Source: Deltaproteobacteria bacterium
GTDB lineage: Bacteria; Myxococcota; Kuafuiibacteriia; Kuafuiibacteriales; Kuafuiibacteriaceae
DNA length: 64,000 nucleotides
Assembly (NCBI GenBank): GCA_040218735.1
Contig: JAVJQW010000017.1
Span: 256,001-320,000 of the forward strand
Reading direction: 5' to 3'
Positions 1 through 64,000 of this stretch are shown here, in pieces; positions within the stretch are counted from its first letter, which is position 1, and each line of letters opens with the position of its first letter. The notes beneath the pieces are model-generated. The model saw only the letters and a program-made list of their open reading frames with translations. It ran no database searches and was not told where the DNA came from. Made by a program: the position numbers and the translations under genes.

Positions 1-1803
1 CGCCGCGGCGAGCGCGAGGAACGCGGCGAAGTGACTGCCGGCGAGCGCGTAGAGGACGTAGTCCGGGTCGGTCGTCGCGATCGCCGCGCCGATCAAATAG
101 ACGAGCGGCGCGACGAACATACGTCGGTCGATCGTGATCGTGAGGACCGCGAACACCGCGCCAAAGAGCGCGAAGTCCGTGAGGAGCGACGACTCGAGCG
201 AACGACCAAGGCGCCACGTCAACGGCCGCGCGAGGCCCTCCGCGATCACGAGGAAGAACGCGACCGCGGTGAGCTGTCGGTTCACCAGCGTCTTCGAGAG
301 GCTCTCGCGCGCCCACCACACCACGACGATCGTGTCGACGAGCTTGAGCCCACTCACGAGGTACAGCTCCGTGTACCCGACGTCGTGCCCAGCGCGCTGC
401 AACAGCGCGAGCCCGAGCGGCAGCCCGCCCCACGCGACGGCGGCGACCAACATCAGGAACGCACGCGTGCGACGCCCCACCGACAGATCCCGCTGCGCGC
501 CGACGTTCCTGAGGTGCTCGAGCGCCCGGGTGCGTCTGTCGAGGCGCGCCCGCGCGTCCGCGAGGGTGTCGCGATCCACGGCCCGCTCGTCCTGCCCTTC
601 GAGCTCGTCGAGCAGCACCGTCGCCGCCTCGACGTGATCCCGCGACAGCTCGTGTTCGAACATGCGCAGGAGTGAGCGCACCAAACCGTCGCGCGCGGCG
701 CGGTTCGCCGGCCAGGTGCGCAAGGCCTCCTGGAACGCGAAGCGACACTCCCCGAAGAACTTCTGGTGCTGCGTCGCGTCGGCTTCGTCGAGCACCGCGG
801 TCCACGCTTCGTAACGCTCCTGCCCGAGCCCGGTGAGGCGGCGCGACGACTCACGTTCGAGGTAACGCTCGAGCGCTTCGCGGAAGGCGCGCGCGGAGCG
901 AATGCGCAGCTTCGGATCGAGATCCGTCGCGCGGTTGCACAGCTCGCCGAGCACCGCGGGGACGTCGTCGGGATAGTCGACCGGCTCGGACGCGAGTGAC
1001 GACAACAGCGATGTCTTCACGTCGTCGTACGGGTGGCGCTTCGTCTTCGTGAGGATCTCGTGGAGGATCGCGCCGAGCAGGTAGACGTCGGTGCGCTCGT
1101 TCAGATCGGCGCCGGTCTCCTGCACCATCTCCGGCGCCATGTACCCCGGCGTGCCCGACACGCCGCGTACGTCGGCGGCGCGCAGGAGGCGACCGTCGCG
1201 ATCGTCGCCGAGGGTCACCGCGATGCCCCAGTCGAGGACGTACACCTCGCCGAAGGCACCGATCATCACGTTGTCCGGCTTGAGGTCGCGGTGCACCACG
1301 CCGCGCGAGACCGCGTACTCGACGGCGCGGCAGACCTGCATCAGCGTCTCGAGGTGCCACTTGAGATCGCGGTCTTCGTCGTGGATGACGCGCGACCACG
1401 GCTCCCCCTCGATCCGCTTCATCACGATCACCGGGTGCTGCGCGTCGTCGACGCCGACGCTGTAGATCGGGACGATGTTGGGGTGCTCGAGCGCACCCGT
1501 GACCCACGCTTCGCGGAGGAGCTGCAGCGCGAACTGCGGCTCGGTGCGATCCACGCGCAGTGTCTTCACCGCGACCTCACGCCCGATCGCGGTCTGGCGC
1601 CCGAGGCGCACGAGGCCCATGCCGCCCTCGCCGAGCGTGGCGTCGATCTCGATCGCGTCCGCCGTTCCTGTGCCCACCCTCGGGAGCGCGGCGATCAGGC
1701 GATCGACGTCGGCGGCGGGGAGCAGCTCGGGCGTGACCAGCGCGCCGTTCGAGGAGCGCACGACGGTCTCGACGAGCGTCTGGACCCGTTCCTCCGCCTG
1801 CAC
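1..1803 (-). CDS. Ser/Thr protein kinase with C-terminal membrane domain (runs off window start)
   Basis: Manual translation from GTG 1803 gives LGEGGMGLV, VAVK, HRDLKPDN and DWG; hydrophobic helices near position 1; no stop inside the window, so absent from the ORF track. Confidence 0.9.
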   Translation of the reverse strand, partial: MQAEERVQTLVETVVRSSNGALVTPELLPAADVDRLIAALPRVGTGTADAIEIDATLGEGGMGLVRLGRQTAIGREVAVKTLRVDRTEPQFALQLLREAWVTGALEHPNIVPIYSVGVDDAQHPVIVMKRIEGEPWSRVIHDEDRDLKWHLETLMQVCRAVEYAVSRGVVHRDLKPDNVMIGAFGEVYVLDWGIAVTLGDDRDGRLLRAADVRGVSGTPGYMAPEMVQETGADLNERTDVYLLGAILHEILTKTKRHPYDDVKTSLLSSLASEPVDYPDDVPAVLGELCNRATDLDPKLRIRSARAFREALERYLERESSRRLTGLGQERYEAWTAVLDEADATQHQKFFGECRFAFQEALRTWPANRAARDGLVRSLLRMFEHELSRDHVEAATVLLDELEGQDERAVDRDTLADARARLDRRTRALEHLRNVGAQRDLSVGRRTRAFLMLVAAVAWGGLPLGLALLQRAGHDVGYTELYLVSGLKLVDTIVVVWWARESLSKTLVNRQLTAVAFFLVIAEGLARPLTWRLGRSLESSLLTDFALFGAVFAVLTITIDRRMFVAPLVYLIGAAIATTDPDYVLYALAGSHFAAFLALAAA

Positions 1804-1817
1804 CCGCGCAGGGTACC

Positions 1818-2399
1818 TCAGATCCAGCGCCGCACGCGCCGCCGGTACGACCGGTAGCGCTCGCCGTGCACTCCGTCGAGGTAGACCTCCTCCACGCGGA
1901 CCTGCACCTGGATGAGCACCTCCGCGAGGATCGCCGCGGTCAGCGACAGCACGTTCGGGGCGGCGAGCACCAGCCCGAGCATCGCCACCCGCATCCCGAG
2001 GAAGACCGGGTTGCGCGAGCGCCCGAAGAGACCGGCGGTGACCAGGGGGGTCTTGGCCGCGTCCGGATCCACGCCGATCCGCCACGAGTCACCCATGTGA
2101 ACCTGCGCGAGCACGATCCACGCGAGCGCCGCGACGAGGAGCGCCGCCCCCGCCGCCTCGACCGCAGGGAGCTTCAGGACCTCGATGGGCACGAGCCGCG
2201 CGCCGGCACCGACCGCGACGACGTCGAGCGCGACGAGCGCCACGACCACGACGAGCATGCGCCCGACGTACCCGCGCAGGTCGTCGCGCCAACGCTCGAC
2301 GAACGGGTCCGCGCCGGTGCGGCGCCGAACGAGGACGACACGCACCACGAATACGAGCGACAGGCACACCACGAAGTAGGCCGGCAGGAAGTACCTCAT
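1818..2399 (-). CDS. Isoprenylcysteine carboxyl methyltransferase (ICMT/PEMT) family membrane protein
   Basis: MGDSWRIG, LVTAGLFGRSRNPVFLG and VRVEE..L...HGERY..Y..RVRRWI motifs; ATG 2399 overlaps the ArsR stop (ATGA). Confidence 0.85.
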   Translation of the reverse strand: MRYFLPAYFVVCLSLVFVVRVVLVRRRTGADPFVERWRDDLRGYVGRMLVVVVALVALDVVAVGAGARLVPIEVLKLPAVEAAGAALLVAALAWIVLAQVHMGDSWRIGVDPDAAKTPLVTAGLFGRSRNPVFLGMRVAMLGLVLAAPNVLSLTAAILAEVLIQVQVRVEEVYLDGVHGERYRSYRRRVRRWI

Positions 2400-2704
2400 C
2401 GCTTCCTCCCGTGCGCGACGTGCTCCAGCCCGACGTCGATCAGCGTTCGGACGTGATCGTCGGCCAGCGCGTAGAAGACGTGGCGGCCCTCCTTGCGGGC
2501 GGTGACGAGGTCGCCGTCGCGGAGCTTCCGCAGCTGGTGCGAAGCGGCGGACTGCTCGATGTCGAACCGCTCCGTGAGGTCGTGGACACACTGCTCCTTC
2601 GCAGCGATCGCGGCGAGGAGCTTCAGGCGGGTGGGATCACCCAAGGACTTGAAGATCGCGGCGAGCGCATCGAGGCGCTGGGGCGAAGGCATTCGCTTCG
2701 GCAT
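2396..2704 (-). CDS. ArsR/SmtB-family metal-sensing repressor (alpha5 site)
   Basis: FKSLGDPTRLKLL, EQCVHDL, QSAASHQLRKL and DDH-x10-H-x2-H (SmtB/CzrA alpha5 metal site). Confidence 0.93.
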   Translation of the reverse strand: MPKRMPSPQRLDALAAIFKSLGDPTRLKLLAAIAAKEQCVHDLTERFDIEQSAASHQLRKLRDGDLVTARKEGRHVFYALADDHVRTLIDVGLEHVAHGRKR

Positions 2705-2710
2705 GAACGA

Positions 2711-2734
2711 ATGAATAAATGATCATTTATTCAT
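2711..2734. promoter_or_regulatory. Perfect 24-bp palindrome, probable ArsR/SmtB operator
   Basis: ATGAATAAATGATCATTTATTCAT, an AT-rich island 6 bp upstream of the ArsR ATG. Confidence 0.85.
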
Positions 2735-2773
2735 GCGTCAACCCCCGCCGAGCCCGACCGTCTCGACGCTGCG

Positions 2774-5700
2774 CTACTTCTGATGCGTTCCGCCGTCTTC
2801 GAAGGGCGGATCGTTGTGCCCCCCGCTTCCGCCGCCGCCGCCGCCGCCGCCGTCGCCGAGACTGCACGGGCTGCTGTTCGGCAGGGTGGTGAGGCCGGCC
2901 ACGTACCCGGGGCACGTTTGGGACTCGCTGTGGCGCTCGAAGATGTCGCAGACCTCGTGAAGCTGGGCACCGTCCTCGATCGCTACGCGCGCCAGGGACT
3001 TCAGCAGCCGATCCTCCGACAACAACGACTCGTGCGCGCGCCAGTCGGCCCACATTCGCGGAAGGCAGCGGCCGCCTAGAACGACATCGTCATCGTCGGC
3101 GATGGCTCGTGGGTCGTGCACGAGGTAGCCGTTCGAGTTGAGTCGCCAGTGGATGCCGGAGTTCGGGGCACCCGGCTGGTCGCTCCCGTCGAAGAAGTCA
3201 TGGAGCAGCGAGGCGACCCGACGCACCTGGCTGGTGAAGGTCGCGTCGTTCGACCCGTCCGCGTTCTCCTTGAAGTCTTCGTCGAGGCCGACGCTGATGG
3301 CTCCCGTGACGGTCGGCTCGGACCGGGCGTAGTCGATGTCGTTGGAGTTGTAGTGATGCGCAACCCCGAAGTAGTCGGTTCCACCGACGACCTGCGAGGC
3401 CATGAAGTCTGCGAACCCCTCCGTCAAGTACGCGGCTTCGTCGCCCGGACCCTGACTCGCCGCCTCCAGCATGAGCTGCGGGAACACCGTCTCGAAGTCG
3501 TGCGCCATCAGCGCGCACATCACGGTGTGGCCGTACTCGTGCACGGCGACGCCGCGACTCTCGAGGTTCCGATCCACGAGAATGACGTCGTACGCCGTGA
3601 CGGCACCGACCAAGGCGAACGCGGGATCGAGCACGCTCAGAAGTGCGTCGAGCGCAGCCGAGGTCAGGGTGGGCGATCGTCCGAGGCACGGCGCGAAGGA
3701 TCGGTCATTCGTCGACACCAGATCCGCGAGGGGCCCGACGAGGACCGAAATCTTCGGTGGCTCGTAGCCCAGCACTTCGGTGCTGTACGCCCCGGCGTCC
3801 GACATCTGCGCGAGCACGTTCACGAGGCGTTTGCGAACGTGGATCGTTCGGGATGTCGCCGTCGACAACCGCTCTAGCCGTTCGACGCACACGTCCTCCG
3901 TGTAGAAGCCGCGCGTGAGCCTCGCCCACTTGTTCTCGAGCGTGATGCAAACACGGCCTTCGAGGTTCTTCGCGATCCGCAGTCGGGCGTGGCCGTTTTC
4001 GTCGGTCGTCGTGGTGAAGGTGGCGATGCCCTGCCGAACACGTACCGTTACACCTGCGAGCTCGATCGGCGTGCCCCGCCAACCGCTTCGCATGACCGTA
4101 TCGATCGGGTTGCCGGCTGCGTCGGTGGCGTAGAATCCCGGATCCGTGTTGTCGAGAACGAAGTCGATGTCGAGCTCCACTTCACCGCGGATCAGCTTGG
4201 TGATCTGACCGATTCGATCGCCGATGAACTGGACGCTGTCGATGAACTGATCCGTCGCGAAGGACACCAGCTTGTTCGTGAGCCAGCCAACGAGCGCGCT
4301 TTCGTCCTGGCAGACCTGTCCGAAGTCCTCCGTCTCGAAGCACTGGGGACGAGCGTTGTAGTCGAAGGCGTGGGAGCCGAGGAATTCGATGTCCAACTGG
4401 TACCGCCGGCCGTCACGCCGCGCCTCTGGCACGGGGATCTGATGGAGGACCATCGCGTCGACGAGCGGCTCGTACCCAGCTGCGACGCCCGCGATGGTGT
4501 CGTCGCGGATCATGTTGAACATCTCGCCCGGGATGGCCGCAAAGAACCACTGGCGTACGACGCCGTCCGCTTCGCCGTATGCGACGGCATCGGCGCTGGA
4601 GAAGTCGGCGAGCTCGCTTTCGAAGATCGGCATCGTCTGGATGTGTGCGCCGAGCTGTCGGAGCCCGAGCACGTCTTCCGCGCGCATGAAGAGGTTCGTG
4701 TAGTAGAGGATCGGCTCGCCATTGGCGTCCTCGGCGACCCGCGGTACGGCCGACCAGTCGAAGCTCTGCAGGATGCTCGTGGCTTCGAATTGGCTCAGCC
4801 CCGGCTGCTGGAACGCTTGAGGCGTGCGCCGGCAACTTTCGCCGGAGTACTGCACGTAGCCGTCCGGCCCCGCGGATGCGATGTGGTAGCAGTAGCGCGT
4901 GTCGGGCTGTAGGCCGGCGTGTGTGGCCTCCCGCCAGCCGCCCGCGCTGCCCTCATTGTGCACGAGCGTCCACGCCGCGTCGGTGCTTGGACGTCCGTAG
5001 ACGGCCGTCGCGGAGGCCTGGCTGCAGTTGGCCGTGTACTGCACGGTGAGGGAGTCCGGCGTGAAGCCCGTAAATGGCGGCTTCGCCTGGATGCCGGAGC
5101 CGATCTGCGGGGCGGCGCACGCAGGTGGCGGCGTCGTCGTGCACTCGACGGGGCTCTGCTGTTCGTGACCGTCGACCGTGGTCTCGACGTAGAAGCAATG
5201 GGTTTCGTCGGGGTGAAGGCCGCTGACCGTTGCCACGCGCCATCCGCCCTGGTTGTACCCGTCGCTCTTGATCAGCGAGAAGGCGCCGGACGTCCCGGCG
5301 CGGTGGTAGACGCGCGTCGAGCTCTCGCCCGCGCACTGGTCATGGTACTGGACGTCGATCCGTCCCGCGGTCCGGACCACGAAGGGCTCGTTCCCCATCC
5401 CTCCGATGACGGGCGGCCCGCAGCGGATCGGCTCCGTCCCCTTGCACTTCACTTCGGAGGTCTTCACGAGATCCCCACGGACCGTCTTCGTGTAGAAGCA
5501 GTACGTCGTACGCGGATCGAGCCCGGAGTGGGTCGTCGTCTTCCAGCTCGTGCTCGGCGGGGCGGCGTCGATCGCGGCGAACCCACCGATGTAACCTCGG
5601 CGCGCGAACACGGTCGTGCTGTCGCCGAGCAAGCACTGGTCGCGGTGCTGAATGGTGATGCTGTTCGACGTGACGTCGACGAACGGCTCGACGGGGCTCG

Positions 5701-5833
5701 AGCACCCGGATTCGCAACCGATCTTCGGGTCGTTGCAGATCGCCACGGCGCCGCGGGCGTCCGCTCGCGCCGACGACAAGAGCGCGAACATGGCACATGC
5801 AGCGCCGATCCACTGGGGTCTTCGATAAGGCAT
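2774..5833 (-). CDS. Secreted zinc metalloprotease with three Cys-containing FN3-like repeats
   Basis: Signal peptide after ATG 5833 with AGGAG RBS; three ~95-aa repeats (W..aThsGL.P.t.yC.y); HEYGH followed by EGFAD; Gly-rich tail. Confidence 0.7.
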   Translation of the reverse strand: MPYRRPQWIGAACAMFALLSSARADARGAVAICNDPKIGCESGCSSPVEPFVDVTSNSITIQHRDQCLLGDSTTVFARRGYIGGFAAIDAAPPSTSWKTTTHSGLDPRTTYCFYTKTVRGDLVKTSEVKCKGTEPIRCGPPVIGGMGNEPFVVRTAGRIDVQYHDQCAGESSTRVYHRAGTSGAFSLIKSDGYNQGGWRVATVSGLHPDETHCFYVETTVDGHEQQSPVECTTTPPPACAAPQIGSGIQAKPPFTGFTPDSLTVQYTANCSQASATAVYGRPSTDAAWTLVHNEGSAGGWREATHAGLQPDTRYCYHIASAGPDGYVQYSGESCRRTPQAFQQPGLSQFEATSILQSFDWSAVPRVAEDANGEPILYYTNLFMRAEDVLGLRQLGAHIQTMPIFESELADFSSADAVAYGEADGVVRQWFFAAIPGEMFNMIRDDTIAGVAAGYEPLVDAMVLHQIPVPEARRDGRRYQLDIEFLGSHAFDYNARPQCFETEDFGQVCQDESALVGWLTNKLVSFATDQFIDSVQFIGDRIGQITKLIRGEVELDIDFVLDNTDPGFYATDAAGNPIDTVMRSGWRGTPIELAGVTVRVRQGIATFTTTTDENGHARLRIAKNLEGRVCITLENKWARLTRGFYTEDVCVERLERLSTATSRTIHVRKRLVNVLAQMSDAGAYSTEVLGYEPPKISVLVGPLADLVSTNDRSFAPCLGRSPTLTSAALDALLSVLDPAFALVGAVTAYDVILVDRNLESRGVAVHEYGHTVMCALMAHDFETVFPQLMLEAASQGPGDEAAYLTEGFADFMASQVVGGTDYFGVAHHYNSNDIDYARSEPTVTGAISVGLDEDFKENADGSNDATFTSQVRRVASLLHDFFDGSDQPGAPNSGIHWRLNSNGYLVHDPRAIADDDDVVLGGRCLPRMWADWRAHESLLSEDRLLKSLARVAIEDGAQLHEVCDIFERHSESQTCPGYVAGLTTLPNSSPCSLGDGGGGGGGGSGGHNDPPFEDGGTHQK

Positions 5834-6080
5834 TGGTGTTCTCCTGGAAAAATGAAGGTGTGCCGGCACGGTCCGTGGCGGCCTCGCCCCGCTGGCGTTC
5901 CGATTCGCGGAACATTGTTCCGTCGAGGCGTTACGGCCCACGTGTGAGCGCGAGCGTGACCCAGGCAGGCTCCAACAGACGTTTCAGGAGTTCATCGCGG
6001 CGTGGGCGGCGCCTTCGCTCGAGGCGGAGCTCGGTGAGAGCACGTTTGTCTGCTGCAGGCGCGTCGGGTTGTGCGCGTGG

Positions 6081-6530
6081 TCACCCCCCGCCGAGCCCGA
6101 CGGTCTCTCCCGCGAGCATCGACCCGGAGTCGAGGCACAGCAGACGGACGCGCCCGGTGGCGACGGTGCGCCCGGACTCGTCGGTCACGGTGCCCGCCCA
6201 GACCTGGCTCTTGCGGCCTCGTGTCACGGGGGTGGCGCGGCAAGTCAGCTTGCCTTCGCGCACCGCGCGGATGAACGAGGTGCTGTTCTCGAGGCCGACG
6301 ACGGACTGGTTGTTCTTCATCGCGGCGATCGCAGCGCCGGTGGAGCACACGGTTTCGATCACCGCGCAGTGCACGCCGCCGTGGACGATGCCGTAGGGCT
6401 GTTGCAGCTCGGGTTTGACGGTGAGCTCGGCGACGACTTCGTCTTCGCTGGCGGCGACGAAGGTCAGGCCGATGTTTTCGTTGAAGCCACCGCGGGCTTG
6501 GTTGAGGGCGTCGAGGTCGACTTCTTTCAC
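6081..6530 (-). CDS. PaaI-family hotdog thioesterase
   Basis: QPYGIVHGG...IET motif; TSFIRAV...RGRKSQVW. Confidence 0.9.
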   Translation of the reverse strand: MKEVDLDALNQARGGFNENIGLTFVAASEDEVVAELTVKPELQQPYGIVHGGVHCAVIETVCSTGAAIAAMKNNQSVVGLENSTSFIRAVREGKLTCRATPVTRGRKSQVWAGTVTDESGRTVATGRVRLLCLDSGSMLAGETVGLGGG

Positions 6531-6535
6531 GGCCC

Positions 6536-6979
6536 CTAACGAACCGTGAGCGTCGCGCTGGTGTCCACCTCGACGCTGCGCCCGTCGATGTCGGCGACGG
6601 TGGCCTTCTCGATGGCGAGGCGCCCCTCCGTGCCGTCCCCGAGGAGGCGGAACGTCGCGACGGCCCCGAACGCGGGTAGACCCACGCCGCGTTTGTCCCC
6701 CGCGAAGAGGACCGCGCGGTTCGACCCGGCGCCGCGGACCTCGACGGTGTCGAGGGGGAGCCCCGCGGGGGCCTTGGCGTCGTCGAACGTGAAGGTCCCG
6801 CCGTCGATCTTCAGCACGACCTGCACGGCGCGAACGCTGGCGGGTGCGTTGTTGACCTCGAGCGCGACACGATCGGCGCCCTGGCGCACGAGCTTCAGAC
6901 GCGCGGTGGCCGGCTCCTCGACCGTGCCTCCCTTACAACTCACGAGCGCAAACAGCGCGACGAGCACGAGACGTTTCAT
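6536..6979 (-). CDS. Lipoprotein with cohesin-like beta-sandwich
   Basis: MKRLVLVALFALVSC lipobox; alternating beta pattern VALEV..VRAVQVVLKID...GAVATFRL...LAIEKATVADIDG; ATGA overlap with the amylase stop. Confidence 0.6.
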   Translation of the reverse strand: MKRLVLVALFALVSCKGGTVEEPATARLKLVRQGADRVALEVNNAPASVRAVQVVLKIDGGTFTFDDAKAPAGLPLDTVEVRGAGSNRAVLFAGDKRGVGLPAFGAVATFRLLGDGTEGRLAIEKATVADIDGRSVEVDTSATLTVR

Positions 6980-9702
6980 CGGGCACCTCCCTGGGCGATG
7001 CGACCGGTGAAGTCGCGGACATCGACGACCCCGTCGAGGTTGACGTCGTAGGCGGCGTCGAACTGCTCGTTCAGGATCAGCTCGACGATGGCGTCGAGCT
7101 CGGCGCGGAAGTCTTCGGTGAGGACGGGGCAACCGTCGGCGTCGACGGGGGTCCCCGCGGCGGTGAGCGGGCAGAGGTCACACGCGTCACCCGCGCCGTC
7201 GCCGTCGAAGTCGGCTTGGTCGGGGTCGGCGATGGACGGGCAGACGTCGGTGTCACTCGGGACGCCGTCGCGGTCCGGATCGGGGTCGAGGTCGAGCCCG
7301 CCGTCGCGCGGCGCGGTGCCGCCGTCGCGAAAGCCTCCATCGATGCTCCCGCCGTCGACGACGCCGCCGTCGCGCGTCGGTCCCATCTCCACCACCGAGA
7401 AGAACGCGGTCTGTTCGCTGTAAAAGGACGGCGCGCCGCCCGAGGCGACGCGCACGCGGAGGACGTGAACCCCCGGCGGGAGCCCCGTGAGGTCGAGCGC
7501 GGCGGAGTACGCGTTGGTGCCGGCGGTCATCGGGTAGAAGCCGTCGTACAGGCCGTCGGGGGTGCCCGTGGCGCGCGTGGCGCCGGGGACGTCGAAGGTG
7601 CCACCGTCGATCTCGACGTAGGCTGCGGTCGCGAGCTCGTCGGTCGCGACGTCGACGGTGAGCGTGCGGCCGGCGCCGACGACCGCGGTGTCGATGACCT
7701 GCGCGGGCACCGGCGCGCCGTCCGGCGTGCGACGCGCGGGCGCGGTGGTGATCGGCAGCGAGCCGAGCGACGCCCCGCCCTCCGTGAGCGCGAGGGTCAG
7801 CGTCGGCGTGCGCGGGGCGTACGCGACGTAGCCGACGTCTGGACCGGCGGGGATGTGGAGGTAGACGAGCCCGTAGTTGGCCGGGAGCGGGAAGTCCGAC
7901 GAGCGGTCGTACTCCGCGATTGCGGCGTTGCGCGCGGCCTCGGGGATCACGTTCGGGTCGAGCACGGTGATCGTCGCGACCATCGAGTGGCCGGTGACGT
8001 CGACGAGCTCCGTGCCGGGCGGGAACTCCGTGACCAGGAGCGGGCGCGGGTCGAACTCGCCGAAGCGCACTTCGTTCGAAGTGCTGTCGTTGATCGCGAC
8101 GAGGAGCGTCGCGCCGCCGCTGCCGCCCGACGTGCGCACGACGCGCTCGTAGACGTAGGCGTCGCCGTCCACGTAGCGGTTGAACATGCCGCCGCGTCCG
8201 AAGCGGCGGCGGATGTCGAGGAGGTCGAGGATCGTGTTGGACGACAGCTCGCCGAGCGCGTCGATGCGGCCCGGCTTCACGAACGACGACGAGGTGAAGT
8301 TGTTGCCGTCGTAGAACACGACCGAGTGCCCGACGCGCGTGAGCGTGAACGCGTACGCGGCGTTGGGTTGGGTGTGCGGCGCCTCCGTGTCGTGGCTCTG
8401 CACGAACGTGACGCCGGCGTTGCGCCCAAGGCCGCCGAACTCGCTGTCGAAGCCGTCGAGGCCGCCCTGCGGGAAGCTCAGCTGGCCGATGTCACCGCTG
8501 CCGTTCTGGCTGAAGATGCCACCGCCCTCGCCGAGCTTGAACAGGAGCGGGAAGTCGAGGAGGTACATGCCGGTCGCGCGGTAGGCGAGGAGCGAGCCGA
8601 TGTCGCCGGTGAACGACTCGCCGAAGAGGAGCGCGTCGTCGACGCCGTCGTCGTCGTTGGCGTCCGGCGTGCCGCGGCGCTCGTCGAGGTTGTCCTGGAA
8701 GGCCTGGTTGAAGGCGATCTCGTCGCCGGTGTAGTCGACGCCGAAGAACTGCGTGGGCGCGTGTTTGATCGCGTCGAGGCGGAGGCCGTCGCAGTCGGTG
8801 GTGTCGCCGAACCACTTGATCCACCGCATCATGAACTCGCGGATGTCCTCGGGGACCGGCGTGCCATCCGGGTAGAAGTTGGGGTTGTTCGGGTGGCGCA
8901 CGTAGCGCGGGAGCGGGAGCTCGGCGACGAGGTTCGTGCCGTCGTTCGGGAGCGGGCCGTTGCCGTCCGCGAGCTGCTCGATCGCGAAGTCGATGAGGCC
9001 GAGGAGCGAGAGGTACTGTTCTTCTTCGATCGTCGGGCCGTTGAACGTGAACCACGGCGCGCGCGCGAGGTGGGTGTAGCCGGCGACGGTCGTGCCCATC
9101 GGCATCGGAATCGTGGCGACGATGTTCTCGTTGGCGCCGGTGTTCGGGCTGAGCACGCGCGTGCCGCCGCCGAGGAGCTGCGGCCAACGGACTTCCCAGT
9201 TGCCGTTGCCGACGTCGCGCGCGGGTAGCACGTGGTAGTCGAGCGGGTGCGTCGCGGGGAAGCCGTCGATCGGAACCGGTGTCAGCGTCGTCCCCTCGTT
9301 CTCGATGAGCGCGGGGTTCGCGTTGTGGTTCATGACCGTGTCGAAGTAGACCTTGAGGCCGAAGCGGTGGGCCTCCTCGACCATCGCGATCAGCTCGTCG
9401 TGCGTGCCATACCGAGTGGCGACGGTGCCGCGCTGATCGACCGAGCCGAGATCGAAACGGTCGAACACGGAGAAGCCGACGTCGACTTCACCTTCGGCGC
9501 CCTTCGTCGGCGGTGGTAACCACACGGCGGTGTACCCGGCGGCGGCGATCTCCGGCATTCGATCCGCGACCTCGCGCCACGAGGTCTCGAAGTACTGGAT
9601 GATCGTCTCCGGGTGCGCCTGGGCGTGCGCGGCGCGCCCCGAACCCGCGAGGGCGAGGAGGCTCGCCGCAAACGTAACGCAAGACTGATACACGAATCGC
9701 AC
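6976..9702 (-). CDS. Secreted GH13 alpha-amylase-family enzyme with TSP3 repeats and C-terminal dockerin-like motif
   Basis: DTVMNH, GLRLDAIKH, GESF and FVQSHD conserved regions; signal peptide ending AHA-Q; DRDGVPSDTDVCP/DFDGDGAGDACD repeats; DVNLDGVVDVRD. Start may extend to 9741. Confidence 0.85.
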   Translation of the reverse strand: MRFVYQSCVTFAASLLALAGSGRAAHAQAHPETIIQYFETSWREVADRMPEIAAAGYTAVWLPPPTKGAEGEVDVGFSVFDRFDLGSVDQRGTVATRYGTHDELIAMVEEAHRFGLKVYFDTVMNHNANPALIENEGTTLTPVPIDGFPATHPLDYHVLPARDVGNGNWEVRWPQLLGGGTRVLSPNTGANENIVATIPMPMGTTVAGYTHLARAPWFTFNGPTIEEEQYLSLLGLIDFAIEQLADGNGPLPNDGTNLVAELPLPRYVRHPNNPNFYPDGTPVPEDIREFMMRWIKWFGDTTDCDGLRLDAIKHAPTQFFGVDYTGDEIAFNQAFQDNLDERRGTPDANDDDGVDDALLFGESFTGDIGSLLAYRATGMYLLDFPLLFKLGEGGGIFSQNGSGDIGQLSFPQGGLDGFDSEFGGLGRNAGVTFVQSHDTEAPHTQPNAAYAFTLTRVGHSVVFYDGNNFTSSSFVKPGRIDALGELSSNTILDLLDIRRRFGRGGMFNRYVDGDAYVYERVVRTSGGSGGATLLVAINDSTSNEVRFGEFDPRPLLVTEFPPGTELVDVTGHSMVATITVLDPNVIPEAARNAAIAEYDRSSDFPLPANYGLVYLHIPAGPDVGYVAYAPRTPTLTLALTEGGASLGSLPITTAPARRTPDGAPVPAQVIDTAVVGAGRTLTVDVATDELATAAYVEIDGGTFDVPGATRATGTPDGLYDGFYPMTAGTNAYSAALDLTGLPPGVHVLRVRVASGGAPSFYSEQTAFFSVVEMGPTRDGGVVDGGSIDGGFRDGGTAPRDGGLDLDPDPDRDGVPSDTDVCPSIADPDQADFDGDGAGDACDLCPLTAAGTPVDADGCPVLTEDFRAELDAIVELILNEQFDAAYDVNLDGVVDVRDFTGRIAQGGAR

Positions 9703-9837
9703 GGCCGGAGTACCTTGCTCGCCTGCGGCCACGTTGGGCAACGGTCGGATGACCGGCTCGAAAAATCGTCCAGAGTTGCGTGTTTACCCTTGATTCCGAC
9801 TCATCCGCCCAGTTGCGAAGTCCTCAACGATTCCGAC

Positions 9838-10506
9838 ATGATGCCGGCGGCTGTGACAGAACTGAGAAAAAGGGACGCGACCAAAACCCGACAGAAACTT
9901 CTTAGAGCGGCGGAGTACCTGTTCATCCGCAAGGGGTATGCGGCAACGACCGTCGATGAAATCTGCAAACGCGCCGGAGCCACGAAAGGCGCGTTCTTCC
10001 ACCACTTCAAAAACAAGGAAGACCTCGGCGTTGCCTGCGGGCGTGATCACGCGCAGCGGCACATGGACATGCTGAACGCCGCGGCCGAGCAGAGCTCGGA
10101 CCAACCGGTCGATCGCCTGTTCGATTACCTCGATCACGTGGTCACGAGCAGCACGCAAGCCGAGTTGCCCGCCTGCCTGATCGGCATGCTCACCCTCGAG
10201 CTGTCCGCGGTGAACGAGCGCTTCCACGAGATGTGCAACGAGGAGCTCGACAGCTGGGTGAACACCGTCGAGCAGCTCCTCGGGGACGCCGTCGCGACCA
10301 CCGGACGCAACGCGGACGTCTCCGCGCTCGCGCAGCAGTTCCTGACCACGTTCCAGGGCTCGATGATGCTCGCGCGCGCGAAGCGCGACCCCAAGGTCAT
10401 CGCCAAGAGCATGAACCAGTACCGCGACCACGTGGCGTTTGCGGTCACCGGAGGCGCCGGTCCAGCGCCACGCCAAAGTCATACCGAAGTCGAAGCCCGA
10501 GCGTAG
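9838..10506 (+). CDS. TetR/AcrR-family regulator (NemR-like)
   Basis: KGYAATTVDEICKRAGATKGAFFHHFKNKEDL HTH; CLIG..TLE C-terminal motif. Confidence 0.9.
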   Translation: MMPAAVTELRKRDATKTRQKLLRAAEYLFIRKGYAATTVDEICKRAGATKGAFFHHFKNKEDLGVACGRDHAQRHMDMLNAAAEQSSDQPVDRLFDYLDHVVTSSTQAELPACLIGMLTLELSAVNERFHEMCNEELDSWVNTVEQLLGDAVATTGRNADVSALAQQFLTTFQGSMMLARAKRDPKVIAKSMNQYRDHVAFAVTGGAGPAPRQSHTEVEARA

Positions 10507-11281
10507 CCAAGCTGCGCTCGCGGCCCGCGACGGGCACCTTCACGAAGAGCTCGAATCCGCGCCGGTCCAGGTGCACGCGTAGACCTGCCCCCAAGGCCAG
10601 GTACTCGAGCGCCGAGCCGCGCCCGAACCGCGCGTCGGCTTCGGTCACGAGGGCAAAGCCGTGGGTCGGACGAAAGGTCGCGCCGAGGATCGTGGTGAAT
10701 CCGAAGCGGAGATCCGCGGGCCCCCGGGAAACCGCGCCGGTCGCGAGCGCGGCGAAAGTGCCGTACCCCGTCCACGCCTCCGTCAACCGAAGTTGCAGCG
10801 CCGCGCCCGCGTCGACGCCGAACGGTTTGGCGTTTTCGTAGGGGAACGCGTCGGTCGGGATCAGCGAACGCCCGAACCCGGTGACGACCCACGCGTCCGA
10901 CTCGACGAAGCGCCACGACGCGCCGACCGTCGGGCGCCCCGGCGCGAACGTCGACGCGGTGAGCGAGGAGATCACCGTTTGGTAGCGCAGCACCTCGAAC
11001 GAGCCGAACACCGCGCCGCGTTCGAGGAACGTGAGGCTTCCCGCGACCAACGCCGCCGCCGACAGGTTCCCGTAGAAGTCCGAAGGCTCGACGATCGCGC
11101 GAGCCGCGGCGCCGAGCTCGAGCTCGTCGTGCGCGCAGGCGGCGACGCCGACGCCGAACCGCGACGGGAGGAAGCCGACCGGCGCCGGCCCCTCGAGCTT
11201 CGCACGCCAGGACTCGGTGCACGCCGCCTCCGCCGTGGCGGTCATCAACATCGCGAGCGCCGCGAACAGGAGCGCTCTCAC
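10445..11281 (-). CDS. Secreted hypothetical protein, possibly an outer-membrane beta-barrel
   Basis: Signal peptide (ATAEA); amphipathic beta strands; coupled to upstream gene; overlaps the TetR 3' end. Confidence 0.55.
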   Translation of the reverse strand: MRALLFAALAMLMTATAEAACTESWRAKLEGPAPVGFLPSRFGVGVAACAHDELELGAAARAIVEPSDFYGNLSAAALVAGSLTFLERGAVFGSFEVLRYQTVISSLTASTFAPGRPTVGASWRFVESDAWVVTGFGRSLIPTDAFPYENAKPFGVDAGAALQLRLTEAWTGYGTFAALATGAVSRGPADLRFGFTTILGATFRPTHGFALVTEADARFGRGSALEYLALGAGLRVHLDRRGFELFVKVPVAGRERSLATLGLRLRYDFGVALDRRLR

Positions 11282-14200
11282 TTCGCACCTCGCGTGAAGC
11301 GGCCGTCGCCGTCGCGATCGATCAGCAGCGGGTTCGAGAACGCGAGCGGATAGCCAAGGGGGGTCACCGCGCGGAAGTGATAGAGCGGGTCCGCGCGATC
11401 CGTGGGCGCCGGCGGCTCGGCGACCGGTCCGACCTCGTCGTCGCAGCGCTCGGGGACGTCGTCCTCGTCGACATCGCCATCCTCGTCGACGTCTTGATCA
11501 CGTTCGTCCACGACGTCGTCGTCGTTGCGTTCGACGTCGCGCCAGTCGATGCGTCCGTCGCCGTTGTTGTCGCCCGTGTCGACGACGCCGTCGCAGTCGA
11601 GGTCCGCGTTCTCGGCGAGGGGTGCGCCGGCTTCGACGACGATCCACGCGTCGCGACCGTCGTCGGGGAGCAGCTGAGCGAGCGGGATCGCGAAGTCGTA
11701 GAGCAGGTTCGACGACGACGAGAACGGGTCCGGCGCGACCAGCGGCGCGGAGCGGACGCGGACGACCTCCCCGTTCACGACGACGCGCACGCGATCGACC
11801 GGCACCCACGGCGCAGCACGAACGCGGACGACGAGCGACGCGTTCGGAGCGGCTTCGAAGACGTCGACGCTCGGCGTGACCGTGGCGCCCGAGGTATCGA
11901 GTGTCGCGACCTCGAGCATCGGTCCGTTCGTCCCGAACATCCGCCCGCGTTTGACGGCGGTGTTGAACGCGACCTCGTCGAACGTCGCGGTGTCCACGTT
12001 CGCGAAGACGATGTTGCGCGGCGAGCCGAGCACGCTGTCCGTCAGCCCGTGGGAGTCGCTGTTCGCGGTGCCGGCGCGGACCACGCCGTGTTCGAGGAGA
12101 TAGAACCAGTACGCGCGGTGGCCGAGGTAGTCCTCGTTGGCGCTCCCGTTCATCACCTCCTGCGTGTCGTAGTCCGCGTTGCTGCGCTCCGTGCCGGGCG
12201 GCATCGTGGCGAGCAGGCTCTGTCCGCGGTCGTCGCGCGACGCGGGGATCGGGAGGTTGGCGTCGAGGCTCAACGCGCGCGGGAAGCCGGTGTCGCGGCC
12301 GAAGAACATCGCGCCCCAGGGGTGGTTGAGCTGGACGACACCGTGCGCGGGGAAGCCGGTCGCGACAACGCGCTCGATCAACGTGCCCGGCTCGGCGAGC
12401 TCGTCCCACGGGCCGCCGCGGTAGGGGCCGTTGGGATCGAACGTCATCGGCCAGAAGTTCCAGTGCCCGACGACGCGCGGGAAGTCGGAGTCCGGGACCC
12501 AGTCGAAGAGGATGTGCCCGGTGGTTTCGAGGCCCGGCATGACCACGAGGCGGTCGCCGACGTTCAGCGCGGCGAGCGCTTCTTCGTAGCTCCACACCGC
12601 GTCGTGCTCCGTCGCCGCGATGACGTCGACGTTCGCCGCGAGGAACGCGAGGACCCGATCGCGGTCGGGGATCGAAGAGTCGAACGAGGCGCCGCCGTGC
12701 ACGTGGAAGTCGGCCGACAGCGCGCCGTTCGGTCGCAGGTCCGCGAGGCTCGCCAGCTCGAACAACAGCTGAACCTCTTGCGCCGCCGCGAGCTCCACCT
12801 CCCGGCGAACGAGCGAAGAGAACGGTCCACGAGTCGCGTACACGTCGTAGCGCCCCGGCGGAACGTCGAGTGTGACCGGCTCGCGGACGAGGACACGATT
12901 ACACGCGGGGGATCCGCCCATCGGCGGTCCGAGGAGCGGCGCGCATTCCTCGAAGTTGTCGAAGAGCCGCGCGGTGACCGCGTCGCGCGTCGCGGGGTCG
13001 GCGGGGTGAAAGAAGACTTGCGCCGTCGTCGGCGCGCCGTCCTCGGCGACAACCAACGTGACGCGGGCGGCGCTGGGGATCAAACGCGTGTCGATCGTAC
13101 GGTCCTCGTTCACCGGGCCGATAGCGTCATCGACGACGGTGCGCCCGAACGCGGTGACCGTGTAGCCGTACGAACGTCGGCGACGAACGCGGGCCGAGAA
13201 GCGACCGTCCGCGTCGGGTACGACCTGCGTGACGGGTACCCGCTCGTGCATCGGCGTGGACGGATCACCCTCGTAGACGATCACCGGGCTGCGCGTCTCG
13301 TTGTCGTTGATGCTCCGACCGCCCTGCACTTCGATGCGGCCGGACACCACGGCCCACGTCTCGTCGAAGAGCTGCCGGCGCGCTTCGAGGAGCTGGTCGA
13401 CGGCCGGCCCGATCGCGACACCGTCGGCGACGGTGATGAAACGTTCGTACACTTCGAAGTCGGAGGGCGGCAGGATGCGTCGCGGCATCCCGGTCGCCGA
13501 CACCTCCACGTCCTGGAACCCGTCGAGCATCGGGGCGTCGCAGCGCGTGATGCCGACCGCGGTCGGATCCACGCCGTGCCCGGACGCTGCCATGTACGGG
13601 AACGATTCGTAGACGTCGCCGATCTCCGTGAGGCCGAAGCTCGGTTGGTCGAAGCCGCGGCCCGCGGTGGGTGTGAACGGGATCTCGGAGCGCCCGCCCC
13701 AGAACCAGCCGTCGACCAGCGCGACGACACGGTCGTCGAGGCTGAGGTTCACCATCTCGGTGCGGATCCGAACGCCCGGCTCACACGGTCGCAGCTCGTA
13801 GCGCGTGTTGACGACGATCGATTCGTCGCCGTCGAGGTGCCCGCGCACCTGCACCGCTGCGAAGCCTTCGCCCTCCAGGAGCTCGAGTGTCTCGTACGCC
13901 ACCGCGTCGCCGGGGAGCAGCCCGACCCCGGTGAAGATCGACTCCATCCCGTCACGGTTCTCGGCGCGCGTCGCGAGGTCGATGATCGTTCCGCCCGTCG
14001 GTGCGAGCGCGTGAGGATGATCGATCGCGTCGATCACCACCCGGACGCGATCGTTCTCGAGGAGCACGTCGCCCTCGGCACCGAGCGCGTCGAGCCCCAC
14101 CGGGATGTCGTCGTCGTCGCGTGTGATCCGCCGGACGGAAGCGGCGCCCGACGCACATTCGTACGCGAGACGCTCACAGGGCGACTGCATCGTGCACGTT

Positions 14201-14328
14201 TCATCCGCGGCGACGAGGCACGACGTGGTCTTGCAGCCGAGCTCGTGCGTCAGCACCAGGCCGCACAGCACCACGCTCGACAACAGCGCGGGCGCCCAAC
14301 GCCGCGCGTCGATCGGTCTCGGGATCAC
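11278..14328 (-). CDS. CehA/McbA-like PHP-fold metallohydrolase, exported
   Basis: ADFHVH, ATEHD, QLNHP and ANSDSH metal motifs; Asp-rich DxDxDG loops near C-terminus; GTG 14328 overlaps the ALDH stop. Confidence 0.75.
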   Translation of the reverse strand: MIPRPIDARRWAPALLSSVVLCGLVLTHELGCKTTSCLVAADETCTMQSPCERLAYECASGAASVRRITRDDDDIPVGLDALGAEGDVLLENDRVRVVIDAIDHPHALAPTGGTIIDLATRAENRDGMESIFTGVGLLPGDAVAYETLELLEGEGFAAVQVRGHLDGDESIVVNTRYELRPCEPGVRIRTEMVNLSLDDRVVALVDGWFWGGRSEIPFTPTAGRGFDQPSFGLTEIGDVYESFPYMAASGHGVDPTAVGITRCDAPMLDGFQDVEVSATGMPRRILPPSDFEVYERFITVADGVAIGPAVDQLLEARRQLFDETWAVVSGRIEVQGGRSINDNETRSPVIVYEGDPSTPMHERVPVTQVVPDADGRFSARVRRRRSYGYTVTAFGRTVVDDAIGPVNEDRTIDTRLIPSAARVTLVVAEDGAPTTAQVFFHPADPATRDAVTARLFDNFEECAPLLGPPMGGSPACNRVLVREPVTLDVPPGRYDVYATRGPFSSLVRREVELAAAQEVQLLFELASLADLRPNGALSADFHVHGGASFDSSIPDRDRVLAFLAANVDVIAATEHDAVWSYEEALAALNVGDRLVVMPGLETTGHILFDWVPDSDFPRVVGHWNFWPMTFDPNGPYRGGPWDELAEPGTLIERVVATGFPAHGVVQLNHPWGAMFFGRDTGFPRALSLDANLPIPASRDDRGQSLLATMPPGTERSNADYDTQEVMNGSANEDYLGHRAYWFYLLEHGVVRAGTANSDSHGLTDSVLGSPRNIVFANVDTATFDEVAFNTAVKRGRMFGTNGPMLEVATLDTSGATVTPSVDVFEAAPNASLVVRVRAAPWVPVDRVRVVVNGEVVRVRSAPLVAPDPFSSSSNLLYDFAIPLAQLLPDDGRDAWIVVEAGAPLAENADLDCDGVVDTGDNNGDGRIDWRDVERNDDDVVDERDQDVDEDGDVDEDDVPERCDDEVGPVAEPPAPTDRADPLYHFRAVTPLGYPLAFSNPLLIDRDGDGRFTRGAK

Positions 14329-15728
14329 GACTTCGGGATCGTCGTCCGCAGGTGATAACTCTTCGCGCGTGTGACGGCGTGGAAGCCGAGCCGCGACAGC
14401 GACACACCCTTGCCGGAGTCCTTCCACCCGGTCCACGCGAGCAGCGGGTCGAGGTAGTCCGCGCGATTCATGAACACGGTACCGGCCTGCAGCGACGTCG
14501 CGATCCGCATCGCGCGCTCCTGATCGTTCGTCCACACACTCGCGGTCAGGCCGTAGGCGCTGTCGTTCATCTTCGCGATCGCGTCGGCGTCCGACCCGAC
14601 CTTCGCCACCGCGACGACCGGTCCGAAGCTCTCCTCGGAGGCGATCGCCATCGCGTGGTCGGTGTCGGCGGCGATCGTCGGCGCGAAGAAACGCCCGCGC
14701 CCGTCGTCGGACGTCGCGTTCCCGCCGAGCAACACCCGCGCGCCGCGCTGTTTGGCGTCGGCGACCTGGCCCTCGAGGAACGCCGGCGCACCCGGTTGCG
14801 CGAGCGGGCCGATGCTCGTGGTGTCCTTCATCGGATCGCCGAGCACGTAGCCGCGGGTCTTCTCGACCATGGCCTCTACGACGCGGTCGTAGACCGGCGC
14901 CTCGACGTACACCCGCTCGACGCCGCAGCAGCTCTGGCCCGCGTTGTAGAACGCGCCGTCCACGACGTTGTCGATCGTGAAGTCGAGGTCCGCGTCGGCC
15001 GCGATGTACGCCGGGTCCTTGCCGCCGAGCTCGAGCGCGACGTCGATGAAGCGCGACTCGGCCACCGCGCGGTAGATGCGGCGCCCGCCCGACACGGAGC
15101 CGGTGAACGAGACGAACCCGGCGAGCGGGTGCGCGACCAACGCCTCCGCCGTCTCGTGCGACGTATGAATCGCGGTGACGAGCCCCTTCGGCACGCCGGC
15201 CGCCTCGAACGCCTCCGCGATCTGCTCCGAGCAGCGCGGCGTGCGCGAGCTGTGTTTCAGCACGACCGCGTTGCCCGCGAGGACCGCGGCGATCGTCGGG
15301 TTGATCGCGATGAGCAGCGGATAGTTCCAGGCCGCGAGGACGACGACGACGCCGACCGGCTCACGGCGGATGAACCGCGAGAAACCGTCCTTCGCGGGGA
15401 GCACCTCGTCCGCGAGGCTCGCCTCGGCGATGCTCGACATCTGGCGGATCCGATCGATCATCCCGTTGATCTCGCCGTTCGCCTGGCCGACCGGCTTGCC
15501 CATCGAGGCGGTGATCTCTTGGGCGTACTGCTCGCGTTTCGCCTCGAACGCCGCGACGACCTTCTCCATCGCAGCGACCCGCTCCGCGATCGGAACCTGC
15601 GCCCAGGCCTGCTGCGCCACACGCGCCGCGGTCATCACGCCGTCGAGCTCGGCGGTCTCGGTGAGCGGTGCCTCGTAGACGATCTCGCCGGTGTAGGGAC
15701 TGTCGACTTTCAGGGTGCGCTGGGCCAT
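14325..15728 (-). CDS. Aldehyde dehydrogenase
   Basis: WNYP, FTGS..GG, LELGGKDP, NAGQSC and EESFGP. Confidence 0.95.
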   Translation of the reverse strand: MAQRTLKVDSPYTGEIVYEAPLTETAELDGVMTAARVAQQAWAQVPIAERVAAMEKVVAAFEAKREQYAQEITASMGKPVGQANGEINGMIDRIRQMSSIAEASLADEVLPAKDGFSRFIRREPVGVVVVLAAWNYPLLIAINPTIAAVLAGNAVVLKHSSRTPRCSEQIAEAFEAAGVPKGLVTAIHTSHETAEALVAHPLAGFVSFTGSVSGGRRIYRAVAESRFIDVALELGGKDPAYIAADADLDFTIDNVVDGAFYNAGQSCCGVERVYVEAPVYDRVVEAMVEKTRGYVLGDPMKDTTSIGPLAQPGAPAFLEGQVADAKQRGARVLLGGNATSDDGRGRFFAPTIAADTDHAMAIASEESFGPVVAVAKVGSDADAIAKMNDSAYGLTASVWTNDQERAMRIATSLQAGTVFMNRADYLDPLLAWTGWKDSGKGVSLSRLGFHAVTRAKSYHLRTTIPKS

Positions 15729-15750
15729 TCGATCGCGGGGCATAACATGG

Positions 15751-16311
15751 TCACACGATCAGCTGATAGATCGCCCAGAAGGTCGCGAGGATCACGAACG
15801 GTCCGGTGAGCGGCACGACCGGCGACGGGCGCTTCGGGGTCTGCTTCGACGTCGCCGCCCGCAGCGCTGCGCCGTCGTCGGACAACACGTCGCGCGCGCC
15901 CGAACGGAGCAGCTCCACGAACGAACGCAGGCCGACCCACGTCCCGATCGGGATCGCGACGACGAGCGGCAGCACCAACACCAGCGCAAGGAGGCGGCTC
16001 GCCGGCGCGAACCTCCGCAGCCGAAACCCGACCCAGATCTGCGCCCACCCCACCAACAGTGCGAGGCCCCCGCTCACCGTGGCCCACGCGGCCTCGCCGT
16101 CGGACCACGTGCGAACGCCGTGCACCGTACGCCCCGTACCGAACAGCACGAACCACACGCCGAAGAACATCAGCCAAGAAGCGATCCTCAGGACGCGACG
16201 CTCGAAGGGCAACGCACGTTCGCGCGCTTGCGTCGGTTCGAGGTCCGCCGTGGCGGGGTCCAGCTCCGCCTCGGTGCTCGCGAAGGGGTTCGCCTCCTCC
16301 ACCTGACCCAT
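15751..16311 (-). CDS. Hypothetical membrane protein
   Basis: NPFAS N-terminal motif, about 4 hydrophobic segments; start uncertain. Confidence 0.55.
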   Translation of the reverse strand: MGQVEEANPFASTEAELDPATADLEPTQARERALPFERRVLRIASWLMFFGVWFVLFGTGRTVHGVRTWSDGEAAWATVSGGLALLVGWAQIWVGFRLRRFAPASRLLALVLVLPLVVAIPIGTWVGLRSFVELLRSGARDVLSDDGAALRAATSKQTPKRPSPVVPLTGPFVILATFWAIYQLIV

Positions 16312-16402
16312 CCTGACCGAAAGAGCGCGCGCGCGCACCTCGGACGACATGACGTCGCGCGGGCCTAGGCGTTGGCTCGACTCACAACCATAATGCGCCG
16401 CG

Positions 16403-18346
16403 ATGCGGTCCTGTCCGCAGTGTCGCTCCCTGTTCACCGGGGAAGGCGAGTTCTGCACGATCGACGGCACCCGTCTCGTCGAAGACGTCGACGATCCTCT
16501 GATCGGTGAACGCATCGACCGGTACCGCTTCGTCGAACGCCTCGGCACCGGCGCGATGGGCGTCGTCTACCGCGTCCGCCACACCGAGCTCGACCGCGAC
16601 TTCGCGATCAAGGTTCTGTATGGGGAGTTCGCGGCGAGTGAGTCCCTCTCCGCGCGCTTCCGACGCGAAGCGAAGGCGATGAGCCGGATGAGCCACCCGA
16701 ACGTGGTGAGCGTCGTCGACTTCGGCTCGACCGCGCACGGCCTCGAGTTCCTCGTGATGGAGTACATCGAGGGCCGCACCCTCGAGGACCTAATCGAAGA
16801 GTCAGGCCGCATCGAGCCGCGCCACGCGGCCTGGATCGCGCGGCAGATCGCGGCCGGGCTCCACGAAGCGCACCGCCTCGGGTTCGTCCATCGCGACGTG
16901 AAGCCCGCCAACGTGATGCTCTCCGGCGTCCGCGGTCGCGAGCGCGCGCAGGTGCTCGACTTCGGCATCGTCGGCGTCAAAGACGACTCGATCAGCGCGA
17001 AGCTCACCGGCACCGGGCGCATCGTCGGCACGCCTCGCTACATGTCCCCCGAACAGGCGCGCGCCACCGACGTCGGGCCGCCCGCCGACCTCTACTCGTT
17101 GGGCGTCGTGCTCTACGAGATGCTGAGCGGCGAGGTCCCGTTCCCCGGCGACGTGCTCGCGGACGTGCTGGTCATGCACTCGACCGCCGACCCCGCACCG
17201 CTGCCGCCTTCGGGCGGCTTGGAGACGGTGGTCGATCGGCTCCTCGTCAAGCGCTTCGAGGATCGTGTGCAGTCGGGCGCCGACGTCGTCGCGCTGCTGG
17301 ACGCATGCTTCGACGACCTCGCGCCGTCCTTCCCGTCGGTGGTGGAGGACGAGATCCCGACGGAGCGCCCGGCGCGCGTCGAAGAGGTCTTGGAGATCCC
17401 GCCGCTCGCCGACGAGGAGCTGCGCCCATTCCCGCGCAGCGACTCCGGGCTCGGGCTGCGCACGTCGGATCGTCCGGTGTCTTCGCCGTCGCTCTACGAC
17501 TCGGCGCCCGCGGCGTTCGCGGACCCGACGTTCCGCGCGGGGGTGGAGACCTCCGGGTTCGATGCGCCCGGCTCCGACAAACTCAGTCAGGTCGAGACGC
17601 CGACGCCGCAGGCGCCGACGCACGAGGGCTCGCAGCCGCTCGTCTCGACGCCGGCGCCGCCGAAGCAGAGCCTGACGCTGCCGCTGATCCTCCTCGCGGT
17701 CGTCGCGCTCGCGATCGCGACGGCGCTCGGCTTCCCGCGCTTCGCGGAGCCGCCGACGCCGAAGCGCGCGCCGGTGGCCGCCGCGACCCCCGCGCCCCCT
17801 CCGCTGCCGCACCTGATCCCGCTCGGGATCGATCACCGCCCCGACCGTCGTGGCCTCGATCCGAAGCGCCCCCGACGCCGCCGACGGCGGGTCCGGCCGA
17901 GGACCGAGACGAAGCCGACGCCGCCGAGCATCTCGGTGGCGGAGCTGGAGTTCGCGCTGGGTCACGTCCTCGCGCAGCGCGGCCTGTCGCTGACGGACCT
18001 GGAGGGGCTTCGGCCCACGCGGCGCCTCGCCCGGGCGTGGCGCACGGCCAAGGACGGGCAGACCGACGAACAAGCCGCGGCGACGCTCGCTCCGCTGATC
18101 GAGGCGACCCGGTCGGTGACGATCACGCGGGCCATGCTCAAGCGAAAGGCGCGTCGCGCGCGCAGGGCTTTCGATCGCGCCCGGGGCGGCCTGGATGAAG
18201 AATCGTCCGAATCGCTCGCGACCCGGATGAAAACGGCAGAGCTGCGGGTTCGGACCGGCAAGCCGAAGACCTTCGACGCCCTCGCCCGCGAAATCGCCGA
18301 CATCGAGAAGTCACTTGCTACGGCTCCGGCCCGGACCGTACGGTAG
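16403..18346 (+). CDS. Ser/Thr protein kinase (N-terminal Cys ribbon, one TM)
   Basis: CPQC...CTIDG; LGTGAMGVVY, AIK, HRDVKPAN, DFG, GTPRYMSPE; TM LPLILLAVVALAIA. Confidence 0.93.
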   Translation: MRSCPQCRSLFTGEGEFCTIDGTRLVEDVDDPLIGERIDRYRFVERLGTGAMGVVYRVRHTELDRDFAIKVLYGEFAASESLSARFRREAKAMSRMSHPNVVSVVDFGSTAHGLEFLVMEYIEGRTLEDLIEESGRIEPRHAAWIARQIAAGLHEAHRLGFVHRDVKPANVMLSGVRGRERAQVLDFGIVGVKDDSISAKLTGTGRIVGTPRYMSPEQARATDVGPPADLYSLGVVLYEMLSGEVPFPGDVLADVLVMHSTADPAPLPPSGGLETVVDRLLVKRFEDRVQSGADVVALLDACFDDLAPSFPSVVEDEIPTERPARVEEVLEIPPLADEELRPFPRSDSGLGLRTSDRPVSSPSLYDSAPAAFADPTFRAGVETSGFDAPGSDKLSQVETPTPQAPTHEGSQPLVSTPAPPKQSLTLPLILLAVVALAIATALGFPRFAEPPTPKRAPVAAATPAPPPLPHLIPLGIDHRPDRRGLDPKRPRRRRRRVRPRTETKPTPPSISVAELEFALGHVLAQRGLSLTDLEGLRPTRRLARAWRTAKDGQTDEQAAATLAPLIEATRSVTITRAMLKRKARRARRAFDRARGGLDEESSESLATRMKTAELRVRTGKPKTFDALAREIADIEKSLATAPARTVR

Positions 18347-18399
18347 GACAGCTCGGGCGAACCCGGGTTCAACTATTTCGAACAATCACCTTGACGCAC

Positions 18400-18413
18400 C
18401 GAACGGTCGTTCG
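18400..18413. promoter_or_regulatory. Inverted repeat, probable TetR operator within a sigma70-like promoter
   Basis: CGAACG-GT-CGTTCG, just after TTGACG (18391-18396) and before the tetR start. Confidence 0.55.
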
Positions 18414-18417
18414 CCAT

Positions 18418-19053
18418 ATGGCGCGCGTGCCGCGGGACGCCACCCAAGAGGCCAAGGCCGAGCGCCGGGCCCGGCTCGCGGACCACCAACGCCAGCAGAT
18501 CACGAGCGCGGCCGCGCGTTGTTTCGCCGAGGCCGGCTACGACGCGACCACCATGCGCGCGATCGCCGAAGCGTGCGGTTTCACGGCGTCGTCGCTGTAC
18601 ACGTACTTCGACGGCAAGGAAGACATCTTCTCCGCGATCATCGAGCAGCTCTCCGAGCACGCGAACGACGTGTTCACGCGGCCGATGCCTCCGAGCATGG
18701 GCTTCGAGCAGCGCCTGGAGCTGCTCTTCATGCGTTTACTCGAATTTACAGAAACTCAACGTGACGCGCTGATCTTCATGAAGAAGATGCACCACGGTTG
18801 CGCCGCCGCGAGCGCCGCGACCGACACCATGATCCGCTCTGAAGTCGAATTCATCGACGCGATCCGCGACTGGATCGCGAGCAACGCCGCCGACCAAGAC
18901 TTCGGCGACGCAACGCTGGATGATGTCGCCTTCTTCGTGTGGGGCACCATGCACGGCTTCTTCGTGCAGTGGCTCGCACGCGGCGACGCCGCGAAGTTGG
19001 GAAACAAACTCTCCGTCATGACGCAGTTGATTCTGAAAGGTCTGAGGCCATGA
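18418..19053 (+). CDS. TetR-family regulator of the efflux operon
   Basis: AGYDATTMRAIAEACGFTASSLYTYFDGKEDI HTH; ATGA-coupled to the TolC-like gene. Confidence 0.9.
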   Translation: MARVPRDATQEAKAERRARLADHQRQQITSAAARCFAEAGYDATTMRAIAEACGFTASSLYTYFDGKEDIFSAIIEQLSEHANDVFTRPMPPSMGFEQRLELLFMRLLEFTETQRDALIFMKKMHHGCAAASAATDTMIRSEVEFIDAIRDWIASNAADQDFGDATLDDVAFFVWGTMHGFFVQWLARGDAAKLGNKLSVMTQLILKGLRP

Positions 19054-20453
19054 GTGCCGCCATCCTGTGCGTCGCGCTGTTGAGCGCGGCGCAGCAACCA
19101 TCCTCGTCCGAGGTGATGTCGGTGCTCGAGCCGACGTCCGGCGGCCTGACGACCGACGAAGTGATCCGTCGCGTGCTGGAGACCTCGCCCGAAGCGATGA
19201 AGGCCGAGGTCGAGCACATGAAGGCCGCCGAGGAGGCGAACACCGCGTGGACGGGCTACGCCCCGCGCGTCGACTTGTCGGCGGGATACCAGCGGCTGTC
19301 GCCGATCACGTTGCCGCCCTGTGACCCTTCGCTCCCAGAGGACGAGCAGTTCTTCTGCCTCCCGCCGGGTGTGAACCAGAACGACGTACAGGGCTTCGGT
19401 GCATTCCCACTCGACAGCTACAGCCTCGTCGCGTCGGTCTCCGTGCCGGCGAGCGACTACTTCCTGCGCATCATGCCGGGCTACGACGCCGTCGTCGGGA
19501 CGGAAGAGGTCGCGCGAAATCAGCTCGCCGCGAAGCGCGAGGAGGTCGCGTTCACCGCCGTGCAGATGTACCTCGACGCCATTCGCGCGCGCGCCGGACG
19601 CGTCGTCGCGGAGAAGTCGGTCGGAGTCCTCACGACGCAGATGGAGGACCTGCAAAAGCTCGCCGAGGCCGGTCTGAGCACCAACGGCGACGTCCTTCAG
19701 GTGAAGGCGCAGGTCGCTTCGGCGCAGGTCGCGCTCGAGCAGGCCAAGGGCGGCGTCATCGTGGCCAACGCGCGGCTCCGCCGGGCGCTGCACGATCCGC
19801 AAGCCAAGCTCGAACACGGTGAGGACCTCCTCGCGAGCGCGAACATCGAGCTCCCGGAGTACGAGGCAGCGCTGGAGCAAGCGATTGAAGACCGTTTCGA
19901 ACTCCGCGCGCTCCGCAAGCTCGTCGACGTGCAGGCCAACTTCGCGAAGCTCGAGCGCGTCGGTGTGTTCCCGCGACTCACCATCGACGGATCCGCCACC
20001 CACGCCCGGCCAAACCAGCGCGTGTTCTTCGACCCGACGGGCTTCAACACGACCTGGCAGATCGGCGTGAACCTCCGCTGGTCGCCGAACGACGCGGTCG
20101 TCGGCATGTCCAACTGGGACAACGCGGACCGCGACGTCGCGCTCGTCGAGACGGACATCATCGCGCTGACGGATCTCATCGCGGTCGAGGTCGCGAACGC
20201 GCTGGCCACGATGCGCTCGACGCGTGCGTCGATCCTCGCCGCACGCGAAGGTCTGGAGGCCGCCGAGGGCGCCTTCGACGACCGCAAGAAGCTCCTCGAC
20301 GCCGGACAGGGCACCACCCGCGAGCTCCTCCTCGCGGAGCAGGACCTGCGAAACGCCGAGCTGCAGATCATCAACGCACACTTGGATCTTCGCCTCGCCC
20401 GGGCACGACTCGATCGCGCGCTCGGCCGGCTGCACAAAGGAGACGATCGATGA
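19050..20453 (+). CDS. TolC-family outer membrane efflux protein
   Basis: Signal peptide; two OEP repeats (YAPRVDLSAGY; FPRLTIDGS; G.gT..elL.Ae..L..A). Confidence 0.88.
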   Translation: MSAAILCVALLSAAQQPSSSEVMSVLEPTSGGLTTDEVIRRVLETSPEAMKAEVEHMKAAEEANTAWTGYAPRVDLSAGYQRLSPITLPPCDPSLPEDEQFFCLPPGVNQNDVQGFGAFPLDSYSLVASVSVPASDYFLRIMPGYDAVVGTEEVARNQLAAKREEVAFTAVQMYLDAIRARAGRVVAEKSVGVLTTQMEDLQKLAEAGLSTNGDVLQVKAQVASAQVALEQAKGGVIVANARLRRALHDPQAKLEHGEDLLASANIELPEYEAALEQAIEDRFELRALRKLVDVQANFAKLERVGVFPRLTIDGSATHARPNQRVFFDPTGFNTTWQIGVNLRWSPNDAVVGMSNWDNADRDVALVETDIIALTDLIAVEVANALATMRSTRASILAAREGLEAAEGAFDDRKKLLDAGQGTTRELLLAEQDLRNAELQIINAHLDLRLARARLDRALGRLHKGDDR

Positions 20454-21550
20454 AGAAGGCGAAGCTGCTGATGTTGACGCTCGTAGGCGCCGCCGCGTGC
20501 GCGCCGGCCGAGGGTTCCAAGGGTGCCGATCCCGAAGGGGGCCGGACCACGAGCAAGAAGGTCGCACCCGAGGCGCGCGCAACGCGCGTCGAGGTCGCGA
20601 CGGTCGGTGCGTCGGACGCGACGCTCGATCTGGTGCTGCCCGGTGAGGTCGAGGGGAGCAAGACCGCGCTCCTCGCGTCGCCGATGGGCGGCTACGTCGA
20701 AGGGGTCTACGTCGACGTCGGCGACGCGGTGAAGACGGGTCAGGCCCTCGCGGCCGTGGACCGCTCCACCTACGACGTCCGACTCACGCAGGCGAAGATC
20801 CAGCTGGACCAGACGACGACCGACTTCGAAGCGGTCGAGCGCGCCGGCAAGAGCATCGCGAAGACGCGCCGCGACCAGGCTCGTTTCGCGAAGGACGGCG
20901 CGCAGGCCGCGTTCGACCTCGCCGAGCTCCAGGCGAAGCGCGCCACGGTGCGCGCACCGTTCTCCGGTGTCGTCGCAGAGCGACGCGTGGAGAAGGGCGA
21001 GGTGCTCCCGCCGGGCGGCGCGGTCGTCCGACTCGTTCGGCTCGACCCGATCCGCATCAACCTGTCGGTCTCCGACCGCGACGTCGTGAACCTCGACAAG
21101 GGGATGGCGGTCCGCGTGTCGGCGGACGCCAGCACGGGCGTCATCAACGGAAAGATCGAGCGCATCAGTCCGGCCGCGAGCCTCAACACGCGCACGTTCG
21201 AGGTGCTCGTCGAGGTCGACAACGACGGCAAGACCCTCCGGCCCGGCATGATCGCCACGGTCCGCGCCAAGGTGCCCGTCGCCGGCGAGGGCCTGTCCAT
21301 CCCGCAGTACGTGCTCGTCACGCGCCTCGAAGGTAACGGCGTCTTCGTCGAGCAGGAGGGCGTCGCCCGCTGGCGCGATGTCGAGCTCGGCGGAATCGTC
21401 CGCGGACAGGTGCTGGTGAAGTCCGGCATCAACGTCGGGGACCGCGTGGTCGTCACGGGCCACCGCGAGCTCGCGGACGGCGACAAACTCCTGGTCGCGC
21501 GCGAAGGCAAGTGCTGCCGCGACGGCCAGGTCATCTTCGGAGACAAGTGA
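20450..21550 (+). CDS. RND efflux periplasmic adaptor (MFP), lipoprotein
   Basis: AAAC lipobox; VDVGDAVKTGQ, VRAPFSGVV, TRTFEV, LRPGM. Confidence 0.92.
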   Translation: MKKAKLLMLTLVGAAACAPAEGSKGADPEGGRTTSKKVAPEARATRVEVATVGASDATLDLVLPGEVEGSKTALLASPMGGYVEGVYVDVGDAVKTGQALAAVDRSTYDVRLTQAKIQLDQTTTDFEAVERAGKSIAKTRRDQARFAKDGAQAAFDLAELQAKRATVRAPFSGVVAERRVEKGEVLPPGGAVVRLVRLDPIRINLSVSDRDVVNLDKGMAVRVSADASTGVINGKIERISPAASLNTRTFEVLVEVDNDGKTLRPGMIATVRAKVPVAGEGLSIPQYVLVTRLEGNGVFVEQEGVARWRDVELGGIVRGQVLVKSGINVGDRVVVTGHRELADGDKLLVAREGKCCRDGQVIFGDK

Positions 21551-24500
21551 TGCTGAAAGCGCTGATCGACAAAGCCGCCGTCGTCGGGCTGCTCGTCGCG
21601 GTCATCATCATCTTCGGCTGGAAGGTCTACGAGGAGATGCCGCGCGAAGCGGCGCCCGACGTCGACATCCCCGTCGTCCTGATCACGACCCCGTACATCG
21701 GTGTCTCCGCGAAGGACATCGAGACGCTGATCACCACGCCGATCGAGAACGAGCTGACGTCCGTGAAGGACGTGAAGAAGATGTCGTCGACGTCCGCCGA
21801 GGGCGCGTCGATCATCTCGCTCGAGTTCGAGCCGGAGGTCATCATCGAAGACGCGCTGCAGCGCGTCCGCGACCGCGTGAACCGCGCGCGCGCGAAGATC
21901 CCGGACGAAGCCGAAGAGACCGACATCCGCGAGGTCTCGTTCTCCGACTTCCCGATCCTCATCCTGACCCTCGCGGGCCCCGTGGACGACGCCGTCCTGA
22001 AGGACCTCGGCGAGGACATGGAGGAGCGCGTCAAGCGCATCAACGGCGTCCTCGACGCGAAGATCACCGGCGGGCGCGAGCGCGAGATCAAGGTGCAGGT
22101 GGACCCGTTCCGCCTGCAGCACTTCGGCCTGCAGCTGCAGGACGTCGTCAACGCCATCTCCGCCGAGAACGTGAACATCCCCGGCGGCGACGTCACGACC
22201 GGCGACGCGAAGTTCCTGCTCCGCGTCCCCGGTGAGTTCGAGGTCGGCAAGGAGATCGAAAACGTCGCGATCAAACGCGTCGGCGATCGCCCCGTCTTCG
22301 TCCGCGACGTCGGTCGCATCGAAGACGAGTTCAAGGAGCGCGAGTCCTACGCGCGCATGAACGGGCGCCCCGCCGTCTCGATCGCGGTCACCAAGCGGAC
22401 CGGCGCCAACATCCTGCAGATCGCCGACGCCGTGAAGGTCCTCGCCGCCCAGCAGTCGAAGACGTGGCCGGAGGGGGTCAACTACCGGATCGTCGGCGAC
22501 CAGTCGAAGCAGATCCGCGACATGGTCGCCGAGCTCGAGAACGGCATCATCACGGCGCTGATCCTCGTGGTCGCCGTGCTCCTGTTCGCGATGGGCGCAC
22601 GCAACAGCCTGTTCGTCGCGGCGGCGATCCCGCTGTCGATGCTCCTCGCCATCATGGTGCTGTTCGGCTTCGGCTTCACGCTCAACATGATGGTCCTGTT
22701 CTCACTGATCCTCGCGCTCGGCATGCTCGTCGACAACGCGATCGTCATCGTCGAGAACATCTACCGCCACGTCGAGATGGGTAAGACGCTCAAGGAGGGC
22801 GCCATCGACGGCACGCGCGAGGTCGCCGGTGCGGTCACCGCGTCGACCGCGACCACCGTCGCCGCGTTCCTCCCGCTCGTCTTCTGGACCGGCATCATGG
22901 GCCAGTTCATGGGTTACATGCCCAAGACGGTCGTCACCGTGCTGATCGCCTCGCTGGTCGTCGCGATCGTCGTCCTCCCGGTCATCACCGGGCGTGCGAT
23001 GAAGCGCACCGGCAAGAAGGTCGACGAGTCGGGCATCCCGAAGAACGCGATCATGCGCGCGTACCAGTCGGTCCTGAAGATCTCGATCGACCACCGGTAC
23101 ATCTCGGCGACCCTCGGCGTGGTCAGCTTGTTCGGCACGTTCTTCGCGTACGCCGTCCTGAACCACGGCACCGAGTTCTTCCCCGAGACGGAGCCGAACC
23201 GCGCGACGATCTCGGTGCGCGCCCCCGACGGCACGGACGTCGACGCCACCGACGACATCGTCCGCCAGGTCGAGGCCGTGCTCGTCGAGGAGGAGAACGT
23301 CGACTTCTACGTCGCGGAGACCGGCGTCTCCGGCGGCGGCGATCCGATGTCGGGCGCGCAGTCCGTGCCGCACATGGCGCGCATCACGCTCGACTTCCTG
23401 CCGGACCGCAACACGGCGAAGGAAGGCGAGAAGATCCGCGTCGAGAACACCACCGACACGATCGATCGCCTCCGCGACAAGATCGCGCGGATCCCCGGTG
23501 CGGCGCTCACGATCGACAAGGAGCGAATGGGCCCGCCGGTCGGTAAGCCGATCGCCGTCGAGGTGTCGGGCGACGACTTCAACGAGGTCGGCTCCATCGC
23601 CGCCCGCGTGCGCCGCGAGCTCGCGGGCATCGAGGGCACGACCGACCTCGAGGACGACTATCGCGTCGGCCGACCGGAGCTGCGGCTCCGCATCGACCGC
23701 GGCGCCGCCAAGCGCGTCGGCGCCGACACCCGAACGGTGGCGAGCACGATCCGGACGGCGGTCGCAGGTCAGATTGCGAGCACCATCCGCGACGGCGAGG
23801 ACGAGTACGACATCGTCGTCAACATCGCGCCGGAGTTCCGCGACGACCTCCAGGCCGTCCTCGGCCTGCGCATCCCCGGCCGCCTGGACACGAGCCCCGA
23901 CACGTTCCCGGTGCCCCTGTCGACGCTCGCTTCGTACGAGCTCGCGGGCGGCAGCGGATCGATCCGCCACATCGACCGCAAGCTCGTGGTCACGATCAGC
24001 GGCGACGTCGCGGAGGGTTACAACGAAAACGCCGTCCGCGCCGAGGTGATGAAGTACATCGAAGAGGCCGAGATGCCGGCGAACACGTTCCTCCGCCTCG
24101 GCGGCGCGAACGACGAGCAGAAGAACGCGCAGGAGTTCTTGGGCAACGCCTTCCTCATCGCGCTGTTCCTGATCGCCATCGTGCTCGTCGCGCAGTTCAA
24201 CCGCTTCGACCTGCCGTTCATCATCCTCGCGTCGGTGATCCTGTCGCTGATCGGCGTGCTCTGGGGGCTCGTGCTCACCGGCACCCCATTCGGGATCATG
24301 ATGACGGGGCTGGGGGTCATCTCCCTCGCGGGGGTGGTCGTGAACAACGCGATCGTGTTGCTCGACTACGTGCAGCAGCTCCGAGAGCAGGGCATGGCGA
24401 CGTACGACGCGTTGATCCAAGCCGGCATGACGCGCTTCCGCCCGGTGATCCTCACGGCGATCACGACGATGCTCGGCCTCATCCCGATGGCGCTCGGCAT

Positions 24501-24756
24501 CTCGTTCGACTTCCGCGAGCTCAAGTGGATCGTCGGCAGCCAGAGCGCGCAGTTCTGGGGACCGATGGCGGTCGCGGTCATCTTCGGCCTGCTCGTCGCG
24601 ACCGTGCTGACGCTGGTGATGGTGCCGACGATGTACTCGATCTTCGAGGACATCCGCCGCGTCCTCGGACGCGCCTTCAAGCGGAGCCCCGCGCACGCCG
24701 ACGACGAGGATCACGCCCACGACAGCGCCGGGCAGCCCTCCCCCGCCTCGCACTGA
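21550..24756 (+). CDS. RND efflux permease (AcrB/MdtC family)
   Basis: GMLVDNAIVIVEN, GVVVNNAIVL and RFRPVILT; about 1068 aa with two TM blocks. Confidence 0.95.
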   Translation: MLKALIDKAAVVGLLVAVIIIFGWKVYEEMPREAAPDVDIPVVLITTPYIGVSAKDIETLITTPIENELTSVKDVKKMSSTSAEGASIISLEFEPEVIIEDALQRVRDRVNRARAKIPDEAEETDIREVSFSDFPILILTLAGPVDDAVLKDLGEDMEERVKRINGVLDAKITGGREREIKVQVDPFRLQHFGLQLQDVVNAISAENVNIPGGDVTTGDAKFLLRVPGEFEVGKEIENVAIKRVGDRPVFVRDVGRIEDEFKERESYARMNGRPAVSIAVTKRTGANILQIADAVKVLAAQQSKTWPEGVNYRIVGDQSKQIRDMVAELENGIITALILVVAVLLFAMGARNSLFVAAAIPLSMLLAIMVLFGFGFTLNMMVLFSLILALGMLVDNAIVIVENIYRHVEMGKTLKEGAIDGTREVAGAVTASTATTVAAFLPLVFWTGIMGQFMGYMPKTVVTVLIASLVVAIVVLPVITGRAMKRTGKKVDESGIPKNAIMRAYQSVLKISIDHRYISATLGVVSLFGTFFAYAVLNHGTEFFPETEPNRATISVRAPDGTDVDATDDIVRQVEAVLVEEENVDFYVAETGVSGGGDPMSGAQSVPHMARITLDFLPDRNTAKEGEKIRVENTTDTIDRLRDKIARIPGAALTIDKERMGPPVGKPIAVEVSGDDFNEVGSIAARVRRELAGIEGTTDLEDDYRVGRPELRLRIDRGAAKRVGADTRTVASTIRTAVAGQIASTIRDGEDEYDIVVNIAPEFRDDLQAVLGLRIPGRLDTSPDTFPVPLSTLASYELAGGSGSIRHIDRKLVVTISGDVAEGYNENAVRAEVMKYIEEAEMPANTFLRLGGANDEQKNAQEFLGNAFLIALFLIAIVLVAQFNRFDLPFIILASVILSLIGVLWGLVLTGTPFGIMMTGLGVISLAGVVVNNAIVLLDYVQQLREQGMATYDALIQAGMTRFRPVILTAITTMLGLIPMALGISFDFRELKWIVGSQSAQFWGPMAVAVIFGLLVATVLTLVMVPTMYSIFEDIRRVLGRAFKRSPAHADDEDHAHDSAGQPSPASH

Positions 24757-24779
24757 CCAAAGTGCTATCGTCGCCACCG

Positions 24780-26144
24780 ATGCGAAGGTGGCTCGTGGTC
24801 CTCCCGCTGGCGCTCGCCGGCTGCCCCAGCCTCGACATCGACGCGCTCACCTACCCGTGCGCCGAAGACGGCGACTGCCCGGCCGCGCAGGCCTGTGATC
24901 TCATCGACACCGTCTGCGTCGCGCCGGCCTCCGCGCGCCCGCTCCCCGAGGCGCGCCCCGCGACCGACGCGTGGGGACAACTGCTGGGGCTCGGCGTCGC
25001 CGACGGCCGCTTCGTACGCTGGTACGCCCGCGGCGCGTTCACGCAGATCGAGGACCTCACCCAGCCCGACGACGGAACCGGCGCCTTCGCCCACGACCTC
25101 ACCGAGGTCGTCGCCGTCGCCAAGGCCGACGGCCTGCCCGCCTACACGTTCTTCGCAGACCAGCGACTCGCGCGGGGTCCGCTCGCCGCGCCGGACCGCG
25201 AGCCGCTCGGACGCTACGAGGCACCGGCCGGCGTCGTCGGGATCGCGATGGCTCCGGACGGTTCGACCGTGACCTGGCTCGACGACGACACGGTCGTGTA
25301 CGGCACCCCCGAAGACCTCGGCGCGGGCGCCACCGCCGACGTGACCTGGCCGGTCGGCAAACACGCCGCCAACGCCGACGCCTTCGCCCTCGCCGCGGAC
25401 GGGACCGCGTGGGTGCTGTTCCGCGACGGCACCGTCGCCAGCGGCACACCCGAAGAGCTTACGCGGACCGTTCGACCGGGGCGCCTCGTCGGCTTCGACA
25501 TCTCGACCGAGCCGCGCACCTTCCTCTACTACGCGACCGGCTGGTGCAAGGTGCTGCTCGACGATCCGTTCGTCGCGTTCAAGCGCCAGTCGGAGCCGTG
25601 GTCGGGCGACTGGGCGGCGACGTCGTCCTCGTCGGACTGGCTCGCGGAGCGTTGGATCACGCTGCCGGAGGACCGCAGACCCGACGAGATCCTGGACGTG
25701 AGCATGGGCGGCGCCTCCACGAGCACGGTGCACGTGTACTTCCACGACGCGGTGCGCGTGGAGTCGATGGGCCCGTTCGACTTCACCGGCGCCCGCTCGT
25801 TCACGAACCTGTCGCCCGAGGTCACGCCTGAAGTCGTAGGTATGGGGCAGGTCGCCGGCGTGTTGTACACGTACGTCCGCGACGTCGGCGTGTATCGCAG
25901 CGACCACGTCGCGCTCCCGATCCCGCCGGACGTGGAGCCGGTCGACGTGGTGTTCCCCGAAGGCCAGAGCTTCGACACCATCGCGGCGATCGCGGGCGAA
26001 CAACGCAACAGTCGCCCGCGCCCGATCGTCGGGGCGATCTGGGCGATCTTCACGGACGGCTCGATCGCCGAGGGCCGCAGCTTCGACTTCCGCGGGGACG
26101 CGGGCCTGCGGGACATCGGCTACCGCTCCATCGACGGCGACTGA
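24780..26144 (+). CDS. Cys-rich lipoprotein with repeated beta-propeller-like blades
   Basis: LALAGC lipobox; C-x4-DCP-x3-ACD-x5-C module; repeats such as VVGIAMAPDG..VTWLDD, VVAVAKADG..YTFFAD. Confidence 0.6.
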   Translation: MRRWLVVLPLALAGCPSLDIDALTYPCAEDGDCPAAQACDLIDTVCVAPASARPLPEARPATDAWGQLLGLGVADGRFVRWYARGAFTQIEDLTQPDDGTGAFAHDLTEVVAVAKADGLPAYTFFADQRLARGPLAAPDREPLGRYEAPAGVVGIAMAPDGSTVTWLDDDTVVYGTPEDLGAGATADVTWPVGKHAANADAFALAADGTAWVLFRDGTVASGTPEELTRTVRPGRLVGFDISTEPRTFLYYATGWCKVLLDDPFVAFKRQSEPWSGDWAATSSSSDWLAERWITLPEDRRPDEILDVSMGGASTSTVHVYFHDAVRVESMGPFDFTGARSFTNLSPEVTPEVVGMGQVAGVLYTYVRDVGVYRSDHVALPIPPDVEPVDVVFPEGQSFDTIAAIAGEQRNSRPRPIVGAIWAIFTDGSIAEGRSFDFRGDAGLRDIGYRSIDGD

Positions 26145-27164
26145 CTACTCCGCGGACGTCAGCGCGCCCCAGATCAAGCCGCTCGCGACGGCGACGCCGC
26201 CGGCGATCATCAAGCCGACGCCCGCGGCCGCTTCCCGACCCGCGCGCCGCTCCGTCGCGACGGCCTCCGGGTACGTGACCGGCGCGAGGTTCGACCCCGG
26301 CGTCGGGTCCAGCGTCCCCGCCGTGCCGTGCGCGACACCGAGCAAGACAGCGCCGGTCGCGACGAGCACCGCACCGCTCGCCGACACCACCCACGGCAGC
26401 ACCGGAGCAGACTCGGACGGCGGCGGCGCCGTCACGACCTCGACGACGACAGGCTGGCTCAAGGGCTCCGTCGCACCGGGCGCCAGGTCGATCGTTCGTT
26501 GGTGGGTGTCACCTTCGCGGCCTGTCCACTGAATGGAATGACGCCCTGGATCCAGCCTCAGCTTCGTCCCTGGATCCGGAAGCCAGCCCAGCGATGCGCC
26601 GTCGACTGTCATGTCGCGCACTCGCTCCGCGCCGATCGCGAGGAAGGCATCACCTTCGCGTTCGAGGTAGGTCGCCGTGTCGATCGTCGTGCGCCGCGCG
26701 ACGGGGAGCTCGACGTTGCGCACCACCACCCCCTTCTCACTGCGAATCGTGAGGACCGCAGGCCCGGGGTGGACACGCTGATCGCCGCCGCGGTCGGAGC
26801 GCGCCGTCGCGATCGTGGCGTCCAGCGCGGAGAGGAACCGAACCGTCGCGCTCTCGAGGCTCGGCTTCAGCTTCATGAGACGCTCCCGATCCTTGGCGCG
26901 CAACGCCTCGGGGCTCCGCTCGTCCGCGATCACGCGGATGAACGCGTCGGCGGCCTCGTCGAAGCGACCGAGCGCCTCGAGCACGACGCCCAGGTTGTTG
27001 AGCAACTCAGGTTGCGGGTCGAGCGCATACGCCTTCTTCGCCGCCGCCAGCGCCTCCTCGTAGCGCTCCGCGGCGAAGGCCTTCGTCGCACGTTCGGCCC
27101 ACGCCTTCGCCTCGGCGGGCGGGGCCGCGATCCCCAACACCAACACGAACACCAGCGGGCCCAC
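26145..27164 (-). CDS. TPR and PEGA-like domain membrane protein
   Basis: Signal peptide; TPR (YEEALAAAKKAYALDPQPELLNNLG); LDPGRHSI PEGA-like motif; C-terminal TM pair. Confidence 0.75.
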   Translation of the reverse strand: MGPLVFVLVLGIAAPPAEAKAWAERATKAFAAERYEEALAAAKKAYALDPQPELLNNLGVVLEALGRFDEAADAFIRVIADERSPEALRAKDRERLMKLKPSLESATVRFLSALDATIATARSDRGGDQRVHPGPAVLTIRSEKGVVVRNVELPVARRTTIDTATYLEREGDAFLAIGAERVRDMTVDGASLGWLPDPGTKLRLDPGRHSIQWTGREGDTHQRTIDLAPGATEPLSQPVVVEVVTAPPPSESAPVLPWVVSASGAVLVATGAVLLGVAHGTAGTLDPTPGSNLAPVTYPEAVATERRAGREAAAGVGLMIAGGVAVASGLIWGALTSAE

Positions 27165-27193
27165 GGCGCGCGGATGGTAGCATCACGGCCCGC

Positions 27194-28936
27194 GTGGATG
27201 TGCTCGAACCCGGCGCGGTCCTGGCGGACCGTTTCACGATCGAGGCGCCCCTCGGCCGCGGGGTCCTCGGGGAGGTGTACCGCGCCACGCAGCTGGCGAT
27301 GGGGCGCCCCGTCGCGGTGAAGCTCCTGCGCGCGGCGTCGCTCCGCTCGGAGCACGCCCACCGGCGTTTCGAGCAGGAGGCGCACCTGCTCGGGCGCCTC
27401 GCACACCCGAACATCGTGCAGGTCTTCGACTTCGGCATCGACGAGGTGACGCAGCGCCCCTTCATCGCGCTGGAGCTGATCGCGGGGTCGACGCTCCTCG
27501 ACCTGCTCCGCAACCGCGGTCCCGTCCCGGAGGCGCAGGCCGCGCGCATCTGCGAGCAGATCGCGCTCGCGCTCGCGCACGCACACGCGCAGGGCATCGT
27601 GCATCGAGACCTCAAGCCGGCGAACGTCATGCTCTCGGATCTCGCCGACGGGCGCGCGCCGCTCGTGAAGGTGCTCGACTTCGGGCTCGGTAAGCTGCTG
27701 GGCCGCGAGGAGGCGAAGAAGCGCCTCACCACGCCGGGGCAGATGCTCGGGACGCCGAGCTTCGCGAGCCCCGAGCAGGCGCTCGGGGACACCGTCGACG
27801 AACGCAGCGATCTCTACTCGCTCGGGTGCCTCGCGTTTGCGCTCGTCGCGGGGCGGGCGCCGCACGCGGCGGCGGACGTCGCCGAGACGTTGCGCCAGAA
27901 GCGCTCCAGCGAAGCGCCCGCGCTCCCCGCCACGCTGCAGGACGGCGCCCCGCCCTCCGCGGAGCTCGACGACCTGTATCGCCACCTCATGGCACGGCGA
28001 CCTTCGGACCGGCCCGCGCAAGCGCGCGACGTAGCGGCGCGGTTCGCGGAGATCGCGCAGGACGCGGAGCAACGCACCGCCGCGATGCGGTTCCCCGAGG
28101 ACGAAGCGACCGCACGCCCGAGCATCGCGAAGATCGTCGACGGACCGACGGACGTAGCGACCCGCGCGACGCAGATCGTGACGCCGACGGACGAACGCCC
28201 CGCGGAAACGACGGCAGCGACGAAGCTCCCCGACACGGTCCCCGGCGTGGAGCGACCCGACGCCAAGACCGCGCCCCACGAGCTGGATCCTGCGGCGCTC
28301 GCCGACACGACGCCGAGCGCGGATCGCGAAGCCCTGGCCGACACGACGCCGAGCGCGGATCGCGAGGCACTCCCCGACACCGGCGCGGCCCGCGCAGGCC
28401 CTCCTCGCGCCGCCGCCGCGCCGCTCGTCGACCCGGCGGCGTCCCCGCCGACGGAAGCGATCCTCCCGCCCCCCTCGCCCGGCCCGGGGAGTCGGCTCCC
28501 CCTCCTCTTCGCGGGCGCGGCGGCGGTCGTTGCGATCGCCGCGCTGATCGCCGCCAACACTTCGCGGACCACCACGGCGCCACCGCCGGTCACGGCGCCA
28601 CCGCCGGTCACGGCGCCCGGCGCCGCGCCGCGTATCGAGGTCGCGCAACGTCCCTTGCATCGCGTGCGCATCGAGACTTCGCCGTCGGGGGCGCGGGTCA
28701 TGGACGGCAACCTCGACCTCGGGCCGACGCCGCTCGACCTGCAGCTGACCGCCGAGCGGCTCCCGCAGACGCTCCGGCTCGAGCTCGCGGGCCACCACGG
28801 CGCGACGATCGAAGTTCAAGAGGACGGCCCGGCCACGCTGCGAACGACGCTCCGCGCGATCCCACGGCCCGCGAAGGCGGCGCCGAAACACACCCCGCCG
28901 AAGGAGCCACCGGAGGAAGGCTACCCCGTCTGGTGA
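27194..28936 (+). CDS. Ser/Thr protein kinase with TM and C-terminal PEGA domain
   Basis: VAVK, HRDLKPAN, DFG, GTPSFASPE; IETSPSGARVMDG..LGPTPL. Confidence 0.92.
   Translation: MDVLEPGAVLADRFTIEAPLGRGVLGEVYRATQLAMGRPVAVKLLRAASLRSEHAHRRFEQEAHLLGRLAHPNIVQVFDFGIDEVTQRPFIALELIAGSTLLDLLRNRGPVPEAQAARICEQIALALAHAHAQGIVHRDLKPANVMLSDLADGRAPLVKVLDFGLGKLLGREEAKKRLTTPGQMLGTPSFASPEQALGDTVDERSDLYSLGCLAFALVAGRAPHAAADVAETLRQKRSSEAPALPATLQDGAPPSAELDDLYRHLMARRPSDRPAQARDVAARFAEIAQDAEQRTAAMRFPEDEATARPSIAKIVDGPTDVATRATQIVTPTDERPAETTAATKLPDTVPGVERPDAKTAPHELDPAALADTTPSADREALADTTPSADREALPDTGAARAGPPRAAAAPLVDPAASPPTEAILPPPSPGPGSRLPLLFAGAAAVVAIAALIAANTSRTTTAPPPVTAPPPVTAPGAAPRIEVAQRPLHRVRIETSPSGARVMDGNLDLGPTPLDLQLTAERLPQTLRLELAGHHGATIEVQEDGPATLRTTLRAIPRPAKAAPKHTPPKEPPEEGYPVW
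28301..28380 (+). repeat. 36-bp in-frame tandem repeat (ADTTPSADREAL x2 plus partial)
   Basis: gccgacacgacgccgagcgcggatcgcga at 28301 and 28337, partial copy at 28373. Confidence 0.9.
28573..28617 (+). repeat. 18-bp in-frame tandem repeat (TAPPPV x2.5)
   Basis: cacggcgccaccgccggt at 28573 and 28591, partial at 28609. Confidence 0.9.
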
Positions 28937-28937
28937 G

Positions 28938-30440
<1,503 letters not shown>

Positions 30441-30512
30441 GCGCGGGGGGAGCGTACGGCGGACGGTGCGGCCTGTACACCTACGGTCCGACCGCGCAGA
30501 CGCGCCTCGAAG

Positions 30513-31379
30513 TCACTCGATGAGCCCCTCCGCACGCAGGCTCGCGCGCACGCCCTCGCGGTAGGTCGGGTGCGCGAGCGCGCCCATCACCGCGGCGCGC
30601 ACCGTCGAGCGGCAACGCCGCCCTCCCATGCGCATCTCCAACGCGGCCGGCGACAGCTGCTCCTTGGCCTCATCGAGACTCACGACGTCGGGCATCGGAC
30701 GGTCCAGCAGCGCGCACGTGTAGCGGGCGACGTCGAGCGTCGGCGCCGGCTCTTCGTCACACGCGATCGCCAACGACGGGGCGTCGGGGGCGAGCATCCC
30801 GACCAAGAGCGACACCAGATCGTCGACGTGGGTTCGGCTCGTGTGCGGTCCGCCCTCGAACAGAACGAACGAGTCGCGCTCCAACGCGCGCAGCAGCGTG
30901 CGGTGCGGTCCGTAGATCCCGGCGATGCGCACCACGCGCAACGGGAGGCCGGCGTCGGCCAACGCATGCTCGGTGTCGAGCCGACGCTGACCGCGCGCGC
31001 CGAGGGCGCCCGATGGGGTGGCCTCGTCGATCCACGCGTCGCCGTGGTCGCCGAACGCGCCGGTCGTCGACCCGTAGACGAAGGCCCGAACGCGGTCGGT
31101 GCAGCGGTCGGCGATCACCTTCGCCTCCGCTGCGGCGGACCCGTCACGCGCCGGCGGGGCGAGGTGTACGACGGCGTCGACATCGAAGGTCACGTCCCCG
31201 GGTGTGCCGAAATCGAAACACACCGCGTCCGCGCCGCGCGACGACAGCTCCGGGACCTTGGCGGGCGTCGTGGTCGTCGCGAGGACCCGGTGGCCCGCCT
31301 CGACGAGGCGCGTCGTGAGGGCCTGGCCAACGTATCCGGCGCCGAGGACGGCGATCTGGGAGGGCGCTGCATCCTTCAT
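30513..31379 (-). CDS. NAD-dependent epimerase/dehydratase (atypical SDR)
   Basis: AVLGAGYVG, YGSTTGAFGD..G.WIDE, RIAGIYGP, HVDDL. Confidence 0.88.
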   Translation of the reverse strand: MKDAAPSQIAVLGAGYVGQALTTRLVEAGHRVLATTTTPAKVPELSSRGADAVCFDFGTPGDVTFDVDAVVHLAPPARDGSAAAEAKVIADRCTDRVRAFVYGSTTGAFGDHGDAWIDEATPSGALGARGQRRLDTEHALADAGLPLRVVRIAGIYGPHRTLLRALERDSFVLFEGGPHTSRTHVDDLVSLLVGMLAPDAPSLAIACDEEPAPTLDVARYTCALLDRPMPDVVSLDEAKEQLSPAALEMRMGGRRCRSTVRAAVMGALAHPTYREGVRASLRAEGLIE

Positions 31380-31406
31380 TGGCGCGGTCGACTCTACTCG
31401 ACTACC

Positions 31407-32126
31407 ATGGGTCGCGCATTGCCGAAGGTGATCAAGCGGGCCTCCCAGGCCCCCGAACCGAGCCGCCCGCAGGCGCCGCAGATGAAGAAGCGGCGCGTGA
31501 TCGAGCGCGAGCTCGTCGACGCGACCAAGGAGGCCACGCGCATCCGACGCGAGGCCGAGGACGCGGCCCAGCGCATCCTCGAAGAGGCCGAAGAGCAGGC
31601 CGTCGAGACGCGCCAGCACGGGTTCGAAGAGGGCAAACAAGAAGGCCTCGCGCAGTACACCCAGCAGGTCGCGCAAGCGCTCTTGCGGGTGAAGAAGGTC
31701 GAGGACGGCCTCGAGGCGAGCTACGTCGGGCTCGTGACGGAGTGCGTCGAGAAGATCATCGGTGAGGCCGTCAAGATCGACTCGAACGTCATCGTCGGGG
31801 TCGTGCGGCGCGCCCTGCTCGACGCGCGGCAGCAGCGCGAGATCATCGTGCGCGTGCACCCGACCGACAAAGCGGCGCTCGAGCAGAACAAGAACAAACT
31901 CCTGGAGATCCTCGCGCGTGCGAACGCCGTAGAGATCCGTGAGGACGCCTCGGTCACGCGCGGCGGCTGCATGATCATGACGGAGCTCGGTGCGATCGAC
32001 GCGCAGCTCGAGCGGCAGCTCGAAGCGATGCAAGCCGCCTTGCAGGCCGAGCTCACGGAAGCGGAGCTGTCCGGCTACGACATGGGCGAGCTGGATCCCG
32101 AGGACGACCCGGGGGCCGGTTACTAG
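31407..32126 (+). CDS. sctL: T3SS stator SctL (FliH family)
   Basis: HGFEEGKQEG GxxxG repeats, IIVRVHP.D, GGCMIMTELGAIDA; immediately upstream of the ATPase. Confidence 0.88.
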   Translation: MGRALPKVIKRASQAPEPSRPQAPQMKKRRVIERELVDATKEATRIRREAEDAAQRILEEAEEQAVETRQHGFEEGKQEGLAQYTQQVAQALLRVKKVEDGLEASYVGLVTECVEKIIGEAVKIDSNVIVGVVRRALLDARQQREIIVRVHPTDKAALEQNKNKLLEILARANAVEIREDASVTRGGCMIMTELGAIDAQLERQLEAMQAALQAELTEAELSGYDMGELDPEDDPGAGY

Positions 32127-33445
32127 TGGTCGCCGCCCCGATCGACTTCTCTCGATACGCGCGCCGGGTGCGCAAGACGCGCTTCACGCGCGTGCGCGGT
32201 CGCGTGACGGAGATGACCGGCCTGATCATCAAGGCCGCGGTCCCGGGCGTGCGCATCGGGGAGCTCGTGGAGATCGTCAACCCGACGCACAGCCTGCAAG
32301 CCGAGGTCGTCGGCTTCCGCGACAAGGAAGTGATGTTGATGCCCTTCGGGTTCCCGGAGGGCGTCGGTCCGGACTCGGAGGTCGTGCCCTACGGGCGGCC
32401 GTTCGAAGTGCGCTGCGGCGAGGGTCTGCTCGGTCACGTCGTCAACGGTCTGGGCCAGCCGATCGACGGCGCGAGCCTCAGCGAGATCCGCGGGCTCGAG
32501 GACTGGGCCGTGGAACGCACGCCGCCCGATCCGCTGGATCGTGAGCGCGTGCTGGAACACATCGCGTTCGGCGTGCGCGCGATCGACGGGCTGCTGACGA
32601 TCGGTAAAGGTCAGCGCGTCGGGCTGTTCGCGGGCTCCGGTGTCGGTAAGTCGACCTTGATGGGGCAGATCGCCCGAAACACCGAGGCCGAGATCGTCAT
32701 CTGCTGTCTGATCGGCGAGCGTGGTCGTGAGGTGAAGGACTTCATCGAGGAGTCGCTCGGTGAGGAGGGGATGAAGAAGTCGGTGGTGGTCGTGGCGACC
32801 TCCGACGAGTCCTCGCTCGTTCGTCAGAAGTCGGCGTTCGTCTCCACCGCGATCGCGGAGTGGTTCCGCGACCAGGGCGCGCGGGTGTTGTTGATGATGG
32901 ACTCGACGACGCGCTTCGCGCGTGCGCAGCGCGAGATCGGCTTGGCGGTCGGTGAGCCGCCGGCGCGCCAAGGTTATCCGCCGTCGGTGTTCTCGCAGCT
33001 GCCTCGGTTGTTGGAGCGCACGGGCAACTCGTCGAAGGGATCGATCACGGCGCTGTACACCGTCCTCGTCGCGGGCGGTGACATGGAAGAGCCGATCTCC
33101 GACGAGGTCCGCGGTATCCTCGACGGCCACATCATCCTCAACCGTGCGCTCGGCGCGCGGAACCACTGGCCGGCGATCGACATCCTGCCGTCCCTGTCGC
33201 GTGTCGCGACGGGCATCATCGCCCCCGAGCACCGCGAAGCGGCGGCGAAGCTCCGCGAGGTGCTCGCGACGTACGAGAAGCAGCGCGACCTCATCCTCCT
33301 CGGCGCGTACCAGTACGGCACGGACCCGGCGACCGACTACGCGATCGACAAGATCGACATGGTCGAGGCGTTCCTCCGGCAGCGCACCGAGGAGAACTCG
33401 CCGTTCGAAGAGTCGATCCAGATGCTGGTCGGCTTGTTCAACTGA
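32126..33445 (+). CDS. sctN: T3SS ATPase SctN (FliI family)
   Basis: GQRVGLFAGSGVGKS, IGERGREV, DSTTRFARA, GYPPSVF, LDGHIIL. Confidence 0.97.
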   Translation: MVAAPIDFSRYARRVRKTRFTRVRGRVTEMTGLIIKAAVPGVRIGELVEIVNPTHSLQAEVVGFRDKEVMLMPFGFPEGVGPDSEVVPYGRPFEVRCGEGLLGHVVNGLGQPIDGASLSEIRGLEDWAVERTPPDPLDRERVLEHIAFGVRAIDGLLTIGKGQRVGLFAGSGVGKSTLMGQIARNTEAEIVICCLIGERGREVKDFIEESLGEEGMKKSVVVVATSDESSLVRQKSAFVSTAIAEWFRDQGARVLLMMDSTTRFARAQREIGLAVGEPPARQGYPPSVFSQLPRLLERTGNSSKGSITALYTVLVAGGDMEEPISDEVRGILDGHIILNRALGARNHWPAIDILPSLSRVATGIIAPEHREAAAKLREVLATYEKQRDLILLGAYQYGTDPATDYAIDKIDMVEAFLRQRTEENSPFEESIQMLVGLFN

Positions 33446-33456
33446 GGATTTCGACT

Positions 33457-33942
33457 TTGGCGAAGTACCGACTCCAGACCCTCCTCGAGATCCGCGAGCG
33501 CGCGGAGGAAGACGCCAAGCAGGCGTTCGCCGCCGCGATGGCGCAGCTCAAGCAGGAGCAAGATCTCTTGCAAGAGCTGAAGGACGAGCTCGAACGCATG
33601 ATCGAGGACCGTCACCGCCGCCGCGAGGAGTACGCGAACAAACTCGCGTCGGGGGAGATGAAGGTGACGGACCAGGCCGCCGCCTACCGCTTCATCGACC
33701 GCCTCAAGGAGAAGGAAGTCGAGCAGAAGGGGCGCATCGACGCGCAACGCGAGAACGTGCGCGAAGCCGAAAAGCACATGAAGCGCGCACAGGACGCGCT
33801 CATCCAGGCGACCCAGGACCTCAAGGCGCTGCAGAAGCACAAGGAGAACTGGGAGGCGCAGGTGAAAAAGGAACGCGCCATGCGCGAGGCCGAGCAGCTC
33901 GACGAGATCGCGCAGACGATCTACCAGCAGCGGAACAAGTAG
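33457..33942 (+). CDS. sctO: T3SS stalk SctO (FliJ family)
   Basis: KYRLQTLLEIRERAE..., coiled coil, EAEQLDE; directly after sctN; TTG start. Confidence 0.85.
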   Translation: MAKYRLQTLLEIRERAEEDAKQAFAAAMAQLKQEQDLLQELKDELERMIEDRHRRREEYANKLASGEMKVTDQAAAYRFIDRLKEKEVEQKGRIDAQRENVREAEKHMKRAQDALIQATQDLKALQKHKENWEAQVKKERAMREAEQLDEIAQTIYQQRNK

Positions 33943-34003
33943 CGTTCGCGCGGTTCAGCGGCTCGAGATGCCCCGCGAGCGCGTCGAGTTTCGATGGTCG
34001 TGG

Positions 34004-34927
34004 TCAAGGGAGCTCGGAGACCACCACGCGGTAGTCCTGGCCGGCCGTCACGAGGTGGCCGCGGTGGAATGCGGCCGCCGTGACGTCGCGTCCACCGTGC
34101 ACCACGAAGGACGCGACGCGCTGACGCGCCTTCACGTCGATCACCGCGACCTCGCCGCCCGGCACGCCCACGGCGACACGCTGCGCATCGATGAACACCG
34201 GAGCGCTCCACGGGCGCTCGACCGTCCCCCGCGTCGCGTCGCGAACCACGACGTTGCCCTCCGGGGAGAGGTTCGTCTCGAAGGCGCCGTCGAAGCCGAA
34301 CACCGTGAGGTCGCGCGCGGTGAACGCCATGAGGTCACCGGTGGGCGAGGTGGCGATCGCGCTCATGCCGTCGGTGGGTTCCGCGATCTTCGGGCCTTCG
34401 ACACGGACGAGGTGATCACCTTCCAGCGCCGCGTACGCCACGTGGGAGCCGCCCTGGCGGACCGCCGCGCAGACCAGGCGGGTGCCGTCGAAGGCGAGCG
34501 AGACGTTGCGCTCGCCGCCGAAGCTCTCGAGCGCGACGGTCTCGTCGCCGAAGAGCCAGAGGATCTCTGCGTCCCCGACCGCCGCGACGCGGTCGCCGAC
34601 GAAAGTCACCGCCTGCACCTCGTGGCCGGCGGGTTTGGCGATGATCCGGACGCGCTCGCCGGCTTCGACATCCCACACCTCGATGTCCCCCGCGCCCACG
34701 ACGACCGCGCGGCGACCGTCGAACGCGCAGTCGTGCACGATGTCGAGATCACACTCGAGGCGGTGACGAAGCGTGAAGTCGTCGCCCCACACGAAGAGCG
34801 TCCCGTTGGAGTCGGCGCCGACGAGCGTCGTGCCGTCCTCGGAGAAACGGAGCGCGACGATGTGCTCGACGTCGTCTTCGATGACCCGACCCACGTTGGA
34901 CGTGACCTTAGCAGCTACGAAATTCAT
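34004..34927 (-). CDS. WD40-like beta-propeller protein, candidate immunity protein
   Basis: ALRFSEDGTTLVGADSNGTLFVW, GDIEVWDV and AIATSPTGDLMA repeats; starts 10 bp after the toxin stop; no signal peptide. Confidence 0.7.
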   Translation of the reverse strand: MNFVAAKVTSNVGRVIEDDVEHIVALRFSEDGTTLVGADSNGTLFVWGDDFTLRHRLECDLDIVHDCAFDGRRAVVVGAGDIEVWDVEAGERVRIIAKPAGHEVQAVTFVGDRVAAVGDAEILWLFGDETVALESFGGERNVSLAFDGTRLVCAAVRQGGSHVAYAALEGDHLVRVEGPKIAEPTDGMSAIATSPTGDLMAFTARDLTVFGFDGAFETNLSPEGNVVVRDATRGTVERPWSAPVFIDAQRVAVGVPGGEVAVIDVKARQRVASFVVHGGRDVTAAAFHRGHLVTAGQDYRVVVSELP

Positions 34928-34937
34928 TGCGGATCCC

Positions 34938-37900
34938 TCACTGGTGGAAGACTTCGATCTGGACGTTCGGATAGTCCGTCCGGAACTTCGACATCACGCG
35001 CTGACACGACGGGCACGGCGGCAGCTCCGTGAAGATCCGCAGCCGCGCGTCGGCGCCCTTCGGCAGCTTCGACAGCGCATCGTTCACCAACCCCATCAAC
35101 CGCACCTCGGAGTCGTTCATGCGCGACATCTTGTGCTGCCCGGGCACGTCCTCCAGCACCCGCGCCTCCGCCTCGTACGGGTTCCCGGGCACCCCTTCAT
35201 CGGGACCGCCACCGCTCCGACGCGGACCGATCGGCTGCCGCACACCGTCGACCTCCAGCTCCGCGTACGCCCGGTTCGGCTTCTCACCGTCCGGGAGCTT
35301 CAGCTTCTTCACCTCCTCGACGGGGTTGCGGTCGAAGGCGCCAGGACGTGCGTCCGAGATCGGCGATACCTCGATGCCGGCGGTCTTGCGGATCGACTCG
35401 TACATCGCCTGCTGCGACGCCTTGTACTCGTCCATGAACGCCTGACGCGTCGCCTTCTCGTTGGCCTCCCACGTCTCCTTCGCGCGCTGCGCCTGCGCGA
35501 GCTCCTCGTCGGAGAGCCGGCCCGGCGGGCGCTTGGGTTTGTCACCCATCGTCCCGTACTCGGTCGCGAGGCGGCGGCTCTTCTCACTCGCGCTGAGGAA
35601 CTCACGCGCGGCGGATGCGTTGGCGTCCGTCGGGTTCTGCTCGACGAGTTTCTTTGCGAGGCGGACGTCCTCCGCCATGCCCTCGACGCGCTTGCGCTGA
35701 CTGGCCGCCTGTTTGCCGGTGTGTGGCCACTGATCGAGCGCCCGGTCGAGATCCTTCCCGGCGACGTCGAGCTGTTTCAGGATGTCGTCGGCGAAGGTCG
35801 ACGGCTTGAGCTTCGCGCGCTCCGGAGCGTCGAGCTTCTTGGGCGCCGGTCCGTCGACGTCCGCCTTCGCCTTACCGCGCCACAGGCGCCCCAGCCCGTT
35901 CGTCGCGCCCTGCGACAGCGGGTTGAGGATCGCGCCGAACGCAGCGCCGCGGAGCCCGTTCATGTTCGCTTCGCTGAGACTCTTGCCGTCGAGCAGCGAG
36001 TTGGAGGTCCCGACGATGTAACCATCGACAGCGCCCTCGCCGATCGTCGTGCCGCCCCAGATGCCGGCGCGTGTGAGCATCGAGACGCTCTGCCCGGTTG
36101 CCAGCTTCGTCGCCTGGTTCGCGAGCATCCGCTGCGCGGCCTGACGCGCGAGCATGTTCGTGCCGGTCGCCGACAGCCCGTTGATCCCACCCTTGAGCAG
36201 ATCGAGGGCGACGTTCCCATCGTACTCGCCGCTCCCGGTCCATGCGTCGAGGCCCTTCGTCCCGACCTTCGTGATCGCACCCGCCGCCGCGCCGACGAGC
36301 AGCGACGCACCACCGGTGAACGGCGCCGCCGCGGCCGCGGTGAGCGCGACGCCCACGGATGCGAAGTCCGAGATTCCTTCCACCCAGTTGCTCTGCGACT
36401 TCTGGAAGCGCTGGATGTGATCCGGGACCGCCTGAATCTTGTCGTTCAGGTTCGTGACGCGGTCGCGGTACGCCTTCACGAAGTCTTCGTGCGAGCCCTT
36501 GAAGTTCGCGAGGTTCTCGACGTCGCGACGCGCGCGGTACGCGTCGTGAATCGTTCGCACGACCGCGTTGCTCCCGAGCTCGGAGTCGATCAGCCACCCA
36601 TCCTTGCTGCCGAGGTTGTTCTTGATCGCATCGGCGAGGTCACCGACGACCCCCTGCTCGCGCAGGATGCGGTCGAACGTACGGTCGAGCCGGTCGACCT
36701 CCTTGCCCACGTTCTCGACGAGGCTCTTCCGCAGCTTCCCCTCGAGCTGCTCCACGGAGAACCGCGTGTAGTCCTCGCTGACCTGCGCGTGCTGTGCGTC
36801 GGACAGGTCGTCCATCGACTTCTTGAGGTAGGGGATCGGGTTGTTCGGCTCGGCGCGCGCGGCCTTCATCCGCTCCGCGATGTCCGAGTCCTCGAGCCCC
36901 GCGGCGCGCATCTCACGCTCGTCGCGGTAGTACAGCTCGGAGGTCGGCGCGGGAGACTTCACCTCTGGCGCCGTCCAGGTCGGCGCCGCCTTCCGCTCGC
37001 CGAACAGCCCGGAGTCGAGTGAGAAGTCGTGTTTCTTGCTCGGGTGGCAGTCGTAGCACTTCTCGCCGGTCATGAGGCGCGACAGCTGCGCCGGGTCGAG
37101 CTGCGGACGCTGAGCTGCTTCGTGCTGCTGTACCCGCTCGCGGAATCCTTCGAACGAGTTGGGATCGCGATCGAACAGCTCTCCGTTGTCGCGTTTGTAG
37201 CCGTCGATCTCCGACAGCGCGCGGAAGCGGTCGTAGCTACTGACCTTGGAGATGTCCTTGCCGGCGACGTCGGCGAGGAACGCTTCGCGGTCGACGCCGT
37301 AGAACGGGCTGTCGTCGCCCCAACCGTTCTTCGTGTACTCACTGTCGAGGCGCGCGTGGTGCGGACGAATCTTCTTGTCGAGCTCCTTCAGGCGGAAGTT
37401 CGCGACGTGATCGTCGTAGACCTGCCGTTGCTCGGCGGTCATCTGCTCCGGCTGGATCTTCAGGCGCTGCCGCGGGTCGCCGTTCGACAGCTCGAGCCGG
37501 AAGCGCAGCGCGCTCTCGTCCTGGTAGCGCTTCGCGAGCTGGTCATACTGCTCGGTGCCCTTCCGCACGCTGGGGTGATCGGTGCGGATCTTGTTGTCGA
37601 TCGCGGTGTCGAGGCGTTCGCGAGCGCCGGCGTGGATGTCGCGGAGGGTGTTGGCCTGCGTGAAAGGCGACGACAGCGAGAACGGCTCGGTCTTCTTGTC
37701 GGGGTGGCAGTCGTAGCACTTCTCGGTGTTGGCGAAGATGTTCCGGCGATCGATCCGGTCGAGCCGGTCGTCCGGCTCGACCGCGGTGTCCTTCGACGCC
37801 CACTTCGCCGGGTCGAAGAGCCGCGCCTGCTCTTCGCGTGAGTAGAACAGGTCGTCGTGCCCGGGCTGCACGCCGGTGACCGGGTCGTAGGTGTTCGCGT

Positions 37901-38981
37901 CCGCCGGGCGATGCGCACGGATCGTCGACAGCGCCGCCTTCGAGTCGCGGTGGGAGAGGTCGGAGACCGGCGTCTGCTCGAGCTGCGAGATGAACTGCTG
38001 CGTCCCCTCGGACATCGGGCGCCGCACGAGGTCGTGGGCGAGCTGCTGCATGCGCTCGCGCGACTCGGGCGCGAGCTCCTTCGCGCGCGAGGCCTCCTGC
38101 AGGCGGTTCGACTCGCGCAGCCGGAAGTCACGCTCGTACTTACGCGCCTGCGGCATCTCGTCGGCGGCGAGGCGATCGGAGTAGCGCTGCGCCTCTTCGG
38201 CGCGCTCCACGGGGCTCATGCCCTGGACGGTCGATTCGAAGCCACGGTCGAGCTCGGCCCGGACCGCGTCGTGGTTCACCGGCTTCGGGCCGACGCGTTC
38301 CGTAGGCCGGAACTTCGCGAGCGCCGAGAAGTCGAGCGGGGTGAAGTCCTCCTTCTTGTCCGGGTGGCAGTCGCGGCAGTCGACGCTGTTCCGCAGCGGA
38401 TCCCGGAACGGGTTCTTGGTGAGGGACTGAAGGGCGTCGGTCGGCTGCGGCTTCTCCTTCGTCTTCGCGAGGTAGTCCTCGAGGCTGCGGATCTGTCGAT
38501 CCATCGTGTCCTTGAACTCGGCGTCGTTGTTGCGGCGGTGGCGGTCGTGGAGCTGTTGGTAGGTCGGGAGTGCATCACTCGGCGTGGTGTCGCTCCGCGT
38601 CTTCTCCTCCTCGGCCGGCGCCCGGGTTTGGACGGGCCGCCCCTCGGCGAGGTGTGTCTCGGTTCGGCGGAGCTCCGTCGCTTCGTCCGTGACCTGACGT
38701 TCCGGTTGCTCGCGAACCTTCGGCCGCTCTGCGCCGGTGGTGTGATCCTGTTTCGCGACGCGTTGGTCCGCATCGTTGGCGGGCGGCTGGTAGTCGTCGC
38801 CCTTCGCCTCCGGCGTGCCCTTCGCGCCTCCCGCGCCGCCCTGCCCCGCTTTGTCGCCCGACTGCGGCGGTGGCGGTGGTTTGGTCTGCTCCTCTTGTTT
38901 CTTCTTCTCGATGCGCTGGAGCGCGAGCGCGATCCGGTCTTCTGCGGTCCCACCGAGGGGAAGTGCATTCACGGGCGGCAT
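34938..38981 (-). CDS. Polymorphic toxin-like protein: three CxDCH motifs, glycine-zipper TM region, C-terminal deaminase (BURPS668_1122/Toxin-deaminase-like)
   Basis: RMNDSEVR (DSE 35106-35114) ... RIFTELPPCPSC (35004-35018) ... FRTDYPNVQIEV; AAAPFTGGASLLVGAAAG; CxxCH at 38364, 37704 and 37044; ATG 38981 chosen because the longer ORF overlaps sctP antisense. Confidence 0.85.
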   Translation of the reverse strand: MPPVNALPLGGTAEDRIALALQRIEKKKQEEQTKPPPPPQSGDKAGQGGAGGAKGTPEAKGDDYQPPANDADQRVAKQDHTTGAERPKVREQPERQVTDEATELRRTETHLAEGRPVQTRAPAEEEKTRSDTTPSDALPTYQQLHDRHRRNNDAEFKDTMDRQIRSLEDYLAKTKEKPQPTDALQSLTKNPFRDPLRNSVDCRDCHPDKKEDFTPLDFSALAKFRPTERVGPKPVNHDAVRAELDRGFESTVQGMSPVERAEEAQRYSDRLAADEMPQARKYERDFRLRESNRLQEASRAKELAPESRERMQQLAHDLVRRPMSEGTQQFISQLEQTPVSDLSHRDSKAALSTIRAHRPADANTYDPVTGVQPGHDDLFYSREEQARLFDPAKWASKDTAVEPDDRLDRIDRRNIFANTEKCYDCHPDKKTEPFSLSSPFTQANTLRDIHAGARERLDTAIDNKIRTDHPSVRKGTEQYDQLAKRYQDESALRFRLELSNGDPRQRLKIQPEQMTAEQRQVYDDHVANFRLKELDKKIRPHHARLDSEYTKNGWGDDSPFYGVDREAFLADVAGKDISKVSSYDRFRALSEIDGYKRDNGELFDRDPNSFEGFRERVQQHEAAQRPQLDPAQLSRLMTGEKCYDCHPSKKHDFSLDSGLFGERKAAPTWTAPEVKSPAPTSELYYRDEREMRAAGLEDSDIAERMKAARAEPNNPIPYLKKSMDDLSDAQHAQVSEDYTRFSVEQLEGKLRKSLVENVGKEVDRLDRTFDRILREQGVVGDLADAIKNNLGSKDGWLIDSELGSNAVVRTIHDAYRARRDVENLANFKGSHEDFVKAYRDRVTNLNDKIQAVPDHIQRFQKSQSNWVEGISDFASVGVALTAAAAAPFTGGASLLVGAAAGAITKVGTKGLDAWTGSGEYDGNVALDLLKGGINGLSATGTNMLARQAAQRMLANQATKLATGQSVSMLTRAGIWGGTTIGEGAVDGYIVGTSNSLLDGKSLSEANMNGLRGAAFGAILNPLSQGATNGLGRLWRGKAKADVDGPAPKKLDAPERAKLKPSTFADDILKQLDVAGKDLDRALDQWPHTGKQAASQRKRVEGMAEDVRLAKKLVEQNPTDANASAAREFLSASEKSRRLATEYGTMGDKPKRPPGRLSDEELAQAQRAKETWEANEKATRQAFMDEYKASQQAMYESIRKTAGIEVSPISDARPGAFDRNPVEEVKKLKLPDGEKPNRAYAELEVDGVRQPIGPRRSGGGPDEGVPGNPYEAEARVLEDVPGQHKMSRMNDSEVRLMGLVNDALSKLPKGADARLRIFTELPPCPSCQRVMSKFRTDYPNVQIEVFHQ

Positions 38982-39257
38982 GTCGCGCAAGATGAGTTGC
39001 AATGCCCGGCCCGCCGCCCAAGCTCGCGAACTTCGGTGTGTCGGCGGCGGACCTGTAGCGCGCGCCCCTCGGACCTGCGGCGTCGGCGCCCGTGGGGCGA
39101 CGTGGGCAGATGAAGGCCTTGGTTGGACCCGCACCGACGTCCCCAACGGAAAATGCTCGTGAAACCGGGGTCTTGGACCGTTCGTCCAGCGCGCCGAGAT
39201 TCGGAAGCAACGAAGCACAACGAACGATCGATAATCCCCATCAAAGGGAGCCGTTGC

Positions 39258-40139
39258 ATGAGCCGCGTCGACGACAACAGCGACAACCGCCGCATCCGCG
39301 AGATGAACGAGGCGGCGCACAACAAGAAGATCCGCAACGAGAAGAAGAGCGCCGAGGCCCGGGGCGAGCAGACGTTCCGCGAGGTCATGCAGAAGAAGGC
39401 GCGCACCGAGACCGCGCAGCGGAACCAGGCCAAGGAGACGGAGAAGGAGAAGGGGGCCGAGGGTGAGTCGGTGCTCGACCGCATCCGCAAGCGCGCTCCG
39501 AAGAAGAGCGTCGAGCGCGACCGCCGGCAGGCGCTGCAGCGCTCGATGCAAGGTGGCTTGCTCAAGAAGAAGGCGCTCAAGGCCGGCGAGGACGCCCGCG
39601 CCGAAGCCGCCCGCGGCGAGGAGCTGAAGACCGGCGCAGACAACGAGCTCGAGCGCGTCGAAAAGGAAGTGCGCAAGGAAGACGAGCACGAGACGGTGCG
39701 CAGCGACGAGAAGCAGGCCGAGGTCATGCAGGAGGCCCGCGCCGACGTCCCGACCGAACGCGCCGACCCCGACGGTCGCCGCCAGCAGCGCCAGAGCCAA
39801 GGCAAGTCAGGCGACGGGAGGGACAACAACGCGCAGGCCATCCAGAACGCGCGCCGCGCGGGCCGCCCGGCGATCCCGCAAGAGGTCCTGCAGCGTCTGG
39901 TCTCCGCGATCTACAAGGCGGTCAACGCCGACGGGCGCACCAGCATGCGCATCACCCTCAAGGGCGGAAAGCTCGAGGGCGTCACGGTCGACATCAAGTC
40001 CGAGGGCGGCAAGGTGAGTTGTGAGTTCGGCAACTGCCCGAAGGAGCTGAAGTCGATGCTGAAGAAGGGCACCTCGCAGCTGGCGAAGGGCCTGTCGCGG
40101 CGAGGGTTGAAGCTCGAGCGACTCAGCGTCCGCGACTAA
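39258..40139 (+). CDS. sctP: SctP/FliK-like ruler / substrate-switch protein
   Basis: Charged low-complexity N-terminus; C-terminal FliK_C-like MRITLKGGKLEGVTVDIKSEGGKVSCEF...LAKGLSRRGLKLERLSV; GGGAG RBS; position between sctO and sctQ. Confidence 0.7.
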   Translation: MSRVDDNSDNRRIREMNEAAHNKKIRNEKKSAEARGEQTFREVMQKKARTETAQRNQAKETEKEKGAEGESVLDRIRKRAPKKSVERDRRQALQRSMQGGLLKKKALKAGEDARAEAARGEELKTGADNELERVEKEVRKEDEHETVRSDEKQAEVMQEARADVPTERADPDGRRQQRQSQGKSGDGRDNNAQAIQNARRAGRPAIPQEVLQRLVSAIYKAVNADGRTSMRITLKGGKLEGVTVDIKSEGGKVSCEFGNCPKELKSMLKKGTSQLAKGLSRRGLKLERLSVRD

Positions 40140-40424
40140 GACCCACCACCCGCGCCCCCCCAAAAGCCGAAAACACGCGCTCCGTCACATCGCCCGGCTG
40201 CGAATTCGCGCAGCGACGTGACGTGCGCAACACCGCGCGATTTCTCGCCGTTTCGGCGCAACCTCCGCAGCCCTCGAACCGATACACACCAACGATACGA
40301 TCAAGGTGACGGGTGAGTTCTTCGAGCTCACACGTCGCAACGGATCGGTTCCACCAAAACGTAACGAGCTTTGCCGGGAGAGGTGCGTCCGCACCGATCC
40401 GGCGATGGGATGGAGGGGTGCGCC

Positions 40425-41120
40425 ATGCGCATTCGATGGACACTTGTACTCACCACGATCGTGCTCCCTGCGATCGGACTCACCGCGTGCGGGGGTGAGG
40501 TCGACATGACTTTGCACGAGCCGCTCGCGGTCGCGCCGCTCAGTATCAAGCCGGGTTGTTTCAGCCCGATCGTCACGCTCGCGCCGTGTGACGACGAGTC
40601 GCCCGACGAATGCGAACAGTCACGCGAGGCGAACGCGACGATGCAGGCGAACATCTCCGAGATCACCACGCAGCTCCGATCCGTCGTCGAAGTCATCCGC
40701 GCCGCGCCGAACGACGCGCTGTGGTCCGCGACCTATACCTGGCCGCAGCCGCACGAGCTGACTTCGACCTTCACGATCACCGCCGAGAAGCGCGGCACGC
40801 CGAGCGGCGCGTTTACGATCTCGGCGCACGACGTCGGTACTTATGCACCCGGGCTCGACCTCCCGACCGAGATCGACGGCTTCCGCGAGATGTACGGCTT
40901 CTACACGCCCAACTTCACGATGGTCGACGTCGGCGACGGCGTCCTCCGCTGGACGGAGCACGCCCTCACCGCCGGCTCGTTCTACCGGGGCTGCGACCCC
41001 GAGAGGAACGTGAGCTTCGACCAACGCTTCCTGGACGACGGCACGTTCGATCTCTTCTGCTGGGAAAACGACGGCGGCAACGCCGTCGACTGCACCACGA
41101 TCGACCTGTGGCCGAAATGA
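40425..41120 (+). CDS. Hypothetical lipoprotein
   Basis: IGLTAC lipobox, GGAGG RBS, paired Cys. Confidence 0.65.
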   Translation: MRIRWTLVLTTIVLPAIGLTACGGEVDMTLHEPLAVAPLSIKPGCFSPIVTLAPCDDESPDECEQSREANATMQANISEITTQLRSVVEVIRAAPNDALWSATYTWPQPHELTSTFTITAEKRGTPSGAFTISAHDVGTYAPGLDLPTEIDGFREMYGFYTPNFTMVDVGDGVLRWTEHALTAGSFYRGCDPERNVSFDQRFLDDGTFDLFCWENDGGNAVDCTTIDLWPK

Positions 41121-41212
41121 CTCGGCAAGGGCGCGCAGCGACCGCGCAGCGTGGCGTACCCGCGCGAAGGGCCGCAGGCCAGCTTGCCTGGCCGATAACG
41201 GCCAAGATCGAA

Positions 41213-42499
41213 CTAACGCGCCGTCACGAGCATGTTCGCGACGCACATCTCGTCGCCGGTGCCTTCACCCCAATTCACGTCGACCGGCTCCTGTCCGCGG
41301 TCCTGGTTCGCCGCCGAGTTGTCGAAGGTGCAGTTCAACATCAGCGCGTCGCCGTCCAGGACTTCGAGCGGCTCCGACAACACGTACTGGCGCTGCCAGT
41401 TGAAGTCCCAGTTCTGAATGTTGAGGAAGTTCGTCTCGAACCCGCGCCGCACGCGCGACACACGTCCGACCTCGCCGAGCTGGTGCATGTGGAACATCAC
41501 CGCGTGCACCTCGAACCCATCGTCGAACGGGAGCGTCTCGCCCGCGACGAGATCGAAGAAGCCCCGCGGGTCCTCCTCGATCTCGTGCTCGACCGCAGAC
41601 TCACCCGCGGGGATCTGCATGAAACCGAGCGGCCACGACACGTCGAGGAACGGCGCGTACCAACCTTCGCGCTCCACCGAGTCCTCGAGCGAGAAGACCA
41701 ACCGACTCTGGTCCGGCGCCGGGTCGTCGCCGACCACGTTGTAGTGCATCTGGATCACCACGGTGGACCCCGGCTTCACGCGGATGCCGATGCCGTTCGG
41801 GTACACGTTGCCGCTCTGCCCCGGCAGCCACGCGCCCAGCTGCACGATCGGGATCGCTTCGCGCCCGCCCGACGGTCCGCCGAAGCACTCGTAACCCGGG
41901 CGCTCGTCTTCCTCGTTCCAGACGAACGGCTTCTCCGCATTCTCCGGCGGCAGGATGAACACGCCGACGTGGTGCACGATCTCCAAGTTCCCCGGCATCA
42001 CCGACAGCGCCGTCACGAACTTGTCCGCGGTCTCCGTCCACCGCACCGGGAAACAACGGTAGTCGTCGGGCCGCCCCGTCGGGACGTACGGTTCGGGGAG
42101 CTGCAGCTCCAGGTCGACGCCCGGGAACGCGGGCTCGGTCGGCGGGAGCGCGTCTCCCGGCGACGACGCGTCACCCATCTCCATCCCTTGATCGACCCAG
42201 TCGACGATCGTCTGGATCTGCGCGTCGGTGAGCGAGACGTCTCCGTCGTAGGTCACGTCGGACGGACCGGCCGACCACGGCGGCATCTGACGCGACGTCA
42301 CCGCCATCGCCACCGCGGGACCGAACGCCTTCACCTTCTCGAAGTCGTCGAGCCCGAACGGCGCGATCGCCCCCTCGGCGTGGCAGCTCGTGCAACGCCC
42401 CTCGACGATCGGGCGGACATCCCGGTAGTACGTCGGTGCCCCCTCGGAGCACGCGACGAGCGCGAGGGCGGCCACCGGGACCAACGATGAACGGGACAC
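41213..42499 (-). CDS. Copper type II (PHM/DBM-like) monooxygenase lipoprotein with N-terminal c-heme motif
   Basis: LVAC lipobox; CTSCH and MPPW; VHHV, QMHY, FHMH, WDFNWQ, DEMC copper ligands. Confidence 0.85.
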   Translation of the reverse strand: MSRSSLVPVAALALVACSEGAPTYYRDVRPIVEGRCTSCHAEGAIAPFGLDDFEKVKAFGPAVAMAVTSRQMPPWSAGPSDVTYDGDVSLTDAQIQTIVDWVDQGMEMGDASSPGDALPPTEPAFPGVDLELQLPEPYVPTGRPDDYRCFPVRWTETADKFVTALSVMPGNLEIVHHVGVFILPPENAEKPFVWNEEDERPGYECFGGPSGGREAIPIVQLGAWLPGQSGNVYPNGIGIRVKPGSTVVIQMHYNVVGDDPAPDQSRLVFSLEDSVEREGWYAPFLDVSWPLGFMQIPAGESAVEHEIEEDPRGFFDLVAGETLPFDDGFEVHAVMFHMHQLGEVGRVSRVRRGFETNFLNIQNWDFNWQRQYVLSEPLEVLDGDALMLNCTFDNSAANQDRGQEPVDVNWGEGTGDEMCVANMLVTAR

Positions 42500-42549
42500 G
42501 GGCGGGAGCTTGCCGGGGCTGGCAAGACCTGAACACCGGTCGACGATCG

Positions 42550-43059
42550 GTGCTCCCGATCCTGCTGACCCTCGCCGCGTGCTCCGGAAACTCCGCGCCC
42601 CCCGAGCCCGTCGCGCTGATCGATCACGCCGCCTGGGTGACGGGGCGCGTCGAGGTCGATCCACAAGGCCTGCACGCGCCGGATCCGATCACCTGCGCGG
42701 CCGGCACCTACCACGTGGACGGGCTCCCGCCGTTCGAGACCTTCGAGGTCACTACGGGCGACTGCAACTTCCTCACGGCCTCCCAACGGACGCTCGCCCC
42801 CGTCGAAGCCGGCGACGCGCTCCGCCTGATCGTCTGGCACCTCGACCTCGACGCGACGCTCCCCGGCCCCGCGCACGCCGCAATCTCGATCGACGGCGAC
42901 ATCCTCTGGGAGCTGAACGTCGACGTCCCGTCGGACGCGGCGCTCTACGATGTCCGAATCGACGCTCCACGTGCGTTCACCCGGGACGCCGACATCGTCT
43001 TCCACGTGCACAACCACGGCACGAACGAGTGGAACATCCAGACCGTCGAGCGGCGCTGA
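42550..43059 (+). CDS. Hypothetical lipoprotein with His motif
   Basis: LAAC lipobox; WHLDL; FHVHNHG.N.W; divergent from the monooxygenase. Confidence 0.65.
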   Translation: MLPILLTLAACSGNSAPPEPVALIDHAAWVTGRVEVDPQGLHAPDPITCAAGTYHVDGLPPFETFEVTTGDCNFLTASQRTLAPVEAGDALRLIVWHLDLDATLPGPAHAAISIDGDILWELNVDVPSDAALYDVRIDAPRAFTRDADIVFHVHNHGTNEWNIQTVERR

Positions 43060-43109
43060 TTTTCGCGCGGACCTTGAATCTTGGCGCCGTAGTCCGGCAC
43101 AACTCGAAT

Positions 43110-46004
43110 GTGCTCCGCCGGCTCGCTCCCCTGCTCGTCCTCGTCACCGGGTGTGACTGCGGCGCGGGGACCTTCGCGAACGTCTACCCCGACATTCGTG
43201 TCCACCCCGAGATGATCGACTTCGGTGAGGTTCGGATCGGTGAGGACGCCCGAATCGTCACCGTCGGCGTCGCAAACGCCGGCACCGCTACGCTCCACGT
43301 GGCCGCGGTGCAACGCGCGGAGGGCACCAGCGATGTGCTGACGTTCGACACCGCGGGCTTCGACGTCGCGATCGACGCGCAGCACGACCGCGAGGTGACG
43401 CTGACGCCGCTCGAAGTCGGCGTCGTCACCGGCGCGCTGATCATCGTGTCCGACGATGCCGACCAACCCGAAGTCACCGTCCCGATCCAAGGCACGATCC
43501 TCCCCGCCGCGGGGCCGCGGCTGTCGATGTGCGTCGAAGCGGAAGGCCTCGACCGCACCTGCGGCGCGGACCTGATCGCGGAGCTTGGCGAGGTCCTCTT
43601 GGGCACCTCGCGGGAGGCGAAGGTCACCTTCGTCAGCGAGGGGACGGAGCCCCTCACGGTCGCCGCCGCGCTCGCGGGATCCAGCCACGCGAGCTACTCG
43701 GCGTCGGAGCTCGTCACGACCCTCGCCCCCTCCGAGACCGCGACGCTCGCGGTGACGTTCGCACCGGTCGACACCGGACTGGAGCGCGCTCAGCTCGTCG
43801 TCGAGACCAACGATCCCAACGCCGTCTTCACACAGATCCGGTTCCGCGGGACCGGGGTCGAGACGGGGCTCTGCGCCAACGCCGAGTCGCTCGACTTCGG
43901 GTCCGTCGAGATCGGTGACTACGCGGAGCGGCAACTCACGATCGAAAACTGCGGTGCCGCCCCCATCACGCTCGCGGCGCTCGACGTGCTCGACGCCGAC
44001 GTGTTCACGATCGAGCGGAGCGACGCGCTCCCACTTCGGCTCGAGGTCGGCGCGACCACCGAGGTCACGGTGCGCTACGCGCCCACCGACGGCCAACCCG
44101 ACAGCGGACGGCTCCGGATCACCTCGGAGGGCCCTAGCGTCTTCGTCACGCTGGAAGGCCGGCCGGATGCGTGCACCCTCGTCGCGCTCCCCTCGCAGAT
44201 CGACTTCGGCACGACCAACGTCGCGACCGCTGAGGGGCGCACGCTGGTCCTCGCCAACACGGGGACGCGCGTGTGTGAGATCCTCGCCTTCACCTTCAGC
44301 TCGACGACGAGCACGGAGTTCTCCGCGTCGTTCCTCCCGGAGGTGCCGCGCGCGGTTGATCCAGGCGGCACCGAGACCGTCGAGCTTCGCTACGCACCGG
44401 TCGACCTCGGCGTCGACAACGGCGCGTTGATCGTCACGACCAACGCCGGAGACGTCGTGGTCGACATCCTGGGTGACAGCCGCAACGCGAGTGGCTGCAC
44501 ACTCCTCGCGACGCCGAACACACTCAACTTCGGTGCGGTGGCCCACGGGTCCTCGTCGCTCATGGGCTTTTCGGTGCTGAACGTCGGCGTCGACTTCTGC
44601 CGAATCGTCACCGTGACGATGGACGCCGGTTCGTCGCCGGACTTCGCCCTCGAGGGTCTCATGATCCCGCGTGGGCTCAATCCTCAGGAGCAGACGTCCG
44701 TGATGGTGCGGTACACGCCCACCGTGTCGTCGGCGACCGGGACGGTGCTCATCGCCGGGCCAGCGGGGACGCAGCGGGTCCAAGTCACGGGGACCGGCAC
44801 CGGCGCGCGGCTGTGTGTTCAACCCAACCCGATCGTGTTCGGCACACGACCATCGAGTTCGGTGACTTCGCGCGCCGTCGATCTCACGGCGTGCGGTTCA
44901 CAGGACGTCGTGGTCTCGGCGTTGTCGCTTCCCGCGCCGACGACCCCCGAGCTATCCATCTACATGCCGCCGACGATGCCGTTCACGATCACGGCAGGAC
45001 AGTCACGCCCGATCGAGCTCCGCTACGCCGGGACGAACGAGGGCCGCGACGACGGGCTGCTCCAGGTCGACAGCAACGACGCCATCGCGCCTTCGCAGCA
45101 GCTCGACATCATCGCCCACACTTCGGCGGCGCCGTGCGGCGACATCCAGGGGCGCATCTGCGATCTCTCGCAGTCCGGGCCGGTCGTCGGCGCGCTCGTC
45201 TACGTCGACACGCCGGGCGGCCGGATCCAGACGACCACGAACGCCAACGGCGACTACGTCCTGACGTGTGTCCCCGTCGGTGGGCACACCGTGCACGCCG
45301 AGAAGGGGCAGTGGAGCGTGTCGTCCTCAGCGGTGGTCGACGCCTACGTCACCACGGTGCTCCCGGGGCAACAGTGTCTCGAGCCGACGAGCGCAAACGT
45401 CGCGGTCATTCACGGCGCGTACGACAACATCGAGAACATCCTGGCGACGAACGGCGTGCCCTACGACTTCTACATGGACGCGGCCACGCTGGTCGGGAAC
45501 CCGACGCTCCTCGGTACCTACGACATCCTCTTCATCAACTGCGGCTGGGACGAGACCATCGGGCTGACCCCACCCCACCGCGCGAACATCGAGGCGTTCG
45601 TCGACGGCGGCGGCTCGCTGTACACGTCCGACTACGCGTACGACGTCATCGAGATGATCTGGCCCGACGCGATCGACTTCTACGGAGACGACACCGTACA
45701 GAACGCCGCGCAGGCCGCGACGTTCTTCCGAGGCTACGTCGGTATCGTTCACCCCGGGCTGTCGATAGCGCTCAACCACCCCTCCCAGATCTACATCGAC
45801 GCGAGCTACGTCGGGACCGTCTCGGCCGGTCCGGGCACGACCGTGTACCTCGAAGGACCACGCCCCGGCGTGGGCCCCGCGAGCCCGTTCATGGTGAGCT
45901 TCACGCCGAGCCCGACGTCGGGGCGTGTCTTCAGCACCGACTTCCACAACAACGGCGTCGGCGCGATCGCAGCCGTGTTCGACTGGCTGCTGTTGAACCT
46001 CTGA
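43110..46004 (+). CDS. Large lipoprotein with tandem ASH/choice-of-anchor-D Ig repeats
   Basis: VTGCDC lipobox; about 6 repeats (P..iDFG.v......l.N.G ... v.yaP...G...G.l.i.sND); C-terminal YDILFINCG...GGSLYTSD domain. Confidence 0.8.
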   Translation: MLRRLAPLLVLVTGCDCGAGTFANVYPDIRVHPEMIDFGEVRIGEDARIVTVGVANAGTATLHVAAVQRAEGTSDVLTFDTAGFDVAIDAQHDREVTLTPLEVGVVTGALIIVSDDADQPEVTVPIQGTILPAAGPRLSMCVEAEGLDRTCGADLIAELGEVLLGTSREAKVTFVSEGTEPLTVAAALAGSSHASYSASELVTTLAPSETATLAVTFAPVDTGLERAQLVVETNDPNAVFTQIRFRGTGVETGLCANAESLDFGSVEIGDYAERQLTIENCGAAPITLAALDVLDADVFTIERSDALPLRLEVGATTEVTVRYAPTDGQPDSGRLRITSEGPSVFVTLEGRPDACTLVALPSQIDFGTTNVATAEGRTLVLANTGTRVCEILAFTFSSTTSTEFSASFLPEVPRAVDPGGTETVELRYAPVDLGVDNGALIVTTNAGDVVVDILGDSRNASGCTLLATPNTLNFGAVAHGSSSLMGFSVLNVGVDFCRIVTVTMDAGSSPDFALEGLMIPRGLNPQEQTSVMVRYTPTVSSATGTVLIAGPAGTQRVQVTGTGTGARLCVQPNPIVFGTRPSSSVTSRAVDLTACGSQDVVVSALSLPAPTTPELSIYMPPTMPFTITAGQSRPIELRYAGTNEGRDDGLLQVDSNDAIAPSQQLDIIAHTSAAPCGDIQGRICDLSQSGPVVGALVYVDTPGGRIQTTTNANGDYVLTCVPVGGHTVHAEKGQWSVSSSAVVDAYVTTVLPGQQCLEPTSANVAVIHGAYDNIENILATNGVPYDFYMDAATLVGNPTLLGTYDILFINCGWDETIGLTPPHRANIEAFVDGGGSLYTSDYAYDVIEMIWPDAIDFYGDDTVQNAAQAATFFRGYVGIVHPGLSIALNHPSQIYIDASYVGTVSAGPGTTVYLEGPRPGVGPASPFMVSFTPSPTSGRVFSTDFHNNGVGAIAAVFDWLLLNL

Positions 46005-46412
46005 TCAGTGCGTGATCGTCGGCTCGGTGTTCTTCGCCTCGTCGATCCAACCCTGAACGACCGACGCCGCCGGCGTCGCGTTCGCGAGGTTCTTCTCGGC
46101 GTTCACTTCCTTCATCTTCGCGGCGAGGTTCTCGGCGTTGCGGTGGCGCAGCTCCTTCACGGTGTCGACGCCGGAGGCCTCGAGCAGCTCGGAGTACTGC
46201 GGGCCGATGCCGTCGATGCGCATGAGGTCGGCGAGGTTCGCCCACGTGAGGATGCGCTTCTCGGAGATGTCGGTCTTCTCCGCGATCGCCTTGCGGCCCT
46301 TCGCGTCCGCGCAGTGCGCGAGGAAGTCGTCCGTGGTCTTGATGCCCGCGGCCGCGAGCTTCTCGCCGTACGCGGGTCCGATGCCTTCGATTTCTTCGAT
46401 CTTGTACGTCAT
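46005..46412 (-). CDS. DUF4332 helix-hairpin-helix protein
   Basis: IEEIEGIGP, ADLMRIDGIGPQYSELLEASGVDTVKELRHRN. Confidence 0.88.
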   Translation of the reverse strand: MTYKIEEIEGIGPAYGEKLAAAGIKTTDDFLAHCADAKGRKAIAEKTDISEKRILTWANLADLMRIDGIGPQYSELLEASGVDTVKELRHRNAENLAAKMKEVNAEKNLANATPAASVVQGWIDEAKNTEPTITH

Positions 46413-46457
46413 TCGATAGTCCTCCAGGGCGGGTTGGATAGCGGTATGCTGCGCGCC

Positions 46458-47261
46458 ATGCAACCACCCCTCGACGGCACCGTCGTCATCACCGGCGCCT
46501 CGTCGGGCATCGGGCGCGAGATGGCGCGACAGCTCGCGTCGACGGCGAAGCGCCTCGTGCTGGTCGCGCGACGCGCGGACCGATTGGAGGCGCTCGCTGA
46601 CGAGCTGCGTCGTGACGACCTCGTCGTCGATGTCGAAGCGGTCGATCTCGCCGATCTCGAAGCGACCGAAGCGCTCGCGGTGCGCCTCCTCGAGCGCGGC
46701 GTCGACGTCCTGATCAACAACGCGGGCCTCGGCGACATGGCGCTGTACGACCAGTGCGAGTGGGAGCGCATCACCCGCATGAACCGCGTGAACGTCGACG
46801 CGCTGATGCTCCTGACCCACCGCCTCCTCCCGCCGATGGTCGCGAAGGGCAGCGGCGGCATCCTGAACGTCAGCTCGGGGTTCGGGATGACGCCGATGCC
46901 GGTGATGTCCACCTACGTCGCGACGAAGCACTACGTCACCGCATTCACCGAGTCGCTCCGCATGGAGATGGCCGGGACGGGCGTCATCGTGTCGCAGGTC
47001 TGTCCGGGGCCGGTCGCGACGGAGTTCGAGCAGGTGGCCGGCAACCCGTTCGACATGTCGACCCCCAAGGCCATCACCCTGACCCCCGAGGCGTGCGCCC
47101 GCGCCGCGCTGGCGGGGTTTCGACGCCGAAAGGCGCTGATCGTGCCCGGCTTCGTCATGGGCGTGGTGATGGCGATGGGCCGCATGACCCCCCGCTGGGT
47201 GTTCCGCGCCATGTACGGCCCGTTGGGCCGAGCGGCCCGTAAACGCTTGGCCTCCGGCTGA
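46458..47261 (+). CDS. Short-chain dehydrogenase/reductase
   Basis: ITGASSGIG, INNAG, NVSS, YVATK, CPGPVATEF. Confidence 0.93.
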   Translation: MQPPLDGTVVITGASSGIGREMARQLASTAKRLVLVARRADRLEALADELRRDDLVVDVEAVDLADLEATEALAVRLLERGVDVLINNAGLGDMALYDQCEWERITRMNRVNVDALMLLTHRLLPPMVAKGSGGILNVSSGFGMTPMPVMSTYVATKHYVTAFTESLRMEMAGTGVIVSQVCPGPVATEFEQVAGNPFDMSTPKAITLTPEACARAALAGFRRRKALIVPGFVMGVVMAMGRMTPRWVFRAMYGPLGRAARKRLASG

Positions 47262-47299
47262 CTTGCGCCAGATCGGCCCCAGGGGTACCAACAAGGCTC

Positions 47300-48940
47300 T
47301 TGAACGCACGTCCACCACCTCCGCCGCCGGCGTCGATGGTCGATGTGTCGGCCTACACCCGGCAGTCGCGCACCTACGAGCCCAACGACCCGGAGATCCG
47401 CGGCAAGAAGGTCCGGCGGTTTCGGCTCGACGAGCTCGAGCGGTTCCCGCGCGAGGTGCGCGACATCCACCGCGCGCTGTTTCGGATCATGCCGGAGCTG
47501 GTCTTTGCGGACGACTTCGTCCCGAAGGTCCGCAAGGTGCTCCAGCAGTACACCGAGATGGACATCGACCTGTGGATGCACTCGATGCGGGTCGTCGGGC
47601 GCACCAAGCTCCGGTCCCTGATACCGGGCGCCTCGTTCATCGCGATCGTCGGGCTGCCGCCGCTGCACGAGAAGGTGCTCGTCGAGATCGATCTGAGGTT
47701 CTGCTACCGCGTCGTCGACGCCCTCCTCGGCGGGCGGGGCGTCACGGTCGACATCCACCGGCCGCTGACGGAGATCGAGCACGGCGTCTTCTCCTACCTC
47801 CTCCTCAAGGTGCTCCAGCTCTTCTACGGCGACCTCGCCAACCCCGAGCAGATGGGGGTGCGGCTCGAGGACATGCGCAACGACCTCAAGAGCTGCGCCG
47901 ACATCGTCCGGCACGACGACTTCTGGCTCGTCGCGTCGTGGAAGATGAACTTCGACCTCGACGTCGGCTACGTCCGCGCGCTGATGCCCACTTCGCTCGC
48001 GCGTAAGATCGTCGACGAGCACCCGCCGCCCGGCTCGGCGCTGCAACAGCGCATGCACGACCGCATCCGGCAGCGCATGTACCGCCTCGCCGGCGTGACG
48101 GTGGAGGCGCCGGTGGAGATCGGGCGCATCGAGCTGTCACCCGACGACGTCGAGCAGCTCGATCCGGGCGACATCATCCTCCTCGAGAACTGCAGCGTGC
48201 AGCTGTCCGAGGAGGGGGTGTACGGGACGGCGGTGATGACCGTCGGGCTCGGTGACAACGGCGTCATCCACGGCAACGTCGGAGCGGGCGGGCACTACGG
48301 CAACCTCGTCTTCGAGGTGACGCAGCTCGAGATGCGTCCGCAACCCAAAGAGCACGACCCCCAAATCATTCACGGAGAGCACGGGAACCCAGAAGAGGTC
48401 ATGGCCGAATACGAAGCACCGCCCCCCGGTGAAGAGGGGTACGAAGAGGACTACTACGACGAAGCCGACGACGGCTCGACGACGCCGGACGACGTGCTCG
48501 ACGAGGACTGGGGCATCGACGACGAGGACCACGGCGAGGACGAAGAGTACGGCGACTACGAAGAGGGCTACGAGGAAGGGTACGAAGAGGGCTACGCCGA
48601 AGAGGGGTACGAAGAAGGCTACGCCGAAGACGGCCAGCAGCAGGAGTACTACGACGAGGCGAACGCCGAGGACGTGCCGATCGACGACTCCGACAACCTC
48701 ATGGAGGCGGAGCCGCTCCTCGGGGACATGCCGATTCACGTCGTCGTGGAGCTCGGACGCGTTCAGCTGACGGCAGACGAGGTCATTCGCCTCCGCGCCG
48801 GTCAGCTGATGGAGCTCGGACGCTCGCCCGCGGATCCCGTAGACTTGGTCGTGAACGGCAAGCTCCTCGCGAAGGGTGAGCTCGTCGAGATCGAGGGCGC
48901 GCTGGGCGTGAAGATCCTCAACCTCGTGAAGGAGACGTGA
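47300..48940 (+). CDS. sctQ: T3SS sorting-platform SctQ (FliM/FliN SpoA domains)
   Basis: FliM-like middle (RPLTEIE); two SpoA domains (VEIGRIELS..LDPGDIILL; VELGRVQLT..LRAGQLMEL..VDLVVNGKLLAKGELV); alternative start 47336. Confidence 0.88.
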   Translation: MNARPPPPPPASMVDVSAYTRQSRTYEPNDPEIRGKKVRRFRLDELERFPREVRDIHRALFRIMPELVFADDFVPKVRKVLQQYTEMDIDLWMHSMRVVGRTKLRSLIPGASFIAIVGLPPLHEKVLVEIDLRFCYRVVDALLGGRGVTVDIHRPLTEIEHGVFSYLLLKVLQLFYGDLANPEQMGVRLEDMRNDLKSCADIVRHDDFWLVASWKMNFDLDVGYVRALMPTSLARKIVDEHPPPGSALQQRMHDRIRQRMYRLAGVTVEAPVEIGRIELSPDDVEQLDPGDIILLENCSVQLSEEGVYGTAVMTVGLGDNGVIHGNVGAGGHYGNLVFEVTQLEMRPQPKEHDPQIIHGEHGNPEEVMAEYEAPPPGEEGYEEDYYDEADDGSTTPDDVLDEDWGIDDEDHGEDEEYGDYEEGYEEGYEEGYAEEGYEEGYAEDGQQQEYYDEANAEDVPIDDSDNLMEAEPLLGDMPIHVVVELGRVQLTADEVIRLRAGQLMELGRSPADPVDLVVNGKLLAKGELVEIEGALGVKILNLVKET

Positions 48941-49521
48941 TGAAGACGCGCGCTGCTCTGCTCTGCCTGTCGCTGTCGCTGGTGTGGACCGCACCGGTGT
49001 TCGCTCAGGCCGACGGAACAGCGAACGGGACGGCGCCGTCCACCGTCGCGGCCGAGGTGCCCGACGCGGCCGGGGACCCGTCGATGGATCCGGAGTTCGC
49101 CGCCGCGCTCGCGGAGGCGGAGAGCGCCGACGTCGAGAAGACCAGCACCGCGGACGCGACCGAAATGTTCGGCGCATTGGTCCAGATGGTGTTGGTCCTG
49201 GCGGTGGTGTGCGCCCTCGCCTATCTGTTGCTCGGCAAGGTGTTGCCGAAGCTCATGCGCGTGCAGACGCCGACGGCGCCGCACCGCATGTTGGAGGTCG
49301 TGGATCGGCTGCCGCTCGATCCGCGCCGTTCGATCATGGTCATCAAGCTCGGCGAGCGCTTCTTCCTGGTAGGCGCGACCGAGCAAGGCATCAATCTCCT
49401 CTCACGCCTGGAGACGGAAGAGGTGGAGGACGCGCTGGCCTCGGCGGCCGCCCGGCGCGACTCGACATCCCTCTCCCGCTTCGCGGGCAACCTTCTTTCA
49501 CGTACGAGGAAGGAGTCCTGA
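48937..49521 (+). CDS. fliO: FliO-family export-gate chaperone
   Basis: Signal peptide, one TM, LEVVDRLPLDPRRSIMVIKLGERFFLVGATEQGINLLS. Confidence 0.85.
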   Translation: MMKTRAALLCLSLSLVWTAPVFAQADGTANGTAPSTVAAEVPDAAGDPSMDPEFAAALAEAESADVEKTSTADATEMFGALVQMVLVLAVVCALAYLLLGKVLPKLMRVQTPTAPHRMLEVVDRLPLDPRRSIMVIKLGERFFLVGATEQGINLLSRLETEEVEDALASAAARRDSTSLSRFAGNLLSRTRKES

Positions 49522-49522
49522 C

Positions 49523-50491
49523 GTGTTCATGAAAGCTGTGACCTCGGTGTTCGGGGAGCGGAAGAAGTCGCGCCGCGAACGCCGGCTCGCGCTGCGGAAC
49601 GAGACCCCGCGGCGGCGTTGGCGTCGACCTCGCGTCGAACCGCCGCGACCGCGACGGGGGATGCGCAACCCGCAACGCTCCGCGGCGAAGACCGCGCTGT
49701 TGTTGACCGCGGCGATCTCCGCTGGGGCGATCACCGCGACGGCGTTCTCTTCGGACGCCGAAGCTCAGCAGCGTCGGCGCCGCCGGGTGAAGACCTCGGA
49801 CCTGACGCTGAAGGGTTCGGTGATCGCGCGTCCGCTGGTGCTCATCGGAGCGCTCGCGGTCCTCACGCTGCTGCCGTTCGTGATCATCATGATCACGAGC
49901 TTCGTGAAGATCTCGGTGGTGCTGTCGATCGTACGCTCGGCGATCGGTACGCAGCAGATCCCTCCGACTCAAGTCATCACGGGCCTGGCGATCATCCTGA
50001 CGGTGTACATCATGGCGCCGGTCGGCCTGGAGATTTATCGAGAATCGGAGAACCTCATCAACGAACGAAGACCGGGTTCATCGCTGGCATCTGCCGAGAC
50101 GGTCGACCTGGTGTTCGAGGCGATGCTCCAGGCGAAGGAGCCGGTGAAGGCGTTCCTGATGAAGAACAGCCACGTGAAGGATCGCGTGATGTTCTACCGG
50201 ATGGCGGTGCGGCTCCGTAAGCCGGAGGACCAGAAGGGCGTGGGGCCGGAGGACTTCATGGTCATCGTCCCCTCCTTCGTCATCTCGGAATTGAAAGAAG
50301 CCTTCCAGATCGGCTTCATCATATTCGTGCCGTTCTTGGTGATCGACATGATCGTCGCCAACATCCTCATGGCGCTCGGCATGCAGATGTTGTCACCGAC
50401 GACGATCTCACTGCCATTCAAGTTACTCCTCTTCGTGATGATCGACGGTTGGTACCTCATCACGAAGGGGCTCATCACGGGGTACATCTGA
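49523..50491 (+). CDS. sctR: T3SS export gate SctR (FliP family)
   Basis: TSFVKISVVLS, GTQQIPP, SELKEAFQIGF, LPFKLLLFV.IDGW; alternative ATG 49661 gives a Sec signal ending AEA-Q. Confidence 0.95.
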   Translation: MFMKAVTSVFGERKKSRRERRLALRNETPRRRWRRPRVEPPRPRRGMRNPQRSAAKTALLLTAAISAGAITATAFSSDAEAQQRRRRRVKTSDLTLKGSVIARPLVLIGALAVLTLLPFVIIMITSFVKISVVLSIVRSAIGTQQIPPTQVITGLAIILTVYIMAPVGLEIYRESENLINERRPGSSLASAETVDLVFEAMLQAKEPVKAFLMKNSHVKDRVMFYRMAVRLRKPEDQKGVGPEDFMVIVPSFVISELKEAFQIGFIIFVPFLVIDMIVANILMALGMQMLSPTTISLPFKLLLFVMIDGWYLITKGLITGYI

Positions 50492-50763
50492 TGGTCGAAG
50501 ACTTCATCATCCAGATCGCCAACGCCGGGATCTTGTTGACCCTGGTGATCTCCGGGCCGCCGGTGCTGTTCTCGCTGCTCGTCGGTCTGATCATCGCGCT
50601 GTTCCAGGCGGTGACGCAGGTGCAGGAGCAGTCGCTGACGTTCGTGCCGAAGGTCATCGTGGTGTTCGGGACGCTCGCGGTGATGGGCCAGACCCTCGGG
50701 AGCTCGATGGCGCAGTTCGGGCGCATGTGCTTCGAGGGGTTCGCCACCGTCATCGGCAACTGA
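50491..50763 (+). CDS. sctS: T3SS export gate SctS (FliQ family)
   Basis: VGLIIALFQAVTQVQEQSLTFVPK; TGATG coupling to sctR. Confidence 0.95.
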   Translation: MVEDFIIQIANAGILLTLVISGPPVLFSLLVGLIIALFQAVTQVQEQSLTFVPKVIVVFGTLAVMGQTLGSSMAQFGRMCFEGFATVIGN

Positions 50764-50765
50764 CC

Positions 50766-51251
50766 GTGCCCGTCGCTCGTCCTCTGATGGCCGCCGTGGT
50801 GAGCGCGACGATCGCGCTCGCGGCGCCGTCGTCCGCCTCGGCGCAGGTGGAGGGGGACGGGGTGATCGTGACGACGGCGGTGCTCGGGACCATCGCCGGG
50901 ATCACCAACGCCATCGCGGTCACGGTGTACGCGGTCGAGGGCCGTGCGCTCGGGAGCGGGTGGGTGGTGAGCACGCTGTTCTCCACGGCGATCTGCGGAG
51001 CGCTCACAACTTCGTTCATCGTCGCCGCGGCGCAGAACGACGGCGTGGGTTACTCGATCGGGACGCTGTTCTACGCCCTACTCACCGTGTGGCCCGGGTA
51101 CTACGTCATCCGCTCGTCCTTGAGCGAAGCCGAGCCGGGTGAGTACTTCGACGCGGAGGTCGCGCCCGACGACACCGAGGACCCGATCTCCTCGCTCACC
51201 CCCGCGCCGCGACGCTTGCCGACGGCGTTGGCTTGGGGCTTCGAGTTCTGA
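50766..51251 (+). CDS. Hypothetical membrane protein inserted between sctS and sctT
   Basis: Signal peptide (ASA-Q), 3 hydrophobic segments; its stop overlaps the sctT ATG. Confidence 0.6.
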   Translation: MPVARPLMAAVVSATIALAAPSSASAQVEGDGVIVTTAVLGTIAGITNAIAVTVYAVEGRALGSGWVVSTLFSTAICGALTTSFIVAAAQNDGVGYSIGTLFYALLTVWPGYYVIRSSLSEAEPGEYFDAEVAPDDTEDPISSLTPAPRRLPTALAWGFEF

Positions 51252-52075
51252 TGGGTGCGTTCGGCCAGCTCTCCGACCTGATCGGTCTGCGCGGTCCGCT
51301 CTCCGACACGCTGTTGATGGGCGTGCTGGTGTTGATGCGCATCGTCCCCATCATCTTCCAGACGCCGTTCCTCGGCGGAAAGCTCGTCCCGCCCGAGACC
51401 CGCATCGGTCTGTCGGTCGGGCTCGCGGTCCTCGTCTTCCCGTTCGCCAAGTCCGGGATGGACGGACCGCTCGACGTCAACTGGCTCGCGTTCCTGATCC
51501 TGCTGTTGAAGGAGCTCTTCTTGGGCTTCGTGATCGGCTTCGTCGCGACGGAGCTCTTCCTCGCGATGGAGATCGCAGGCCGCGGCCTCGACGTTTTGCG
51601 TGGCTCGAACATGGCCGAGGTGCAGGTCCCCGAGCTGCAGCTTCGTGTGTCCCCGATCGGTCAGTTCAACTTCCAGCTCCTGCTCGTGGTGTTCTGCGGG
51701 CTCAACGGGCACGGCCACTTCATCGAGAGCGTGATCAAGAGCTACGAGATGGTGTCGATCGACAAGTGGCCGGGCTTTTCGGCGGCCGGCTTCCAGACCT
51801 TCGTCGACGGCATCCTCATGTACACGGGCGACCTGTTCGCGGTCGCCTTCGGGCTGGTGTTCCCGGGCATGTTCGCCGCGTTCCTCGTCGACGTCGTGTT
51901 CGGCATGTTCAACCGCATCGCGCCGCAGCTGAACGCCTACTTCATGGCGATGGGTGTGAAGGCGCTCTCCGGCCTCATCATGTTCATGTTCGCGATGTCG
52001 CTGATGGTCGCGCAGATGGGACACCGCCTCGAGGAGTCGCTGCTGTTCATCCGCCGCATCGTGGCGTTCTTCTGA
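51251..52075 (+). CDS. sctT: T3SS export gate SctT (FliR family)
   Basis: PFLGGKLVP...RIG, KELFLG..IG, AG..LD..RG, NRIAPQLNAYF. Confidence 0.93.
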   Translation: MGAFGQLSDLIGLRGPLSDTLLMGVLVLMRIVPIIFQTPFLGGKLVPPETRIGLSVGLAVLVFPFAKSGMDGPLDVNWLAFLILLLKELFLGFVIGFVATELFLAMEIAGRGLDVLRGSNMAEVQVPELQLRVSPIGQFNFQLLLVVFCGLNGHGHFIESVIKSYEMVSIDKWPGFSAAGFQTFVDGILMYTGDLFAVAFGLVFPGMFAAFLVDVVFGMFNRIAPQLNAYFMAMGVKALSGLIMFMFAMSLMVAQMGHRLEESLLFIRRIVAFF

Positions 52076-52085
52076 GATCGAGAAC

Positions 52086-52655
52086 TCACGGCACCAGCTC
52101 GGACAGCAGCTCCGCGACACCACGCTTCACCCACGCGGTCAGCGAACCACGCCCTCCCAGGCCCCACTGGATGACAAGCCCGTGCCAGTGCGCCTCGACG
52201 AGCGGAGCGAGCGCGCTCGCACGCGCCCTCGACGCACCACATCGCTCGAGCGCACTCGTGATCTCGGTCCGCACCGCCTTCAGGTACCGTCGCGCCTTCC
52301 GATTTCGCGCAGGCACCGTCATGTCCCGCGCCAGGATCTGAAACGACCCGACGAGCACACGACGATCCCCCGTCCCTGCGGTGAGCGTCGCGAGCCACCG
52401 CGCCAGCTCGAGGCGGGGGTCTTCGGTCGGGGAACGCGGCCGGTCGAGCTGCGCCACGATCGACGCGGTGTGCCGGTCGATCACCGCTTCGATCAGCTCC
52501 ACCTTCGACCCGAACCGCTGCAGCAGCGTGGCGGGCGACAGACCCGCGATCTCCGCGAGCTGCGGGAGCGTCACACCGTCCGGGCCCTCCGCGAGGACCG
52601 TGGGACGGAGCGCGTCCAAGAGGTCGGCGTCCGAGACTCGTTTGCGCCGGGGCAT
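52086..52655 (-). CDS. TetR-family regulator
   Basis: TLPQLAEIAGLSPATLLQRFGSKVEL HTH; divergent from the RibD-like gene. Confidence 0.88.
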   Translation of the reverse strand: MPRRKRVSDADLLDALRPTVLAEGPDGVTLPQLAEIAGLSPATLLQRFGSKVELIEAVIDRHTASIVAQLDRPRSPTEDPRLELARWLATLTAGTGDRRVLVGSFQILARDMTVPARNRKARRYLKAVRTEITSALERCGASRARASALAPLVEAHWHGLVIQWGLGGRGSLTAWVKRGVAELLSELVP

Positions 52656-52662
52656 TCCTCGC

Positions 52663-52694
52663 TTGTTTATAAATGAGCATTCATTTATCTACAA
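52663..52694. promoter_or_regulatory. Inverted repeat, probable TetR operator
   Basis: TTGT-tt-ATAAATGA-gcat-TCATTTAT-ct-ACAA fills the divergent intergenic gap. Confidence 0.8.
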
Positions 52695-52698
52695 CCTC

Positions 52699-53238
52699 AT
52701 GGCACGAATTCGGGTGTACATCGCCACCTCGATGGACGGCTTCATCGCCGGTCCGGAAGACGACCTCTCCTGGCTGCCGACCGCTCACATCGAGGAGACC
52801 GACGCGGTGACCTTCGAGGGATTTCTCGCCGACGTCGGCGTGCTCCTGATGGGGCGCCGGACCTACGACGTCGTCCGCGGGTTCGAAGGCGACTGGCCGT
52901 ACGGGGAGCTCCCGGTGCTCGTAGCGACGAGCCGCCCGCTCGACGACGCCCCCGCCACCGTCACCCCGGTCGGTGGGACGATCACGTCGATCCTCGCGGA
53001 GGCGAAGCAAGTCGCCGGCGAGCGGGACGTCTACCTCGACGGCGGCAACCTCGTTCAACAGGCGCTCGAAGCCGACGCGGTCGACGAGCTGATCGTCACC
53101 GTCGTCCCGATCCTCCTCGGCGCGGGCGTGCGGCTCTTCGGCGAGACGTCGAAGCGGATCCCGCTCCAGTTCGAGGCGCCCCAGCGCTACGGCAGCATGG
53201 TGCAGCTCCGCGCCCGACGCGCCGAGAGCCCGACGTGA
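52699..53238 (+). CDS. Dihydrofolate reductase / RibD C-terminal family protein
   Basis: YIATSMDGFIA, LMGRRTY, YLDGG, VPILLGAGVRLF. Confidence 0.9.
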   Translation: MARIRVYIATSMDGFIAGPEDDLSWLPTAHIEETDAVTFEGFLADVGVLLMGRRTYDVVRGFEGDWPYGELPVLVATSRPLDDAPATVTPVGGTITSILAEAKQVAGERDVYLDGGNLVQQALEADAVDELIVTVVPILLGAGVRLFGETSKRIPLQFEAPQRYGSMVQLRARRAESPT

Positions 53239-53314
53239 TCGCCGACCGCGACGCCGTCGAGCTCGTGCACCGCGTCCTTGCCGGCGGCGGACGCTTCCGA
53301 TCTCGACGAGCTGC

Positions 53315-53443
53315 TCAGTTGATCGCGAAGCAATAGATCCGGCCGATCGCCGATCGAGACGCCGTCGTAGTCGAACCGCGGCCCCGCGCCGATGCGATCG
53401 ACGCGCGTCGGTCGACCGTAGGTCGCGTCCGCCATCGCCGAGA
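53315..53443 (-). pseudogene. Decayed, internally deleted duplicate of the 3' part of 54745..55806
   Basis: 53315-53348 matches 54745-54778, and 53349-53443 matches about 55108-55202 with substitutions and indels. Confidence 0.85.
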
Positions 53444-53542
53444 TCGTGGCGTTCTGCTGACGGACGCGAAGCCCACGCCGAATCGGCGTGCCGAATCAGC
53501 GTGGTCGTGGTCGACAGGGCCGTCTGGCGGAACAACACGGCC

Positions 53543-53558
53543 TGGCATGGCCCCTGCT
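53543..53558 (+). promoter_or_regulatory. Sigma54 -24/-12 promoter
   Basis: TGGCATGGCCCCTGCT (GG-N10-GC), 12 bp before ATG 53571. Confidence 0.65.
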
Positions 53559-53570
53559 TCGGGGCACGGC

Positions 53571-54734
53571 ATGTCGTACCGAATCGCCATCTGTACCCTC
53601 ACGGTCGGAATCGTTGCGTGTGGGGCTCCTACGGACACACCTCCCGCGGCCCCGGAAGCGACCGTGTCCGAGGGCCACGCGCTGTCGCTGTCCTCGAGCA
53701 ACCTCCTCGGATCGAGCTTCCGCCTTTCGTCCGTCAGCGCCTTCGGGGTGCTGCGAGGCTCCTCGCTCGACGCTGTCTCGCCGTACGCAGGAACCAACGC
53801 CCTGAGCGGCATCGGCCCGAACGGCATCAGCACGGACGGACTCAAAGGCGACCTCACCGGTCTGCTGGCGAACAGCTCCTCGGTCGCCGGCGACGAGCTG
53901 ATCGGCGCAGAGTTCCCGGCGCTCGGGACGAGCGGGAACATGACACTTCGCATCGCGAACGTGCGGCGCGGCGCGGGCGACAACCGGGACATCAACTACT
54001 ACGACGTCCGAGTTCTGGAGAACGACGGCACCGTCGTTCCGTTGTGCGGCCTCGACAGCTCGGGAAAACCGGTTCTGGCGATCGCCCTCCCGGGCGTCTG
54101 GGACGACGGAGGTTTCGACATCAACCCGGGTGGCTGGCTCGAGGCCGTCGACGAGTTCAGCTTCGCCTGCCACGGGAGCAGCGTCGCGAAGTGCTTCGAG
54201 ATGGGCTACAAGCCGTGGCGCCTCGAGGAGCAGAGCCTCATGCCCGCCGCGCACCAGGCGTGCGTCCGAATGCTTCGCGCCGACTACTGCGGGGATGGGG
54301 AGGCCCACACGACGGAAGGAACCCTGATCGGGTACTACGACGACCTCGGCGTGCAGCACAACGTCGACCAGCGCCGCCTGCTCGAAGCGACGTGGACCCC
54401 GTGGGGCGCCGCGTGCATCGAACGAACCCGAATCGCAAAGGCCTCGAAATCGCCCTGCGTGCGACGTCGAATGGCGACGAAGTGCGACCTCGAATCGTCC
54501 ACGACGCGAGGCCTCGTGCGGAGCACGCTGCCGAGCGCCAAGACCAGCGGCGATGACGATGACGATGACGGTGACGACGACAGCGACGACGACGATGACG
54601 GCGATGATGACGATGACGATGACGATGACGGTGACGACGACGACGAGGACGACGACGACGAGGACGACGACGACGACGAGGACGACGACGACGACGAGGA
54701 CGACGAGGACGACGACGATGATGACGACGACTGA
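53571..54734 (+). CDS. ADYC-domain lipoprotein with poly-Asp tail
   Basis: IVAC lipobox; FAC....AKC..MGYKPW; ACVRMLRADYCGDG; EATWTP.GAAC. Confidence 0.85.
   Translation: MSYRIAICTLTVGIVACGAPTDTPPAAPEATVSEGHALSLSSSNLLGSSFRLSSVSAFGVLRGSSLDAVSPYAGTNALSGIGPNGISTDGLKGDLTGLLANSSSVAGDELIGAEFPALGTSGNMTLRIANVRRGAGDNRDINYYDVRVLENDGTVVPLCGLDSSGKPVLAIALPGVWDDGGFDINPGGWLEAVDEFSFACHGSSVAKCFEMGYKPWRLEEQSLMPAAHQACVRMLRADYCGDGEAHTTEGTLIGYYDDLGVQHNVDQRRLLEATWTPWGAACIERTRIAKASKSPCVRRRMATKCDLESSTTRGLVRSTLPSAKTSGDDDDDDGDDDSDDDDDGDDDDDDDDDGDDDDEDDDDEDDDDDEDDDDDEDDEDDDDDDDD
54552..54731 (+). repeat. (GAC/GAT) trinucleotide tract encoding about 60 mostly Asp residues
   Basis: Read directly from the sequence; ends at the stop codon. 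Confidence 0.95.
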
Positions 54735-54744
54735 GGTCGTCTCG

Positions 54745-55806
54745 TCAGTTGATCGCGAAGCAGTAGATCCGGCCGATCGAGAGCGTCGACTCGAAGCTCG
54801 CCTGGTCGCAGCCCACGGTGTCGTGCGCGTCGTTCCACGTGCCCGACGAGAAGTCGGTGTCCTCGTGGCCCACGCGACAGATGCGGAAGGTGGCGTTCGA
54901 CGTCCAGTCTTCGCAGGTGAGCGGCGGGTCGTTGACCGGATCGCTGCCGCCGACGAGGCGGCCCTGCGAATCGGAGCCGGTGAGGATGTCGTGCGCGATG
55001 TCGAAGAGCGGGAACGGACCCTGCACGATCTCGAAGCCGCACTCCGACTTCTGCAGGTTCGCCGGGATGCCGGTGCCGCCGTTTTCGTGGTGAATCGCGG
55101 CGTGACTGCCGATCGAGACGCCGTCGTAGTTGAACCACGGCCCCGCGCCGATGCGATCGCGCGCGTCGATTCGACCGTAGGTCGCGTCCGCCATCGCCGA
55201 GAGGTACGCGCGCCAGGTGCGGCCGCCCGCGCCGGCCGCGGTCGCGGCCGCCTGGCAGATCGCGTCGGCGCCGGCGAGCCCGCCGAGGTTGCCGCCGGCC
55301 GCGCCCGAGCCCTGCTCGGTGAAGAAGAACGTCATCGTTGGCGCCGGGTTGCAGCCGGGGCCGCCGTCGCGCACGAAGCCACCGTCGCGCCCAGGCCCGC
55401 CGTCGCGCGGGGGGCCACCGTCGCGCGGCGCGGGTCCACCGTCGCGCGGCGCGGGACCTGCGTCGCGCACGCCCGCGTCCCGTGGCGGACCTGCGTCGAC
55501 GCCTTCACCGGCGTCGCGCACCCCGGCGTCCCGATCGCCGGCGTCGCGGTCACCGCCGTCGCGGTCTCCGCCGTCGACGACGCCGCCGTCCCGATCACCT
55601 CCGGCGCCGCCGTCTCGCTCACCCGCGTCGCGCTCTGTCGCGCCCGCGTCCACGCCGCCATCACGCGCGACCGCGTCGCCGCCGTCGCGCTGCCCTTGGG
55701 GCGGCGGCATGTTCGTCGAGATCTCGTCGTCGCCCGTTCCGCAGGCGACGGTGAGCGTCAGGGAAGCGAGCGCCACGAGGGCGCCCGACGGGATCCGCCG
55801 CGGCAT
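54745..55806 (-). CDS. Lipoprotein with RDGG/RDAG repeats and endostatin/DUF1554-like lectin domain
   Basis: TVAC lipobox; GNLGGLAGADAICQ, WRAYLS, DARDRIGAGPW, CEDWTS, RIYCFA. Confidence 0.8.
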   Translation of the reverse strand: MPRRIPSGALVALASLTLTVACGTGDDEISTNMPPPQGQRDGGDAVARDGGVDAGATERDAGERDGGAGGDRDGGVVDGGDRDGGDRDAGDRDAGVRDAGEGVDAGPPRDAGVRDAGPAPRDGGPAPRDGGPPRDGGPGRDGGFVRDGGPGCNPAPTMTFFFTEQGSGAAGGNLGGLAGADAICQAAATAAGAGGRTWRAYLSAMADATYGRIDARDRIGAGPWFNYDGVSIGSHAAIHHENGGTGIPANLQKSECGFEIVQGPFPLFDIAHDILTGSDSQGRLVGGSDPVNDPPLTCEDWTSNATFRICRVGHEDTDFSSGTWNDAHDTVGCDQASFESTLSIGRIYCFAIN

Positions 55807-55841
55807 GGTCCGACCAAGCTACCGCGGATCCGCCGCCGACT

Positions 55842-56495
55842 TCACGCCCCCTTCTTCAGCACCTCGGGGTACGCCTTCTCCAGCTTCTCCAACTTCGCGG
55901 GCACCCACATCCGCACGTAACCGTGGTCCGGGTGCAGCCGGACGAAGTCTTGGTGATAGGCCTCGGCGGGGAAGAACTTCGCCAGGCGCTCGAGCTTCGT
56001 GACGATCCCACCGCCGAAGTACTTGTCGTTGATCTGCTCGATGTACGCGGCCGCGACCTTCTTCTGCTCCTCGTCCGCGTAGAAGACCGCGCTGCGGTAC
56101 TGCGTTCCGCGGTCCGGCCCCTGGCGGTTGAGCGTCGTCGGGTCGTGCGTGGTGAACAGCACCTGGAGCAGCTGCCCGAAAGTCACCTTCTGGGGGTCGT
56201 ACGTGATCTCCACCACCTCCGCGTGCTGCGTGATCCCCGACGACACCTTCTTGTAGTCGGCGTTCTCCTTCGAGTCCCCGGCGTAGCCCGACACCACGGA
56301 CTTCACCCCCTCGACCCGCTCGAACACCGCCTCGACACACCAAAAACACCCCGCCGCGAACACGGCCTTGGCCGTCTCGCCCTTCGCCGCGACGTCCTGC
56401 TTCGGCTTCGGCAGCGTCTTCGCGGCGGCCTGCTGCACGCAGGCGCTCGCGGTGAACAGGGCAGCGGTGAACGTCAGGAGCGCTAGCGATCGCAT
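55842..56495 (-). CDS. msrA: Peptide methionine sulfoxide reductase MsrA (exported)
   Basis: AGCFWC, SGYAG, HDPTTLNRQGPDRGTQYRS, AEAYHQ; N-terminal signal or lipobox. Confidence 0.95.
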   Translation of the reverse strand: MRSLALLTFTAALFTASACVQQAAAKTLPKPKQDVAAKGETAKAVFAAGCFWCVEAVFERVEGVKSVVSGYAGDSKENADYKKVSSGITQHAEVVEITYDPQKVTFGQLLQVLFTTHDPTTLNRQGPDRGTQYRSAVFYADEEQKKVAAAYIEQINDKYFGGGIVTKLERLAKFFPAEAYHQDFVRLHPDHGYVRMWVPAKLEKLEKAYPEVLKKGA

Positions 56496-56589
56496 CTGCC
56501 CAAGAGTATGCGCGAAGCGACAAAAGGTTTCGTCCGAATCGAGATCAGTTGCCGGATCGCGTCATCTGCGCCCACGATCCACGACGAAC

Positions 56590-57921
56590 GTGCCTCGGAT
56601 CGGGAACATCCAGGCGGCGAGCTGGCGCACCACGAACGCGCCGCTGCCCTCGGCGGTCCGGCTGCTGACGCCCGACGTCCCCCGCGTCCCCGGCTCGAGC
56701 GCCCCCGCCCGCACCGGACGTGTCTGGGGCCCCGGCCTCCTCGGCGTCTCGTTCACGACGCTCGCGGACCGCGCGCAGCGCATCTACAACGACGACAACA
56801 CGAAGCTCGACGCCGTCTCGATGGAGCTGATCCTCGGCGCCGAGAAGCTCCTCGACGCCCACGGGGTTCAGTACAGCCACACCAAGACGACCGACGGCTT
56901 CTTCGCGCTGCAGATCGAGCCGAACGACGGCGGCAACCTGCTCAGCGACCCGGCGCACGATCTGTCGACCCACCTCGGCGGCTTCCGATTCCTCTACAGC
57001 CCCGGGAAGCTGATCGCGCGCGGCAGCAACGGCGACCACTGGCGCTTCACCCGCGAGCTCTGCCTCGCGCACCAGTCGATTCAGGACATGCGCCTCGACC
57101 CCGTGACCGTGCACGAGATGGAACACACCGTCCTCTCGCGCGCGGAGGAGAAAGGCATCCCGCAGCTCCTCACCGGGTGCTTCCAGTCGAACCCCGGCGG
57201 CGCGATCCCGACCGACACCCACGGCATCGGCGGCTACGTCGGCTACCTCTCGATCCAGGAGGTCTCCGCGTACTCGGAGCAGTGCTTCGTCCACGCGAAC
57301 CGCATCCGAGCCGTGGACTTCGACGCCGACCACGCGGACGAGGTCGAGCAGCTCCGCGAGGCCTCGTCGTGGGGCACCGCGCTCGCGCAGCGGATCGGGA
57401 ACATCGCCGAGGAGCTGGAGGGGGTGCTCGCCCGCCGTCCGCCGGTGCACGCCAAGCTCGACGACGCCGACGTGATCGTCAGCGCCGACGGCGAGATCCT
57501 CGACACGACGGACGCCCAGCTCGGCGAGCACGTTCGCATCGAGCGCTTCCCGCTGACGATCCAGCCCTTCGGCAAGGACGAGCCGTTCCCCGTCAGCCAG
57601 CCGCGTGTCTTCCTCCAGATCCGCGGCATGCCGTACTCGACCTCCGTCCCGCTCCCCCAGGCCGAAGCCGCCGTGCACGCGGGGGACTACACCGGCGTGC
57701 GCGATCAGCTCGGCGATCACTTCACGCGCCTGAAGGACGCATGCCGCGAGCTGGAGGGCGCCTTCAAGAAGGTGTGGGACGAGACGGAGCGCCTCCAGAG
57801 CACCCGCCCGCTCGAACGCCAGCACCTCGACACGCTGGTGAACGACATCCTCGCGCTGCGCGACCTCACGAAGTCGCTGACGTGGAGCTACCGCAACACG
57901 TTCGACCCGCCGCCGGGTTAG
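56590..57921 (+). CDS. Hypothetical protein with HEXXH zinc-peptidase motif
   Basis: VHEMEH (57112-57126), downstream QEVSAY; no signal peptide; start uncertain. Confidence 0.6.
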   Translation: MPRIGNIQAASWRTTNAPLPSAVRLLTPDVPRVPGSSAPARTGRVWGPGLLGVSFTTLADRAQRIYNDDNTKLDAVSMELILGAEKLLDAHGVQYSHTKTTDGFFALQIEPNDGGNLLSDPAHDLSTHLGGFRFLYSPGKLIARGSNGDHWRFTRELCLAHQSIQDMRLDPVTVHEMEHTVLSRAEEKGIPQLLTGCFQSNPGGAIPTDTHGIGGYVGYLSIQEVSAYSEQCFVHANRIRAVDFDADHADEVEQLREASSWGTALAQRIGNIAEELEGVLARRPPVHAKLDDADVIVSADGEILDTTDAQLGEHVRIERFPLTIQPFGKDEPFPVSQPRVFLQIRGMPYSTSVPLPQAEAAVHAGDYTGVRDQLGDHFTRLKDACRELEGAFKKVWDETERLQSTRPLERQHLDTLVNDILALRDLTKSLTWSYRNTFDPPPG

Positions 57922-59018
57922 AGCCGTGCGCCGGGCACGCCGATGTCCGACCACATGCGGTGGATCGCGGTGAACGCGCCGCGCCGACCGAGGTGCACGA
58001 GGTGGCTCCCCGGGAACGTCTCGAGGGGCGCGTCGAAGTGCGCTGCGAGGCGCTCGGCCTCGGAGACCGGCGTGATGCGATCCGCCGCGCCGGCGATTAC
58101 GAGGCGCCCCGCACGATCCACGACGGAGGGGCGCGCGACGGGCGACACCGGGCGGTACATCCGCTCGAGCAGCTCGTACTGACGCTGCTGCTGCGAGGGC
58201 GTTCCATTCAAACGACCGCGCTCCCGCGCGAACGCCGGCACCGACACGAGCGGTATCACCGGGACCACGAAGCCGAGGCGAGGCTCCACCGTGGACAGCA
58301 ACGCGCTCGTGTAGCCGCCGAGCGACATGCCCATCACGCCGACGGTCGTCGCGCCGCGCTGGTCGAGCCAGCGAACGAACGTACGGAGGTCGTGGATCGC
58401 CTGGCGGAAGCCTTCGATGTTGAAGCGCGGGTCGCTGCTCGGGAAGGCCGGCATCCCGCCGCGGCGAATCGCGCCGCGCACGCCGTGGAAGGGGAGCACG
58501 AACAGCGCGACGTCGAACCCACGACGCAGGAACGATCGCACCGGCCAGATGTAGCGCTCGAACATGTGCACGCCGCCGAGGTAGCCGTGCAGGAGGACGA
58601 CCGCGGGCCGGTTGCCGCCGCGCTTGCGCCAGACCCGCGCGTGGGCGCGTTCGTTGAGGCCGTGGCGTTCGTAGCGTTCGCGGATCTCGGGCGCACGGAC
58701 GTAGGGGTCGTAGTCGCTCGCCCAGGTGACGTCGACGACGAGGTTGTCGCCGCGTTTGGACCGCACGCGCTCGCGGACGTCGCGCGGTGCGACGGAGGGC
58801 ATGAAGAAGGCGCTCGGGTCTTCGACCAATCGCGGGTCGTCGAAGAGGTGGACGTTGGCTTCGAGCTGCGCGATGCGCTCGTCGGCCGCGTAGCGCTCCG
58901 CGGCGTCGCGACCGCCGTACTTGAGGATGGCGCGGGCGAACGTGCGGTCGACCGTCGATGCGACGTGTCTCCTCACCCCGGCCCTCTGCGGACGAACGAG
59001 TGTTCCGACCGACACCAT
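57918..59018 (-). CDS. Alpha/beta hydrolase
   Basis: LLHGY, LPFHG.R, GMSLGG, DRI, FPGSH catalytic-triad pattern. Confidence 0.85.
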   Translation of the reverse strand: MVSVGTLVRPQRAGVRRHVASTVDRTFARAILKYGGRDAAERYAADERIAQLEANVHLFDDPRLVEDPSAFFMPSVAPRDVRERVRSKRGDNLVVDVTWASDYDPYVRAPEIRERYERHGLNERAHARVWRKRGGNRPAVVLLHGYLGGVHMFERYIWPVRSFLRRGFDVALFVLPFHGVRGAIRRGGMPAFPSSDPRFNIEGFRQAIHDLRTFVRWLDQRGATTVGVMGMSLGGYTSALLSTVEPRLGFVVPVIPLVSVPAFARERGRLNGTPSQQQRQYELLERMYRPVSPVARPSVVDRAGRLVIAGAADRITPVSEAERLAAHFDAPLETFPGSHLVHLGRRGAFTAIHRMWSDIGVPGARL

Positions 59019-59078
59019 TCGTTGGATTCTACTGAACCGAAGCGTGACCGGTCGATAGAGGCCATCCCCGGGTCACTT

Positions 59079-61202
59079 TCAGAAGCGCGCAGTCGCGCTC
59101 AGCTGCCACCAGCGACCGGGTTGTGGATAGGGGTGCTGCACGCTCCCGCCTTGGAAGTACTTCGCGTCGAGCGCGTTGAAGACACGTGCGTCGAGCTTCA
59201 TCTGCTCGAGCCCCGGGAGCGTCCACCGGATCCCCGCGTTGACGACGAAGGCGGCGTCGACCTCGAAGTCCGGGTCCGAGTAATCCGGTCCGCCGGCGTA
59301 CGCCACGCTGATCGGAGAGAACTGCGAACCGACGTAGCGCAACGTGAGGTTCAGCCAGAGCTCCTGCCCGATCGTCCACAGCGGGTTGAAGTCGAGCACC
59401 GCATTTGCCGTAAGCGACGGCACGGCGTGGATGGCGGCCCCCGTCGTCCCGTAGTTCTCCGCGTCGACCGCGCGCTGGTACGTCGCGTTGACGAGCGCCT
59501 TGAACATGCTCGCCGAGTACGACACCTCGTTCTCGACGCCGGCCGCGGCCAGGTGCCCCGCGTTCTGGTAGATCGGCTCGTCCGCCGCCGCCGCGTTGTT
59601 CCGGAAGATGAAGTCCGCGAAGTAGCTGTAGAACAGGTTGGCGGTCGCCTTCAGGCGACCGTCGAGGAACGTCAGCGTCGGCGTGAGCTGCGCGGCCGAG
59701 AGCCGCTCCGGGCGGAGGAACTCACCGCCGCGATAACTCGCGAGTGAGTTGTAGCGGTACCAGTACGGCGCATCCACGAACGACTGCGCGAAGGACGCCT
59801 TGAGGCTGAACACGTCCGCCGGGAGCCACACCACGGCGATGCGCGGGCTGAGGTTGTGGATGTCGTCGCCGCGCAGGCGTTGTTTGATGTCGTAGCGCGC
59901 GCCGGCGTTGAAGAGGAGCTGCGGCGTGAGCTCGTGACGGATCTGCGCGAAGGCGGAGAGCGACTGCTCCGAGCCGACCTCGAGGAGCTGGTCCTCGCTC
60001 GAGTCTCCGAAGCGCGTCCACTCACCGCCGGTCTGAATCGGGAACGCGCTGTCGTACAGCGTCGTGCCGTCGACCTGTCCACCGATGAGGATCGAGCCCT
60101 GCCCCAGCAGCGTGTACGCCTTGCGGAGCTGGACGATCGCGCCCAGATCGTACTCGTCCCAGGTGAGGAAGCCCGCGGTCGCCGTGGTCGGATCGATGAC
60201 GAGGGTCCCGCGCAGCTCACTCGCGTCGAAGTAGCCATACACGTCGAGCTCGACGCCGCCGAGCGACTCGAAGACGTGGTCGAGGCCGAGCCCGAGGTGC
60301 GTGGACGTCTGGCGGACGCCGGTGCCGATCCCGAACATCGTTCGGATCGCCTCGCGATCGTAGAGGCGGCCCGTCGGCGAGCCGGCGTCCGTGAACGGCG
60401 AGGCGTACGAACCGGCGCGACGGCTCGCCAGCAGACGCAGCTCGCCGAACCGATACGTCGCGCCGACGTCGTAGGAGAGCGGGTCCGCGAAGCGCCCGAG
60501 CCACGCTTCGCCCGCGCGCGGCACGGGTTCGTAGGAACGGTCGGCGGGGACGTCGACGCGCTCGCCGGCGGCGGCGTACGCGGTGCCCCACAACGTGAGC
60601 GCGTGGTCCTCGTCGAACTGCTGCCCGATGACGACGCTCCCGCGGTACGCGTCGAAGGCGCCGAACCCGAGCGTGACCTCGGTGCCGCCGAGCTTCTTTG
60701 CGTCACGCGTGATGAGGTTGACGACACCGCCCAGCGCGACGTTGCCGTACAGCGAAGATCCCGGGCCGCGGAGGATCTCGATGCGCTCGATGCTGTCGAG
60801 GCCGATGCTGTAGTCCGGCGGCGCGGAGGAGTACGCGCGCGAGTTGAGGCGATGCCCGTCGCGAAGGATGAGGATCTTCTGCTGCGAGCTCCCGTACACG
60901 CCGCGCACGGCGACGTTGAGCTCGTTGTGATCCTGCGCGTTCGTATAACCGGGGACGAACGTGACGAGGGCGTCGCGGAGGTTCCGCACGCCGCTGCGCT
61001 CGATCATCTCGCGCGTGATCACCGTGACGGGGACCGGCGTCTCCGCGAGGGACTCCACCTCGCGCGACGCGGAGACGACCTTCACGTCCATCAGCTGGTC
61101 GAGCGAGAGGTCCAACAGCTCGTCCGCCGGAGCGGCGAGCGCGGAGGAGGGCCCGCCCAAAGCGAGCAACGCGACCGTCGAATTCAACCTCCCCCGGTTC
61201 AT
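59079..61202 (-). CDS. TonB-dependent receptor
   Basis: LSLDQLMDVKVVSAS, IERIEILRGPGSSLYG...GGVVNLIT, NALD..Y, terminal F. Confidence 0.93.
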   Translation of the reverse strand: MNRGRLNSTVALLALGGPSSALAAPADELLDLSLDQLMDVKVVSASREVESLAETPVPVTVITREMIERSGVRNLRDALVTFVPGYTNAQDHNELNVAVRGVYGSSQQKILILRDGHRLNSRAYSSAPPDYSIGLDSIERIEILRGPGSSLYGNVALGGVVNLITRDAKKLGGTEVTLGFGAFDAYRGSVVIGQQFDEDHALTLWGTAYAAAGERVDVPADRSYEPVPRAGEAWLGRFADPLSYDVGATYRFGELRLLASRRAGSYASPFTDAGSPTGRLYDREAIRTMFGIGTGVRQTSTHLGLGLDHVFESLGGVELDVYGYFDASELRGTLVIDPTTATAGFLTWDEYDLGAIVQLRKAYTLLGQGSILIGGQVDGTTLYDSAFPIQTGGEWTRFGDSSEDQLLEVGSEQSLSAFAQIRHELTPQLLFNAGARYDIKQRLRGDDIHNLSPRIAVVWLPADVFSLKASFAQSFVDAPYWYRYNSLASYRGGEFLRPERLSAAQLTPTLTFLDGRLKATANLFYSYFADFIFRNNAAAADEPIYQNAGHLAAAGVENEVSYSASMFKALVNATYQRAVDAENYGTTGAAIHAVPSLTANAVLDFNPLWTIGQELWLNLTLRYVGSQFSPISVAYAGGPDYSDPDFEVDAAFVVNAGIRWTLPGLEQMKLDARVFNALDAKYFQGGSVQHPYPQPGRWWQLSATARF

Positions 61203-61279
61203 CGGCGTGGCGATCCTGAATCGCCCTAGGGGGATTCATCGGTCGGCCGGTGCCGGACTGGAGCCGGATACGTGGTGGA

Positions 61280-62278
61280 TCAGACGTCCACGGTGTCGCG
61301 GCCCTGCAGCTCGTCGATCGCCGAGGTCATCGCGCGCTCCAAACCGGCGGCATCGACCTCCGTGATCGCGAGGCCCTTGTTGGCCGTAGTCCGCAACCAG
61401 AACACACTCCCCGGGACGGGGATGAGCGTCGCGTCCCGCACGAACCAGTCGCCGGGCCCGAAGTCGAACCGTGTCAAAACGAAACGTGTCTTGGTCGCGA
61501 TGCCCCGCGCGAGATCGGCGAGGTAGCTCCGGAGGATCCAGTTGCCGCGGTCCTTGGACAGCACGTCCTTGGCGACGAGCGCGTCGAGGGCCTTCTGCCA
61601 CGCCGCTTCGTCCGGGACGGCGAGGCTGCCGGACGTCTCGGCCGCTTCCCCCGGTGTAAAGCGCGCGCGGCGCCCGGGCATGAGGACGGCGCCGTCCATC
61701 GTGGGGTCGAAGACACTGCGGGCGGGGCGCTTGGGGCCGAGCGAAGCTTCGCCGTGCAGGACGAGCTCCTTCGCGAAGCACACGAGCGCGTAGTACTCGG
61801 CCGACGTGAGCTGAAGCTCGATGAAGTCGCCGGTCGATCGCCGCGGCGAGAACTTGGTCCGAACCTCGTCGAGGATGTCGACCTCCTCGAGCGGCGGACC
61901 GATGTGGTGTTTGCTGCCCGAGCGCCGGTAGGCGACGTACGCGCCGGCCCGCAGGTACACGTCGAGGACGCGCTCCGCGCTGGCCGGGGAGGCGTGCAGG
62001 AGCACGACCCGGGCGTCGGGCTCGGAGACCACGAGCAGCCGGCGGACGATCTCGCGGTGCGGGCGGTACGTCCGTCGGTCCGCGAGCCCGCGGCGAACGA
62101 GGGTCCGTGCGCCGTTCTCCAGACGCTCCGGATCCACTTCGATCTGTAAGGGACCGAGGGGCGACTCGTCGTCGGTCGACAGCTCGCAGGTGAGCCGCAA
62201 CAACAGCAGCTCGTCGTCGGACAGCTCGACCTCCGAAGCAGGGTCGATCGCTTCCGAGCTCGACGCGGACGCGGACAC
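61280..62278 (-). CDS. Hypothetical protein, two internal repeats, weakly EspG-like
   Basis: ELSDDELLLL...LVRRGLAD...LLVVSEPD and QLTSAEYYAL...LVAKDVLS; divergent from sctU; start uncertain. Confidence 0.55.
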   Translation of the reverse strand: MSASASSSEAIDPASEVELSDDELLLLRLTCELSTDDESPLGPLQIEVDPERLENGARTLVRRGLADRRTYRPHREIVRRLLVVSEPDARVVLLHASPASAERVLDVYLRAGAYVAYRRSGSKHHIGPPLEEVDILDEVRTKFSPRRSTGDFIELQLTSAEYYALVCFAKELVLHGEASLGPKRPARSVFDPTMDGAVLMPGRRARFTPGEAAETSGSLAVPDEAAWQKALDALVAKDVLSKDRGNWILRSYLADLARGIATKTRFVLTRFDFGPGDWFVRDATLIPVPGSVFWLRTTANKGLAITEVDAAGLERAMTSAIDELQGRDTVDV

Positions 62279-62338
62279 GTAACGACGAGGTTTAACACGC
62301 TTTGTGTAGCGCGTCGCGCATGGGGTAGCTTCGACTTC

Positions 62339-63547
62339 GTGTCGGGGGATACCGGCGAAAAAACCGAGGAGGCCACTCCAGAAAAACTTCGTAAGGCGAA
62401 GGAGGAGGGGCAGGTTCCGAAGAGTCAGGACCTCGTCGGCGCGCTCGGGTTCGCGACCGGGTTCTTCACGCTCGTCGGGCTGATCGGTTTTGTCTTCGGG
62501 GAGATCGAAGACTTCGCGCGGGCGTGCCTCGACGCCGCGGTCAACAACCCGTCCGAGGCGACGATCACCAAGCTCCTCGAGGACGCCATCCCGATGTTCC
62601 TCAAGGTCACGCTGCCCATCGGGGCGGCGGTGTTCGTGATGGGGGTGTTCTCGAACGTCGTTCAGACCGGGTTCTTCATGGCCTTCAAGGTCCTGATCCC
62701 GAAGATCGACAAGATCAACCCGATCAACGGGTTGAAGGGCCTGTTCAAGGTCAAGAAGTTCGTCGAGCTCATCAAGAACATGGTGAAGATGGGCGCCGCG
62801 GCCTGGATCGCCTGGAGCGTGATGGAGGACGCGCTCTACGACATGACGCTGGTCGTCACGATGCGATTCGAGCAGGCGGTGGACTATGGAAGTGGCCTGC
62901 TCTGGGAGTATCTTGTGAAGACGACTGCGCTGTTCGTGGCGATCGGCGTGGTGGACCTCATTTGGTCCCGGCGTGTCTTCAACAAAGAGCAGATGATGTC
63001 CAAGTACGACGTGAAGCAGGAGTACAAACAGAGCGAAGGCGATCCCCAGATGAAGGGGCAGCGCCGGCAGCTCGCGCACGAGCTGTTGTTCTCCGGCGGC
63101 GCGCAGAACGTGAAGAACGCGGACGCGGTCGTCGTGAACCCGGTGCACATCGCGGTCGCGATCAAGTACGACACGGACAACGACAAGGCGCCGAAGGTCG
63201 TGGCGAAGGGGATGCGCGTCCACGCCGAGAAGATCAAAGAGCTCGCGAAGCACTACGGCGTGCCGATCCTCAGGAACGTCCCGCTCGCGCAGGCGCTCAA
63301 CAAACTCGACATCGACGAGGAGGTCCCGGAGGAGCTGTACGAAGCGGTCGCCGAGGTCCTCGCGTTCGTCTACAAGATCAAGGAAGAGCAGGAGAACCGG
63401 CAGGCCGGCCAGGCGGACGATCGCGCCGCCGAGCAGAAGGCCCGCATGGCGCAGATGGGCGCGCACGCTTCGGCGCCCTCGACAGATCCGCCTCCCCGCG
63501 GGCAAGGTGGTGGCGGTAAAGGAAACCTGCTGAAGCGCAGAGGCTGA
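62339..63547 (+). CDS. sctU: T3SS switch protein SctU (FlhB family)
   Basis: EKTEEATPEKL..A.EEGQVPKS, INPING, MSKYDVKQEYKQSEGDP, NPVH, VAKG, NVPLAQAL. Confidence 0.96.
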   Translation: MSGDTGEKTEEATPEKLRKAKEEGQVPKSQDLVGALGFATGFFTLVGLIGFVFGEIEDFARACLDAAVNNPSEATITKLLEDAIPMFLKVTLPIGAAVFVMGVFSNVVQTGFFMAFKVLIPKIDKINPINGLKGLFKVKKFVELIKNMVKMGAAAWIAWSVMEDALYDMTLVVTMRFEQAVDYGSGLLWEYLVKTTALFVAIGVVDLIWSRRVFNKEQMMSKYDVKQEYKQSEGDPQMKGQRRQLAHELLFSGGAQNVKNADAVVVNPVHIAVAIKYDTDNDKAPKVVAKGMRVHAEKIKELAKHYGVPILRNVPLAQALNKLDIDEEVPEELYEAVAEVLAFVYKIKEEQENRQAGQADDRAAEQKARMAQMGAHASAPSTDPPPRGQGGGGKGNLLKRRG

Positions 63548-63548
63548 C

Positions 63549-64000
63549 ATGGCGGACATCAAGCAGAAGTGGCCGTGGCCGGCGAACGTCGGCACGCTCG
63601 GGACCTTCCCCGAAGAGGTCCACTCCCAGAAGAAACTCGAGAAGGACCTCGCGGCGTCGCCGATGCCCGAGCTGGCCCCGGAGCGGCTGCTCACGCCGAA
63701 GCGGTCGAGCGACAACCTACGGATGGGCGAGCCGGCGCCGGTGTACCCGGAGGGCCAGGAGCCAGTGCAGCTGGCGTTGACGCACGTGGTACTGCGGCGC
63801 CTGCTGATGAAGCGACGCAAGCGGGGTTGGAACCTGTTCGAGTCGTCGGTCGAGGACGAGGTGCTCGACGATCTGCCCGGCTCGCGACGCGACCAGATGC
63901 GCGCGATGCTGAAGCGTGAGAACGCGATGCTGCAGCTGTTGGAGCGCTACAACTCACTCGCGGAGATGGTCTACAGCCGGCTGATCGGCGAGGCGAAGGG
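63549..64000 (+). CDS. Hypothetical protein coupled to sctU (runs off window end)
   Basis: Manual translation MADIKQKWPWPANVG...LLERYNSLAEMVYSRLIGEAK, open to the window end; ATG 1 bp after the sctU stop. Confidence 0.65.
   Translation, partial: MADIKQKWPWPANVGTLGTFPEEVHSQKKLEKDLAASPMPELAPERLLTPKRSSDNLRMGEPAPVYPEGQEPVQLALTHVVLRRLLMKRRKRGWNLFESSVEDEVLDDLPGSRRDQMRAMLKRENAMLQLLERYNSLAEMVYSRLIGEAK

Follow-up and report, generated by a model that had tools for sequence, protein, structure and literature searches.

A gene within a Myxococcota type III secretion cluster encodes a polymorphic toxin with a conserved carrier, a Gly-rich hydrophobic segment and a swappable C-terminus, and three CxxCHP motifs are spread along its delivery part. 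The protein is laid out as an N-terminal region, three repeats of a linker followed by a helical module, a helical/Gly-rich segment and a replaceable C-terminal toxin. Both the CxxCHP motif and the toxin architecture are new. Judged by their sequence, the motifs look like haem or metal sites. We put the probability at about 0.35 that c-type haem is attached at CxxCH after periplasmic export of the protein by a needle-less type III system; in this reading we infer the cofactor, the periplasmic step and the role of haem in the toxin.

The toxin gene and its type III secretion cluster

The window (the whole 64-kb stretch of DNA that was analysed) carries the toxin gene between sctO and an sctP-like gene. 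The features discussed below are as follows; residue numbers are those of the toxin.

31401..33942, plus strand: sctL (31401-32126), sctN (32126-33445) and sctO (33457-33942), convergent with the toxin operon
34004..34927, minus strand: gene for a WD40-like beta-propeller, starting 11 bp past the toxin stop codon
34938..38981, minus strand: toxin gene, 1347 codons plus stop, with ATG 38981 as the true start
38427..38981, minus strand: N-terminal region, residues 1-185, largely Pro/Gly/charge-rich, without a hydrophobic signal segment
38328..38426, minus strand: linker 1, residues 186-218, with motif 1 (CRDCHP) at 38361-38378; pLDDT <50 (model residues 57-89)
37785..38297, minus strand: predicted helical module 1, residues 229-399, AlphaFold2 blocks of pLDDT 92-98; repeat relation from profile comparison
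37659..37760, minus strand: linker 2, residues 408-441, with motif 2 (CYDCHP) at 37701-37718
37065..37637, minus strand: predicted helical module 2, residues 449-639, from AlphaFold2 and profile comparison
36987..37061, minus strand: linker 3, residues 641-665, with motif 3 (CYDCHP) at 37041-37058
36390..36947, minus strand: predicted helical module 3, residues 679-864, start of the widely conserved carrier domain
35877..36389, minus strand: Gly/Ala-rich hydrophobic segment, residues 865-1035, low pLDDT
35142..35876, minus strand: spacer after the carrier, residues 1036-1280, where homologues start to diverge
34944..35141, minus strand: C-terminal deaminase toxin domain, residues 1281-1346, PF14424 match with PCPSC and DSE
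39123..40139, plus strand: FliK/SctP-like gene, divergent from the toxin gene (PF02120, E 7e-8)
47300..52075, plus strand: sctQ, a FliO-like gene, sctR, sctS and sctT
62339..63547: sctU, part of the same type III cluster

The encoded protein has 1347 aa (coding part 34941-38981, minus strand), and its MPPVNA start is common to the toxin and homologues P0003-P0006 in the alignment. A maximal ORF of 1620 aa reaching 39800, in which the motif residues 202/422/642 become 475/695/915, was rejected as the gene: it is a high-GC artefact and overlaps the divergent gene.

The nearest named relatives of SctN belong to Myxococcota MAGs (80-86% identity). The linkage of toxin and type III genes is seen at only two related loci, the one related locus found (L001) having the same divergent sctP-like neighbour (PF02120, E 6e-8). 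A conserved neighbour gene encodes a copper-monooxygenase-like protein. Two reviews describe the M. xanthus type III system as having no secretin, needle or translocon, with effectors yet to be identified (PMC10433427, PMC12075869); how substrates of the myxobacterial needle-less system leave the cell is described as unclear in these and a third review (PMC10433427, PMC12075869, PMC12428579). The cluster studied here resembles this needle-less T3SS* in its Myxococcota sct genes and in that no secretin or needle gene was seen within the 64-kb window, but it comes from an uncultured relative, and 64 kb cannot judge the absence of needle or secretin.

The toxin alignment diverges after about residue 1040, separating a conserved N-terminal part from a variable C-terminal toxin. 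C-terminal families were recognised in 5 of the 36 scanned relatives (APH-like, EEP, ADP-ribosyltransferase and, twice, PRTase-CE), and the carrier domain, which is unnamed, is widespread, with 108 cluster representatives. The suggestion made earlier that the motifs belong to a delivery scaffold fits this picture: they fall within the part that serves delivery, ahead of a C-terminus that differs from relative to relative. Residues 1-1280 have no Pfam or NCBIfam family match and no recognised N-terminal trafficking domain, type III secretion being indicated by the genomic context alone. The C-terminus matches the BURPS668_1122 deaminase family PF14424 with 51 bits against a cutoff of 29.6 (E 2.2e-13), the match covering only profile positions 80-144 of 146. 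Deaminases of this type carry the catalytic zinc motifs [HC]xE and PCxxC. In the toxin PCPSC is present and the Asp of a DSE is aligned to the His of the APOBEC3G HxE; DSE was found in all four deaminase-bearing sequences of alignment A1.

Like other polymorphic toxins with PF14424, the protein combines a conserved delivery part with a swappable toxin, and a small gene lies directly downstream. It differs from them in that its delivery part has no counterpart among the described trafficking and pre-toxin domains, the secretion genes to which it is linked are those of type III and not of types V, VI or VII, and DSE replaces the usual HxE. The downstream gene encodes the WD40-like propeller, a candidate immunity protein by position only. 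The Gly/Ala-rich segment, the most widely conserved part of the toxin family, probably inserts into the membrane. This segment, and not the CxxCHP repeat, invites comparison with PT-TG (PF14449): both are Gly-rich and stand just before a variable toxin, and language-model feature similarity gives a weak PT-TG-like lead (0.87), but residues 860-1045 have no Pfam match to PT-TG at E up to 10.

Repeats and CxxCHP motifs

The three C-x-x-C-H motifs reported in the preliminary description were found on the minus strand at 38364-38378, 37704-37718 and 37044-37058, that is, as CRDCHP, CYDCHP and CYDCHP at toxin residues 202, 422 and 642, and their spacing of 660 + 660 bp (220 aa) in the window protein is exact. 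At the DNA level they belong to a 49-nt family of three copies spaced 660/660 with 71-73% identity. A protein of the toxin's composition is expected to contain 0.0009 CxxCH by chance; one CxxCH appeared in 163 of 200000 shuffles of the toxin and more than one in none (0/200000). All six cysteines of residues 1-1040 sit in the three motifs.

Conservation in homologues, proposed earlier as a check, was observed throughout the subfamily copies: C, C, H and P are invariant in 20/20 non-redundant motif copies (23/23 of all copies), with varying flanks. The motif had originally been written CxDCHPxKK, of which the C, C, H, P part holds and the KK part is frequent rather than invariant, the two K being found in 10 and 11 of 20 copies. 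HP is followed by D in 15/20 copies and by S or N in 4/20, and the linker consensus reads [LFM]-x-x-[GTS]-x-x-C-x-x-C-H-P-[DSN]-K/R-rich...F-x-L. Residues C422, C425, H426 and P427 of motif 2 are unchanged in 8/8 relatives; motif 3 is present in 5/8 aligned relatives, about 60 residues being missing there in P0007-P0009. Where motifs decay (motif 1 of P0009 and both P0011 sites), the second Cys, His and Pro are lost together. The motif-bearing proteins form a rare subfamily (n=10) with 1 to 3 motifs per protein. The motif is missing from roughly 100 carrier-domain relatives, many without any cysteine, so that delivery as such does not depend on it.

The exact 220-aa period described initially is shared by the window protein and its 96% relative alone; the other relatives have spacings of 221/223, 219/225, 217/222, 218, 217 and 199 aa. 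Spacings of 199-225 aa in relatives indicate that the exact 220/220 (660-bp) period is incidental.

Sequence comparison nevertheless identifies the three units of about 220 aa as true, old repeats. BLASTP of unit against unit is weak (E 8e-5 over 81 aa for units 1 and 2; E 1.7e-6 over 138 aa for units 2 and 3; an alignment covering the motif only for units 1 and 3). Self-alignment of the units, also suggested beforehand, is significant by profile-profile comparison: units 1 and 2 align with a probability of 96.9% (E 1.9e-10, 167 columns), units 2 and 3 with 98.5% (E 2e-15, 120 columns) and units 1 and 3 with 89% (50 columns), against at most 0.2% in controls with the next 190 residues. Among the shared blocks listed previously, FISQL..PVSDLS / FLADV..DISKVS is aligned exactly by hhalign, whereas AQRYSD/AKRYQD and DFRLRE/NFRLKE are shifted by 4-7 residues. 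The view that the repeat is new was upheld, no match covering the unit being found in Pfam, NCBIfam, PDB sequences or known folds.

Each repeat consists of a flexible linker of about 35 residues with the motif and, after it, some 180 residues that make up an all-helical module. In the AlphaFold2 models the linkers that hold the motifs have low confidence and the helical modules behind them high confidence, which runs counter to the original placement of the motifs inside a folded unit: they are predicted to lie in flexible linkers between helical modules. Within the N-terminal region, modelled from residue 130 onward, residues ~141-176 are predicted with confidence to form a helix, preceded by an LPT (residues 138-140) kept in 8/8 relatives. 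The low AlphaFold confidence at the linkers fits readings of the motif other than haem equally.

Possible haem attachment and alternative readings

Haem attachment would proceed as follows. The toxin chain would exit the cytoplasm unfolded via the type III export gate and emerge in the periplasm, where the cytochrome c synthase of the cell would attach one haem per linker at the unstructured CXXCH. The haems, packed by the flanking Leu/Phe, might stiffen the joints between modules and act as His-ligated, microperoxidase-like centres on the carrier during passage to prey, and the Gly-rich segment would take the deaminase across the target membrane. The whole course of events, in which the toxin is given haem in the periplasm via the needle-less type III gate and then handed to prey, is doubtful.

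The preliminary description had objected to haem on the grounds that its attachment needs export and that the protein has no signal peptide. The absence of a Sec-type signal stands: over 10-residue stretches, hydropathy peaks at 0.88 within the first 45 residues, on a crude scale that is not a signal-peptide predictor, and a strongly hydrophobic stretch in that region occurs in only 2 of 86 family proteins of at least 600 aa, one of them a fragment. The objection itself is weakened, since the type III cluster would give the chain a way out of the cytoplasm that needs no signal peptide. On this route the needle-less system would release its substrates into the periplasm.

In all c-type haem sites known to us the His of CXXCH serves as axial ligand, and joint loss of the second Cys, His and Pro is expected if all three serve one cofactor. 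Bacterial CcsBA attaches haem onto peptides down to 9 residues and requires two thiols and the His, not the adjacent helix (PMC8112865); this fits motifs lying in low-confidence linkers. At the motifs the family libraries give no signal other than a haem-related one below threshold, to Haem_bd (PF14376; 21.4 bits, E 2.6e-4, cutoff 27; 16.4 bits for a 76-aa segment around motif 2), and cytochrome families all stay below cutoff (Cytochrome_C7 20.7 against 24.8, with weaker scores for the others; NCBIfam decahaem 11.5 against 192). The toxin motifs share with the c-type cytochrome sites served by System I (Ccm) or System II (CcsBA) an exact, invariant C-x-x-C-H in an unstructured stretch and a weak, sub-threshold likeness to Haem_bd. 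In contrast to c-type cytochromes, the toxin is a carrier protein in a type III cluster without a Sec signal, a cytochrome fold or a family match above cutoff. Its one site per 220 residues and the lack of a cytochrome-like fold speak against haem. No His or Met occupies an equivalent position in all units as a sixth ligand, H525 in unit 2 (7/8 relatives) being the only qualifying candidate. To our knowledge, haem c on a type III substrate or polymorphic toxin has no precedent, and a literature search returned no paper joining a polymorphic toxin with CXXCH, nor CXXCH with a type III secretion effector.

A zinc (or Cu/Fe) clasp is the main alternative, possible but tentative. The CxxC(H) would give two or three ligands and a second motif of the same or another chain would complete the site, locking the helical modules or dimerising the toxin in the cytoplasm of the producer. 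The clasp would open when the secretion ATPase removes the metal and unfolds the chain. The toxin has no signal peptide and is synthesised in the cytoplasm, no zinc ligands are more common than CxxC pairs, and the deaminase of the toxin already has a PCxxC zinc site; the copper-monooxygenase-like neighbour is a weak hint of metal biology. A motif number of 1 to 3 is tolerable for an intermolecular clasp, but an odd number (three or one) leaves no pairing within a single chain. The search of the units for a conserved fourth zinc ligand found none, and AlphaFold neither orders the motifs nor brings them together, though from a shallow alignment. In zinc knuckles the residue following the second Cys is usually Gly, and a His right after that Cys and then a Pro, invariant here, are atypical and poorly placed for the same zinc. 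In the Rad50 zinc hook and in ZAS-type proteins (HxxxCxxC), short CxxC-containing motifs that are not part of a compact domain link chains or respond to the redox state. The likeness is one of analogy: the toxin motif has its His directly after the second Cys, then Pro, and the toxin is without a coiled-coil apex or anti-sigma fold.

It is unlikely that the motif is a linear recognition signal by which the linker, with no cofactor, docks a chaperone, sorting platform, pilus-tip protein or processing protease. Conservation inside predicted disordered segments, with conserved hydrophobic flanks and one copy per module, fits such a signal, but it is rare for a docking motif to require two Cys plus a His when the protein is otherwise free of Cys, and no partner was identified within the window.

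A redox switch, too, appears improbable. Here the CxxC would be reduced in the producer and form intramolecular disulfides in an oxidising compartment (the producer's or the prey's periplasm), altering linker conformation or shielding the chain from proteases, with the adjacent His tuning the thiol pKa. CxxC is the classic dithiol/disulfide motif, it lies in exposed linkers, and its cysteines are the only ones in the carrier of a secreted protein. However, the switch leaves unexplained both the invariance of His and Pro (20/20 copies) and their joint loss with the second Cys, and the AlphaFold2 model and fold comparison reveal no thioredoxin-like fold around the motif.

Mimicry of a J-domain engaging Hsp70 is close to refuted: C-H-P-D-K-K has a five-residue likeness to the Y-H-P-D-K-N loop and D follows HP in most copies, but S or N takes its place in the four noted above, no DnaJ match was found on the 76-aa segments (E up to 10) or on the whole protein (E up to 1), and the region is predicted to be unstructured, with no helix II/III context.

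Significance for myxobacterial secretion

Independently of haem, the analysis defines a new repeat module without a known fold and an unnamed carrier domain, some members of which bear ADP-ribosyltransferase, nuclease or PRTase-CE domains. A family of polymorphic toxins with its gene in a myxobacterial type III cluster is, from this linkage, a concrete candidate effector of that system. If the haem reading is true, the toxin would be a candidate for the missing effectors of T3SS*, and no polymorphic toxin or type III substrate modified with haem c would have preceded it. A haem-bearing toxin must have met the periplasm, so its CxxCHP sites would be a built-in chemical reporter of the secretion route and indirect proof of T3SS* discharge into the periplasm. 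The exposed His-ligated haems could then serve as microperoxidase-like centres on the prey envelope.

Gene, motifs and repeat units of the toxin

The toxin gene lies within a longer open reading frame on the minus strand:

34941-38981, minus strand: toxin gene, product P0002 of 1347 amino acids, start ATG at 38981
34938-39800, minus strand: maximal ORF of 1620 amino acids, a high-GC artefact

The real product is the protein of 1347 amino acids, because four close homologues begin at the methionine of this ATG and because the first 273 codons of the longer ORF (38982-39800) overlap a divergent sctP-like gene at 39123-40139. Artefacts of this kind are typical of high-GC DNA, and this one would mislead a gene caller.

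Three C-x-x-C-H motifs (CRDCHP, CYDCHP and CYDCHP, numbered 1 to 3) had been reported in the preliminary description, and their positions proved exact: 38364-38378, 37704-37718 and 37044-37058, with a spacing of 660 bp twice. They begin at residues 202, 422 and 642 of P0002, and their six cysteines are the only ones in residues 1-1040. The composition of the protein predicts 0.0009 CxxCH; in 200000 shuffled sequences, 163 gave one motif and none gave two. In the DNA, 49 nt surrounding the motif recur as three copies of 71-73% identity at the same 660/660 spacing. A weak fourth copy (38517-38565, 61% identical), 174 bp upstream of motif 1, encodes LHDRHRR, falls off the 660-bp period and probably reflects chance. 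The tripeptide L-P-T (residues 138-140; 38562-38570) is invariant in 8/8 aligned relatives, within an N-terminal region that is poorly conserved.

The 220-residue units defined by the motifs (U1 to U3) resemble each other weakly in single-sequence BLASTP comparisons: U1 matches U2 with an E of 8e-5 and U2 matches U3 with an E of 1.7e-6, while the match between U1 and U3 is restricted to the motif. We compared the units by hhalign using family alignments as profiles, which are shallow in the repeat region (10 proteins).

Profile-profile comparison of the repeat units (hhalign)
U1 and U2: probability 96.9%, E 1.9e-10, 167 columns
U2 and U3: probability 98.5%, E 2e-15, 120 columns
U1 and U3: probability 89%, E 2.3e-6, 50 columns

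In the control, each of the three units compared with the next 190 residues gave a probability of at most 0.2%. The self-alignment is thus significant, and the relatedness of the intervening units, first proposed from short degenerate blocks, is borne out. Judged from these alignments, the units are old duplications, about 20-30% identical, and not a recent DNA repeat.

An AlphaFold2 model of residues 130-1045, built on a 34-sequence alignment, has a mean pLDDT of 74 and a pTM of 0.68; 465 residues reach a pLDDT of at least 90. It contains three confident all-helical modules, at about residues 229-399, 449-639 and 679-864 of P0002, and all motifs fall in segments with pLDDT below 50 (model residues 57-89, 279-312 and 512-536). 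The second unit, modelled on its own, gives the same picture: the opening 38 residues, motif included, score below 50, and nine helices follow. Fold searches of the PDB with the whole 916-residue model and with the unit-2 model returned no matches at E ≤0.001, the best TM being below 0.2. The profile of the family alignment around P0002 (A1) found no solved relative among PDB sequences, only one chance-level match (E 0.33), and the ESM Atlas offered nothing usable for the repeat region. As modelled, the repeat would consist of a flexible linker carrying CxxCHP and, after it, about 180 residues of helical module whose fold has no match.

Carrier, toxin domains and motif conservation

The only family that scores above its cutoff in P0002 is the BURPS668_1122 deaminase (PF14424; residues 1281-1346, E 2.2e-13), and the match leaves the first half of the profile uncovered. 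In this domain, the Asp of NDSE (residues 1289-1292; 35106-35117) aligns with the zinc-binding His of the APOBEC3G HxE, and DSE is present in all four deaminase-bearing sequences of A1. Relatives share about the first 1040 residues and differ at the C-terminus:

P0007: APH-like domain
P0036: EEP nuclease
P0055: ADP-ribosyltransferase
P0040 and P0065: PRTase-CE

No recognised C-terminal domain was found in 31 of the 36 relatives scanned. A shared carrier, the conserved delivery part of the toxin, with differing ends is the signature of polymorphic toxins; as a member of these that bears a PF14424 deaminase, P0002 is of a known kind. The libraries, structures and literature searched hold no described counterpart of the carrier itself, the linker-plus-module repeat of 220 residues, the CxxCHP sites or the placement of the gene within a type III cluster of Myxococcota, in keeping with the earlier suggestion of a new repeat in an unfamiliar toxin architecture.

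Homologues were collected by a word-indexed search, which gave 7 relatives, and by exhaustive phmmer searching with residues 130-1045 against 1.84 billion cluster representatives. The latter recovered 108 representatives at E ≤0.001, most of them aligning only to residues about 680-1040. This helical and Gly/Ala-rich hydrophobic part (residues 679-1035; 35877-36947) constitutes an unnamed domain in the 108 representatives; many low-GC relatives carry it close to the N-terminus, in front of an ADP-ribosyltransferase or PRTase-CE domain. An ESM Atlas lead (0.87) identifying the Gly-rich region as PT-TG was not confirmed by Pfam and was rejected. One relative of the carrier, P0012, comes from an Armatimonadota MAG.

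The motif is kept in homologues, within a rare subfamily. Among the 112 proteins from both searches, CxxCHP is confined to P0002-P0010 and a fragment, P0051, and a linker-motif profile run against the same proteins recovered just the 23 known copies (31-62 bits), all others scoring 0 bits or less. All 20 non-redundant copies keep C, C, H and P without exception, and 15 of them have an Asp directly after the first x. The motif Pro is followed by D, S or N and then by K/R-rich residues; Leu, Phe or Met recurs at position -6, and Phe or Leu at +11 to +20. The exact 220-residue period holds in the window protein and in a relative 96% identical to it; spacings in other relatives are 221/223, 219/225, 217/222, 218, 217 and 199, which makes the 220/220 spacing incidental. 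A deletion of some 60 residues has removed motif 3 from P0007-P0009. The motif has decayed in two lineages, at motif 1 of P0009 and at both sites of P0011, and in each the second Cys was lost jointly with the His and Pro. Nearly half of the distant relatives (14 of the 29 in P0011-P0039) are free of cysteine, including 11 proteins of 817-1935 amino acids, a background on which six motif cysteines in the window protein are conspicuous.

A lone AANPKCTTCHSEP stands at residue 476 of P0035 and residue 488 of P0115, and a unit-2-like module lies about 190 residues downstream of it. It reads CTTCHS, in a distant relative that is 27% identical in the carrier; it may be a far-diverged motif copy or may have arisen by coincidence.

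Type III secretion context

The toxin gene is embedded in a cluster of type III secretion (sct) genes that extends over 31401-52075 and 62339-63547:

31401-33942, plus strand: sctL-sctN-sctO, convergent with the toxin operon
11 bp past the toxin stop codon: start of a WD40-like gene, a candidate immunity gene by position only
39123-40139, plus strand: FliK/SctP-like gene, divergent from the toxin gene
41213-42664, minus strand (2-1183 in L001, a related locus of a second genome): copper type II monooxygenase-like (PHM/DBH-like) gene, product bearing a lipoprotein-type signal and, at its N-terminus, a CTSCH motif of its own
downstream: sctQ, a FliO-like gene, sctR, sctS, sctT and sctU

The gene order sctN-O-P-Q-R-S-T-U is known from Yersinia; compared with it, the toxin and WD40 pair is inserted on the opposite strand between sctO and the sctP-like gene. 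The stretch from the sctP-like gene to sctQ holds four unrelated genes, which encode a lipoprotein, the copper monooxygenase-like protein, an ASH/Ig-like repeat protein of about 1160 amino acids and a short-chain dehydrogenase, and other genes separate sctT from sctU by about 10 kb. Among named SctN relatives the closest are 80-86% identical, and the MAGs that encode them all bear the label Myxococcales, Myxococcota or Deltaproteobacteria. Another SctN homologue, P0177, is encoded on a contig of 1,015,612 bp, a length shared by the contig of family member P0009; this points to one common genome, not to neighbouring genes. Within the 64-kb window, too short a stretch to prove absence, neither a secretin nor a needle gene was seen. 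Complex prediction for the deaminase domain with the WD40-like protein gave a score of 0.04 against a mark of 0.34, which counts neither for nor against a complex. A gene for a sigma-54 enhancer-binding protein (28938-30440, minus strand) flanks the cluster. A sigma-54-like site upstream of the toxin gene (38998-39013) has three mismatches and was discarded, such sites not being enriched in the window (46 found against 77 expected).

A scan of GTDB species genomes gave 52 pattern matches and one confirmed locus, L001, on a truncated 8.4-kb MAG contig, so the type III linkage could be checked in this one relative only. Its toxin is 68% identical and, as in the window, has a divergent sctP-like neighbour and a nearby copper monooxygenase-like gene. 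From the linkage in these two related loci we infer that secretion of the toxin would depend on the type III system.

The remark that the toxin has no visible signal peptide extends to its family: in a crude hydropathy scan of 86 proteins of at least 600 amino acids, Sec-like N-termini were absent but for two high-scoring cases, one of which is a fragment starting inside the Gly-rich segment. In the literature, Myxococcus xanthus is described as having a type III-like system without secretin, needle and translocon, whose effectors are unknown and whose substrates may be handed on by a Tad-like pilus in a type II-like manner (PMC10433427, PMC12075869, PMC12428579). Such a hand-over, if it occurs, would expose substrates to the periplasm, and the toxin may be exposed in this way on its type III route.

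Candidate roles of the CxxCHP sites

Covalent attachment of haem at the CxxCHP linkers is our first-ranked reading, held tentatively at a probability of about one in three. Purified CcsBA of bacterial origin adds haem to CXXCH peptides down to nine residues in length; the two thiols and the His are required, and a helix next to the motif is not (PMC8112865). We rank haem first because of this work and that on the M. xanthus system, the invariant C, C and H, their joint loss on decay, the unstructured linkers and a Haem_bd profile signal at the motifs that stays below threshold. Against this reading, the protein has neither a cytochrome fold nor an above-cutoff match to a cytochrome family, a sixth ligand is not conserved across the units, the periplasmic step is only inferred, and about 100 carrier relatives lack the motif. 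A literature search for CXXCH with polymorphic toxins or type III effectors returned no precedent for it.

The second-ranked reading, in which the motifs act as a metal clasp, is only slightly less probable than haem; with respect to zinc, the His-Pro straight after the second Cys would suit haem better, given the geometry of zinc knuckles. That the sites serve as a docking motif is doubtful, and a redox disulfide is slightly more doubtful again. Mimicry of a J-domain is very improbable and was rejected after profile searches with the whole protein and with the motif segments. Should haem be carried on the motifs, they would also inform on the secretion route of the toxin.
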